A stretch of 64,000 nt of DNA from Balanoglossus misakiensis (GCA_040954595.2 CM082580.2:12724909-12788908), one strand, 5' to 3'. Shown: positions 1 through 64,000, numbered from the stretch's first letter. Notes: generated by a model not told the origin, from the sequence alone. Translations and numbers: made by a program.

Positions 1-56
1 GATGTACTCTTTGCATGCCAATCATGGGAGGGAAGAAAAAATGTGGCCACACTTAC

Positions 57-2654
57 TCTTCAATGGAACTGTACTTGATAGCTCTCTCCCCTTCAGATGT
101 GGTGAACACTGCCCAGATTTGATTATTGTGAAAACTGAAGTCAATCAGGGTGTCCTGAATGATACAATGCACCAGAAATCAGAGTGAATTCATACATACA
201 CAACTAGCTTCAGTTGAAAATTAATCCAATCCAATGAAGATCAAAGATAATTTTTGAACACTTACATTTTTAGTGAAGACTGACGCTACTGAGAGCAATC
301 CATATTGTCCGTCTTGTAAAACAGGTTGTAAAATACAAAACTGCAAAAAATGAGTGGAGACATGCAGCTTTTTAGTTTTGAACGACTAATGCCAAATATC
401 TGTATCTTGTCGGCAAGGATTACGGTTACTCCCTAGATCAATCACACAGAACATTCATCCCCACATACCTCAGATCTATCCTGGAAACCGAGGTAGACTG
501 CCAATAGCATGGATGATGCATCACTCTCCAAGGATTTCTTTATCATGTGATTTCTGGCAGGTGCATTTTGCAGGATGTCACTGTTAGGAACACAGTCTAA
601 TACATCAAAGACCAGGACACACTCATAGTTCTACAATGAAAGATTGTAATACAGGAAATAAGACACAATTTTTGGTGGACTACATTTGGACTATTTCTGT
701 TCCATGAGAGAAGTTACAGTATTTACTAGCATGGGTTCTGAAAAGTCAGCAGTTTGTGGTTTCACTATCTCCTAATCTTGGTGGTGTCTGTTTTAAAGTG
801 GGTATAACTATATAGGTGATGCAATTCCATTTCATTAAGTTCCTCTGGAGATGCTTACCTTACAAGACCAAACCCTGGCCTTGTGGTCTCTGCATATGGT
901 GAACACCAACAGATCCTGTCCCAGTGGGTGGATGCACAAACTGAGTACTGCGTCTGATGCCTCTTGACCTCCTCTGCAATAAATGAATTGGAAAGTTTAA
1001 GAGCAAATCATCGACTGGTCTCTTTGTACACTTTCATGATTGACTGCTCTATTTACACATTACACCACCCTGAAATTTCCCAAATAATGCACTATTTGAT
1101 ACCAACCTGATCATTGATGGAACAAGACCAGTCCATAATCTCTGCATCATTGTGGCTTGCCTCAGTTCATGTTGTGTTGGAATACCTGGCAATAAGAATT
1201 ATAAACACACCCTTCAAATACAGATACACATAAATGTAAGTCAGTGTCAAAAACATTATAATGACAAGTGCTCTTGACTATGTCTGCATTGGCACCTTAA
1301 TTGTATGTGGTCTGTCAATTTTCAGGATGGCAAACAACACAGTGAGTGTAAGGCAATACACACATATAGAGATTTCATTACCTTGAATTCCAACAGGAGG
1401 CAACTTAACCAACAAAATACTGCCGACATTCGTCGCCAAAGCAAAGACAGCCTCCCCTTCATTTGTTACCCATGATGCACTGGTGTACGGTTCGTGCACT
1501 TGGCCACCTCCCTGGGACAGGAACTGTCTGTTGCTATGGTCCTGTATCATGGCAACTGACACATCAGCAAAAATGGAGGCCATGGTGACAGGCGTTGTCA
1601 AGGGAACCTGAGATGGGAAGGAAAATCTTAGAATAGTAGGAGCAATCTGAAAGCCACTTACATATACACATGCTTTATGAGCTTTATGTTGATTTTGCAT
1701 GTATCAAATTCACAATTTATACAAACATCCATGTAAAGTACAGACACTTACTGATCTCTGTAGTTTGTTTGGATGCGTGAATACCAGTCTGTGTACACTG
1801 GTCAGTGTTGATATCAATATGATTACATTGGTTCGGCTTTCGTGGATGTGAATACCAGGAAGCACCGGGGCATCTGGGAAGTGTAGTCGTACGGTGTTGC
1901 CCGACAGGTTGTGGTCCAGTGACAATTCGACCAGCTCAACCATGTCTTGGTTTGTGTGCCTAAAATAATCACAAAGACGGGTCAGGTATAAACAGTACTT
2001 GGCAGAATTATTGCACCAAAAGTTGAGTCTCAGGGCAGTGGTTAGGGGGGGGGGGGGGGCTTCATCAGGCCCTGCCCTTATCTTAGCAGTGGACACTCCA
2101 AGATCAATATGACTTACAGCATCACAAGTGCATTTCCTTACTTACCAGTAAATGAAACGATTACTGGAAGGGGTATTCATCTTTGAGCTGTCTTTGTAGC
2201 CATAGCCACCAGCGCTTTCTGTCACTTTGCTGTCTTTCAAGACACTCTGGGGTGCTTCTATAATTATAAATAATGGAATGATGAAAATGATACTAGAGAC
2301 TAGAGTACTGGTAGTACACTGTGCTAGTCTGCTACCCTTGTTTTAACTCTAACTATACCCTGGTGGACTGCGCAATACCGATCGTTGCCTGCAATAGTGT
2401 ATTGAACAGGAAGGAACATGACACATGTCGATTGCATACACAACACGATCACTGGATCAGCATGGAACACGCGACGCCAAATGAAGCCGCCTTACTTTCG
2501 CTTACTGCACAATTTACACATTTTAATGACGATCGGTGAGACTGGCAACCTTCTTGTATGTATTTCCGTTACCTGTGTTTACAGTGAGTTCTTTCCATCT
2601 CAGAATTTCAAGATTATTCAGCTGGACCTCAAAGTAGCTGCTGGGTTCCGCCAT
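57..2654 (-). CDS. NUP160: Nuclear pore complex protein Nup160, 5' exons (gene continues beyond the window's left edge)
   Basis: Exons with GT-AG ends and consistent phase: 2573-2654 (ATG, MAEPSSYFEV..), 2146-2257 (..AGGYGYKD..NRFIYW), 1752-1959 (VELVELSLDHNLSGNTVRLHF..SVHRLVFTHP), 1382-1607, 1107-1185, 859-973 (..FTICRDHKARVWS), 469-630, 266-340, 57-154. The NRFIxW, LELxExSLDxNL, SVHRLxxxHP and CxDHKxRxWS motifs are recognisable from the Nup160 N-terminal beta-propeller. Confidence 0.93.
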
Positions 2655-2825
2655 TTTGGATTATCCTCCCGCTACTGGTTGGTCGACTGAGGGCGCTAGT
2701 TGCGATTCGGATCCGAAGTGCAATCCCAATCGAAATCGATCCGTAGCGGTGGGACGTTTTACAACGTGTTGTGCTACAGCAGGGCAAAACAAAAAATAGA
2801 CTACAGCTGACAAGAATATCTTGCG
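2655..2825. promoter_or_regulatory. Compact bidirectional promoter between NUP160 and ZCCHC17
   Basis: Only 171 bp separate the divergent ATGs (2654 on -, 2826 on +). The interval is CpG-rich, and a YY1-type AAAATGGCGG overlaps the NUP160 start codon. Confidence 0.8.
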
Positions 2826-4834
2826 ATGTCAGGCAGAGAGAGACATAAGGAGCAGGGTAAAATGCCTGAGCTGTACAGTATTTTTCTTGGACAGGTAACG
2901 TTCTATATCACTACCCGTCTCTTTCTTGAGGGACTGTGCATGCATGTACCAATGGCTGTGTTTCCATAGCCAAAAATGGCAGTTAGTCCATACTCCCTCG
3001 AGCAAAGGGTATGGATACAGACCCGCAGCAAGTAATAATGATATGAAACAACTATTTTTTTAAATTTCAGATTGCATCAATACAGACCTATGGTGCTTTT
3101 GTGAAAATACCAGACTGTAGAAAGAATGGTAAGGGTACTAAACCTGTCACAGCAGAAGGTTGTAATGTTTCCATGTGCCAAAATGTGCTTTGGAATATTC
3201 AGTATTAATTCAATTCCTTCCAAAAAAAACTTTTGCAGGAATTGAAACATTAAAGACTAAACTTTCTCGTTTCTACCTTATTCACAGGCCTGGTACATAA
3301 AACGCAGATCTCCAACAGTCGAATCGAGGATGTCTCAGAAGTGTTGGCAGTTAATGACAGGGTTTATTGTAAAGTTATCTCGCTTGGGGTAAGACTTGTT
3401 GCATAAAAGTACATGGTAAACATATAGTCAAATGTAGGTTTTGTCTTTCCTCGTCATGAACTACATATCTGTAAACTGACAAAAAGTATACAGTATGCAT
3501 ATTTCAAGTACCTGACAACTTTGTTGATGTTGGAATTTTTACACTGAACATAAAAAAGACAAGTAAAAAAATGGTGCATTTTTTTTTACTTTTTCTTTCA
3601 ACAGGAAGGGGATGAGCAGAAGATATCTTTGTCAATGAAAGTTGTCAATCAAGACACAGGCCGAGATTTAGACCCAAACCAAGTACAGCTCATGTGAGTT
3701 ACTGTGACACAATTTTGGGGATGTAATAATCGCCTCCATTATTTTTTGGTTCCTGCAACTGTGTACATATTCTGGTACTGTGTTATATCTGATCTCTGTG
3801 GTTATCATTTTGTTTTCATCCATGCATATTTGGTTGCTCTCACCATGGTTACTTTGTATCGCTTGTTTCCAGGCAAGATGAGAAGAGAAGAAAACAAGGA
3901 AAAAGTTACATTCCTGACAAGATTGAACTTGGTGCGGTGTTCAATACAACATGCAAGAAGTGTGGATGCAAAGGTAATATCTGATACTATTGAACTTTCT
4001 AATTACTGGCTGTCCCTTTTAGAGGGCATGACCACACAGGTAAATCATTCCGAACAATCATGTTCTCAGTTCCTTTGAACTCACTGCACAGTTCATCAGA
4101 TGTCATACTGCCCTCACAGTCAAGGTCTAAACAGTCTTTCTGTTTCAATCTTGCGTTTCAAGGTCACTTGGCACAAGACTGTTTCAAGGCTCCAGATGGA
4201 AAAAGTTATGAACTTCTCCCCGAAGATGACAGCTTTCTCGCTGAGCTCACAAAGGGCACTGCACCAGAAAAAGAGAAACATAAAAAGAAACACAAGGTAC
4301 AGATATAGGTGATGTTCAGTACCCACATCGAAATTTGGTCATGTCAATACCTTAGATCATCTAGTTACACATAGCACACTGAAATGTGTTTACAATAAAA
4401 AATCAATGCATCAGCCAGTCCCATGTTGATGACAATAATTTTTGACTTGAATGTCTTGCCCAAGATTAATCTTGTCCGAGTTTTTTTAGGAGAAGAAACA
4501 AAAGAAGAGCAAGAAAAAGAAGAAACACAAACACAGACATGAGTCAAGTTCCAGTGAATCAGAAACTTTGTCACCGGAAAAACAGAAGGAACATGAGAAA
4601 AGGGACAAAAGGAAACATAAAAGGACAAGAGATGATCCAGAGTCCCGGAATGAAGAACACAGCAAGGAGAAAAAACAGAGGAGACATTTTGACGAGAGGA
4701 AATCTAGAGACTCAGAAAGAACTGACGAGAGACACAGACAGTATCACCATAGATACGAGGACAGATACAGAACTGATGAGAAATCTCGCAGATCCAGAGA
4801 TGGACATCATTCACACCATGATGATAAACACTGA
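2826..4834 (+). CDS. ZCCHC17: Nucleolar protein of 40 kDa / ZCCHC17 (S1 RNA-binding domain, CCHC zinc knuckle, Lys/Arg/His-rich tail), about 298 aa
   Basis: Seven exons: 2826-2894, 3071-3128 (IASIQTYGAFVKIPDC), 3288-3388 (GLVHKTQIS..), 3605-3693 (KISLSMKVVNQDTGRDLDPN), 3873-3973 (AVFNTTCKKCGCKG), 4163-4296 (HLAQDCF), 4490-4834 (TGA). Total 897 nt, in frame. Confidence 0.95.
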
Positions 4835-5267
4835 CATGAGAAGATTAGAAGATGATGCAAATGTGACAAGTCTTTGTACCATATAGTCACATAGTTTGCA
4901 TGTCATATGCAAATTCAATCGCTTACTTATAAGATTTCTGGTTCAGTTATACTAGTACATTTGTACTGGTATCCCCAGTGGACTAGATGGTTGTAGGGCC
5001 ATGAAGTGACGTGTAAAGCGCCATCAACGACAACATACATTTGCACTTTCATTTTTCCACCCTCACAAACATCAACAAGTGGGAGTAAAGTTAGAGCAGT
5101 TGGTAAAATTGGCAGGTGTGATGGAAGACCTGAAGTGTTCATTCCAGGCAAAACGGTTATAAGAAAATACACAAATAGGTCTGATATTCATAAAACTTTA
5201 TTCAAATAATTTCACTGTAACACAGCATACTGGTTGAATAATAGATTCATATATTAGAATACTGGTA

Positions 5268-7433
5268 TCATAAATCTGGTTCACTTTGACATAAACTTCT
5301 TGGTAACCAAGGAAACCATTTTTGTTCAAACTGACGCTGAGTTCTTTGTGCTAGGTCAGTGGGTATGTGATTGCCATCGCCCAAACTTTCCTCCTCTGAG
5401 TTACTGCCATACAGGACACACTTGGTCAGGTGTAAAATGCTCTGCAGAAGTTTATCCGGAAGGTGAATCTCCTTCAGTCTGTCAGACACCTGAAATTCAT
5501 CACATGATGTATAGTTAGTTTGGAGTCTGTCATGATCGAGATCTTACCCATAGGTAATTCTCGTGCACAAGATGGATGTATGGCTGTTTTGCTGGTACAC
5601 GATCATTTGATCAATGCAGACCTGAAAACGATCAACAGTTGTGCTTTTACATTATGGGAGATTTTTACTAGTTCATTTACCTCTTTGCTGAGCTGTTTAT
5701 GTTTTGTCTCTGAGAATGACACCACGGTATTCTGTATGTGAAACAGCAGCAACCTGTTGTAAGAAAAGCAGATTTACTATTGGAAATATCACAAAATCAA
5801 CGCCGTTTTGACCACAATATAGAATGTGTGACTTAAGTTATCCTTCTGATGACTTCCTTCGTCAAAAAATCGACAGAGTGGAATGAATCTTATCATTTCC
5901 TACCTGGTCATCAATAAACAACCAACACAACAGAGTCTATTATGTACAATCTCTTTCTCCAGTTCATTTGTCGAAATCCATTCTCTCAGTAATTCGGTAT
6001 CCAGGCATTCATCAAACTGTGTCTCCTTCATGTTAGCATCCCTTCTGTGGCAAACAGAGTCACTTTCGTCTGATTGTCTAATGTTACTTTTATCTTGGTG
6101 ATGTTCACAGCTGATCACCGGACATATCGCTGACCCTGCACGACCAGCTTCACTGTCTGACTTTCCTTCAGCACACTGGTGTTGACCAGAGCGGCACAAT
6201 TCACCTCTCTGCTCAACTGCTTCTATTTGCTGTCCTGTGTCTGCCTTCTCCTTGCTGTCTCTGTGTGCACAACCACATTTGCCGGTTGAAGCACTCTGAC
6301 TTTGGGCGTGGTATGTGCGTGCTAGCTTCATCCACAACACCGAATTGCTGGGTTGTATGGTGATCAGTTGCTGTAGTGCATTCTGCTCCTCTGGTTAAAA
6401 AAGACAGCCAAAATGACAAAGTGTTACAATTCAAATGACAACAGAATCCCAGTCTTGCATATTTTTCTGAAGTTATTTTGTTCACAGATGTAGATGGATT
6501 TTGCTGCAAGATCAAGTTCATGTTCTGAGATAGGACGCAATATAATAATGTATACAAATCTTGCCTTGTGTTTTGCCAGCTGAATGGTACACTGCCACCA
6601 GGAGGTTGTAAGCTGATGTTTTCTGCTCCAGATAATGGGAGTCTTCAAACTGTTGGCATAAGTCAGAATAGTTCACATAAGCTATGCAAGTTTTATTTCA
6701 GTCACCCCCCCCCCCCCACCCAGTGTGGGTCAAACAAAAACATAGCATATGATAGGAATCACTTGCTCGAGTCAATTGCTTTGACAAACCATGAATCAAA
6801 GACTGACCAGCATCTGAGACAATCACACCCAAGCTTTTCAGGGTTTCCCATTCTGTAGACTGTGTGTCTAGTCATTAATCCCAGTCCTGAAATCATATCA
6901 ATCATGATGTATTACCAGCTGTTCTGCCATTGCCTGTGCTTCAGTGTGCCTTGAGCAATTCATGTGACACCTGGCGATGGACTCTTGCAGTAGCCTCTTC
7001 AGTGCCAGATTGCTGGGTGAGATCTGTGACCTGGCCAACTCATAGTAGTACAGGGCTTCTTCAAAGTCTGCCTTGTAATAGAGCGAGTCTCCCTGATAAA
7101 TGTGATGCTGTATTTGGTCCGCTGTGTCTTGATACTCAATGTCATTTTCGAACCACTGTAAACGAGATAAATCAAAGTCATGTCTTCAGTCTCAGAGGTC
7201 TAAGAGGTAGGGATCATGATGAAGCCTCCTTCTGTAAGAGTATGTTGATGAAAGCTTTCGCCTGTCAATATTGTCATGTCATGCAGAGGTATGGGAATAT
7301 TTACCATCGGCTCGCAAATCTTGGCTTGGTACTCTCTTTTAACGCTAGCTGATCTTGATGTTGTCGCTTTTGACTCGCCAAACAAATCCTCGTCGAACTC
7401 TGCCCCGAATTCCATGTTGTTTTCAGCGGTCAT
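5268..7433 (-). CDS. C8orf76: C8orf76-like TPR-repeat protein
   Basis: Exons 7305-7433 (MEFGAEFDEDLF..YQAKICEPM), 6916-7155 (WFE..QGDSLYYKADFEEAL..LQESIARC), 6565-6649, 5904-6390 (ALQQLITIQPSNSVLWMKLARTY), 5681-5753 (RLLL..SF), 5268-5489 (..FEQKWF..TGA). Motif order matches human C8orf76 as recalled (FGGEF..YCAKLCEPQWF..GDLAY..ARC..LQKLISLHP..WxKLA..RLLL..FEDKWF). Confidence 0.85.
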
Positions 7434-8621
7434 GCTTCTTAGAGACTTATGACCTATGACCCCTGATGCGCTGCGCCACCATGCGACGGATGCGTGAATG
7501 CATAGGCCTATAGGACAACTTTTTAAAACTTCTCTACATTTGCACACACCATTTGTCACGAGTTCTGTTTTGTATATGCAATCGATTCTGTAGACCAGGC
7601 AAGACTATGGAAGAAGTGGGTCCTAGAGCTTATTTCGTTTACTTTGCTTTGTTTCGTCTCGTAAAAAACACTGCATAGGCAGCATCGCCTTCAGCAAACT
7701 GGCTCCGCTGTGGCCGCACTGTTTGGCCACGTACTGAGTATACAAGACACGACACACTTTTATGCGACAAAATAAACTATTTTTAATAAATCTAAAACCA
7801 CACCAGGACCAACAGAAAAGGCCAGGTTACTAATGAAAAGTACAGCGACATCAATATCCTCGTAAAACGTTCCTCCCAAACACTCCCTGCACGTGAACAA
7901 CGTCACTATGTCATTGCTATACTTAAAACCAGTGTCCTTCCCTTCCCGTTGTGTTCAACAAATTGCATCGGGACATTTCGATACAATAAATGAATCAATG
8001 TGGTGGGTGTTCTACGATTAGAGAAGGCAGCATTAGCTAAAATACTCATCGTGACGCTTGCTACCACAATTCAAACTCCGTTAAGACATGTACATACTTT
8101 TTCAGCCACGGTTTAATATTTCAATTATGGAAAATCGCTCCAAATTGTTTGTCTAGGTTTTTTCTGTCCATTTATCGAGTTCCGAGTCCTTGTAACCGCG
8201 GTGTTGCAAAATGATCGAATTTTACCAGCTGTACTGTCGTGTCCTGTTGTCCACCATATTTGCCCCCAGACCATGGGATGGTGTACGCCCAACAAAGACA
8301 ATCATATACCATTTCGCGAACTGGAAGGGCTCACACTCATGTAGCTTTCAGTTCTGGAGTTGTTTGGACTCGGCTCGAAACGATTTTGACTCATTGTGTT
8401 GTTATTCTGTACAAACACACCCTAGAAATCTCATCCTCCATGAAAAGCATAGCTCGAATGGCAATATACATGTACGCAGTTGCAGAATCGATCTCTTGCA
8501 AGTTATGAATGCAGTGTCAGTCAAGCTTACGGCTGTCTTCTCATGGGGCTGGCCAAGAAACTCTATTGGGTTGTCTTCAGCTAATTACGCACACAATTAT
8601 ATGGTACCCATCTCCCACTTA

Positions 8622-10582
8622 TTAATACTTCCGCAGAGAGAATAGTGCCTTCAGGAGACGACGTTCATCTGTAAAACGAATTTAAAAAACGTAAGGGTGG
8701 CGGTTCGTGGAATCAACATTTCTATTTGTTTTTCACGTGCAACATAATATCAACATTGCCATTGTGGTGAGGCATTTACAAGTACGCCCCCGTTAAACGC
8801 ACAGCATAAAAATTACCATGAGCGTTTTTAACAGTCAGAACACAACAACTTTCATATCAATCCCGTGTAAAACTAGGGTACAATCATCTCGTAAATTATT
8901 CTGTGTTGTAAGAAATGAGCGTTTCCCCTGACACATAAATGAACATATACTCACATTCAGGTAGTGGCATTTCACTGTCTTCAGATGGTCTCTCTGGTTC
9001 CAGATCAGATGGAAGATCACTACCCTCTGGTGGTGGAGGAGGGAGGTGCCCCTCATCTTCACTCTCACCGCATTCTTTATCGCCTCTGCCGTTGCCTGGT
9101 TTATCATCTTTGTCATCGCCATGTCTGTTGCCTCTGAATCTTCTCTCTTGACGTGGTGGGGGCATGTCACTGTCTTCTGGTCCCAGATCAGATGGAAGAT
9201 CACTACCCTCTGGTGGTGGTGGAGGGAGGTGCCCCTCATCTTCACCCTCACCACAGTCTTTATCGCCTCTGCCGTTGCCTGGTTTATCATCTTTGTCATC
9301 GCCATGTCTGTTGCCTCTGAATCTTCTCTCTTGACGTGGTGGGGGCATGTCACTGTCTTCTGGTCCCAGATCAGATGGAAGATCACTACCCTCTGGTGGT
9401 GGTGGAGGGAGGTGCCCCTCATCTTCACCCTCACCACAGTCTTTATCGCCTCTGCCGTTGCCTGGTTTATCATCTTTGTCATCGCCATGTCTGTTGCCTC
9501 TGAATCTTCTCTCTTGACGTGGTGGGGGCATGTCACTGTCTTCTGGTCCCAGATCAGATGGAAGATCACTACCCTCTGGTGGTGGTGGAGGGAGGTGCCC
9601 CTCATCTTCACCCTCACCACAGTCTTTATCGCCTCTGCCGTTGCCTGGTTTATCATCTTTGTCATCGCCATGTCTGTTGCCTCTGAATCTTCTCTCTTGA
9701 CGTGGTGGGGGCATGTCACTGTCTTCTGGTCCCAGATCAGATGGAAGATCACTACCCTCTGGTGGTGGTGGAGGGAGGTGCCCCTCATCTTCACCCTCAC
9801 CACAGTCTTTATCGCCTCTGCCGTTGCCTGGTTTATCATCTTTGTCATCGCCATGTCTGTTGCCTCTGAATCTTCTCTCTTGACGTGGTGGGGGCATGTC
9901 ACTGTCTTCAGCTGGTCTCTCTGGTTCCAGATCAGATGGAACATCACTACCCTCTGGTGGTGGAGGAGGGAGGCGTCCCTCATCTTCACTCTCACCGCAG
10001 TCTTTATCGCCTCTTCCTTTGCCTTGTTCATCGTCGTCGTGTCCTGGTCTTTTCATTTTCATGATGTCCATAGCCTCACGTAGTACTGTAAGCGAATACA
10101 GACACGCGTGACTTTCACCATAGTAATTGACAGTATACCGGCCAAATATGCAAAATGTGGTTTATCACATGAATATTATATTGAGTCACCTGCATGTGTT
10201 GTGATTTTATTACCCTGGTTTATTTGCTAGTCGAAACCTTGGTGTATACATGTTTTGCATATAATACACTTGAGAGTGACTCACTCAATTTTAAAAACTG
10301 TCTTATGGAGCGCGTTACCTGATCGTCTCTACGGATGGGCGTGTCCGTTGATACCACTCAGACTGGAAAGAAAATTTCACGACTCTGCGTTAATGTCGAA
10401 ATGCATATTGAAGAAGCAAGGAACTCACCATTCTCTTCGTGCAGGAGTTCGTTGATTTCAAGTTGTAGCTCCTTTTGGGGCGGTGGTGCATCTGAATTGG
10501 GTGGTGGTGGGGGTTCCTTTCTGGGAGGAGGCCGAGCCAGTGCTAGGCCCACAACCACGCACAGGAAAAGGATTCTCATCAT
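8622..10582 (-). CDS. Unrecognised secreted acidic/Pro-rich repeat protein A with six RGD motifs (about 443 aa)
   Basis: Exon 10429-10582 encodes signal peptide MMRILFLCVVVGLALA followed by RPPPRKEPPPPP. Exon 8955-10085 is the repeat exon. Exon 8622-8668 encodes (Y)ERRLLKALFSLRKY*. Both introns are phase 1 with GTGAGT donors and TTACAG acceptors; total 1332 nt in frame. Confidence 0.85.
8976..10020 (-). repeat. Coding tandem repeat with a 183-bp (61-aa) unit; five near-identical units plus a diverged partial unit
   Basis: Period of 183 bp is directly visible (ATCGCCTCT at 9079, 9262, 9445, 9628, 9811; sixth copy at 10006). Unit: EDSDMPPPRQERRFRGNRHGDDKDDKPGNGRGDKDCGEGEDEGHLPPPPPEGSDLPSDLGP. 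Confidence 0.97.
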
Positions 10583-11155
10583 ATTGGCGGCGCTCACAAG
10601 CTTCGAGGGACAACAGACGCTGAAATTATGAGACAAGGAATGAAAATGACTGAGGATGATTATAGTTCACCATTTTCAATAGCAGTAAAAGTTTGTTTCA
10701 TTTTTTGTTTCACAACTGATTTATTTTACTACAAGCATTTCTTGCGAACGCATTACAAACAAGTGGCTGTAGAGGTTGCTTGGTACACGATATTTGTGTA
10801 CCTTGAAAGCAAATAGACATTACACCAGAGCTTATTTATTCGATTGGTTCGATTTCCGAATCATACAGACCTATATGAAATATCAGAGAAAAAGCTTGAT
10901 CGAATAGACTTCTTCGTGTTATTGCTATCATTTTAATTCTTAAGTAAGAATTACCCCGCCTTATAGAGATTTATAAAAACTCAGTAAACATGAATTCCTT
11001 CTCAGCTGGACAATAATAGTCGGGTTTTGCGATATACCCGGTATTCTCCCTGTTGAGTATTAGAGAGAACGGGTTTTCAAGTGATAACAGCGCAAAAGGA
11101 AAACGAATGCAGAAGTAACCAAGAACGAAAAGTAAAGAGCGAATGAAATACTTAC

Positions 11156-11220
11156 CAAGGTGTCTCCGTCAGTCGCGGGTAGAGAGTGCTGCTATCTGAG
11201 CAAGCACGGTTCTTATAAAA
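11156..11220 (-). promoter_or_regulatory. TATA box and short non-coding first exon of repeat gene A
   Basis: Minus-strand TATAAG at about 11212-11217, then a strong TG|GTAAGT donor at 11156 about 55 nt downstream; acceptor TTTCAG at 10620 upstream of the ATG. Confidence 0.6.
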
Positions 11221-12682
11221 TCTGCCTGATTACAATCACAATACCAGTTCATCTTTGCACTTTCAATAATGTCACAACTGGTTCTATATCGGTAACTGGT
11301 ACGGCTTTTGTTTGTTCGTCATAGGGAGTTCTCTTCCAGGGCCCTTTTGACATTTCACTGTGTAAATAATCCACTTGACTGAATGTCGTGTTGTTGAGAC
11401 GTAGATTTCGAAGATCGTTATATCATTGGTATTTTGGCAAAGTACAAGCAGTTTGGGTTTCACCAAATCTCTCGTTTCATTTGCAATTTTAACGTGATAT
11501 TTACTCAATTTGCACGATTTTATCACAAATACAAAAGCGCGACGGTGATTGGTTATAATGGCTATAATCATGTACGTCACGTGATCGTGGGGAGCAACTT
11601 TTTGCGCATCTCTTATGCATGCGATCGCCATGGCTGCGCCACTTGTAAATAAATCACATGAGGCTACTCCATGGCATTGCCTTTTCGTCTCAGGAGAAAA
11701 TTTGTCGTCAATTCTTCGTCATGCTTCTTGTTGATTTCGTCAGTGATGCCAATAGTACTGACAACGCGAATAATATGCGTATTCTCCATGTTAACCTTCC
11801 TGAAATAAGATTGGTATCATTTTTGATTTATTACAGCAAATAGTATAAAGCAAATAGTACATTGATCGATAAAATTCTTGCATTCTGCATGACTTAACAC
11901 GTGCGGTAACTTCGATAGGCAGAAAGTTTACCCCAAAAATCATTTCCCGTGTCGTCGATGTGGAGATCATTTCAGTTCCATTTCAGATACGTCTCGACAG
12001 AATCTTATTCAGTACGTTTCGGTGATTCACATGGTTTTTAGCAGTCCCCCATAGGCCACCTTTGATAATTTGTATAGCAATTCAAAGGCTTCGGCTTTAG
12101 ACAGTGTTTAATTTGCTTGAGACCTAGTCGTGTTGCGTAATAACGCAAACACGCTGAATGCTGTTTTCCATTTGAAGTGTGTTGCGAATGTCTCTTTTTG
12201 CATACCCGCCACTGTCACAAGTCCCTTCAGACAATGATGTTTGAAGTTCAATACATTGTGGTTACGCAACAAAGTCATATCCGATCTGTCCCTTTTGTGG
12301 GTGTCATCTTCTATCGAGTGTTCACTGAACGCAGAAAATAATGAGAAGCAATTAGCAAATGGAAACAGGCATGGCACTGAGAAACTTCCCGTGAGCTAAA
12401 CTCTACACGATGACCATCCCACTTCACTGTTATATACGGGGATTTTTCCCTGAAAACATTCATAACGGAGACCAAAATTAAACCATTATTGATTTTTATT
12501 GACAAAATATTTGTCTTTATTTAAGAGAGGTAAAGATAAGGAAAGCCAACAAGACGGATTAATCTGAAATGATAACGGTACACGTATGTCTTCATCGACA
12601 GAAAGTGCAAAAGAAATTATACAGTCTTCACGGCTTCTTCACACGACACCATAGCTGCGTGCCAGCTCTACTCTTTTAGGGC

Positions 12683-13099
12683 CTATCCCGATCCCGAATA
12701 CCATGATCCTCCTTTTGTTGCCAGACGACTTTGCAATCGTTTTTCCATCAGGTACTTCAAAATTGCACGAGCTGAAAGAAGACAAAGGGATACTGTTAGA
12801 TTGCTGTCATTTTCTGATGTCGTCAGCAACCCACCGACCCTAAACTTTTTAGAGATTCGTAAACCCGGAAGTAAAGATAACGATGTCAAATATGCACAAT
12901 TTATGAAAATTGCGCGAGTCACGCGAGAACCATGACGAAATCGCGCGCATCACGCAAGAACAATGACGTCATTCTTCTACACTACGGCGGCCAGAGAAAT
13001 AAAAAAATCGCGACAGCACATATACTTTTTTGGCCTTATTTTTAGAAGGTATAATTACCATCAGCAGGTGGCCTTTCATGTTCGGCAGGTGCTGGTCGC

Positions 13100-13182
<83 letters not shown>

Positions 13183-14670
13183 TGCTGGTGGGGGTTGGGG
13201 ACGCTCATCATCATCATCATCGTTTGCTGGTGGTGGTAATGGTTGCTCACCTGGTGGTGATGGCTGCTCATCATCGTCATCATCGACGAGACGACCGTCC
13301 TTGTACAGAGTAAGAAATGCATTCAAGAGAGCAGGTGGTATATCAGACCCTAGGTCAGATGGAAGTTCAGATGGTAGGTCGGAGGGGAGAAGCTTCAAGA
13401 GTTCGTCAAGATCTGATGGAAGTACGGATGGTAGATCGTCTAAATCGTATCCATCTGCATCTGATGGTAGGTAGGGAAGAATGGAGTGATTATGACTTGC
13501 ATGCTCGTGCAGATGATGTAATATTGCCAAGAGAGCAGCTTGGATATCCGATGGTAAATCAGAGGGAAGATCAGAATGCAGGTCGGAGGGGAGAAGCTTC
13601 AAGAGTTCGTCAACATCTGATGGAAGTTCGAATGGTACATCGCCTTCATCGAGTTTTCGTTTGTCATCAACTTTGTCTTTTGCATGGTCGGGATGACCAG
13701 GGTGATCATGACCATGCACATGCAGATGATGTAGTATAGCCAAGACAGTCTCTGTTAAATCCGATGGTAGATCAGATGGAAGATCAGATGGTAGATCAGA
13801 TGGTAGATCAGATGGAAGATCGGATGGTAGGTCGGAGGGGAGAAGCTTCAAGAGTTCGTCAACATCTGATGGAAGTTCGAATGGTACATCGCCTTCATCG
13901 AGTTTACGTTTGTCATCAACTTTGTCTTTTGCATGGTCGGGATGACCAGGGTGATCATGACCATGCACATGCAGATGATGTAGTATAGCCAAGACAGCAT
14001 CTGTTAAATCCGATGGTAGATCAGATGGAAGATCAGATGGTAGATCAGATGGAAGATCGGATGGTAGGTCGGAGGGGAGAAGCTTCAAGAGTTCGTCAAC
14101 ATCTGATGGAAGTTCGAATGGTACATCGCCTTCATCGAGTTTACGTTTGTCATCAACTTTGTCTTTTGCATGGTCGGGATGACCAGGGTGATCATGACCA
14201 TGCACATGCAGATGATGTAGTATAGCCAAGACAGCATCTGTTAAATCCGATGGTAGATCAGATGGAAGATCGGATGGTAGTAGGTCGGAGGGGAGAAGTT
14301 TCAAGAGTTCATCTATATCTGATGGAAGGTCGGAAGGAATAAAGTCTTCATCGTGTTTGTGTTCGTCACCATCTTCGTCGTTTGCATGGTCGGGATGACC
14401 AGGGTGATCATGACCATGCTCATGCAGATGATGTATTATAGCCAAGACAGCCTCTGTTAAATCCGATGGAAGATCAGATGGAAGATCGGATGGCAGGTCG
14501 GAGGGGAGAAGCTTCAAGAGTTCGTCAACATCTGATGGAAGGTCGGAAGGAATATAGTCTTCATCGTGTTTATGGGGTGGTTCATCCGGTTTATCATCAT
14601 GTCTCGGAGGTCGACCAAATGCGACGCCCACCAAGCAAAGGACCACGAAAGTAACCACAAGTTTTGGCAT
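12683..14670 (-). CDS. Unrecognised secreted repeat protein B with (PSDL)n, His-rich units and a poly-Asp tract (about 566 aa)
   Basis: Exon 13059-14670 encodes signal peptide MPKLVVTFVVLCLVGVAFG followed by RPPRHDD.. (acceptor at 14679). It is spliced in phase 1 to exon 12683-12771 (ARAILKYLMEKRLQSRLATKGGSWYSGSG*). Total 1701 nt in frame. Confidence 0.87.
13102..13182 (-). repeat. Perfect (GAT)27 coding microsatellite encoding poly-Asp
   Basis: 81 nt of uninterrupted ATC on + strand, read as GAT in the frame of the 13042..14670 ORF. Confidence 0.97.
13340..14570 (-). repeat. Nested coding repeat: about six units of roughly 70-85 aa, each with a variable number of 12-bp PSDL sub-repeats
   Basis: GTTTGTCATCAACTTTGTCTTTTGCATGG recurs at 13659, 13908 and 14145 (spacings 249 and 237 bp, differing by one 12-bp PSDL unit). 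Unit: ELPSDVDELLKLL-(PSDL)n-TDAVLAILHHLHVHGHDHPGHPDHA. Confidence 0.95.
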
Positions 14671-15440
14671 GATGACGACTGTAAATGTAAAAAAAAAATA
14701 TTTTTTTTATGGCTACAGCCTCAAACATAAACAAAAACATGCTGAGAAGTACTGGACCTGTCAACTGTCAACAAATTGAAAATAGAGAGAGGAGTTTGGT
14801 GAATAGTTTTCTAATAGCGTCATATTATAATATCAAATGTCATAAATGTCGACTTTCATGCACGCTTTTGCCTCGAGTCGGCCATCTTTGCCCGAAGAAG
14901 GCTCTATAGTATTTCCCAGACCCTGTTTCTGGAGCGCCAACGAAAGAAGCGAAGGGGTCTTGGTAACCGAGACCAAAGAAATGATTGTCATGGGCCTAAA
15001 ACAAGTCGTTGAACACCCAGCTTTCTTCTTCACTTTCAAATTTATAGTGGAACGTACATAATTTGGGGTTTCAGAGTATAATAAGAATGGCAAACATGGC
15101 AACGTTCAGATGGGTTCATTCACTTTCACTTCCCGCGAAAGGTTTGCTGAAAACCTGCATGTCCCTCGGTCGCGTACTACATTAAATATGCGAAGTACAA
15201 ACAGTCAGTGACAGCGTATAGGGTGTGGCCCATACTTAGAATCACCGTGACAGTCTACCACTTGAAGTGACTGTCCTGAGCATACAAGATCATTCCGTTC
15301 CGAGTAAGCACTCTCTGAAAACTAGCCTGGCAGTTGAAGACAAACCCAGAGGTTTGTCCAAGCTATTCTTTTTGTGAAATCTTCCCACAATTTAATCTCC
15401 TAATTGCAGACATGGATTGGGCAGTGCGAGACTGTCTTAC

Positions 15441-15669
15441 CTGCAAGTTCCTGTGCGGCCAAGTGTTTCCAGGTACATCAGGGAGGCGATTTAACTCTGC
15501 TTTGATTAGAATATGAAAAGCATAGAGTGGGAGTTGTTTTACTTTGGTTTTTAAGACAGACTTTGTGTTGGTTCGACTGTCTTATATAACCACGAGCGCT
15601 ACACAAAATCAGTGCTCAGTAATGCTCAGTGACGCAACAACTGTTTCTGCCAGAAGAACACTGACGTCA
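15441..15669 (-). promoter_or_regulatory. Putative promoter of repeat gene B: TATA box, full CRE palindrome and candidate non-coding first exon
   Basis: Minus-strand TATATAA at 15582-15588, TGACGTCA at 15662-15669 and a CAG|GTAAG donor at 15441. The exon boundary is tentative because this exon would contain upstream ATGs. Confidence 0.5.
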
Positions 15670-18600
15670 TATCATTCATCCAGTGTTTCATTCTTTCAAG
15701 ACGTCAAGCTTCTTAAAAGCATTCCCGAATGAATGATGAAATTTATGCATGCAGACTATGTGGAAAACCTATTTTGCCATTTCTTTGTATTGCAATTGGC
15801 ATTCTCTATAAATGATAATTTATATATTCGGCGGTGACAACTTGTAAACTCTTGCATCAATGTAACATACATTCTGAGCATTATACAACTGTAAGAAAAT
15901 ACGGATCGGATCGACTTGAATACGTGGACAGAGTGAGCAGTGGTCCCAAAGATGACAAGAAATTTCAAACCGCAGACATCAAAAATTGCTATTTTCTTGT
16001 CGGACGGAGGTGATTCTGCCAACAACGTCCTTGAAGAGTTATTTTCACTGTTTCACAAATTCTACCCCTCCGTAGCAACCCACCAGTTCCATGATGGGAC
16101 CGAGCCGGCATTACCCGTCAGGTAGTACAGACAAATAAAAGGATGCCAAGCAAAAAACCAAGGCTACTATGGGGGGGGGGGCAGGGGGGGGGGCTATATG
16201 AGAAGAAAAATGCAGCACCCTGCCAACCCTCTCAGATGTTTAACGGACACATTCGTTCGAACTTTTATCGCCTCCCAAGCCCGCTCCCAATTCCTATTAT
16301 GTTCCCATAAAGTAATAAGATGAGAAATGCGTCACATTGAAACCCACAATCCACCAGGACCAACGCCTCAGATGTCATGGGCCCTTTCACGGTTGAAAGC
16401 ACATGAATTCATGAAGCTTTGGTCCAACATTCCACCGTGCGAAAATACGACGTTGAATAAGACGACTACTTTCAAGGCGATATCTCTGGCCATCACGACC
16501 TAGCTGTAGTGTGAATCACGTTTTTGCGCCATACCACCGGTGACTCAGTACTACATTGTCTTTTGCTTTTGTTCAAACCCTGGCATGTACATGTAATGAC
16601 CAGGACGCAAATCCACGCAAGCAATAGTCTTTGTTTTGGCTTTGTTGATGTGAACTGTGTCTGTGCGCGCGCCCTAAGCAAGCAAAATACAAAGGTTTAG
16701 AGGAGAGTTTGACGTAACTGAAGTTTGTTCTCGAGATGACGTTCCCATACTTCCAGACATTTGTGGACTTTTCTGACTGTGTCAAGAAAACTTTCGCCCC
16801 TAGGCCCTGTCTAAAAAGCATCAGTGTGTACACTGTGTTCTCATTTAAAACAGAATTGTTACATTCGAATGTGACCGATTTGTCAAACAGTCACTGGCTG
16901 AATATCAGGCCCGCTTTGCGAGTGTATTTTCACTTGGTGGTCGGAGAATTGAGGAGGCCCTGATATAATATCGCATTTTGCTTCAAAAACCATCAGCTTT
17001 GATGAAACTCAACAGAGAAATGACTCCGTTGCTATAGTCCCATGACACAATGCTTCTCGTGGTTTGTCTGTAGAGGGCGCCGTGAATCGTCATCAGTCCA
17101 CCTCAGCAAGTTTGGATTAGATCAGATAAGCAATTTTGTTCTTTTACCGGTTGCAGTGTGACGACACTTTGAGGCATCCCTGGATGGCTTTTATTGGCAG
17201 ACCCCACTTCTTTAATTAGAAATCACTCGGAAATGATTGCAACCTCCGGCGACGATCCCCTGAATGAGATGTGAACCGAAATGTGGTTCATTGAAATCGT
17301 CTTGGGAAATCGAGTCAATTCAATTTAATGAAGTCTTTTGATTCCACTTGGAAAGAAGTAAGCAAGATGTCACTCACGTCTAGATATTAGTTGTCATAGA
17401 AAATGCACTCGAGACGAAACCCCTAATCTTTCTGTAAGTAAATCCCAGCAGACAGTCGTCGGACGATATTCATGTAATGTTAAAAGGAGAAACAAACAGA
17501 CGCACCAGAAACGTCGACCCGTCTCCTGGACAAATCAAATAAAAGAACACATTGTGTATGGGGCCAATTGACTTACGGAAGTCCAATGTTGACTGCCGCG
17601 CTGAGCAGTGTAACGTGTTGAATGTTCGCGCGCGGAATAGAGACAATTATCGGAGGAGCTGCAGCAGAAGAGATTGAGGTAAAATTACAGTAAAATCATG
17701 AGAATCGTGAAGTATATTGAGCGTTGCAATGTTATGAAATGTACTCATCGTGAACAATGCATGTAAAGTACGAAAAAAAAGAAAAACATTATTGATATAT
17801 GGTTCCAGTAAATTGATCACTGTCAAATGTTAAGTCATCTCCATTGTGTGCATCACATCGTCATGGCAACGAAATTCCGCCTCGACACAGGTTCATTTTG
17901 ACAATATGCAAAGGGCAAAAGCAAACCTGTTAAATATTTTATGGCGTGAATTAAATTATAGCGTTGCCAGCTGCGACGGATGCAGCCAACGAAGGCAGAC
18001 AATCAGGCTGTATTGACGCATTGATCAGATACATTTTGCCAGTTCGATCATCTCTGAGAGTGACAAGTGGAAGTTTCTATGGCAACCCACCACATATCAC
18101 AAATCATGAACATTCGTCAATACACATATGTAACTGACAAGTTGCAACGAATCACCCCCCCCCCCCCCCCCCCATATGGCGGATGATGCAACTGTATACG
18201 ACCATCCATCACGTTTGCTGGTCATCTATCATGCTTGATATTCTCCAAGGGAATTTTCTTGCTTGCGATTCTTCTGAAAATACCACTTGAGAGACGATTG
18301 TGTGTGTGTTTTTTAACAAGAACCTTTCAAAGTGATCAGTGAATGCAAATGATTAGGATAATGCTCGATTTTCTTTTTAATGAATGTCGAAGATGGATAA
18401 TAATGTAATTTCTCTCAACAACCCGATGTAATTTCTCCTCCGCATCACGTTACCTCCCAAAAGAGAGACAGGCGCATCCTGCCTCCGTTCTAATTTGTCA
18501 GAAAAATTGCCCACAGGGCTGTATAGCGTCGGTTTTCTGAAGGACCTATTTGAAAGACGTGCAATCAGAAAATTGATACAATTTCCTCGCTAAACAAGCG

Positions 18601-19399
18601 TTCAGTTTCCCCAGCGGCATTCAATTCTCTTTTTTTCTTACTGAAGTGATTTTGCTCAGAAAGTGGGGGTATTGGGGAACGATGTTATCACATTCGATTA
18701 AAAGAAGAAAATTTGCCCGGTGTGGTTAGTGGACAATGATAGACCATGTGGAAAGTCTTTACGCTTGTCATGTCATGCCACGTCGGGTCTCGGTAACACG
18801 ACACTGTGTTGATATAGCATGGTATAATCGTAGGATTGCTTGGATTAAAATTTTCATGCGTTGAGATTTGTCCTGCTTGAACGGGGAAAACACTACAGCT
18901 GAGGGGTGATTTTCCACCTGAGTGAAAAATACTGCGACCTTATCAGTTCCCTGAGACGATTCCATCCAGGGAGAATTTCCAGACCCGTGTTTGGTCGTCA
19001 GTCTTTCCGTGTAGGCGCATTGAGACGAAGTAATACCTACTTTGCCACGTCTCCCCCAATGTCCAAGCCACATCCTTGAAAAGCCATGGCGATTAAATGT
19101 GATTCCCTGGCTTAAAGGTGTCGAACCAAAATTAAAATGTCGAACGGGTGGGAAGATTTAATGGATAGTTTATTGAGATTCCATCGTTTAACGATGCCAG
19201 AGGCTGTGCATTTCATAACGTGGATTAACGATATCGAGGACAGAATTTAAATGAGATTTCACGGATACGTCGACAGATTATCGATAGTCATTAAAAGTCT
19301 TGGTCAGACAGAACCCATTAGACCCCTTCTGAACCGTGGCAGAAAGTGTGTGTAACTTGAAAATACAATGGAAAGTACCGACTCACATTTTCTGAAAAT

Positions 19400-19580
19400 C
19401 CGCTGTTGAAGGCCCCACCATAGAGAGACTGGTGGCCATTTTAAATTTCAAATTTGAGACAATTTCGCTCCCTCATTCAAAATTGTGCACGGTAACCCCC
19501 AATTTAAGAGCGAGTAATCTAAGTCGCCTGAGCAAAATATGAGAAAAGATCTCTCATTTTCGAGGCACATACTACCTTAA
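19400..19580. mobile_element. Fragment of the same TTAA-ended non-autonomous DNA transposon family
   Basis: Ends in ATTTTCGAGGCACATACTACCTTAA, versus ATTTTCGAGGCGAATACTACCTTAA at 24394-24418. The left boundary could not be determined. Confidence 0.45.
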
Positions 19581-21995
19581 AGCTCGTATATGCAACATAA
19601 TTATGAAGCATACAGAGAACCCCAAACGATGATTTCGCCTCGGGAGGAAGAATCCGAAGAAGAGAAAAATCTCAGATTTCACAGCTTTATTCTCTAACAC
19701 AGCGGGGCGTATGCGCGTGACTTCAAAGGTGGACTGACATCCTTTGAAACTGTGGATCTGTTTTTATTGAATTTTGGGTGAGAATCCCCATAAAATGTGA
19801 TTAAAGTATCGGCTGTTTGCAAAAGGGAAATTCGACACACAAACGATTTCCCACTGATCTTCATCACAATAGGTAGATGTAATTGGTTCTCTCCCCCGCT
19901 GCATTTCGGCGTTCAGTCAAGTCTGTGTTAGTCGGTATCATAATCTCACAAGTCACGAAGTCGACACGCTATCACCGGGTTTTGGCAAATGTCTTGTATT
20001 TCCAAAGGCGTAAACCAAATGGCAGAAGCTAATGAATCATGTCTTTCGCTCCACTTGACACAAATGCAGACACACACCGCAGATAAATGCGATACCATAT
20101 GCACACGTTGTATGGTACAGAATGCCGCGTTAACGTCCATATACTAGTAGTTTCTTATCCCACGCTCACACACAAAAAAACACGGCTTCAGATCATTGGA
20201 CTTCCGTCGATAATGGCGGCCATCGATCAAATTTCTGTGAAATCATCAGATTAAAAATTTGATATGAACACAGCGCGGAGTAATGTCGGTTATAAATAGA
20301 AAGTCTGATCAGAAATGAAAGGACGAGTGAGACAGCTACGGATAGCAGTTGAACGGTGCATGAAGTAACTGGATGATTCTTTTTGTATATACTATATCCA
20401 ATATGCGTGCATGTATTCACTCAAATTGGTCAATTAAGTGCAATCTAATATTCCGTGAGGTTTTTCCCCGTTTGTTAAAAGCAATCTTGCTACCGCTACC
20501 CAACTCATTGCTGTTTGTACATCCATTAAATATTTTTGTTAAAAGCAATACAAAAAGCAAGGATACATGTTACCGGTGGAATGACATACAAAAAGTACAA
20601 AAGTCGCGTTTCATTCCTTGAGTTCTTGGAAAATATGACTTCATTTGCTGTACTCTATCAGGTTAAATCTGTAACTTGTCACGTGATGTTAACAAAAATG
20701 TACATTTCAATCACGTATTGATATTTCATCAGTCTATTTACATTTTAGATATTTCGGTCGGAAGTAGATATGATTGTCGTCATAGTAACTGAGGAGTCGA
20801 GATGTGAATTGCGATTATATATCATACAAGTGTCATCATTGTGTCCTAGATCCTGACATTACATTTGCACAAGGAATTAAAATATTCATTATTGGAGATA
20901 AAATATATGGTGGGATACGATGTGACCATAAATTTCAAGATCAGCCCCCACACATCAGAAGGTCACTGTGTGTATGTTTCAGCGTCATTGGAATATGTCT
21001 GTGATGACAAAATATTGCGACGCGGATTGCTTTGATCTGAAGAGAAGGTGTCCCAAGGAAATATCGCACGCAGTTCTTTTATTGTTACATCCCGCGTGGC
21101 TGATCAGGCCTACGGTGTCTTCCCTGCTTTCTTCAAATAAAACTTGAAATCGCTCTCAGGATAACAGTGTGGACCGTCGCCAGTGTCCCTGGAATAAAAA
21201 ACATCTATATATCAGAAAGAGAAATTGCATCTGGATCAAAGTCGGGGTTGTCACGTAGGGGAAACATACTATAGTAGCTAATTTGAACCGACAAAGTGGT
21301 TTCATGAAAATCGCTGGAAGTTGTAGATTCTGTAAACCGCACGTCGAGTTTGACGACACGGCGTTGGATGGAAACCATCCCGAGATGCGCTCTCCATGAT
21401 AGTGCACCGTTGAATATGATAGTGCATGTATTTCACATTAAAACCAAGCCCAGAAAAATAAAAAAACACCGAATAATATGTATAGAAAAAAAAATACTTT
21501 TGCGTGTTCATTATCGATGCATGGAATCTGAACATTCACTGACGCAGATAAATGATCTTCAAAGTCTAGAGCAAAGACCATAACGAGAGCAGTTCCCCTA
21601 TGTATCATATAGGCAGAAATTTTATCTATTATCTCATTGACTTTCCGACGCATCGTGCCATTTGAGACTATATTAATAGACAAAAATGGATGCGGAAAAT
21701 TATCCGCATGTACTTCGTGCTTAAAAGCAAAAATGAACCCTTTTTATATGTCATCTTCAATTGGTTAATGAAATGCGAAACGGACAGCTCGGCTATTCAA
21801 TATTCACAAAGCAGCAAAGCAACAAACCTTATACAACTCGATCTTTTCTCTGGTAACAACTGCCGATATGTCAACAGAGGACATCTGACTCGGAAGAACC
21901 TTTAAGTGAAAAAAAAATGAAGTAAAAAGCTACATGCAGGATTCATAATCCGAATAAGACAATAGCATGGTATGGTACCATGAAACACAGGAAAA

Positions 21996-22687
21996 CTAAT
22001 AGACGTTCATGCATCCTGTCATATTCTTGAAGTGGATGTATCTATCTATGTATGTATGTATGTCGAGTGTGTTCGAAAGCAGACAAACTCCATCATCTCG
22101 TACAGTGGACTTGCCTATCATACCGTGACAGCTGCCGTTGTCTGAATCTGATAAGATTGCCGTCTCTTTGAGAGAGTCGAACAAAATGGTGGAATAGATT
22201 GGAAAGGCTAATGCCTCTTCCTCGTCCAACAGCCTCTTGTTGGCATCCAGGCCATCTTCCTCACAATCTGCCACCACCAGGGTGCCATCGGACACCGAGT
22301 CTGACACAGACAGCGGTATGTGGAGCTCCGTTGCCGTTCTGCTGGGGACTGGAATACCAATGTAAATGCCGCCGAAGTCCGGGAAAGACTCACTGTCCCT
22401 GTCGTACTCACTACCGCTGTTCGATGAAACAATCGTTGGGAGGACCCGGTCGCGATACTTCCTGAAATGATGATGATGAATGAAATTTAGAGTAGATTTT
22501 TCAAACTCCTCAAACATAATTGACTTTCACTCCAATTTGGGGAACGGAAAATAGCTCACCTATTTGATAATTCATAAGATTCTTTGCTTAGTGACGACAC
22601 ATTTGTCAAAGGGTTACCGTTTACTCGTGAACTTGACTCTGGCCACTGGCCGGTATTGCTAACACTGGATACAGAACGGTCGTTTCC

Positions 22688-22720
<33 letters not shown>

Positions 22721-25700
22721 TTGACAAATTTGACACAGGAAGCAACATCACACCAGCATGTAAAAACCTTTTCGGAGGAACGAGATTCCCGATCAGGTGG
22801 TTTATACTTACCGAATAAAATCTGCGTTGGTTGTTTCTCATCTCCAAACAGTGTGGTCACACTCGTCTCAACCACAACGTGATTGCTCTGCGATGGTTCG
22901 TACCGATAAACTGGCTTCATGCCGAGTTTTTCTAGCAATTCGTCGATTTCTTTGTCTTTCTGTAGAGCAGATAATCAGGGACTTATTTTACAGTTTTAAA
23001 AAAACAGGAGAAACCTCCTTACCGCGAACGCAGATACCTCCGAGGTCATCTTTTCAATCGCCGAGCTTCATTTGAGGGGCGATTACTCAGAATTGATGAC
23101 AAAACTTCGACGAAGATAACACGCCCAGCACAAAAGCAGTGATTGAAAATTTGCGTCAAAGCCCCAGCAACACTTTTTGATTCCCTCGATTATTCAAGAG
23201 ACCGGCATCACCTTTACTCTTTTCAGTAGAATACCAAATGATGATATCTAATGCTTTTTGTCATCGCCCTTACAGCGAGCAATCACCGGACCTATTTTGT
23301 GAATTGCTGAGAGCAAATCGAGACGGTAACATTTGAAAGGCTGGCGACCGTTGCCTGCATGTGCATGTTGACTTCACTTAGATCGACCTTTCGAAGATGG
23401 AAAACGCCCGTGGCATGTTTGTAATCGTCTTGAAACTTTTACAGAATTTTCGTTTGTTACTTTGTTGGTCAAAAAACTTGCCGGATCAGATCACAACTAT
23501 AATTTCAAAACACGAATGAACCACAACCAGTAATGTAGTAAATCATGGACTGTAGTCATTTGAACTTCAAAAAATGTTTCTCACAGCCGAAACGCTCTTA
23601 TCGCTAGGATCGGAATACTCTGAAATAGCTGTTCATAGCATTTACTCCACAATCTGCACATCTATGTATAGACTTAAATGTCAGACGCCAAAGGAAAGTC
23701 TCGGTTTGGTATTTATTAGGGTTGGTAAACTGTATTGTGAGCTGGAGCAGTGTGAACAAATTAGTTCAATATTTGAAATCTAAATGGCCACATAATGACG
23801 TTAATAATACCTAATTCCGATCAATATTGATTTCGATTACATTTAAGTTGATAAGACTCTATAAAAAAAACAATAATCAATCCCAAACTCCTGTTTAGCA
23901 TTATAGGAAGTTATTTGATTGCATTCTGCACACAAATGCAAATGCCAGATACGTTTAAGGAATGTTCTCAATGCATTTGATATTTACTCACCTCAGCTAA
24001 CAACTTTTTCAGTTTTATGTTGTCCGTCTTCAGACACCTCATTCTCAAAGTGACGTCGCTATCGTCATACGTTGACGTCATTCTAAAGCTCCCCTTGCTA
24101 CTTAAGCACCGTATCTTCTTCTCCTCCCCCCGGGGGTCTCGTCTCAGTTCCACCAGCTGAAAAATGATAATGCATTCTTCGTATTAAATACATGCTTGTA
24201 AAATGACTAGGTGCCACCCCTGTTTGTGGTGACACGGTTATCGCAGATGTGTTGTTGAAGCCAAATTTATTTATCTACGACTGGGGACCGCTCATCTGTG
24301 TGACTATTCACACTTGTCAGTTGCAATCAAGGTAGTATTCGCATGTGAGCCAGAAAATGATGGTCTTCCAAACAGAGAAGGTTTAAGACTTTGATTTTCG
24401 AGGCGAATACTACCTTAAAACTTTACCTTTGGAACGAAGACCAGGCAGAGTGTCACGGTTGTACAAAAGAGTATGAAAAGCGAGAGTATACCAAACGCCG
24501 CGTTGGGATTGTGTTGAATAATAAAAGACAGAGCAACGCCAATGATGCACATCACCACGACGTTGTAAACACACATTCCGATGTACTTGCTGTCATTCAA
24601 TGCTGGGATGCTCACGTGACGGGTTTCCCAGGCTAAGAACAAACCAAACACCTGGGAAAAAGAAGACATCAAAAGAAATAATCGCATTGTATTGTATTGT
24701 TTTTTATTTGAGTTTTGTTTTGAATATTCTTTGTGGTATGTAACAGTCATGTTGGGCTCGAAAGATACTCAGGTCATGTGATGATAGTGGCAGCAACGAA
24801 ACTTGGCATATTCTCACATCTCTGCACATTTCCCGGCTTACTTGTCTAGTGAATGCTCGATCTCCACAAATGGAAGAATATATGGACGCTGTTGATTGAC
24901 GTGTTTTGCATAATTGTTACGGTTATGCAATTGTGGAGACATGCGTTGTCATGGACACGCCACCGGCGCGGTAAAGAGTCAGTTTAATATAGACTCAGGA
25001 TAGTGCAACGTACCATCAAAACGCCTTTGTAGACATAGATGCAGGCAAGCCAAATCGTCATGTGCTCGCTTTCACAGTGGCGCATAACGGGAACTATGGA
25101 GACATCCCGCCCTCCGGGATCAGACTGTGCAGGGAATACAAAGGAAGGAGAGAAAGCCAACAGATATGAGCAAGGATTCATCTTGCACCGTGAAAACACT
25201 AATAAATATTTAGTCGCCGCTAGTCTCGGGTTACTCGACGTGACAAAAGACTCGATTCGGTTAAAGATGACGCTTCTTTTCAATCGGAGGTTGCATCCTG
25301 AGGCGGCACAGAAATGCTATTCAGATTAGTCCTCTAGGAAAATGAGTTTTTCTCGTTATTTCAAAGGGTGTAACGTAATGCAATATAGCAGTCACGGTAC
25401 GCTCCGCAATAAGGCTCCCAAACTGCTTCCAACGTTTCTTTTTCGACTTGAGGGGTTTCCAAAATTCAACAAATCGTCGTTCAACAACAATTTACGACAT
25501 TTCAGTAGATGATAACCGTGTTCAGCATTGAAGTTCACACCAATGGTTAATAGCAACCATTGACATCAAGACGTAAAATAACCGTGAATCAGCGAACATT
25601 ATTATCAATTCCAGGGCCTTGGAGAGAAGATTGCTCTTTACAGAGTCATAGGGCTGAAGACCCTGCCAGCGCTGCCAGTCGATATTTTCTGTTAAATACA

Positions 25701-28700
25701 AAGAAATTGTCACCTCCTCGGGCTTTTCTACTTCTTTGCGTCTCTGCGGATCCTTGATTTGCCAAGTTGTTAATAGCAACACGTCGATCAGCAGTAAAAT
25801 GCCCACTATTGCAAATAGTTTATGGTCCCGGATGACCTGAAAGTTAATTGTAAACGTCATATGTCAAGCGTGAAAGATTGCTGTTTCAGCTGACCGGTTT
25901 AAATCACCCACGGCCAAACCAATGAACTGAGAACCATAAAATTGAACGTCCCTCATATCATTTTAGTACTATACACGGCACACATTCGTGTCAGATGCCG
26001 CCAGTCGTCTCAATCGGCCCAAACCAAATATTCTGAACGAAATGTCTTGTTTTAAAACCACGAAACGACCCACTATTGAAATACCACAGGGTATATTTGA
26101 TGACTCCATCGCATTATAACGTGTAACTTACGGCAGTTAACATTATGCAATATTTTTGCACGTTAAATGACGCAGATTACATCGTATAACACTATAGCAT
26201 ATATCCCGCAGTGCATTTCTAATTATCATACTTTCGCCCATAACTTGACTAGCATCAAAACTGCCGTGGTCTCTTAAGGCTAATAGCACCCACTTAATAA
26301 CCCTGAGAGAGATTGTGAGTTTTCTTCACACCATTTTACAAACGGTGATGATAATCTACCATGACATTGAAACGAAACCCTATGAAGATCGTGAAATAGC
26401 TTGGTGCCATTAGTTTTAATACACGCGCTACAACAAGGCTACGTGTTAATACAATAATTGGCATGTATTAATATTATCGAGCGATAGCATGCAAGGTCGA
26501 AGGCTAGCATTGATCATATTAGTTGACTAAATTTGTGATTTTGAGTAAATAAATGATACTAGTATTGATAAATGACACAGTCCCCATCGGATCCAATGTT
26601 CCGGCAACTGTAAAAGTTTCAAATAACAATATAGGTTATAATAATGCAACAGTACAAAATGAAATTTAAACATGGCACTTACCCGTTTCTTCATTTTGAT
26701 ATTTGTGAATATACTGTGTACACGCCATGTTTTACTGAACATCGCTCCAAAGGCAACCGTGAATCCAATGGTCAAAGCCCACGCACGCAGCTACAATAAA
26801 ACACAGTGGAGAGAGTCACGTCCGTGGTACCGGCATTGCCAAGGAAGTTTGTTACCGATCATGAAAAGCCAAAACATTAATCGGAAAGACCTGGCTAGAT
26901 TGAAACAATTTATCCTTTTATTTGACGGTCAAAACGGTGTAAAATTATGGTATAGGGTCTCATTGTGGATTAATTACCAGGTACCTGATCGCTCGTAAAG
27001 TTTTCGTGTAATGAAGACTGTGGGGTCGCACGTTTATGAGCAGTTGAACCACCCAGATATGCACCAACAGATTCGTTCGAAAGTAAGAAATACTCGCCAG
27101 TAGCTTTTGTCATGTTGCCGGTTAAAGAGTAATGGGCCAGTGAATTGTCAAAAATTTAGGGTCAGTACGGGAAATAAAAAAAGAAGATAATTTGATTTGA
27201 AATTGACTTAGCGCTACTATGCGTGTAATTAAATTATACTGCCGTGTTCGTCGAAATTGAACGTGTAGGTCTGTGACATTTCCCGCCACGCGATCAAACG
27301 TTACAATGGTGTCCAACGTTTCTAATTGAAAAGATATTAAACGCGTCAATTGACACTGGAACGATCGAACTTTCTGTCACGGCATTTTTCAATGTCAACG
27401 TCAAGTTATATCACCCTGACTTCCTGTCACCGATAATGTAAATTTTACTGTATTTAAAAGAAAACGTTCTGGAAGTCTGAATGTCACTCATTTAAAGTGA
27501 CAGACCAAAAACAGTGGCAACGCACTATAATGTAGCAGTTGTAAAACTTGGAAGGTAAACCGTTGATTTACGTAAACTGTTAGTCGCCAGGGGTGTAATC
27601 TTTCTTGGTCGTAACTCGGTGCCCTTGGAAGGTGATTTATCTTATGCTATCATATTGATCTTCGTAATAGTTAATAAATTTGAAATAAAGCCTCTTTTAC
27701 AGTTTACCTTGGCGTCCATTTACTCGGAAGGTTCGCCAGCGCCCCCTGTAGGTAATAAGTTTGTAGTCAATTTGCTCAACTCCGCCATTTTAGACTACTG
27801 GTAGCTCTATCCCCAAAATATATATCTGGGTTCATTGCTTTTTTATCAGTATGTAGATAACATATATCAGTATGGCGATTTTCCTTCCTGTTTTCCTGCT
27901 TGTTTTGGCACCCGATACAACAAATTATGCATAATTTTGTAAATATACTACAGTGAAAAGAAAATAGTACCAGGCCCGCCTCGGCTGTCTATACACTTCA
28001 TCTTTCCCCAATGTAGAAGTACAGAGCAGCGTTTCTGTCATTGTGATCCCACAGATGTTTGACCAATGGGGGCAGTCAACACCAGTGGATTTGTTTGGTA
28101 GATGCACTGCACTGACAGACACGCTGGTTTCATCCTCCCATGATATAAGATAGGCCACTAACAGCCGGGTACCGTTGACTGACGTGTGTGCCACGGCAAA
28201 CATAATTTCTGTCACCGCTGAAACACGGATGTACAGCCACGGTGGAGGCTTAAACATATCACCAACGTGTTTGTTTTGGTGTGCTGAATGACGGACATGG
28301 ACAGTTGAGGCGTATTGGTCCACACTCCGATGATTCCCATGATCTGAGTAGCCATTAGGAGCACTGTTGGGGATGTTGTTGATTGACATGTCGTAACACT
28401 AGCCATGCAACCACCATTGATCTCAGAGAAGACGATAATATTATGGGATTGGGTATTCGTGTACTTACTGCGCAGATCAGTTGGAATGTGTATTCTGAGA
28501 ACTGGGGTCCGTCCAGTCCGAGAAAATAGACATAACAGTAGCAAAGTATCCCGCCAAAAATGATTAGGTTATTCAAGTACGGGCTGGACATTTTGATGAA
28601 CCTGTATAAGACAGTGGGTGAAATGTATTACCCATTCAAATAAATACATTAAAGCCAAAATAAAAGAAGAATGCTTGGTTCATATTGAATACATATCCAG

Positions 28701-31700
28701 GCACTAGCATCGCGTTAACATTGTGCGGTAGACAGGTAATTAGCGATGATTCAATATTTGCTCAGCTGCGAATGATAACAACTGCGTGGGAGGATTCCTA
28801 CCTGTGCTTGCGGAACCTCATGTTGAAGAAGAGAAAGAGCAAGGCCAGCATGATGCCAAGGTAACTCAAACATCCCATGATGACGTAGAGGATGAATGAC
28901 ACGCCGTGGGGGATCCGGTGGACGATTCGCTCATCTAGCGGTGGCGAGCCATCTATTCAGCCAGATTAAAAAGACAGAAGTAATGCATTCCTTTCAGACA
29001 GACATGGCAGAGATGAAAAAGGCGACTGAGATGGAGATAGAGACATCTTATATCAGGAACCACGTGACGTATAACCAATTTCCAAAGACTCTTAAGCTAC
29101 GACGTCACACTGTGACACAAACAAACATCTAAAATACTTACCAACCCAATATATGTCGTCCTCATCAAGATAAGTAGTGTCAATGTAAGCGTGATATTCC
29201 CCAATTTTGATGTGCCCTCCATCTAGCAAAACAAAGGTGAAAAAGCACAGCAAATTTTGCTCAAGTTTAAAGTTCATGCGAAACGTTTATCAGATCAGCC
29301 TGAGTTAGCATGGTAATAGAATCCATGCCCAGCAATAGCTTTTTCAACTTCTGTCCGTTTGTGACAGCATTAAACGTGGAACGAAATGTGAGACACGCCG
29401 ACCTCCTTAAACGCTTGTGTTGCATGAAATACGACAACCCAGGAAAGTGTGTTCGAATCTTTCTGTTGTATGTCAGACTGAAATTAAAGTGACTCTTAGC
29501 TTTCAGCGCAAAAGCGATCTGTTTTGTGTCAAGCAAGACCATGCCCAGTCACGAAACGACCTTCAGTTGTTGTAAAGTTTATTTGTAATTCACGGTCTGC
29601 ATTGATTCTTGATTTCTTTCTGTGGACACGTTTACTTTGCATGACATCCAATCAGAGGCGACATGATGAACAAGAACAGATCCTACCTTGAAATTGCTCG
29701 TACATTATCGTCCCCAATCTGTCACCATCTCTGAACCTGACGGGACCCTAGCAAAAAAAAAGTCCACAACCAATCATTTAAGTGAAATGCTCATCAACCG
29801 CGTCCCCCCGAACGGAAATTATCCCAGGTTTGGCGTATTTTATTGATTTTGAACGCAGAAGTGTCTACTGTGACGAGTAAAGTCATTGATGAAATGATAG
29901 CAGTAACGCCAATGATTGATTGATTAAATGAGAAATGGTAAGACACCATGAAGACGTGTCCCGTAAGCTTATAATAGTTTTTGGTGATTTATTGCCATTT
30001 TCACTTAGAGGTAAAATTCTGCTCCGTAATCAAATACGTCTGGATGCTGAGAGATGTCAACGCTCCTCAATTTGACCGTCGGGCTGTTCTCTTCAGAATG
30101 ATGGAGCAAGGTGATGATTGCTTAGCTACGGCCGAACAGGGAACGTTAAACACATTGAAATCGAATCGTTCGGCTCAATTCCAAACAACAAATTGCAGAC
30201 AAACAAGAATATTGCCATGGTTTCTCTGTGCCCCTTTGCCTGTTTTCTCGCTTACCGTCACACCGACGAAATCTGTCTCGTTCATGGCTTCCATGATCAT
30301 TCTGAACACGTTCTCATTTGCATAGTCAAATTCAACCAGGGCGGAATTATTGCTCCCTAGTTGTCTGAGAACTGTGTCCAAAGCAAGCGCCAGAGCCCAC
30401 ACGCCGTCATACGCGTAACCGTGAAGAGTGGTGTGGTTACCTCCTCGCACCTGCTTGTATTCATCCGCGTACTGGGAAGCTGTCTGTAGAACAAACCGGC
30501 AAATATGCATATACATGCACACAGTTATAAAGTGCCCAGTGAAGTATGAAAGGGGCAGTACAACATGTACATTATGTATTTATATGGCACTTCACTTTTA
30601 TTGACTCTCAAAAATTGTTTTCCTTTGTTATGCAAATGTACACTGCCTGGTTCATTTCTAGCTTTCAAAAGAAAACTTCTAAATTAATTGAAACCCTCGA
30701 AACGACTATGAAAAAAACATTAATCGTGATGTGCTCTGAATGGCAATAATCCGAGTGCCGAATAAAAGGCCCGATGATTAATTTAGATAGTTGCATAGCT
30801 AGCATGATTTATCACGTATAAAACCGTTATGAGAACTGTCTTCAGTTTGTACTATTACTGAGGTGATACGTAGGGATCTTTCAGTTATTACTAAGGGTGG
30901 GCCGGAGGAATTACAGCATGTCACCTTTTACGTGCCAGTGGGCGACAGAACCCCCCTCCCATTAATTCCAACCCCTCCCGTAAGATAACTGAACGCTCCC
31001 TTACCAAACCTGACACCGTTGCTTCGTCACTTGTGCTCAGAGGCAGGATATCCGTTGTGAAGTAGCCCTGCATCGCTGCTAGAATTTCATCCATGCTGCA
31101 TGCGCTGGGAATATCGGTGATATTCCACCAGTTGTCAGAATAACCCCCCGGAAGTATCCACACGTATTTATCGCCAACCACGCCTTTTCGATGAGCCTGG
31201 TTGTAAGGTGATAGTCAACGCGTCACGTCAATAGTTGTAAGATGCTTTGCAGAAATTAATATCATCTTATCAGCTTGTCTTGGGGAAAAATACATGTAGA
31301 TTGAAACTGATGCTAAGTTCAGACCTGGTTAAACTGAAAACGCCCACATAACTGATGCACAATAATCCCTGAACAATACATCCTGCTGACAATCCTTCGT
31401 ATCAGTTTACTGGATTCAATGCCCTGGGTGTGAAATTCTAGATTTTGAGCTGTTCACAGCTAGTAAGCAGTGTAGAATGAGACTGCCAAAATAATGAACA
31501 AACATGCAATGTTAGGTAGAATGCCAGTTGTATGAAATGAGGGAAAAACTCTTTAGATACACCTACCCAGCAAAAGACGCTTGGTGCCGTCGTTCCCTCG
31601 AAGTAGCCGATTATTATTCTTGCGCCAGAATCCTGGTTCGAAAAAAAGATAAAAAGAAGACTTTTGAAGTCGTACATTTACCGTGAGTCTACGCAAGCTC

Positions 31701-34700
31701 TAAAGAAATGCGTGTCGTGCATGACTTACAAATACCGGCTTTAAATAAATAAACCCGTTACTGTGAAACAAATCCCGCTTATTACCGTACACTACACCAT
31801 AACGAGTCTGAGACCGACCCATTACAATGTCTTGGCCATCTCGTGTGTCAAATTGGATTTTTTAATACATCGAACATCAGTCAACTGTACAACAGTACTC
31901 CAACGGTAAAGAGCATGCACTTTGCAAAGGAAATGAGATTGTCTGACTCTTGAACACGTCTTTCGACACGAGTACTTCGCGGCGACGAGATTTGATGGCT
32001 GCCGCGAAACAACCAGCGTACATTGCCCCCACACTTGACGATGGCGGAATCAGCTCTTGAAACAAGCCCCGCACATTTCGCGCACTTCACGATAAGGAGT
32101 TTGGCTTACGGCAGTCGAATTCTGTTTTATAACCGTGCACTTCATCTAAATGTATTAACCGCACTCAGATGAATCTCATTTATTGTAGTGTACTTCAATG
32201 TAAACGAGATTATCTCAGCGCCCTTAAATAAGACCAGTTTATTGCCTGGCACTTAACAGAATTAGACCGCTTATCCACGTCCTTTAATATTTGCACTTCG
32301 GTTGTGAAAGACCTATTGTAATTTTATAAAATTTTCTAATTTTCCATGGCTCTTTAATAATTTATATATAACACAGGACCACTTACATGTTGATTGTATT
32401 TATGTCAGCAATGATATAAAAGTTGGCACGTATGGCAAAACAACTCCTTGTAGTGTGGCCCACTTTTATTGCATACATCAAATATGGCGCCCAAGATTCC
32501 CTCTTTTATCGACACGGAACTACACAATCATTAATTCCAAACAGGACTCGTTTTTTCGCGGCACTTCACTGTCTCCGGTTTCAATTACAATACTGAAATA
32601 ATTATGACTGCGTTCTTGTTTAATTTAATGCAGCCAGATCTCATCTACAGCAATAACGGTTTTAATGGAGTCTCTTAATCTGCCTACCCCTGTACAGGCC
32701 GAGGAAATCATTTATCTGTAATAGTTAACCCTTGATGACCTCAGCAACCCCAGATGCTCTTGTTTATAGGCGTCGTTTGGCGAGCAGATATGGTCGCCTG
32801 CACTCGAGTTCCACCGATTTATGGCCGACATATACCTTTATTGGCGAAAACTCACGGAAAAACGTTTTATCATTAAATCGTAACGACAACACAAAATTAT
32901 TCTTTCGAGGACCGTAATACCTTTATGGCTTGGACTGCATTCTCAGGATCCTCAGCAAAACTTGCAACTTTGATGAGATCCTTGCCACTTGTCTCCAAGA
33001 GACTTGACATTTTATTGTGAGCCTGTCGGGGTGATTGAAAAGCAAATGGGTCAGTCTAGATAGTAACATGCCCGAACGTTGAAAATTCTGCGTGCAGTTA
33101 CGACACCACACCACACAACATCACACAAAACATGGACCACTTCGCGGATAGAATAACGCAGGGTGTTGTGGGACAGTTTGCGTTCTGAGCGCGTGCGTTG
33201 GCCATGTACTAGACGTTATGTTGAGCGCAAATTATACCATCATGCATTGCAGCGAAGAGGTCTATGGCGTATGTGCGTAAATGACTGCTACTCACAATGG
33301 AAAACCTGGGAGTGTCTTGATGGATTGTGGCAACACGAGTCCAGTTGAAATGATCGAGTAACTTCAACTTAGCAGGGTTGAAATCGGCTTCAGAGGGAAC
33401 CGTGCGGAAAAACGTGGGGTATTTCTCCCGCTCTGATAAAAACGGCTCGGTGTTGGCATAGGACATCTGCGGAGAGTGAATAAAAACCGACCCTAATCTT
33501 TTTATTTCAGTAATCAAGGAGTGTTGCAGTGGTGAGTCCGGACAAAAGTATTCACAATGGCAACTGAAATAAAAACTACTGAGTAAAAGACAACGTGCAT
33601 GTGCAGGACGTTTACAAGAACGGTCAAATTGTTTTTATCTTCCACGCGTCTTCCATTTTCTTGATTAACTGCAGTAATTTATCATCACTTTTATCACGTG
33701 CAATTGGCTGTTATCCGCAGTGGTAATAGGCTCCCCTGGTACTCCTCACTTCTCCCCAGCATACCAATACTTCCGTTTGTTTTTCACTGGATGGAACATA
33801 AGACGACCATCACGTACCTGTATCAATTTCCATGACATCACGGCTTCGGCGAGGGGAGCAGTGACATTGGAACAAATACCCCCAAACAACATAAGCTTAG
33901 GAGGTCCTTGATCAATAGCTTCGAAGAAAGCTTTAGTGCCCTCTGCCATTTCACACTGTATAAAGGAAAAAAAGAACATTAATTCACAAAAATGACGCAT
34001 GGCGAGAGAGAGTTCACACCGGATTGTCTTTGTGCATAAACTTTTCATGATACCTACCATGATCCGTCGCTCTATGTGGTGAACTTGAAGTACACGGTCA
34101 TGAAAGCAACTCTACCGTGGACGATATCTACAAGGGTGTGTAGGTTTCAAACCTACACACCCTTGTAGATGTCTGAGACGCACGAGAAACGTATAGTTCA
34201 AAAAGCACGTTTATTGCAGCGCCAGTACTGTAGGCGATGTTAACTACACAACCGCTAGAACCCAACTGCCTGGGAAAATTCCAAAAAGTTACAAATTCAA
34301 CACAAGGCGAACGTAATAACAAGCACAAATTGCTACATTTTAGAGGGCGAACGGAAATGTGATTGGGCAAAGTAAAGGAAGTGCCCGATTGGTCGAAAGT
34401 GATCTCCATCAGGATCCTGGCGATGCAAGGTTTTGTGTAATAGTAGTTCAAATAACAGTTATTTGTTCTCCGACTCAGAGGATGCTACTAGCCGAAAAAT
34501 TCCTGCTCACATCGGTTTATTCTGCAAGTTGGTTTTAATTTGCTTAATGCAAGTTTAGTCTGTCTAGACACTTGAAAGTGTGGAGACGACTCGGAATGAA
34601 CGATATGTGGACAAGCCTGGCCTCTTAACATTGCATCTACAGTGAATGAAGAAAAAACTCAACAGAGACAAAAATACTCTTGATGGTTTATGAATTCCCG

Positions 34701-37700
34701 ATTCACGCTGGATCTATTTTCAAGTCTATCGCACTCACTGACCATTTCCATGAGGACAGCTTTACGAGACGAGATATTTACAAGGGCATTAAAAATGTCA
34801 CGTTTTCCTCGAAGTTTGTGTTTGAGTTTTCTCTAAAATATCCAGTTCTTACCTGGTTTACACTTTCAGTAAAGAAGAAACGATAGGGCAAATTAAAAAT
34901 ATGACAATCTCCAGGTATAAGTGCTGGATAAGCTGGGAATCCCAGGGGCCAGGGGTTAATCCACTTTGGCTATTTTCCAGTTTGTACAATTACAGGGAAC
35001 GACACGGTATAGTTTGTCTCTTACCGTGTATAAACTGAATATGCAAGATTGGCAAACTATCACGTAGTCTGTGAACGGTGATGTAAAAAAAAGCTTTTAA
35101 GACACTTAAGGAAACACAGTAACACAAGACGACATTTTCAAAAAAGGTTTTCACTTTCACAAATTTACCACAATTCGCTGGTGTCGGAACACTGATACGA
35201 GACTGCCATTTCTTATGTGTTAGTTTTTTTTTTCTAAATCGATCTCAGCCATTTGGCTGATTTCTCAGGACTTAAATGAAGACATCTGAAGCGATGTATA
35301 TCGTGCGCTTTAGGGACTGCTGAAACCAAGGCAACGCACACGTCACAGCACGTCACACTCCTCTCTTCAGAATCCATACCAAATAGATCGCAGCTCGTAT
35401 TGACTTTCAGTCGGTTTGACTGCATTTGTGCTAATAACATTTACAGGACAATATAAACATTAAAAAATGACTTTGAAGTACTGGAGTGTGCGGATGCACG
35501 TGATAAAAATAATGAAGTAACAACGACTATGTGATAAGAAGTCAACATTCAATCGTCAATACATTTTGATTTGATGATTCTTGCAAGACAAAATATGGAT
35601 GATCAGACATATTGGCGGTAAGATCAGAGGTCGGAGAAACGGGGCAAGCGGAACCCGTCTGACCCAACTGTTAGATTAGGTCAATTGATTACTGTCACAG
35701 ATCACATCAAGGGAATCCGGAAAGGGAAAGAATCTAACGCGATTGATTCAATCTTAATTTTAAGTATGTTCATTTGGCGCCAGTTCTACTTCAATCAACT
35801 GTTTTCAGTTTGACTTTTTGATGAGCGTTCTTGCACTATAATAACACCCGCAGGAAAAGATCGCAACTGGCCTTTGTTTCGCGTGCAAAAGGCTAATGGG
35901 TTTTTGCTTCATATTATGAACGCATTTTCAATCATATTAACATTAAAGTGATATTGAACAACGGGTTCAACTATCGTGATATGTCCTGTGTATGACGTGA
36001 TGCACAAACGGTTTGGGGGAATGTTTATTTTGCCTGTAAATTCTCTTTTTAATTCTTGGGACAACTTTAACTATTTAAGTACATGGAAATCAAGAGTACA
36101 TGCGCATCATAGCCACATAATCAAAATATAAATTATTGATCGGTGTTCCGCCCATTCTCATTATACCTCCAGAGATAGATTGCATAGGCGTTGGGCACGG
36201 TTTTATTTTATGGGGTAATTACACTTGCAAAATGAACGAAAGCGGCCGAATTCAAGGAATATTAAGAATTCCAAATTGCCCGAGGATCATGAAAATTGAG
36301 CAGTACTGCGTAGATGGCCCACACATAAATAACAAGTTGTGAAACATGACATACTATAAATCGTCCACAAAATCCGAAGTTGTATTGGGATGAAGGTCAA
36401 ATTGCTGCATCATAGCTCGTCCGTTTTCCAGTGTATTTGAGGAATTGCAAGCAGAAATCAAGGTTCGGATTAATTTTCCATTTGGCTATGATTATTTTTA
36501 CGAGTACTTCGTCGATCACGTGGGTATACCGAAGATCATTTCTGACGCGCAATAAACTGATTTAATCCCCGGTCCCTAAATTGGTCCACGTAAGAATTCT
36601 GAAGTTGGTCCACCCATTAACGCTCTCAGTATTCATCACAGGCAAATGACTGTCTCTGTGGATGGCTTTCTAAGGCGTCACCCTCGGTAATTAGATAATG
36701 GTAGCCATAAAATATCAAAACACATGTATGTCAAGGTCTCGAGAAATGGGAATGATAAATATGGATTCATGAACGCATTTCTGCGACTTGGCGAAGTAAT
36801 CAGTTTTCAATTTGCATCGACAAAGCACGTCGCTGAATGACCTGTCAACATGCATATTTCATCATATATATATAACTTTAAAAAGTCATCGTCATCGTGC
36901 AGGTTGTTGCATAATGATATATGTTACAAGTAATAGGAGCATATTCCCATGCGGTCCGGCTTTCTACACACCTCTTTCTGAACAACACTGACCTCGGACT
37001 AATGGCAGCGAATTCAGCGTCCAATCCTCGGACGCAGGGACTCAGTGACAGAACATAATTTTTCTCGTCCATTCGGTTTAATTTATTGCAGCGCCTACGC
37101 TAAGAGGACACCTGAGCGCTGTGTGTCAAAAGAACAAGGTGATGAATTCAATACATATTCATAGTTTCTTTTGTCGCATTGCGTTTTTTGACCCGGCGTG
37201 TGCGGTCAGTGCGCAGGCATCCACGTGATTTGTTTTTTTCCCAAAGGAATTTGGAAGTCCACGTGTATGCGACCCGGCCCCGTTTCTTTTACCCAAGCAA
37301 TTGCTGAGAGGAAGGTGGATACGACGCCCAAGTAAGTTCTGGACATGTCAATGCGATAGTGAGAGATGGTAGTGGGAGTTTTTGATGTTAGCTGCCGTCG
37401 TTGGTCAATACCGTTTCCCATTGAACCGGTTGTTCGGGAACTCCCTGTTGAGTCGGGGCTTCTCGTGTCTGTTGGTGGCAAGCACATTTTCCCCACACCG
37501 TGACATTGCCGAACAGAACGATGTGGAGGCTTTCGCATTGTATTTTTTTGTAGTGGCTTTTTAGGCACTTCTAATCCCACAGTTGTATAAATCAATCATT
37601 CGGTGTGATAAAATTGAAAGAAAACACCTACACACAGTACTGTATCGTTTTCGATTAAACGCGTTGACTCGATTCACCTGTAAGCTACACCCAACCCGAA

Positions 37701-40700
37701 TGCAAACTTGCGTGCATGTAATAATGCGTATACCTGCCTATAGCGGTGTGTAAATATTCACCACCGCACAATAACGCTCACCTCTGAACCGCTCCGATAT
37801 TGATTGAATCTTTGCGAGTCTCTATATTGCTTATCTTCTCACTTTGCTTGGGTGTCATTACAATAATTGGGTTTACAACTGATCCATGATTCTCCCGCTG
37901 AAGAAATAAATTGAATTTACAACTTCTACCTTGACAGTTTATATTGCGGAAAATTCATGCCGCGACAACCGCCGGCTTCTCAACAGACTCGTTTCATTTC
38001 ACCGATGTAAATGAGGTTATTGGGCTCTATAAAAACTCGCGAAGATTAGCGTAGAAAAAAGAAAACCGTGTTTATTGTCGAGTTTTTCCGTTCTCCCCGA
38101 AGGTACATGTTTGAGCAAGTAATCATTTGCGGTATACACGTAACGTACAGGTGCATGCTTTGTTACTGGAATTGTTAGGGAAGGGCGAAGAGTTTAACGC
38201 GCGTGTCGATTAACAGTGGCAGTGCCAGCATAACACACACGCCCTGCTAATTGAGAGATTCCGTGCCGTGCTTTCTGTTGATTGTTCAAATCCTTAAAAT
38301 TCAAACGAGACTCGAAGCACACCACATAGTTAATTGGGACATATTTGAACATTCCTTCAGGAATGCGAAACGATATACAGCCAGAAAACTACGATTGAAA
38401 CGCCTTACACGGTCCTGATCGATATGAACATGCCTTCCAAAGAGACGACACTGTTCCAAGCATTAAATGATGCTTATAAGGGCCGATTTCTTCGTTTACA
38501 TTCATCCAAGCGACCCTCATTTTGGTTTTCACACTGAAAGTCACACCAAAGTTGAAAGAAAAACTATTAAACGTCCCCATGGTAATTACTAAACCTTAAT
38601 CACGCGGTCTGGCATACGAGACTTCCTAGACCATTAATTATTAATGCAAATTGTATATTATACGTGTGCTCAGGGATCCGTCATGATTATTTGATAATCA
38701 AACAGTATATCACATACAAATATTGGCATTTTCTTTTTTCGAAAATACGACTCTTTGAGCGAAATTCGTGCTTTAATTATTCAATATGAAAAGGAGACTA
38801 CACAAACATTGTCGACCGAATGAATAACTCATAAGTTACTTTTAATCCGCTAAAGCATGTTGGATTTTTGCCAAGTCATACGACGCTCGCTCAAGGGGAG
38901 TTCGTTCATTCGAATCGGTGCCACGTTCATCCAACTTCTCCAACATATGCTTATGGCACAAACATCTGCCAGTAAACCACTCATTGGTATATTGTTGATT
39001 GTGTTTTACAGGTTTTGAAATACATCTCCTTATAAGTTTCTTATAAGTTCCTTATAAGTTTCTTATTTCTTATAGGCCCAAAGTTTTGCCAAGAACTAAA
39101 AACCGGCGGAGATCACTAACAAATATTCAGGAACATTTCTGTTTGGTTTGTGTGGGAATCATGGCTCCAGACAAGTTGATGAGTTAAATTTCAGACATTC
39201 CTGCAAGCGCGCCAACCCAGTGAACGACAGGAGGATATATAGCGATCAAGGAGAGTATGTTCGTTTGTTTATTTGCCTTTGCGCTAACAAGACTTTGCAT
39301 CGGTGGTGGGTTGATCCAGTGATGACCGCACTGCAGCAGACAACGTACGGCTATGAAAGAAATTTACGCGATGTACAATTTGGAGGTATTTGTGGCATGC
39401 CCCCCCCCCCTATACGATCCCAGCGTGTTAAAGCCCCATGAGCTGCAAATTTTAGCAAATTTATAACGATAAATTGTTTTAATCCTAAACTTGTCCTTAG
39501 TCGACGGACGACACCATTAATTTGCGGAGATGCTAATATGCATAACACTATAGTTGGGTACAACGGTACACTTGATTGCAATCCTCGGCGGTACTTGTAA
39601 ACAGTTCCCAGCACGACCTTGCACGTGTGACGTGATTTAAGACACTTGGCGGTCGACGTCCTGCGCTTGACCTTACTAATTTACACATCTAGGAAATGTG
39701 TTTTCCTTGTCGAGTGAGAGAGTCCCCGGACATAGTCAAATTGTGGCCCATTTGTGGTGCCATTTCAGTTCTATTGAAAGTGAAAGGTAAAGCGAGAGGA
39801 GAGCGCGAGAGTTCAAGTTTCTCCTGACAGAAATGACGGTTTATCTCACATCTTACCGAAGACAAACTCATGAAATTATCAACAACAAAAGAAAACATCC
39901 TTTCACATTGCCGGGCACTGCAGACCCACCGAACTGGCCAATTAAATTCCACTGAAAATCCAGACTAACCCACGACAAAGGCCCATTTGCCGCTTCAATA
40001 ATGGAATCGCCTATAGCTGATAAAGGGTCGGCGATCGTTGCCTAGAGACCCGATGTCGTTTTGTATGCCGTAAAAGCGTCGATGCCACCGATAACCCTGG
40101 CGATTTCTTTGCTCGATAATGACGAATCAGATTTTTCACTTTTCGTCCTTGGCGAATATTATGTCTATTAATTAAGACTTAATCCAATCGGCAGGTCTTG
40201 CATAGCCATACGGTGGCCATGGCAACGCTTTGTACGCGCGGAGATCGTGCCCTACAGAGGGTGAGAAAAGAAACTTATTCTCTGCCGATTTCTCCACAAG
40301 TGAACATATGCGCGTTAGTTCATTCTTTTCATGTAATTGTTCCATATTGTTAAACTGAAACGAAAGACACGGTAGACATACTGTCTTTCGAATCGAAATA
40401 GTTACGGGGGAAAAAGAACTTGCTCTACAGAAAAATCCCCTCCCCAAACCTTGAAGCTTGCGACTAATATTCTAACTCTAGTACTTTATCCTTACGCCTT
40501 ATACAAGGCAAAACAAATTTGTAGGCTCGCTGAATGTATGTGCCCACTGTACAATACAAGCACGCATAGTATTAGTACACGATTACCATCATGTCGTATA
40601 AATATATAGGTACTTTGCGACCTGACTTTGTATCATAAATAATAGATTGTTCCACACAAGAGTGAATACCTATACGTACATGTGACACACAAAGCGACTT

Positions 40701-43106
40701 TACGTGCGTACGTGACTAGTCAGCCAGATTATTCTTGCGATATTCGTTTTCTTCTGAGAAATGATACCAAATTCTTAAAAAAGACCGAAATATTTTTCAA
40801 GACTTGTGAATTTGCCGATCCAGTGACAGGTCCTGTTGATTGAATACTAAATCAGCCCTGTCTGCAAACACCGGTGTTTCAGTTCTGTAATTACAGAAAC
40901 GGACATAGCAATTATCCAACTGCCGCATTTGTGTGCCGCAAACTCTGTCACGTGCCAGCAGTGATTACAGTTCTGAAATCTTCCCCGTTTTTACAAGCCC
41001 TGTAGCGGAGATCACTTCGCATAGCCTCTAACAGGAACAGATCGATCCGGGCCTGTCATGAAATTTATCGCAGTCAGCTATCACCGCGAACAACAACTCC
41101 GCATCTAAGTGATCAGCTACGTACTTGTCGTGCTCGTAAAATACTGCAATAAACCCGACAAAGATGCAACACGCAACACACTATACCTGTTTTTTATGAT
41201 ATATCCCTTCTCTCGCTTGCAAAGGCCTTTATCGATGTTTTGACTCATGTGAAACATTATCTCAGTATAATAAAAAAAAAACTAATAATACCAATGCCTT
41301 GTACAATCCGCCTTCCAACCTCATCTTAATCCTCTTACAAGTCAGCGTACTCACTCACTCACTGCAGGGAATAAATATCACCAACGCTTTTGCGGTGATC
41401 AAATTTTAAAAGCCCTTATTTTAAAATCCGAACTGAAAACAGTTTGAATGTCTTTTCTCTCTACACGAAAATGATAATGGCGTTTCGCTGTTTCTTAATC
41501 TCATCATTGTTTCCTACGTAAGTAGTGTAGAATACATCATTTCGACGTCTGGGCTGTGTGAGCCCAGGATCCCATAAGACGAGAAGTGAGATTGCGGAAG
41601 TAGTACTTTGTATAGATTTGGGGGGGGGGGATGAATTCTCCGTGCCGTACGTATCTGGTGAGCATGTATAGAGATGCTCTGTTCCCGGATGTAAAATTTG
41701 AGTCAAACATTTGCGCCTTTGGGACTAGTAAGCGACGTCAAGAAACTTCCGTGAACAGTTAAATATACATAAGTGTTGGTAGTTTAATGAACTATACTGT
41801 CAGATCTTACGTCATCGTTAGCCAGGGGACTGCCTACAGTATACCCGAATGATTGCTGATGGCTTCTGGGAAGTCAAATAAATTCACAAATTACCTAACT
41901 TTAATTGGCCGAGAGAAATTCCACCAGGAACAGTCATTTTAATCATAGACGGACACCTCCTTTGAGATTTGCGTTTGTTTAATAATAAAAAAATATCAGA
42001 GATATTTCACACAGCGTGTCCTTTGTAATATCCTCAGCTGTAAACGATTAATTTAAGAAAAACTCTCGTAACACACTTCATGGGCTTTTCTGTTGTAATA
42101 ATTCATCTTCGCTTGGAATGTTTTAACTTAGACGGCTGATAGCACATGTTAAGTTGACAGAATGTTTTCTATTTTCTCGAGATAAATAAATAATTTATGA
42201 CCAGGTTAAAAATGAATGTCGTTCTTGCGACCATAAAATAATAGGTTTCCTAAGGTTGTTCAAGTACATAAGTTCGGTGTTTCAACGTACGTGCACTACG
42301 CTTTTGTTAGTGGAACATGAATGCCATTCGGTTTTGAGTCACGGAATAGAAAAAATGTTCAAAAATGCTCGGAAATTACACCTATTGTCCCTGAAAGAAA
42401 GCGCGATAAATAGTCTGTGATATAGACGTCACGTCAACATTTTATGTTCAGAAGACGTTATGCGCCACACGTTGTGGGAAAGAAAGAAGAGAAAAAAATT
42501 AGGGAGACTTAGTGATGCCAAATAATAGCGCAAGAGGGAGCGATAGTAAACGGAGATAGCAGTCAACAGTCATTACACGGTATTCACGTGACACCTGTGG
42601 GGCAATTGATGCATTGGCGAATATGTCTGCCTCGGAATACAAAATAATATTAGTAAATAAGGCAGCGCGTAAAGCGACCTCCAATTCCATACTTTACGGC
42701 TTCCTTTACCATAAAACAAAATTGGGGATAATGTAATCCGTGTAAAAACGCGCTCTGAATGGAATTATGAAGCGTTGGATCCCGCCAAAACGTCTAAGCA
42801 CGGTAAGTTGTGTCCTACCTTCGTGTCGTATGGTGTCATTCGCAGTCTGTATCCGCTCAAGACAGCGTCGTTTTCATTGACGTGTGTTAATGCCAAATTA
42901 ATGGCCGGTTTAATGGCCCAGGCCACGTAGTGTTCCTGTGTCGCCGAGGAGAAGGGAAAGAGAGCGGCGAAGTGGATATCGGTCTTGTCGGACGTCATGT
43001 TGTCCGCCTCTGGTCCCCCCTCGACGCCGTGGCGTGGGAAAGTCCAGCACAACATCACAGTGATGGCCACTAATAGCCAGCCGTAAAACACACGAAAAAC
43101 ATCCAT
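21996..43106 (-). CDS. GABBR2: GABA-B receptor subunit 2-like class C GPCR, isoform using the proximal first exon (about 1027 aa)
   Basis: Exons: 42819-43106, 33818-33955 ([26 protein letters not shown]), 33296-33466 ([21 protein letters not shown]), 32921-33022, 31567-31632, 31005-31196 (KYVWILPG), 30256-30483 ([17 protein letters not shown]), 29687-29747, 29142-29222, 28802-28952 (TM1), 28469-28601 ([13 protein letters not shown]), 26683-26790 ([13 protein letters not shown]), 25714-25836, 25014-25124, 24427-24651 ([22 protein letters not shown]), 23992-24156 (coiled coil), 22812-22959, 22560-22686, 21996-22461. Sum 3084 nt, in frame. No RSRR ER-retention motif was seen, favouring the R2 type over R1; exact orthology is not proven. 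Confidence 0.9.
22689..22718 (+). repeat. (GA)n microsatellite forming the polypyrimidine tract of a GABA-B receptor splice acceptor
   Basis: About 15 GA units immediately adjacent to the minus-strand CAG acceptor at 22687. Confidence 0.9.
24327..24418. mobile_element. Minimal MITE-like remnant with terminal inverted repeats
   Basis: Perfect 14-bp inverted repeat AAGGTAGTATTCGC (24329-24342) / GCGAATACTACCTT (24403-24416), overlapping TCAA and TTAA flanks. The same terminus recurs at 19556-19580. Confidence 0.55.
39028..39075. repeat. Short 11-bp tandem repeat (YCTTATAAGTT), about 3.5 copies
   Basis: CCTTATAAGTT TCTTATAAGTT CCTTATAAGTT TCTTAT.. seen directly. Confidence 0.8.
42819..43106 (-). 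CDS. GABBR2: GABA-B receptor proximal first coding exon (signal peptide plus start of Venus flytrap domain)
   Basis: accATGg start; [54 protein letters not shown]; AAG|GTAGG phase-0 donor; 288 nt. Confidence 0.9.
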
Positions 43107-44229
43107 GGTTGGTCTCGGTAAAGTCGCTGGTGAAAATCATCTATTCCCTGTACGACTATAGGAGCCAAGCAAGCGCGCATCTGTTGTGAAGATAGTCTCT
43201 GCACTTTTATGGTACACGCTGAGTTTCGTCGTTCTCTTCCGTCGCCACCGCACAATTTACAAACTATGCGCGTTTTCTAATCCACAGACGTAAAATGTAG
43301 GTTGTATGCTTGACATCCGCTCAAGAGTTTGTGTTCTACAACCCAAGGCTACTTTCAGTTGTGTGTGCGTGAACAGCTTTGTGGCCACAAGGACGAGGTG
43401 ACTTCTGAGCCTCCATGCAGAGAATGAGTAAGTCCATAGCATACAGTGCAGGTTTCGGTCGACAGAAGTTTCCTCCGAGAAATAGACTCTGTCACTGGAG
43501 TCGCCGGTCGACGTATTTCAGTCTGCACGACTAGACGTACACGTGGAAAAACGCGGCCGCGCTCACCTCGATGGTTTGAATTAAACGGCTAGGAGTTCAG
43601 TACGAAATTTAGAAAAAAAGGCCGAAGACTTCATAGGGAGTCATACGATCAACCGCAAAACCCGCGTGTCGCCGCAATTAAAATACACCATGTTGCTAAA
43701 ATAAACCAGCGAGAGAACTCTTCCAACACAGTGTCAATGCAACCATGCGGCTAACTGAGACAGTCGGAAAAAAAATCATTCCAAGATGCAGTGCGCCCCC
43801 ATCATGCACACCGCACATCAGACGGTATCAAATTGTACTGGGTGAGGCTGATCGTCATGGAAACCGAGTGAAGTTAGCATATAACGTACAGCAAACAGAA
43901 GGACAGAATCATCGCATGGATGGCCTTACAATAAGCGAACAACAGCGCAAAATAAAACCCTTAGCAATGACCTTTCACCCTTTGCTGTGACAAATATTCT
44001 CAGAGGACAACATCGTTTCCGTGTGCCATTTCATGGTCCATTGCCATCACATCTGCGTGTACACGATAAATATACATAGGAATGATGACGGATGACATTG
44101 TCTGAACAAAATCAATTGCCTTGTGTTTTGTTTCTGTTCATTATAACACAATATATCCTGGTTTTGAAATGTCAAGGCAGATGCCTCCGTCATCGCACAG
44201 TATCTATCTCTCCCTCTATATACTCTCCC

Positions 44230-44231
44230 CT

Positions 44232-44264
<33 letters not shown>
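44230..44264. repeat. Compound (CT)n/(CTAT)n microsatellite
   Basis: CTCTCTCTCTCTCTCTCTATCTATCTATCTATCTA seen directly. Confidence 0.85.
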
Positions 44265-44266
<2 letters not shown>

Positions 44267-47200
44267 AATCTGTCAACCTCTTTGTCTGCCTGTGTCCATT
44301 TGTCTGTTTGTTCTCCGCTCTCAGTCTATTTTTGCTTCTCGTGATAACCACGCCCTTTTGCATTTTGAAGTTTTAAACATGGCATCCCACTCAGTTCTCG
44401 ATTAATTTACTACATGCATAATTGTGCAGTGTCACTGCTTTTAAGAGGCACTAAATTACCACCACGGCATATGGCATTTACTTCACGAATTACCTTTCTA
44501 TTTACCATGTAACATTATTTGATCGTGCTGTAAGGAAGCTATAAATACACTTTAACAAATGTCGACATTTTAAACCACGTATCTCGTTGCATGAAAAATG
44601 GTTGACAGAATTTTTTTTATCCACCATCTAAAGTGTATCTAACATATTACAATCGTGTTCCCATGAAACGAACTGCCACACTTCTGAGCAAAAAATGGTC
44701 TGTCACGTTTGATATATCTGCTTCCAACAGTGAAAACATCTGCGGTTAGAAATACGACCGCTATATAAACATATACTTAGCCATAGTGAAATATCATGTA
44801 TGCAGGTCGTTTCAAGTAAATACATATACGTTGCTTAGAAAAGTCTCCAATTTTTGACAGATTCGAGTGGGTATTTATTTCGAAATTCCGGAAATATACC
44901 CTATCAAGTCCACGGTTCCATATTTCATGGCCTTCAGAGGCTACCATTTTTCAGTCTAGCAAACTTATAGCAATTTAATAGCTTAACAATAAAAAACATA
45001 TTGCAAAGGAATATTATATTAAAATTTATTGTCACAAACCTGTCACGCTAGTACCTGAATGATCAGCTTCGGCCAAAATATGCGACGGCTGTAAAAATGG
45101 TCAAGTGGCTTGTATAGTGTTAGGGCAGCTGTCAATAACTGGAGTGGAAGATCATCATCGCAAATCGTGTGCGACATACGACACACACATGTAGCATGGT
45201 TGAGCGAAGCCCAGTCACACAGGGCTAACGCACTGGGCATTGGAAGTTCCCTAAACATGCCAGGTCACGTACGTTCCGCAGATCCTAAATGCCAAGCATA
45301 CTGATAGTTTAAATGTCTGTAATGAATAACCGGGAAAAGTCAAACGAAAGAGGGCTCTCTATGAAACGAACGGCTAAGAAATATTGAGGTATTTCAGGTG
45401 TCAGGGCCAGACGACCATTTGTGATGGACATACAATTGACCGCGTAATTTACTCGACAATAATTTAGAGCTTAATGCGTACAACGCACGGACACAAAACA
45501 GCACGTGGACAGCCCTGTGAGATCTGTGTAGCGAGCTACTGTTCCATCTACTGGTGAAAGCGGTCATTGCATAATCTTATAAAAGCTAAACATGTTTGTG
45601 GAGTCATACACTTTTTGTCTCAAAAAGTTCTCAACAAGATTTCTGAAGACAAGTAACAGATGTCCCCATTTGCACTCGAACATTATATGAAAGACATGTG
45701 ATATCGGAATCTGATGACAATCTTAAAAAGTTAACAAAAGTTTAGCGGTATCAAGTTATAGTAACTATTTAACAGGTCACCTTATGTGTGCCATATGGGT
45801 GGTGACAAAAACCATTGCTATATACATGACAAGAGTTTGGCAATTATCTAGGCACCTCTTTTGATCTCAAATACCTTCCAATGTTTGCCATGGACATATG
45901 TAAATTGGAGGTGACCGTTTACCTTTAAACTTAAGTGACCGTATTTCGTCGTCACAGTCGTGTGCCTCGAAAAAAATGTTTAGAGACAAGGGTCTTAGTC
46001 GTGAAGCTGTTACAGTAGTAACGCTCGTTTTCATTTCAATGCCTATACTGCGGCCGACGTCGATTAAACCCAATTTCAATTCAACACGCACTGCATTCAT
46101 TGCTCATTTGGGTCCTCTAGACTCTAGTCATAGCGAAGTGAGACGTGCGTGACTTCTGGAACATAATCAACGGCTGGCGTTGTGGTTGGCCAAAATTAAA
46201 AAGAAATGACTGCTGCTTTTTATTAAATTGGTTTGGTTACAAACCGTTGTGCGTCTCTTCAATTACTGGGATGATACATGAGATTCCCATGCCCGGTGAT
46301 ATTGTTCACACGTCTCAACACACGCACATCACATCTGCTTAGTATCCATCATCTTGCGGTACATTCATATCGGCGTTTAAATTTCAACGTATAATTTGTC
46401 CGCTATTTAACCCCGTCAGACAAGACGTCACCAACTCCCAGTCAGTAAATTAAATAAAGCTCCGGCAATACCACCAAAAACGTTTTATCAAATCAATCTT
46501 TCTTTCTTTCTTTTCGCTGCAGTATGTTGGTCTAGCACAAGAGAGGGATTATCGACGGAAGGCTCGATAAGGCGGTGGAGTGGTCTATTCGCGGCTATTA
46601 AACTTTCAAGTATTCCTTTTCTGAGACGAACTAATCAACGATAAGCAATCTCGGCTAACTCTGATTCATCGCCGAGACGCAAATGACGCCGTTCTTTCCC
46701 GCTCAGATTTTACAAGTAGTTTCGGCACTCACATACAGATGAGATGCGAGCAGTCCACTATTCTACAAAAATCACTCCCTGAATTGGTGAATAATACAAC
46801 AGACGGAATGCTGTGATCCGAAATATCAGCATGCATTGTGCTCTTTCTTTCTCCCTTTGAATGTAACCGTCCTACTGCGCATGCGGCCAAGTCATACTCC
46901 ATCTGATTGATATGTAAACTTTAAGGTACACTAAGAGAGAGAGAGAGAAAGCATGAACTAGTTTATAGCTCTGTGTTATTTGCATTTTTAACTCATATTT
47001 CTCTTAAACCCGTTTTCTTATGTCGGTCCGCGCATTTGCCGATAGCTATCAGCATTGAATACCGAGAAATAATTATCAAAATACCTTGGGCATGAGCCCT
47101 GCAGATATTGATATGTGAAGTATCATGAACACGAATCAATAAAACATGGGCATACAATGCCATAGCTGACTACACGGGGGCAGTATATTCATAATCCATA

Positions 47201-50200
47201 ATCCGGTCTACCCGCAATTATGTCTATGGCTATTTTTAATCAGTTACTAATGACTACGACCTTATACGTTGATAATAGTTCATTGTCGCGGAGTCAACTT
47301 TGATTAGCCGTTTCACAAAGAATGACTGTTTGGCAGTCCCGGGTGATCTGCCCACTATAATTTCATAACCCATGCCCTCGCAGTGTTATTGGGATATTTG
47401 TAAAGGTTCGTTCCAGCTCCTTGGAGATCAATTAAAATTGGAGTCCATGCTCCTGTTGTATTTCTCGTCTAGACCCGTTTAAATGAAAACACAATTGTCA
47501 ATCGTGGCCCAGTTTCTGATCTATTTTGGGAAATTATGATTATATGGCGCACTGATCGTGTTCCAGGAAACAAACAACGTCATGTGTATTTTTGTAGTAC
47601 TGAGAAAGTAAACTACTTCACACTGAGCGAAAAACAAACTGGGCTTATTTTTCTGCAGGCACTGTATGAAAAGTCAAGACTAGCTAATTGACCGTTCTAT
47701 TTTTTCCAGTTTGACATAAAAATAAAATTCAAATAAGTAAATAAAGTAGATACACAAAATAAAGATGCCTAAAAAGCAAAACAATCACAGCTATATAGCC
47801 GAGCTTCAAAAAGCAGTTTGTACTTTCGTGCGATAAAGAAATCATGTCATGTTTAGTTCGAAACGAATTGACGTCTTAAAATCCAACGAAATGAGACTTT
47901 ATTGGAGCCTGGAGTCACATTGTACCGACACCGTGTACCTCCGACGTCCCGCGTCTAATAAAGAGTTATTGCTCTTTGCGACACACAGCATTCACGATGG
48001 GATACCCTGGATTGTATAACATCACACACTTAGTGACTGATCGCTCCCCTGTGCTACAGTGCCCCATATTCATACTCTTACAGCAACTGTAAGTTCATGT
48101 CCCAAATGCGTATACCACTCCTTGGGTTACCATCGTTCATCTGGGTATGAAATTCGTCCCATATGCATCACCGTGTACCGAAGGCGGTTATATTTGTCAT
48201 TTGTCTCATCACAGGAATCGAGTCAGCCCATATATTTCCGTTTCGTGAGTTATTGCTGTTGCGTGTTGAAATTGCTAAACGTGCTGTGAAACTGGTCTAT
48301 ACCGACTTAACAGTTCACCGCACAGACACATTGCATGGACGTTAACAATGACGAAATCCATATTTTCATGAGATTTGAACATTGAAAAATAAACCTGCTA
48401 TCTGTTTACGTGGAGGTCGTTATTATTAGCTGAAATCTGATCATGGCAGTTTGCGAGTGCAACTTCAAGTGTATCGTCGGAATTCGAGGCAAGCCCTGTT
48501 TACCAATTGCCCTCAGCGTGACTGCAGATGATTTCAAATTTCTTCCAGATCACTTCCTTCAATTTTTTTCTGCATGGCATGCGATGAAAAACAAAAAAGT
48601 TCACTTGGTCAATAGACCGTAATTTTACACTTTGTTTTTGAAGCCGACGACTTTGAAAAATGGCAAAAACTGTCAAGTTTGAGATTTTGTGTTTATTTTT
48701 AATAACATCGAGGTTATTTGTGCATTCCGTTTGCATACACCTTCAAAATATTTGACTATTAATGTGTTGTCGAAAAGTATATCTTATTTATGCCATGAGT
48801 TATCTTGCAAGGCGCTGAACTCTGACCCTTTCGGTCACACCTGCCCACCAATGTCCCGCGCGAATGTCCCGGAGACACAGAACAAAACTCTTCGAGTGAA
48901 TGTGGGAATCTTTCCTCTCGGTTTAAAGCTCCAGGTGTTCCATTTGAAATGCGAACCCGTCGTGGCATGAACAATAATTGTGTCTTGTGGCACTTATTCC
49001 AATTGGCCACATTTCAGCTGGCGTGAACACTTAACACTTTACCCTGGCGTATATATAGCCTGGCACTTTAACAAAGCACGTCTTCATGTTCAAGCGCGGT
49101 ATGCTGATACGAATGGCGATAATTGTTGCGGTGTGTATTAATGGTGATATGCAAGTAGTGACATGGATTCATCACGTATGTTTGAGTAGAATGGAACTTA
49201 TGTCGAGGTACGCCATGTAGAACAAAACATAACATGTATTAAAACCTTAGAATATTGAGAAAAAATACTAAAATTTAGAAGAAATGCACATCGAAATGGA
49301 TAATCTTGACAATTAAAAAACCTCTTTCCAGAAGATACAAGTGTTCCCGTCCAAACGATAATATTTCTGCGTATGCACATACATTGGCGCCACACGAATT
49401 GTTCGGATTATACTAGACGGTTTAGCTTGCTGACCGATATGATGCACATGACGACCTTGCGGTACGACACTTTTTGTCGTCCGCGAAACATATTGCTTGG
49501 CATACAGGCATAACTCTAATCAGAAAGTGATAAATGCGTAGCCCCCCGGTTATGAATTATTGTTGAAATATAATGACTACCGCGTGGTTTCCGCTACTCT
49601 CATTTTGATAAACCGGCGCCCAATGATATCTTTTGAAGTAGCTCCATTCCTTAATTGCCAGTTGCGTCTAAAGCAGAATGTAGATTTCCAATATTTAATG
49701 CGTTTTGCATAATGAATTAAGAAGCATATACATATATTTCTCCTCTGTCGTCACAGAGATTGTTAAGCATTGTTACTCTCGTTTTTTAAAAACTCGCTCC
49801 AATTTCAACAATTTCTCTGGTATTGAGGACATTAAGAAATATGAAATATAATCATCCATGCGTCTTACGAAGGGACACGTGTGTCCTATTTTTCTGGAAA
49901 ACGCCGCTGGGAATCATTACAAAGACAGGATTGTACATTAAACGGTCGTGTATCTGCCCTATGAGTTTATTTTCATGAAACACAATCTCTTCCCAAGCGA
50001 TGGTCCGGGCATGGTGAAAACATATAAGTACACATTATTTTATAGAAATATAGAACGCTTTGTAACTTCCTTTTTCGTGTCATTGGGATTACCGAGCATT
50101 TTGACGATTCTTACTGCCTCGTGTTTTTCGATATACATATTTGACAGTATCAGCCGTGTCCATGTTGACTTGTCCTGCCCATCAGTGACCTAGGAAACCA

Positions 50201-53200
50201 CATTTCAAATTTGTCGCTGTATTCCCAGCGCGTGTGCCCAACCAAATAGCAGTGATATTATCATCACGAAACTGTTCTTTAAACAGTATATGTCATTGCA
50301 GTTATTGTCACATAGCGAGGATTCAACAGACAGCATGTCACACGTGTGCACAATAATGTCTGTTTTTAAAATTGCTTCATATATGCGTCGCTTCACTTGA
50401 ACACAGAATAGTGCAGATGATTTATTGTATGAGGTGGCGGAGTTCATAAGAGGAGAGAGGAGACGACATGGACATTGACAGAGAATATTCTGTGCTGATT
50501 AATGGCGACAGAGTCTAATGCGCGATGAAGACTAACTAGGACACCTTTCGCCCTGTGGCGCATCTTGGGTCGTGACTACCAAGCCTCACCTGTCCAATGA
50601 ATGCAACAGCTGCCCTTGTGGTATGAATCTTGTAGTTAGGGACCCATCAGTCGTGGTCCACAAATCAGAGATTCTCTTGAATTTTTTTTGCTGATGATAA
50701 GGTTTCCGGTGGGTTGGAGGCGCGCAGCAAACAATTCCGTGAACTTTGCTCGCTCCCACGTGATCACCAGAATTTCGAAAAATTTGATAGAGTTCTTAGT
50801 AATCCGGTATAATACGTTCTTGGTCGAATCTAGAAAGCGATTCATTATGGATAATGAACAGGCAAAACTATCGCGACATTTTGATAATGCTTAAATCGAT
50901 TATTTATTTCATATTTCCAAATATGTGAGCCTCTTAGTCCCAGGATAGATTTGTAAAATGTAACCCCCTTCACTTTCGGACAGTTTTTTTTTTAAATGCG
51001 ACTCTACCCCGGATAAGCCTCTATCGTCCGCCCCACTTGTAAGAACTAAAAGCTCTGATCCCAATGGGCGGCTCATCATAGGATTACTTCGGGTCAGTGG
51101 AGTGATTCCTCGATATCCATCACAAACAGGGTAAAGCCGTGTGTTTCCCCAGTTGGTATCAAAACACGTCGACCAATCAACCCATGGTATACATACGCAG
51201 CTGCCGCATCACGACACGAATCTTTGTGCCGATTCATGTGACCTGATGAGTCGTACTGAGATGCGGATGCTGACAGTCCTTGCCTGCAAGTTTCTATGCT
51301 TCTATGTACCTCACCTCACCATGTCTCTGTGTCAATCATTGCCAGTTATTCAAGACGCGTGAGCACGTGTCTAAACTTTCCGCCAGGAGCTGTGACTGTT
51401 AATGTTTTGTTGACACCCATGCCACAGTGAGGTGTTGATTCACACGCACTCGTCGTGTTCAGTTCCACATCGTGTTCAGTTCCACATCGAATAAAACCTC
51501 TTTAGTCTTAAGCACCAAACCCCGAGAAAAAAAACTCCACATACTTTTGGAATATTGGTGAACCGTGAAACAAAATCCCCTATTTCAAAATAATCATGGT
51601 TAGCCCTCAGAGTCACGAATCTCGGTAACGTTCACAGCACTGCGTGACGTACTCGAAGCACATAATATTCAAAGACACTGCAGAGGGTATTAGCCAAGCT
51701 TGCAACTAAATTCCGAGCCGAGATGATTTCATTTAATGCCGCGCAGCATATGTTCCCTAGAGAAAGCAGAAACTAGCTCTGCACGGATTGCGTATTTTTA
51801 CTTTTGCATTTGACAGTCATGGCGGAAGCTTTCTCTCCGTCCATTACGCACGTTTTGCATATCCCAGGGCTCGAGCAGCTTTCCCGCGTCGGAATTGACG
51901 GGAATGACCCGTTGATATCGGATCATTTGTAGTTCATATCTTCAGACAAGCTGTTCAATTTTTCCGGTTCACGTGACGCGCAGAGGATTTTACGAGCGAT
52001 ATATACTCACCGCCGTGTATAATGATTGCCAGGAAATGGTTTGTTGCGGAAACGATTCGGAGTTTCTTTCTTTCTTTCATTTTTAACAACCTCCGCGCTC
52101 CATGACAGACCAATTCTTCTCAAACAACAGCTGGTATAAAACCATCTAAATATTTGAAACTTTTCTAAATAAAACCGCGCCGGTATTTTCAGTTCAGGAG
52201 TCCCCATGGGGGTATTAAATTGAGAGCTGACAAAGTCTTTTTCCCTTGTAACTTTTACGGTCACTGGGTACCGACTCATTCAGGAACGTTTTATATGCAC
52301 CATAAAATATCAATACCTTCATATTATACCTGCAGAAGGCAAAACTGTCGTCATGGTGACAGTGGTACGAATTCAATCTGACACGCCTACAATAAGTTGA
52401 GGCGCACACTTTAATCATTGGACGGGTAGCACTCAACCGAAAATGTGACATTTTGGAAAAGAAAGAAAATTGAGAGGGGAATAAGTAAACTACTCTTGTA
52501 ACACGCTATAGATGCGATTCAATGCTGCCTTTGTTGACCGATAGCAGTTGAGCTCGCGGAAGTTTCCGGTGACGTGGAAATGAAGGTCCCAGATCGCAAA
52601 CAACATTTTCCCTTCCCTAAGACAATACGCGCGCGGATTAGGAATTCAAATCTTCCCGATTGATGCCAGTTCCTGAGTAGCTTATTCTCGTTAAGGGGGA
52701 AAGTAAACTAGATTGCGCCTGTTAAGCAGCTGTTTTAGTTGAACAGTTAATGACGCATGTACGACTTTATAAAAAAACACGTCTTTGGAGAAATCAGATG
52801 GTGGTGGAGATTTCAATTGCAAATCGTATGCAATTTCTACGACCTCGAGGTTTGCCTTACTGGCCGTTAAGAGCCCAGTGCAGGTGAACGTATGTACCCT
52901 TATATACGTTGTTACATGAAGTGTTTTATTGTGTCGTTGAATTTGCCATAGACAGACAGACTAGCCAATTGAACATAATGATTATGGTGTGCAGAAAAGG
53001 GGCACCCCGCTGAAATTACCATAAAACAAGGCAAAATATAAGAAGAAAATGAAAAAGTCAGCAGGCGGATATTACTCATCGTGATGGCCGCCATTAAACA
53101 AGAACAAAAATTGTTATTAATGTTTGAAATCAGATCTCCTCAGCGTAGAACTCTAATTGTTTCCTGGGGCAGTTATTTTAAAATAATCGTCGTCGGAAAA

Positions 53201-55589
53201 GCTTATTACCATCTTACATAAGGCAATAGAAACGGTACAGGTCATCGGTGGAGATGGACTCCGAGACATTATAAGTCAGAACGATATGCAAAGTGGTTGT
53301 ATTTCAGACTAAATGGATACCAATTCATCAATGCAATGCTTTAGTTTCAAACAGTCATTTTCTGATTAACCTTTACAATCGTGCTCTGAATGGAATCTAT
53401 ATATCCTTGGGAGTAGTTTTGGTCATTGATTGAGTGTAATAAGACGCCGCGTAGTTTCATTCTTCTTATATTTGCGACAACCATTGGTGAGATTTTGAAA
53501 CCGGCGAAGAAGAAAGGGCGATACATTTGTCATTTTTGCAAAATGTCGTTTTCGCCACAGCTCTCCACAATAAGCCGCGTTTACTATGATTTCTTATTAA
53601 GCCCTATTATATTTCAAAAAGCGATTTGTATATTCGTGAACCCCATGCCAGTAAACCCACCCTGGGTCATCCGCTGTCAGTTTCAGTCTTCTTTCCAGGG
53701 AGAGCGTTTGACGCAACGCATCCCAGAGTTCACCATTTGACAACATATGCACTCATGATCATCATGGGAGTTTCCAGAAATCGCGCGATTTGCCGAAAGT
53801 CCGCCACCCGGCAGGTTTCCGTCAATATTGATAATACAGCGTGACATAACAGCCGATAATGGACGCAAATGCACTTTTTATACGGCCCACCTTTCTGTCC
53901 ATTACCGGGGCTTTTATCGCCACCCCTGTTGTGCCAAAACCCAGACTCCAACATATGGACATTATCACCTTTTGCAGTAACATGACGCTGTGTAATTCAA
54001 TCGGAAAAATCAAAACATTGCTAACCAGATTGCACTTTGCTGCAACTCTCATAGTGCTATATCCGTGTTTTCTTTACGTGCAAACTGGTGTTTTCTCAAG
54101 TTAAACTTCGCCCTGCATCTGGCTCACAGCTATCGCATAAAAAGGGCGATACTTTTACAGTTGAATTGTTTTTCCAAATAAGGTATCTGGGGTGGGGCGT
54201 ACACGATGCCCATGAGGAGTCTATGTACACACACCAAATGGTGTAAAACTGCGATGAAAATGTGGTTGACGTTTGGTTAAAAATAGACTGCTACGCACAG
54301 ATTAATGACAGGTCATGAATACCATTTAGGGAACAAAGCGTCGCCAGAGCACCCGGTAAAAGGAATAATTAGGGCGTTATAGATATTTTAAATTTCCACA
54401 TCTATATTACATATTACAAAAATCAGAATGGTGTCCGTGATAATACACAGAATGAATTTTGCATTCTCTTGCCAAGAGACAACATTTGTTTGAGATCCAC
54501 ATCATGCGTGGTGGATGACACGGTAGATAGGCAGTGGCGTTGTTTTGTTTTGTTTTAATCAATTAGAGCTGTCAAGTGAACATGTGGGTAGCATTGTAAT
54601 TACCTTGCACGACAAGCGACAGCCTGCAAATAATAATAACATGTAAATGTGTCACACCTACATTCAATGTCAACTCATGGTCGCGGAGTGCTGAACCTAT
54701 CTGAGTGACAGTGAATTTGAAAACAATCCCCTCGAAAAGAAAATGATACGCGCAGGACTGAAACTGATTCAGAGCAAATCAAAAAGATATTTGCGTTTTT
54801 TTTATTCGTCTTCGTTTGCAACGTCGCCAATATGACATGAATGATGAACCCAGTGGTATTGTTGCGAAAATGAACACGCTACACAAAATATGGGCTACGC
54901 GGGAAGCTGTGCGTATCTGCCCGTTAGATGGTGATTGATTGGACTACATTAAAGCAAACTGCATGTAAAAAAACACCACAGCAGTCTTCCTTTTGTGGAC
55001 TTCAGTAGACACGCCAATTTCTGTGCAATAAACTCACGTCAATACACCGTATCGCAACAGCTTTGTTTGCCCAGCAGTTCATGTAAGGACATCATGGGTG
55101 TGAAAAAAAAATTTAAACATTTCATTTACGACTTGCGCCTTCGATTCGATTGTAACAAGTCAGCCGTCATATGTCAGAATGTACACCTTTGAACTGAATT
55201 CATCTGAGAAGTTAGCTTACAGGAGTATTAAGCTTACTTGGGTTCCTTTTATTTTTACTTCATTGAATAAATGAGTAAATCGCTTAAATGGGGGCGCGAG
55301 GGAGACTCCTGCGTTTTTACTCAAATCGTTGCAACTGCCCCATAGGATTATCAATAGCACCACCGCTTATGGGAAGCATTAAAACACGTTTAACCCATGC
55401 CGTGAATCAAGACTTGCGATCACACGAATGCGTAACTCAACTAGGGATCATAGGACACAATAATAATTCAGATCTATCATAGTGATAAGTATAATTGATG
55501 GTATTATGGACCGGCTTCAGGACTCTTTGGCCTGCTGATTTATCCTTTGATCCCGAACAATATAAATCTGATATCCCCCGGTCGCTTAC

Positions 55590-55871
55590 CTTGCTATCAT
55601 AGCGTTCCATGTGCAGCCGGAATCCATCGAGAACGGAGTTGTCCTTATTGATGTGGCGCAAGGCAAGGCCAATCGCCGACTGCACTCCCCACGCCACTTT
55701 GCTCTCTGGACGCTCGGGCGACAGAGGAAACAGGGCGGCGAAATGAAGATCCGTCACCTGCGTGCGATTACTGTCGATGAAAGTCGTGTCCGATCTTCGG
55801 ATGCAGCAGGTAGCCAGTAAGAGCAAGACTGTCACGCATCCCGATCGTTGTTTTCCCTGGTTTGGCACCAT
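55590..55871 (-). CDS. GABBR2: GABA-B receptor distal alternative first coding exon (paralogous to 42819-43106)
   Basis: accATGg start; MVPNQGKQRSGCVTVLLLLATCC..TDLHFAALFP..AIGLALRHIN..VLDGFRL..YDSK; AAG|GTAAGC phase-0 donor; 282 nt. No other receptor exons were found between it and 43106. Confidence 0.85.
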
Positions 55872-57906
55872 GGTTGCAGACTTTGCAGCGTCGGAGAGTG
55901 ATTTGAAGCGCTCGGGTTACAAACGACAATCACTTCAACAAAAGTTTACGTTTTTAAGCACCACTACTCGGTATCCTAAACGCGATGGGCAATTAAGCGA
56001 TGAAGACAGCTCTTTGACACGTGTTGATACCTTAAATGACAACCCGACGTGCGACCGCTCGCATGTCTAGATGGAGTTATCGAGTATATCCAGAGAGCAA
56101 ATGGAATCAATCGACTCTCCTCTGTCATGTTCCTCAACGCATCATCTCATCTCTACAGAGCTGGTTTCCGCGCCGCGCCTCGTATACTGCCGTTCCTTTT
56201 GACTGAATCCAGGATTTACCTCCTTGGTTACTGATTGTCGGACTAAGCTTTAAACTTCTTCAACGAGCTCCAAAGCATCGCGTGTTGTCACAGATGGCGG
56301 GTGCTTGTTAATCTATCAACTCGCCGCTGAACGGACAGTAAAGCGTCGTCTCTTCAGAATTCACACCCACGGGTTTAAATACATGGTTCGCACATTACCC
56401 GCAATTCGGCGAACCTCATTTCATCAAACCCGTTTTAAAAAATGCGTTAAACGCTACTATTTTTAACCCGTCGTCCAATTATTCATAGCGCCCTCATAGA
56501 AAGATTCTCAACCTTAGCCACGCTGTTCAAGACCCTAAACTTGACTGCGGGTGTGGGTTAAGAGACACGTCAGTTTCTTTAGATTGGAATAGTTATACAT
56601 ATAAATACCAATATCTGTAAATGTTTTATTCGGTAGAGTCTGGGAAAGCAGTGCAAACCGTCTTATTGACAGGTCAGCATTGTTTTGGAAAATACATTTT
56701 GATGACGACAACTGTGATTATCCCCCTACTTATATTTCACAATATTTCATAACGGTGAACTGTTTCGGATGTGCATTCGCGTGATATCCAAAATGTCTTG
56801 CAAATTACGAAAAAACAAAAATAATCTGAAATTTCAACAGCTTTTCATGCGGGCTATTTGACATGAGACGCGTCAGAGCAATCGTTTATTACAAAAAGCT
56901 TCGACGAATAAAAAAAATCTCGTTGCTGATTGGTTCAAGTCACCTGGACCACCTGGACATTGAAATTACCGTCTACCATCCGGGCATTTTCGAAAAAGAC
57001 GACCACGCTTCTCAGTGCACGCTGTCTTCATTTTGATACGGAGCCCAGACAGGTCCTCTACAGAGTTTCTGCGCTGTTTATTTTGCTGTAAATCCACGGT
57101 AAGTAAAGCAACAGGAGTAGAAGTATTAGACTAGTCGGTGTTATAGCTCTACTGGTTTTTGTACGCCCACAAAATGATAAAATTTCTCTGGAAGGGGGGG
57201 GGGGTTCTGTGGATTTGAGGCGGGTTCACGTGAGGCCAGTGTTCGTCGTTGGAGGCGCTCTTCATCAATCGTGCTCAAGAGTTGACATTGAGTCTGCAAT
57301 TAGAACTTGTACAGGCGATTTCCACCACAGAATACAAATAATTTAAGAAAAAAACAAAAACCAAAAACTGTTTATTTCCCCATGAGAATCCAACAGAAGG
57401 AAATGTTATGATTCACTATTTTATTGTCATTAAAAATGCCTCAAACACAGCAAAAGTTACTTCAAACTAATAAAAATATTAAATCTTGGAAACAAACGTG
57501 TCTTAGTGAAGAAAACCAGCTTGGAATGGAGTTTACATTTTCTTCTTCATGATATGAAGGTATAATCACTAGAAATTATCAGGCATTGCTATTCCCTTTT
57601 TTCACATTTCATTTGCCATCTCATGTACAGCTTAAAAATTCAATTAGTCTCATTGTTACTGGCAGAAATGCAGGCATTGCAAACAATTAATCAATATTGG
57701 CTGTAGATTACTGACATTAATTTTTACAGATTACTTGAGAAATAGACACATAGTAATACTGATTAAAAAGTTACAACAAAGTTTCATCATATTTGACACA
57801 AACTGTCACAAATGTCAGAACTTCAAAATACTCAACAGTCATGTGTGTCTCTTTACAAGTGGGAACTTCTGAAAGCTTTCTCTGTACGCCTAAGTAGACT
57901 GTATTG

Positions 57907-60900
57907 CTAAGGGGCAGTGTCTCCACAACACTTCCATGTTCCAATCAACTCCCATTCCGTGCTGTTCTCTTGTGAAAAGTGGATTCCCATTCCGGACACT
58001 GTGGAGAGAGTAGAAAGAAATCCCCAAAAATTCAACATGCTCAGCAGCAGATTCTGTTCCAGAAACAGTTGGAATAAATATCATGGTAACTCTGCATTCT
58101 TCATTAAAGCTAATGCTTATAGCTGAAATTTTGCAGTGACAACAGATCAATAAATTCATTTCTATTACCGGGACATGACCAAGTATTCCAAGCAATACAT
58201 ATGATGTGGCTACCTGAATTACTGTCCATAGCTCAGGCTGAAATGCTGTTTTGTGTTCAGCCAGTGACGTGAATGAAATTCAACAAGGAAGACGACCATT
58301 TTTGAAATTTTTAAATGAATGTTCATGGAAATATCTACCCCGGTATATATTTCTAAAATCTCACCTCCCCAGGTGATATTCCACACATCAGACATGAAGA
58401 CATTATCATCTGTTGGCGCCGACTGCAGGTCTTCGTCTTGCAGAGTCACAGAATCCACATAACTTTCCGATTCCCGAGCCTGCGTCCAGAAGTCAGGGTG
58501 TATGGACACCCAGCTTTCACCATAGTCTCTACTCCGCATGACAGCCAGTCCACTGTGAGACAAAGCGTACAGCGTATTGTCGGATACTTCCAAGCCAAGC
58601 AGATTACCGACATTGGAATCCAAAGCTGGTGAGATGGAAATCCAGAAATTCAGGTTATTACATTCTTTATTTATCTTCATATTATATTCTTTGCAAGCAT
58701 GCATCCAAAGTTGTTGGGAATGGTGTGTGTGGCTTGTGCAACTCCAACATCTCAAGTACAAGATACTTGCCATATCAAAAATCATATCTCCTGGTACAAA
58801 AAGTCTAATAAATGCTAGGGGCATAGAAAACTATACGTTTGGATGGCACCATGGTAGAAAAGGGTTAAAGGTACAGTTTCAGTGTGAATAAAAGGTGTAT
58901 ATACTGTACTGACCTCTCCAATGGGTGAACACTTGCGAGTAGTTCCTGTCTGGTGTTTCAGCGATCTCAACACAGCGACACCCACACCAGCAGTCTTCTC
59001 CTATTGGTTCTGGCGTTGATGCAGTAACATTAACTGCAGTGGCATTCACAGTGGTGTTTCCCTGTGCTGCTGTCATGTTGGTGTAATTTGCAGCATATGC
59101 AGTCGGTGCAGCGGTCGCAGTGGTGTTGCTGCATTCACAGTCACACAGACAGTTGGTGCCTTCGGGACAGGGCACGCCGTCGCAGAGGGAGGAACAGTTC
59201 TCGAATTTGGCCACCTGGTCACATTCATGGAGACACTGCGATGTGTTGGTCATTGTAGTGTTGGAACCATACAAGCTACATGATGAGTTGCAATCTTCAC
59301 TGCAGTTACCGTGACTGCTGCAGTTTTCACACTTCGTGGGACACCACGTCACGTTCTCGCAACTCTGGTAGCAAATTTTATGACTGAGTGGTCTTATCTC
59401 CTCACAGACGTCAGTGCAATTACTGGAACAGCCCTTCACACAGTCTGAATGGTTGCCATGGCTGCAATTACTGGAAGTCACGTTTACGTCGCACGTCACA
59501 TTGCCATGGCAACTGGCCACACAGCTTCTGTACCCCGTCTGGCAGTTTTCCAAGCATCTGATGTAGTCTGTGTATTTCTCATTACCGACGCAAAACACCG
59601 ACTGATTCTGACCAATGCTGGCATTGTAAAACTGGGTGAGATTGGAAGTTTGATTTGCAAAATGTGCGACTGTCTCGTTAGAAACACTTCGTCTTCCAAG
59701 ATGGTGGACTACATTTCTGTCCTCATCCACAGTCTCTTGTCTGTAGGTGCCCTCGGTGTTGGCAACTGAATCAAACAGGTATGCAGAATTGGTAACATTG
59801 TCCCTGTAGAGTCGGATGGATTCGGTAATCTCGTCAGGTATGTTGATGCTGTGCAACTTGTAATTAACCAGCAACTCTCTCGTTTCTTTGAAATCCTGGG
59901 ATTGTTCACGCAACGATCTGCCGGGATCTTGCACTCTCTTGGAAATATACAACATTCTTAGATCTGATTTCAGCAAAAGGAGAAGATTTGGATTGGGAAT
60001 TTTCTTTGTAGTGGACTCGTCAAGTAAATTGTACAGAAATGGCCTGGTGTCTTCATTGTCTTCAATTAGCATTTGCTGGTATATCGGTTCGACGTCACGC
60101 TTCCTTCGCCTGTCCCAACATACACTGGCGCAGTTTACATTGGTGCAGTTTGGATCTAGGTGTATCTGCAGACATGTTATCCGGCAACTTTGCATTTGCA
60201 TGGTGCAGGTCGACATAGTGGGGCAGTCCAATGGAGATGGCGTGCATGACACGCATGATGAGTAGTCATCATCGCATTCATCCCAGCACACGTCGAATGC
60301 ATCACACACTACATTAATTGGTATCTGCGTTGAGACGGAAGCTGCAGTTGGCGTCGCTGCAGTTGGGCCGGCCAACAGTCCTGCCAGCACAGTGCAGTTG
60401 TGGAGATCCACCTGGCATTGGTACTGGCAGCTCTGACAGTCTTGGGTGCACTGCGCACACTGCTGAGCGCAGGAGTAACGGCTGATCTCGCATTCAGACA
60501 GACAGTTCGGGATGGTGGGCACACTTGTTGTGAAACATTCCAAGTTACAGCTAACCAGCACTTCTGCACAATTAATGACATCTCTGGTATCATTGCTGTA
60601 TGTCCCTGTGCAGTTACCGACAGAACAGGTGCGGTTGGAGAGTGTTGTACAGTTTCCACCGGCGCACGTTATGTTTCCTCCACTGCTACAATTTCCGGTC
60701 GAACAGCTGTCGTTCCTCGAAGAAATCTTTGTCGAATTTATATGCAGTTTGTTATCGCCCGTGACACATTTCGAATAGACATCATGGCACCCTCTTGAAC
60801 AGTTGGAAAACACAGGCAAGCCTGAATCATCCACCATTTGCAGCTGAGGCAGAGGAGTAGTTGTGTTCAACACTATTGTGGTTTGGTTGACTGTTGTGTT

Positions 60901-63833
60901 CCTTGCATCCGGAGGAGGAGAGGGCGTGGTTGCATTCATGAGCTGCTCTTCCATGGTTGCATTAACGCTTGAGTTGCCGGGCGTTTGCGGAGTAGCCGAT
61001 ACATTGCTGGGAGTGTCTGCAGTGGGAGTCGCCAGGATTTCTTCCGTTGCCTGCAGCGCTGACATCATGCACTGGTAGTATCGCAGTCCGCATTGTGAGG
61101 TGCAGTTCGTACAGTTTCCTGAGATGCAGCTGGCAGTGCAGTTATGCAGACACACTGTCAGGTTTCTTTGGCAACTGGGAACACCAGCAGGGGTGCAACC
61201 GTCTACACACGTTGCTGCTGTTGTTGTGCAGTTGATGCTCTGACAATCTGTTGCGCACTTGCATACGGTACAGTTCGCGACACACTGCCTGTTGACTTCT
61301 GTGCAGTTGACCGGCGGGAGGCAACGCATGAAGCACAAGTCTTCCTCGAAGTCACAGTTACCATGACAATGTTCTCGACATCTAGAACAGTCCCTCCTGC
61401 AGTCTATCAAGCAGATCTCTTTCGTTTTCGTGCATTGACCAGAACATGTGATATTGGCAAAATTGTGATGACAGGCCTTTGCACAAATTCCATATTCATC
61501 CACACATGTTGTAGCACATGGCGCTAAATCGCAGTTTGTACCGTTGCAACTAGAGCATGGCTTTAGGCAGGTGGTGAGGTGTTCATCACAACCGTTCCAG
61601 CAGTCGTCCAAACTCGGTGGATAGATGACGTCACACTTCTGAAAACACTGGGAAGTCAGGGCGGTGCAGTTTGCACTGCAGTTCTGCACACAGTCTGTGT
61701 CGTTGCTTGCACACTTTTCCTGCTGACAGGTACTTGAACAGTTCTGTATGAGTTCATCACATCGGCTGCAGTCCTCCTCACCGAGATCACTGTAACATGA
61801 TTGTGAACACTGCATGCCATTGTCCACAGACGCATACACACAGTCTGCATACGACAGAGTACCATTAGCAGAATCTATAGCACAGGTAGCGATACTTGCT
61901 GCGAGCTCCACTTCACACGCATCGAGACAACTGTTCGGAAGACTGCTCTGCCCTGTGATGCAATCATCTGTACAAACTACACGGGACGTCTCACATTCCC
62001 CCCGACACGGCGCTTCACAATCATTTTCGCATCCTTGGCATCTCGACCAGCAATCTTTGTGCTGCAGGGAGCAAGGTTCGCTGCATGGACAGTCGCTTCT
62101 ACAGCTCTGGTAGGTAACATTGCAGCGCTCGTAGCAATTCAATGATATGCAGTTGCTGCTGGAGTTGGTGGTTAGAGTTGCATTCATGCTGCAATTCTGC
62201 AAGGTAGAATTGGATAGAGCGAGTGATGCATTCAGCGTACTTGTAACATTCTGATCTGTAACATTCAGATCAGGACAACCCACGAGACAGGAGTCGTACT
62301 CTTCAGAGCAGTTGCTGCTGCAGATCCAGTCCAGAAAAATGCACTGGTGACTACACAGGTCGTACATGTCGGTACAGTTGTTCCTGCACTGCCACAAACA
62401 CAGTCTGTCTCCCCAGCAGATCTGCGTACAGTTGAAATCACAAGCCTGCCTCTCGGTGCCACAGCCTTCAATACAACACAGGTTGTGACAACTGATGTAC
62501 GGGGCGTGGCACATGTCTTCGCAGTTTGTGAGGCAAACAGCGTCGTCCTCCCAGCTGCACACTTCTTCAGGTGGACAGAGCGCGGTCATATTGCCGCAGC
62601 CATGGTTGGGATCACCAGTTGTACAGTTGGTTCCATTCAACGTGATGTTTTCACTCACGCAGTTTGGCACGGGCACAAACTGGCACGTTTCCACACTACA
62701 GAGTGGGAAACACTCTTCCTGGCAAGAGGCTTGGTCGATGGTACAGTTTTCGCGACATGTTTTGGGCACAGGGTCACAGTCTAAGCTGCAATTGGCATAC
62801 AGCTGATGGCACGTTTGGTTGCAGGCGTCCAAACAGCCCCAGTCGTCATCACACAGCAGACAATCGTCCGTGCACAGGGTGAAGTTGGAGGAGCATTCGT
62901 CAAAGCAGCATTCTTTTGAACAGTTGATGTGGCCCAGGGAACATTCCTGGTAACATCGCTGGGTGCAGTTTTGCCATGCTTCAGCATTACCCGGCCAGTT
63001 GCTTGTGCTGCACTCGACGTTGTCGCAGTGCTCGCTGCACTGCAATGCTTGGTCGGTGCAGTTGTCGTAGCAGGTGTTGGGCTCTCTCACGCACTCATAG
63101 CTACACTCGCCGTGCAGGTAGTAACACCCAACAGTGCAGTTGTAGTCCACGACTGCAGTGCTGTTCAGCTCCGCCGTGCAGTTGGCCGGCGAAGTGCAGT
63201 TGGTGCAGTTGAACAGGCAGACATCCATAACGGTGGTGCAGTCGCCGATGCAGCATTCCTGGGAACAATTGGTGAGAGTCCTCCCACAGTCTGTCACGCA
63301 GGCTGCGATGTCATCCGCAGTACAGTTGGCGCAGTCACTGTAGCAGGAGAACTCGCAGAAGTCAAACCATTCATAGCAGTCTGGTGCGCAGCCGCAAGAA
63401 CAGTTTTCTGGCTTCGGGTCAAAATCGGTGCAATTCGCATGAGTTGGCCGGTTCTCCTGAAATGTGCAGTTGCAATAATCCTCACAAGTGTGCCTCACCT
63501 CTGTGTAATATGCCGGCAATACACCAACCATGAAACAACCACCTTCATAGCTGAAATAAAAAATAAATACATATTTTTTTCCCCTTTTGGTTCATACAAT
63601 CTTACATTTCCCCAACTTATAATCCCACCACAGTACTTAACACAATGTGACTATGGAACATATGAACTATTTTTGGCTCAAACCTTATATAAAAAATCTG
63701 ACTGTAATGTACTCAGCTCAGCAAGCAATTCATTAAAATGATACTCACACATGCATGGTGTTGTTGAAGAAACAGGCATACATGATGTTGTGCTGTTCAT
63801 CATAGAGGATATTGTATGTAGACAGCTTCAGAT
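57907..63833 (-). CDS. 3' part of a very large secreted cysteine-rich glycoprotein with a C-terminal Asp-box (BNR) module; gene starts beyond the window's right edge
   Basis: Exons 63749-63833 (LKLSTYNILYDEQHNIMYACFF..), 58914-63550 (4637 nt, Cys-rich), 58365-58625 (ALDSNVGNLLG..LYALS..MRSRDYGESW, an SxDxGxxW Asp-box) and 57907-57998 (VSGMGIHFSQENSTEWELIGTWKCCGDTAP*). Phases are consistent (2, 1, 1). Minus-strand AATAAA at about 57371-57376 and 57420-57425. Confidence 0.85.
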
Positions 63834-64000
63834 CTGAAAGTCGACAGAGAACATTGTGGCACTCAAGAAACTGACTAAGGATTGGGTTGTTACAGTGATG
63901 TGCGAATGTTTGTTGCAAAAACATAATCTCATGTCAACTATTTTACAATCTAACCAACTTCCACTAAAATCACCCACTCACACAAAGTAGAGACTCTCTC

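What the first reader, a model, noticed from the sequence alone, without database searches (positions are those of the whole stretch)
8622..15669. Tandem pair of unrecognised secreted repeat proteins sharing one gene blueprint: a candidate two-component secretory system
Seen: both genes are on the minus strand with a candidate TATA box and non-coding first exon, a signal peptide followed directly by RPP, a large acidic repeat exon, PSDL/SDLP motifs and PPP runs. Each ends with a phase-1 intron to a short basic amphipathic exon containing a dibasic site (ERRLLKALFSLRKY* versus RAILKYLMEKRLQ..SG*). Their repeats have diverged completely: RGD/Cys in A, His/Asp in B. Inference: these are ancient tandem paralogues, possibly co-secreted, pairing cell adhesion (RGD) with metal or mineral binding (His clusters, poly-Asp). 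That would suit a glue/mucus, biomineral matrix, granin-like or innate immune effector system. Sea urchin Transformer (185/333) proteins combine a leader, RGD and His-rich repeats in one polypeptide; this is an analogy, not demonstrated homology.
Basis: partly seen in the sequence, partly recalled or inferred. Interest (0 to 1): 0.85.

Follow-up and report, generated by a model that had tools for sequence, protein, structure and literature searches.

The report
Paired acidic secreted repeat proteins
Two neighbouring intact genes of an animal that is likely an acorn worm encode related acidic repeat proteins with signal peptides and no detectable relatives elsewhere; they likely serve as ion-binding material in a secreted matrix such as mucus or mineral grains, a familiar kind of protein whose expression and function are untested here.

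Summary
Two intact minus-strand genes are present: B (566 aa; Asp/His/PSDL repeats, 27-Asp run) and A (443 aa; six ~61-aa units, each with RGD and one Cys). Their signal peptides, open frames, in-frame repeat indels and last-intron splice sites check out; splicing and expression are untested (no RNA run listed).

The repeats have therefore not 'diverged completely'.

Other points fail: A has an extra coding intron, the last exons are not significantly alike (p=0.11), their amphipathicity does not exceed shuffles, and RGD arises by chance in 16.5% of shuffled units. Both proteins are polyanions, so a charge-paired glue is unlikely. Most repeats carry basic cleavage-like clusters.

No homologue was found; database hits were PSD-repeat look-alikes. 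Transformer and SCPP/SIBLING membership tests fail.

Best reading: lineage-restricted, largely disordered secreted matrix proteins, likely binding Ca2+ and metals and cross-linking after release (about 45%). The scan's notes hold no earlier record of these genes. A new member of a known kind; interest modest.

The parts
15662..15669 (.). TGACGTCA palindrome (CRE-like; label recalled) about 75 nt upstream of the gene B TATA box
   Evidence: 4 matches in the window against 1.3 expected, 3 of 100 shuffles reach 4; function untested
15580..15588 (-). Gene B candidate TATA box
15441..15558 (-). Gene B candidate non-coding exon 1 (start inferred from the TATA position; donor CAG|GTAAGA at 15440)
   Evidence: inferred
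13059..14678 (-). Gene B exon 2: ATG 14670, 19-aa signal peptide, RPP, six repeat units (14562-13276) each built of a short Leu-rich helix, (PSDL)n, a hydrophobic helix and, in units 1-5, a His cluster; KRK in three units; then a Pro/Asp tail
   Evidence: helices predicted at low confidence; first acceptor ranks 1 of 21
13100..13182 (-). Pure (GAT)n array encoding a 27-Asp run in B
12772..13058 (-). Gene B last intron, phase 1, 287 nt
   Evidence: not RNA-verified
12683..12771 (-). Gene B last coding exon: 29-aa basic tail with KR; stop 12685-12683; AATAAA at 12521 and 12500
11211..11217 (-). Gene A candidate TATA box
11156..11187 (-). Gene A candidate non-coding exon 1 (start inferred; donor TTG|GTAAGT at 11155)
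   Evidence: inferred
10429..10619 (-). Gene A exon 2: ATG 10582, 16-aa signal peptide, RPP, Pro-rich segment, start of a likely helix
   Evidence: acceptor ranks 1 of 9
10086..10428 (-). Gene A extra coding intron, phase 1, 343 nt, with no counterpart in B
   Evidence: its acceptor ranks 2 of 9; the top-ranked one gives an immediate stop (read)
8955..10085 (-). Gene A repeat exon: six units of about 61 aa (183-nt period, 5.6 copies, 96% matches), each with RGD, one Cys, a Pro run and SD[LV]PSDL; a basic cluster RQERRFRGNR precedes units 2-6
8669..8954 (-). Gene A last intron, phase 1, 286 nt
   Evidence: not RNA-verified
8622..8668 (-). Gene A last coding exon: 15-aa basic tail with RR and RK; stop 8624-8622; nearest poly(A)-like hexamer ATTAAA at 8117

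Best explanation
A and B are two intact tandem genes, likely old paralogues, encoding acidic repeat proteins with signal peptides that are predicted to be largely disordered and likely act as ion-binding components of a secreted matrix (epidermal mucus, burrow lining or the organic matrix of calcium carbonate ossicles). SHOWN: open frames, signal peptides, repeats, composition, charge, shared motifs. INFERRED mechanism: (1) both enter the secretory pathway and are stored in acidic granules, where B's 45 His are protonated (computed net charge -73 at pH 5.5 against -114 at pH 8.1); (2) proprotein convertases may cut at the basic clusters present in most repeats (5 in A, 3 in B), giving units of about 6.6 and 8.7 kDa; (3) on release into seawater, B's His clusters deprotonate and would bind Zn/Cu, while its Asp-rich stretches would bind Ca2+; (4) A's single Cys per unit would form inter-chain disulfides, and its RGD may tether the material to integrins; (5) the short basic tails may act in granule sorting or in binding to polyanions. 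Each protein could work alone; a 1:1 A-B complex is not required.
For: Real coding genes: a 554-codon and a 421-codon stop-free frame; all repeat periods and unit-length differences are multiples of 3; pN<pS in 15 of 15 (non-independent) B unit pairs and 13 DNA spellings among 34 PSD[LVI] copies; in A's repeat core 6 of 9 variable columns are third codon positions (p=0.04) and the Cys is kept across TGC/TGT. Paralogy: 20 of 26 nt identical at the signal-cleavage site, reached by 1 of 1000 codon shuffles (window length chosen after seeing it); N-terminal protein match p=0.0004, or 0.034 with signal architecture preserved; SDLPSDL shared (9 of 20000); 18-nt word reached by 0.4% of recodings with background codon use. 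Material-like properties: pI 4.5 and 4.2, D+E 27% in both; AlphaFold pLDDT 41, pTM 0.18, isolated helices only. Analogy: mineral-matrix proteins are described as disordered, secreted, repetitive, duplicated and under concerted evolution (PMC4336488 passages); His acts as a granule-to-seawater pH switch in marine materials (PMC9999432 passages); acorn worms have CaCO3 ossicles in the epidermis (PMC9490348).
Against: No expression, localisation, proteomic or orthologue data. The organism comes only from other AI notes. The 18-nt match is reached by 4-6% of recodings under the genes' own codon use, and PSD-type runs arise convergently in unrelated proteins. Last exons, last introns, promoters and 3' regions show no significant similarity. 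Third-position enrichment in B is not significant (p=0.15). No SxE sites and no C-type lectin domain, unlike SCPPs and sea-urchin spicule matrix proteins. Low pLDDT without a deep alignment does not prove disorder. Per-repeat basic sites fit a peptide-precursor reading equally well.
Confidence: 0.45

Rival explanations
1. Granin-like granule proteins or polyprotein precursors: acidic proteins that condense in dense-core granules of neuroendocrine or gland cells and are cut at the per-repeat basic sites into multi-copy bioactive peptides plus the basic C-terminal peptides.
For: Acidic, signal peptide, dibasic sites: RR in 5 A units, KRK in 3 B units, and in both tails. CRE-like palindrome plus TATA upstream of B. 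Short helices that could serve as sorting signals (PMC3602189 abstract). Granins are described as acidic, dibasic-site-rich granule proteins (PMC5642266 passages).
Against: No Gly-basic amidation signal at any internal site, so the repeats do not look like amidated neuropeptides. No Pfam family match. A has no full TGACGTCA, and TGACG half-sites run at 2.1 per kb in the window. The released units would be large and acidic.
Confidence: 0.2
2. Innate immune effectors that work like sea-urchin Transformer (185/333) proteins, with the RGD part (A) and the His-rich part (B) in separate genes, binding microbes and sequestering metals.
For: Leader, RGD, His patches, acidic patches, tandem repeats, predicted disorder and tight clustering all occur in Trf (PMC5491942, PMC3342357 passages). 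By eye and after the fact, short motifs PRQ, RRF-x-G and RGD-plus-acidic occur in the same order in A and in Trf peptides listed.
Against: Trf genes have two exons (leader, mature), are under 2 kb, have no Cys, are Gly-rich and were found only in euechinoids. A has 4 exons and 6 mature Cys; B has 3 exons, 4% Gly and no RGD. Only two genes lie in the window. No protein scored against A's repeat exon, though that search needs shared 5-mers.
Confidence: 0.13
3. Gamete-surface or egg-coat proteins (bindin-like or jelly-coat-like), fast-evolving and homogenised by concerted evolution.
For: No detectable orthologue although other notes report Ptychodera flava gene models in the same databases; A units 2-5 are identical over 52 codons. 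B's hydrophobic helix ending in His residues recalls the His-containing fusogenic segment of sea-urchin bindin (recalled; the literature search returned nothing relevant).
Against: No Pfam match to any family. No gonad expression data. Rapid turnover is equally typical of matrix and mucus proteins.
Confidence: 0.1
4. A and B are unrelated or functionally independent neighbours whose shared features are generic to secreted low-complexity proteins, or one of them is not expressed as modelled.
For: Different exon number; last exons p=0.11; introns, promoters and 3' regions no more alike than shuffles; PSD-type repeats are convergent elsewhere; A has no AATAAA within 1.1 kb of its stop.
Against: Two separate shared segments (signal-cleavage region, SDLPSDL) in adjacent same-strand genes; only 89 of 1.8 billion representatives matched B at all; last introns of 286 and 287 nt; intact frames and good splice sites in both.
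Confidence: 0.12

Closest known systems
Secreted repetitive low-complexity biomineral matrix proteins of invertebrates (e.g. sea-urchin spicule matrix proteins; PMC4336488, passages)
   Same: Secreted, acidic, repetitive, predicted disordered, duplicated, concerted evolution of repeats, not traceable by homology search.
   Different: No C-type lectin domain and no sequence match; presence in mineral not shown.
SIBLING/SCPP cluster of vertebrates (PMC2803795 and PMC9122587, passages)
   Same: Tandem genes recognised by exon plan rather than sequence; acidic, secreted; RGD; large repeat exon; Pro at position 2 of the mature chain.
   Different: SCPP introns are mostly phase 0 and the proteins carry SxE sites and derive from Sparc-L; here all three coding introns are phase 1 and there are no SxE sites.
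Sea-urchin Transformer (Sp185/333) proteins (PMC5491942, PMC3342357, passages)
   Same: Leader, RGD, His-rich and acidic patches, tandem repeats, disorder, clustering.
   Different: Trf: two exons, no Cys, Gly-rich N-terminus, RGD and His in one chain, about 50 genes, euechinoids only. Here: 3-4 exons, Cys in A, RGD and His-rich repeats in separate genes, two genes in the window.
Granins (secretogranin II etc.; features from PMC5642266, passages)
   Same: Acidic, signal peptide, many dibasic sites, short helices.
   Different: No family match; long perfect tandem repeats, His clusters and repeated Cys; granule location untested.
His-rich marine material proteins and sandcastle-worm cement (PMC9999432, passages)
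   Same: His as a pH and metal switch between granule and seawater (B).
   Different: B is Asp/Leu/Pro-rich rather than Gly-rich; the cement pairs polycations with polyanions, whereas A and B are both polyanions.

Membership tests
Transformer (Sp185/333) | Two exons: the first encodes the leader, the second the whole mature protein; gene under 2 kb | tested here: not met
   Feature. A has 4 exons over about 2.6 kb, B 3 exons over about 2.9 kb; in both, the signal and mature sequence share an exon.
Transformer (Sp185/333) | Gly-rich N-terminus, central RGD and His-rich C-terminus in one chain, no Cys | tested here: not met
   A has RGD and 6 mature Cys but 3% His; B has 8% His, no RGD, 4% Gly.
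Transformer (Sp185/333) | Sequence similarity to Trf elements | tested here: inconclusive
   No hit for A or B, but no Trf sequence was aligned directly and the word-seeded search could miss it.
Transformer (Sp185/333) | Induction by immune challenge, phagocyte expression | not testable with these tools
   No RNA run listed.
SCPP/SIBLING | Mostly phase-0 coding introns | tested here: not met
   Feature; all three coding introns are phase 1.
SCPP/SIBLING | SxE (Fam20C) sites | tested here: not met
   0 SxE in A and in B.
SCPP/SIBLING | Acidic secreted protein with RGD in a tandem cluster | tested here: met
   A: pI 4.5, six RGD; B acidic but without RGD.
SCPP/SIBLING | Origin from and synteny with Sparc-L | tested here: not met
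   Neighbours are a GABA-B receptor subunit 2-like gene and a DUF5588/TPR gene.
Granins | Acidic secreted protein with multiple dibasic sites | tested here: met
   9 dibasic matches in A, 7 in B.
Granins | Sequence or profile match to a granin family | tested here: not met
   No Pfam-A family at its cut-off for any exon or unit.
Granins | Storage in dense-core granules, heat stability, Ca2+/low-pH aggregation | not testable with these tools
   Needs experiments.
Echinoderm spicule matrix proteins | C-type lectin domain plus repeats | tested here: not met
   Feature; no lectin domain.
Echinoderm spicule matrix proteins | Occluded in mineral | not testable with these tools
   Needs ossicle proteomics.
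Sea-cucumber SWYG peptide precursors | SWYG peptide bounded by a monobasic site in a precursor of about 150-160 aa | tested here: not met
   Feature; B's tail has SWYS, no basic residue directly before it, in a 566-aa protein.

The most novel reading that the evidence does not exclude
A and B are a hemichordate counterpart of the sea-urchin Transformer system split into two co-secreted chains, one RGD/Cys cross-linking and one His/Asp metal-sequestering, each cut into multi-copy effector units. This would push a supposedly euechinoid-only immune design back towards the ambulacrarian ancestor.
Probability: 0.06. Interest if true: 0.75.

Novelty: new member of a known kind. Interest (0 to 1): 0.3.

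Why it matters
Acorn-worm ossicles are widespread and their function is unknown (PMC9490348, parts read). In my paper searches (listings only) no title described acorn-worm mucus or ossicle matrix proteins. If B or A proves to be in ossicles or mucus, it gives a molecular handle on hemichordate secretions and on whether echinoderm and hemichordate mineral matrices arose separately. The pair also shows how secreted repeat paralogues keep only a signal-cleavage region and a 7-residue motif while rebuilding everything else. Without expression data it remains an orphan pair of a familiar kind.

Tried and rejected
No whole genome is held, so paralogues outside the window could not be sought; within the window, tblastn of the termini and repeats found no third copy. 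No RNA holder was listed; this is no evidence either way.

Homology searches: B against 5.8 billion proteins gave 26 hits among 7994 candidates; B against 1.8 billion representatives gave 89; the B-unit alignment in metagenomes gave 50 loci from 598 stretches. After masking 176 of 465 PSDL-type residues, 0 of the 103 fetched proteins and 0 of the 50 loci still matched. I read 17 of the 103 sequences and one locus; none resembled B outside such runs. A's repeat exon: none of 7995 candidates, lengths 206-658 only. A's first coding exon: none of 51 candidates (weak test). A in metagenomes: none of 147 stretches. The B query left out the poly-Asp region and the last exon, and A was not run against the representatives library. 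ESM Atlas: no usable hit for either. Exact look-up: 0 of 10. PDB sequences: 0 for the B-unit profile. Pfam: nothing at cut-off; DUF1525 (23.1 bits against 24.1) and PT repeat (E 0.055) are low-complexity matches.

Structure models were too poor for a fold search (pLDDT 41 and 56), so none was run. The self-assembly prediction for B units did not run because the queue was full.

Rejected leads: SWYG neuropeptide resemblance; a shared helix-plus-KR exon-start module (p=0.62 and 0.72); homology of last introns, promoters or 3' regions. The helix-2 pattern matched nothing and was redone. Cameron and Bishop 2012 (PMC3385480) is not held. The bindin search and one SIBLING search returned nothing useful. 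No supplements were read.


Full report
1. What is there. The region 8622-15669 holds two minus-strand genes between a GABA-B receptor subunit 2-like gene upstream (an exon at 24418-24696 matches GABA-B2 at E 8e-31) and a DUF5588/TPR gene downstream. The DNA is from an animal. Other notes of this scan call the genome likely an acorn worm's; I did not test that, and no genome is held.

Gene B: TATA at about 15586, candidate non-coding exon to a donor at 15440, acceptor 14679, ATG 14670, one coding exon to 13059, a 287-nt phase-1 intron, and a last exon with stop at 12685 and AATAAA at 12521 and 12500. The modelled protein has 566 aa: 21% Asp, 17% Leu, 13% Pro, 8% His. After a 19-residue signal come six units, each with a Leu-rich stretch, a variable number of PSDL tetrapeptides and a hydrophobic stretch that runs into a His cluster in units 1-5, then a Pro/Asp tail with 27 consecutive Asp.

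Gene A: TATA at 11217, donor 11155, acceptor 10620, ATG 10582, coding exon to 10429, a 343-nt phase-1 intron, a repeat exon 10085-8955, a 286-nt phase-1 intron and a 15-residue last exon ending at 8622. The modelled protein has 443 aa, with six units of about 61 aa (183-nt period, 96% matches), each with RGD, one Cys, a Pro run and SD[LV]PSDL.

2. Are they real genes? The main exons are stop-free over 554 and 421 codons. All repeat periods (12, 183, 216, 237 nt) and unit-length differences keep the frame. Among B units pN is below pS in 15 of 15 pairs, which are not independent, and 34 PSD[LVI] copies use 13 DNA spellings. A cruder count of variable columns by codon position is not significant for B (p=0.15) and marginal for A (6 of 9 third positions, p=0.04). 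A units 2-5 are identical over the 52 codons compared, which indicates recent homogenisation. Four of the five acceptors rank first among candidate sites by my own pyrimidine score; A's internal acceptor ranks second of 9, and the first-ranked site there leads to an immediate stop (read). No RNA run was listed, so splicing and expression remain predictions.

3. Are they paralogues? For: 20 of 26 nt are identical across the signal-cleavage site (1 of 1000 codon shuffles; window chosen after inspection). The N-terminal protein match has p=0.0004, or 0.034 when the signal architecture is preserved. A's unit shares SDLPSDL with B (9 of 20000 shuffles), with an exact 18-nt DNA word (E 0.001) that synonymous recoding reproduces in 0.4% of trials with background codon use and 4-6% with the genes' own. 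One A unit against non-redundant B gives p=0.02. Both promoters have TATAAGA (7 copies on this strand of the window), and the last introns are 286 and 287 nt. Against: A has an extra intron; the last exons align no better than chance (p=0.11); last introns, promoters and 3' regions are no more alike than shuffles; PSD-type runs occur in unrelated proteins. Old tandem duplication is the likeliest reading, at moderate strength.

4. RGD arises in 16.5% of shuffled A units, so it is a hint, although RGD and Cys persist in the diverged first and last units and the Cys survives a synonymous change. The tails are basic (pI 10.4, 10.6), but their hydrophobic moments are matched by 29% and 63% of shuffles. 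Both mature proteins are polyanions at every pH from 5 to 8.1 (A -23 to -54; B -54 to -114), unlike the polycation/polyanion pair of sandcastle-worm cement (PMC9999432 passages). AlphaFold gives low-confidence models with isolated helices (pLDDT 41, pTM 0.18; pLDDT 56 for one unit with a six-row alignment), compatible with disorder but not proof of it.

5. Relatives. None was found. B gave 26 hits among 7994 candidates, 89 among 1.8 billion representatives and 50 metagenome loci; after masking the PSDL-type runs 0 of 103 proteins and 0 of 50 loci matched. A gave none, with limits: lengths 206-658 for the repeat exon, a 51-residue query for the N-terminus, and no search of the representatives library. 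Pfam, PDB sequences, the ESM Atlas and exact look-up were blank. These blanks do not show absence from other acorn worms.

6. How it most likely works. Shown: two intact frames with signal peptides, strongly acidic repeats, His clusters and poly-Asp in B, RGD and Cys in A, basic clusters in most repeats. Inferred: storage in acidic granules; a His-driven charge change of about 40 units in B on release into seawater (mechanism as described for His-rich marine materials); Ca2+ binding by Asp and transition-metal binding by His; disulfide cross-linking and possible integrin tethering by A; possible cutting into repeat units; a sorting or binding role for the tails (amphipathic sorting helices are known from proCART, PMC3602189 abstract, but amphipathicity here is not above chance). 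The product would be part of mucus, burrow lining or ossicle matrix. Acorn worms have epidermal CaCO3 ossicles of unknown function (PMC9490348, parts 3-4 of 5), and mineral-matrix proteins are typically disordered, secreted, repetitive, duplicated and homogenised (PMC4336488 passages). I put this at 0.45; granin-like or polyprotein precursor 0.20; Transformer-like immune effector 0.13; unrelated or mis-modelled 0.12; gamete protein 0.10.

7. Comparison with known families. Transformer: the genes have two exons, no Cys, a Gly-rich start and RGD plus His in one chain, and were found only in euechinoids (PMC5491942, PMC3342357 passages); A and B fail these features. By eye, a few short motifs occur in the same order in A and in Trf peptides; this is after the fact and a direct comparison remains open. 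SCPP/SIBLING: similar logic (tandem, acidic, RGD, exon-plan kinship; PMC2803795, PMC9122587 passages), but phase-0 introns, SxE sites and Sparc-L synteny are not met. Granins: acidity and dibasic sites are met, a family match is not (features from PMC5642266 passages, a weak source). Spicule matrix proteins: no C-type lectin. SWYG precursors: rejected (PMC6586643, PMC3432112 passages). Ten paper searches (listings and abstract starts only) showed no title describing these proteins; subscription papers such as Cameron and Bishop 2012 were not available, and no supplements were read.

8. Verdict. This is an orphan, probably paralogous pair of secreted acidic repeat proteins, a new member of a known kind. 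Interest 0.3. The boldest reading not excluded, a split Transformer-like system in hemichordates, has about 6% probability and would deserve 0.75.

Noticed in passing
window 55440-55868 and 42768-43106 (minus): Two similar exons, each with a signal-like start and the beginning of an ANF_receptor domain (weak Pfam hits; alignable, both ending in a same-phase donor), lie 12.7 kb apart upstream of the GABA-B2-like gene: likely alternative first exons giving two N-termini, or a tandem duplicate.
   Followed up: partly
window 58879-63591 (minus): A single 1570-codon open frame with 13.4% Cys, 89 N-glycosylation sequons and an RRKR site, with no Pfam match at E<=1 and no exact database copy: an unexplained giant Cys-rich exon.
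   Followed up: partly
window 13100-13182: The poly-Asp of gene B is a 100% pure trinucleotide array of 27.7 copies, so it is likely recent and length-polymorphic.
   Followed up: no
window 8669-8954 and 12772-13058: The last introns of A and B are 286 and 287 nt yet share no detectable sequence; introns of the neighbouring DUF5588 gene look to be about 60-270 nt (read by eye).
   Followed up: partly
window 2650-4900: A plus-strand gene with a Lys-rich end and a zinc-knuckle-like exon lies head-to-head with a minus-strand gene starting near 2652; they resemble ZCCHC17 and NUP160 (names recalled, not tested).
   Followed up: no
window 12907-12971: B's last intron holds a 31-nt two-copy repeat and a second TGACGTCA palindrome.
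   Followed up: no
window 13276-14562: B has 22 P-S-x-x-P motifs and 54 Ser/Thr, a pattern that may be O-glycosylated (recalled preference), which would make B mucin-like.
   Followed up: no
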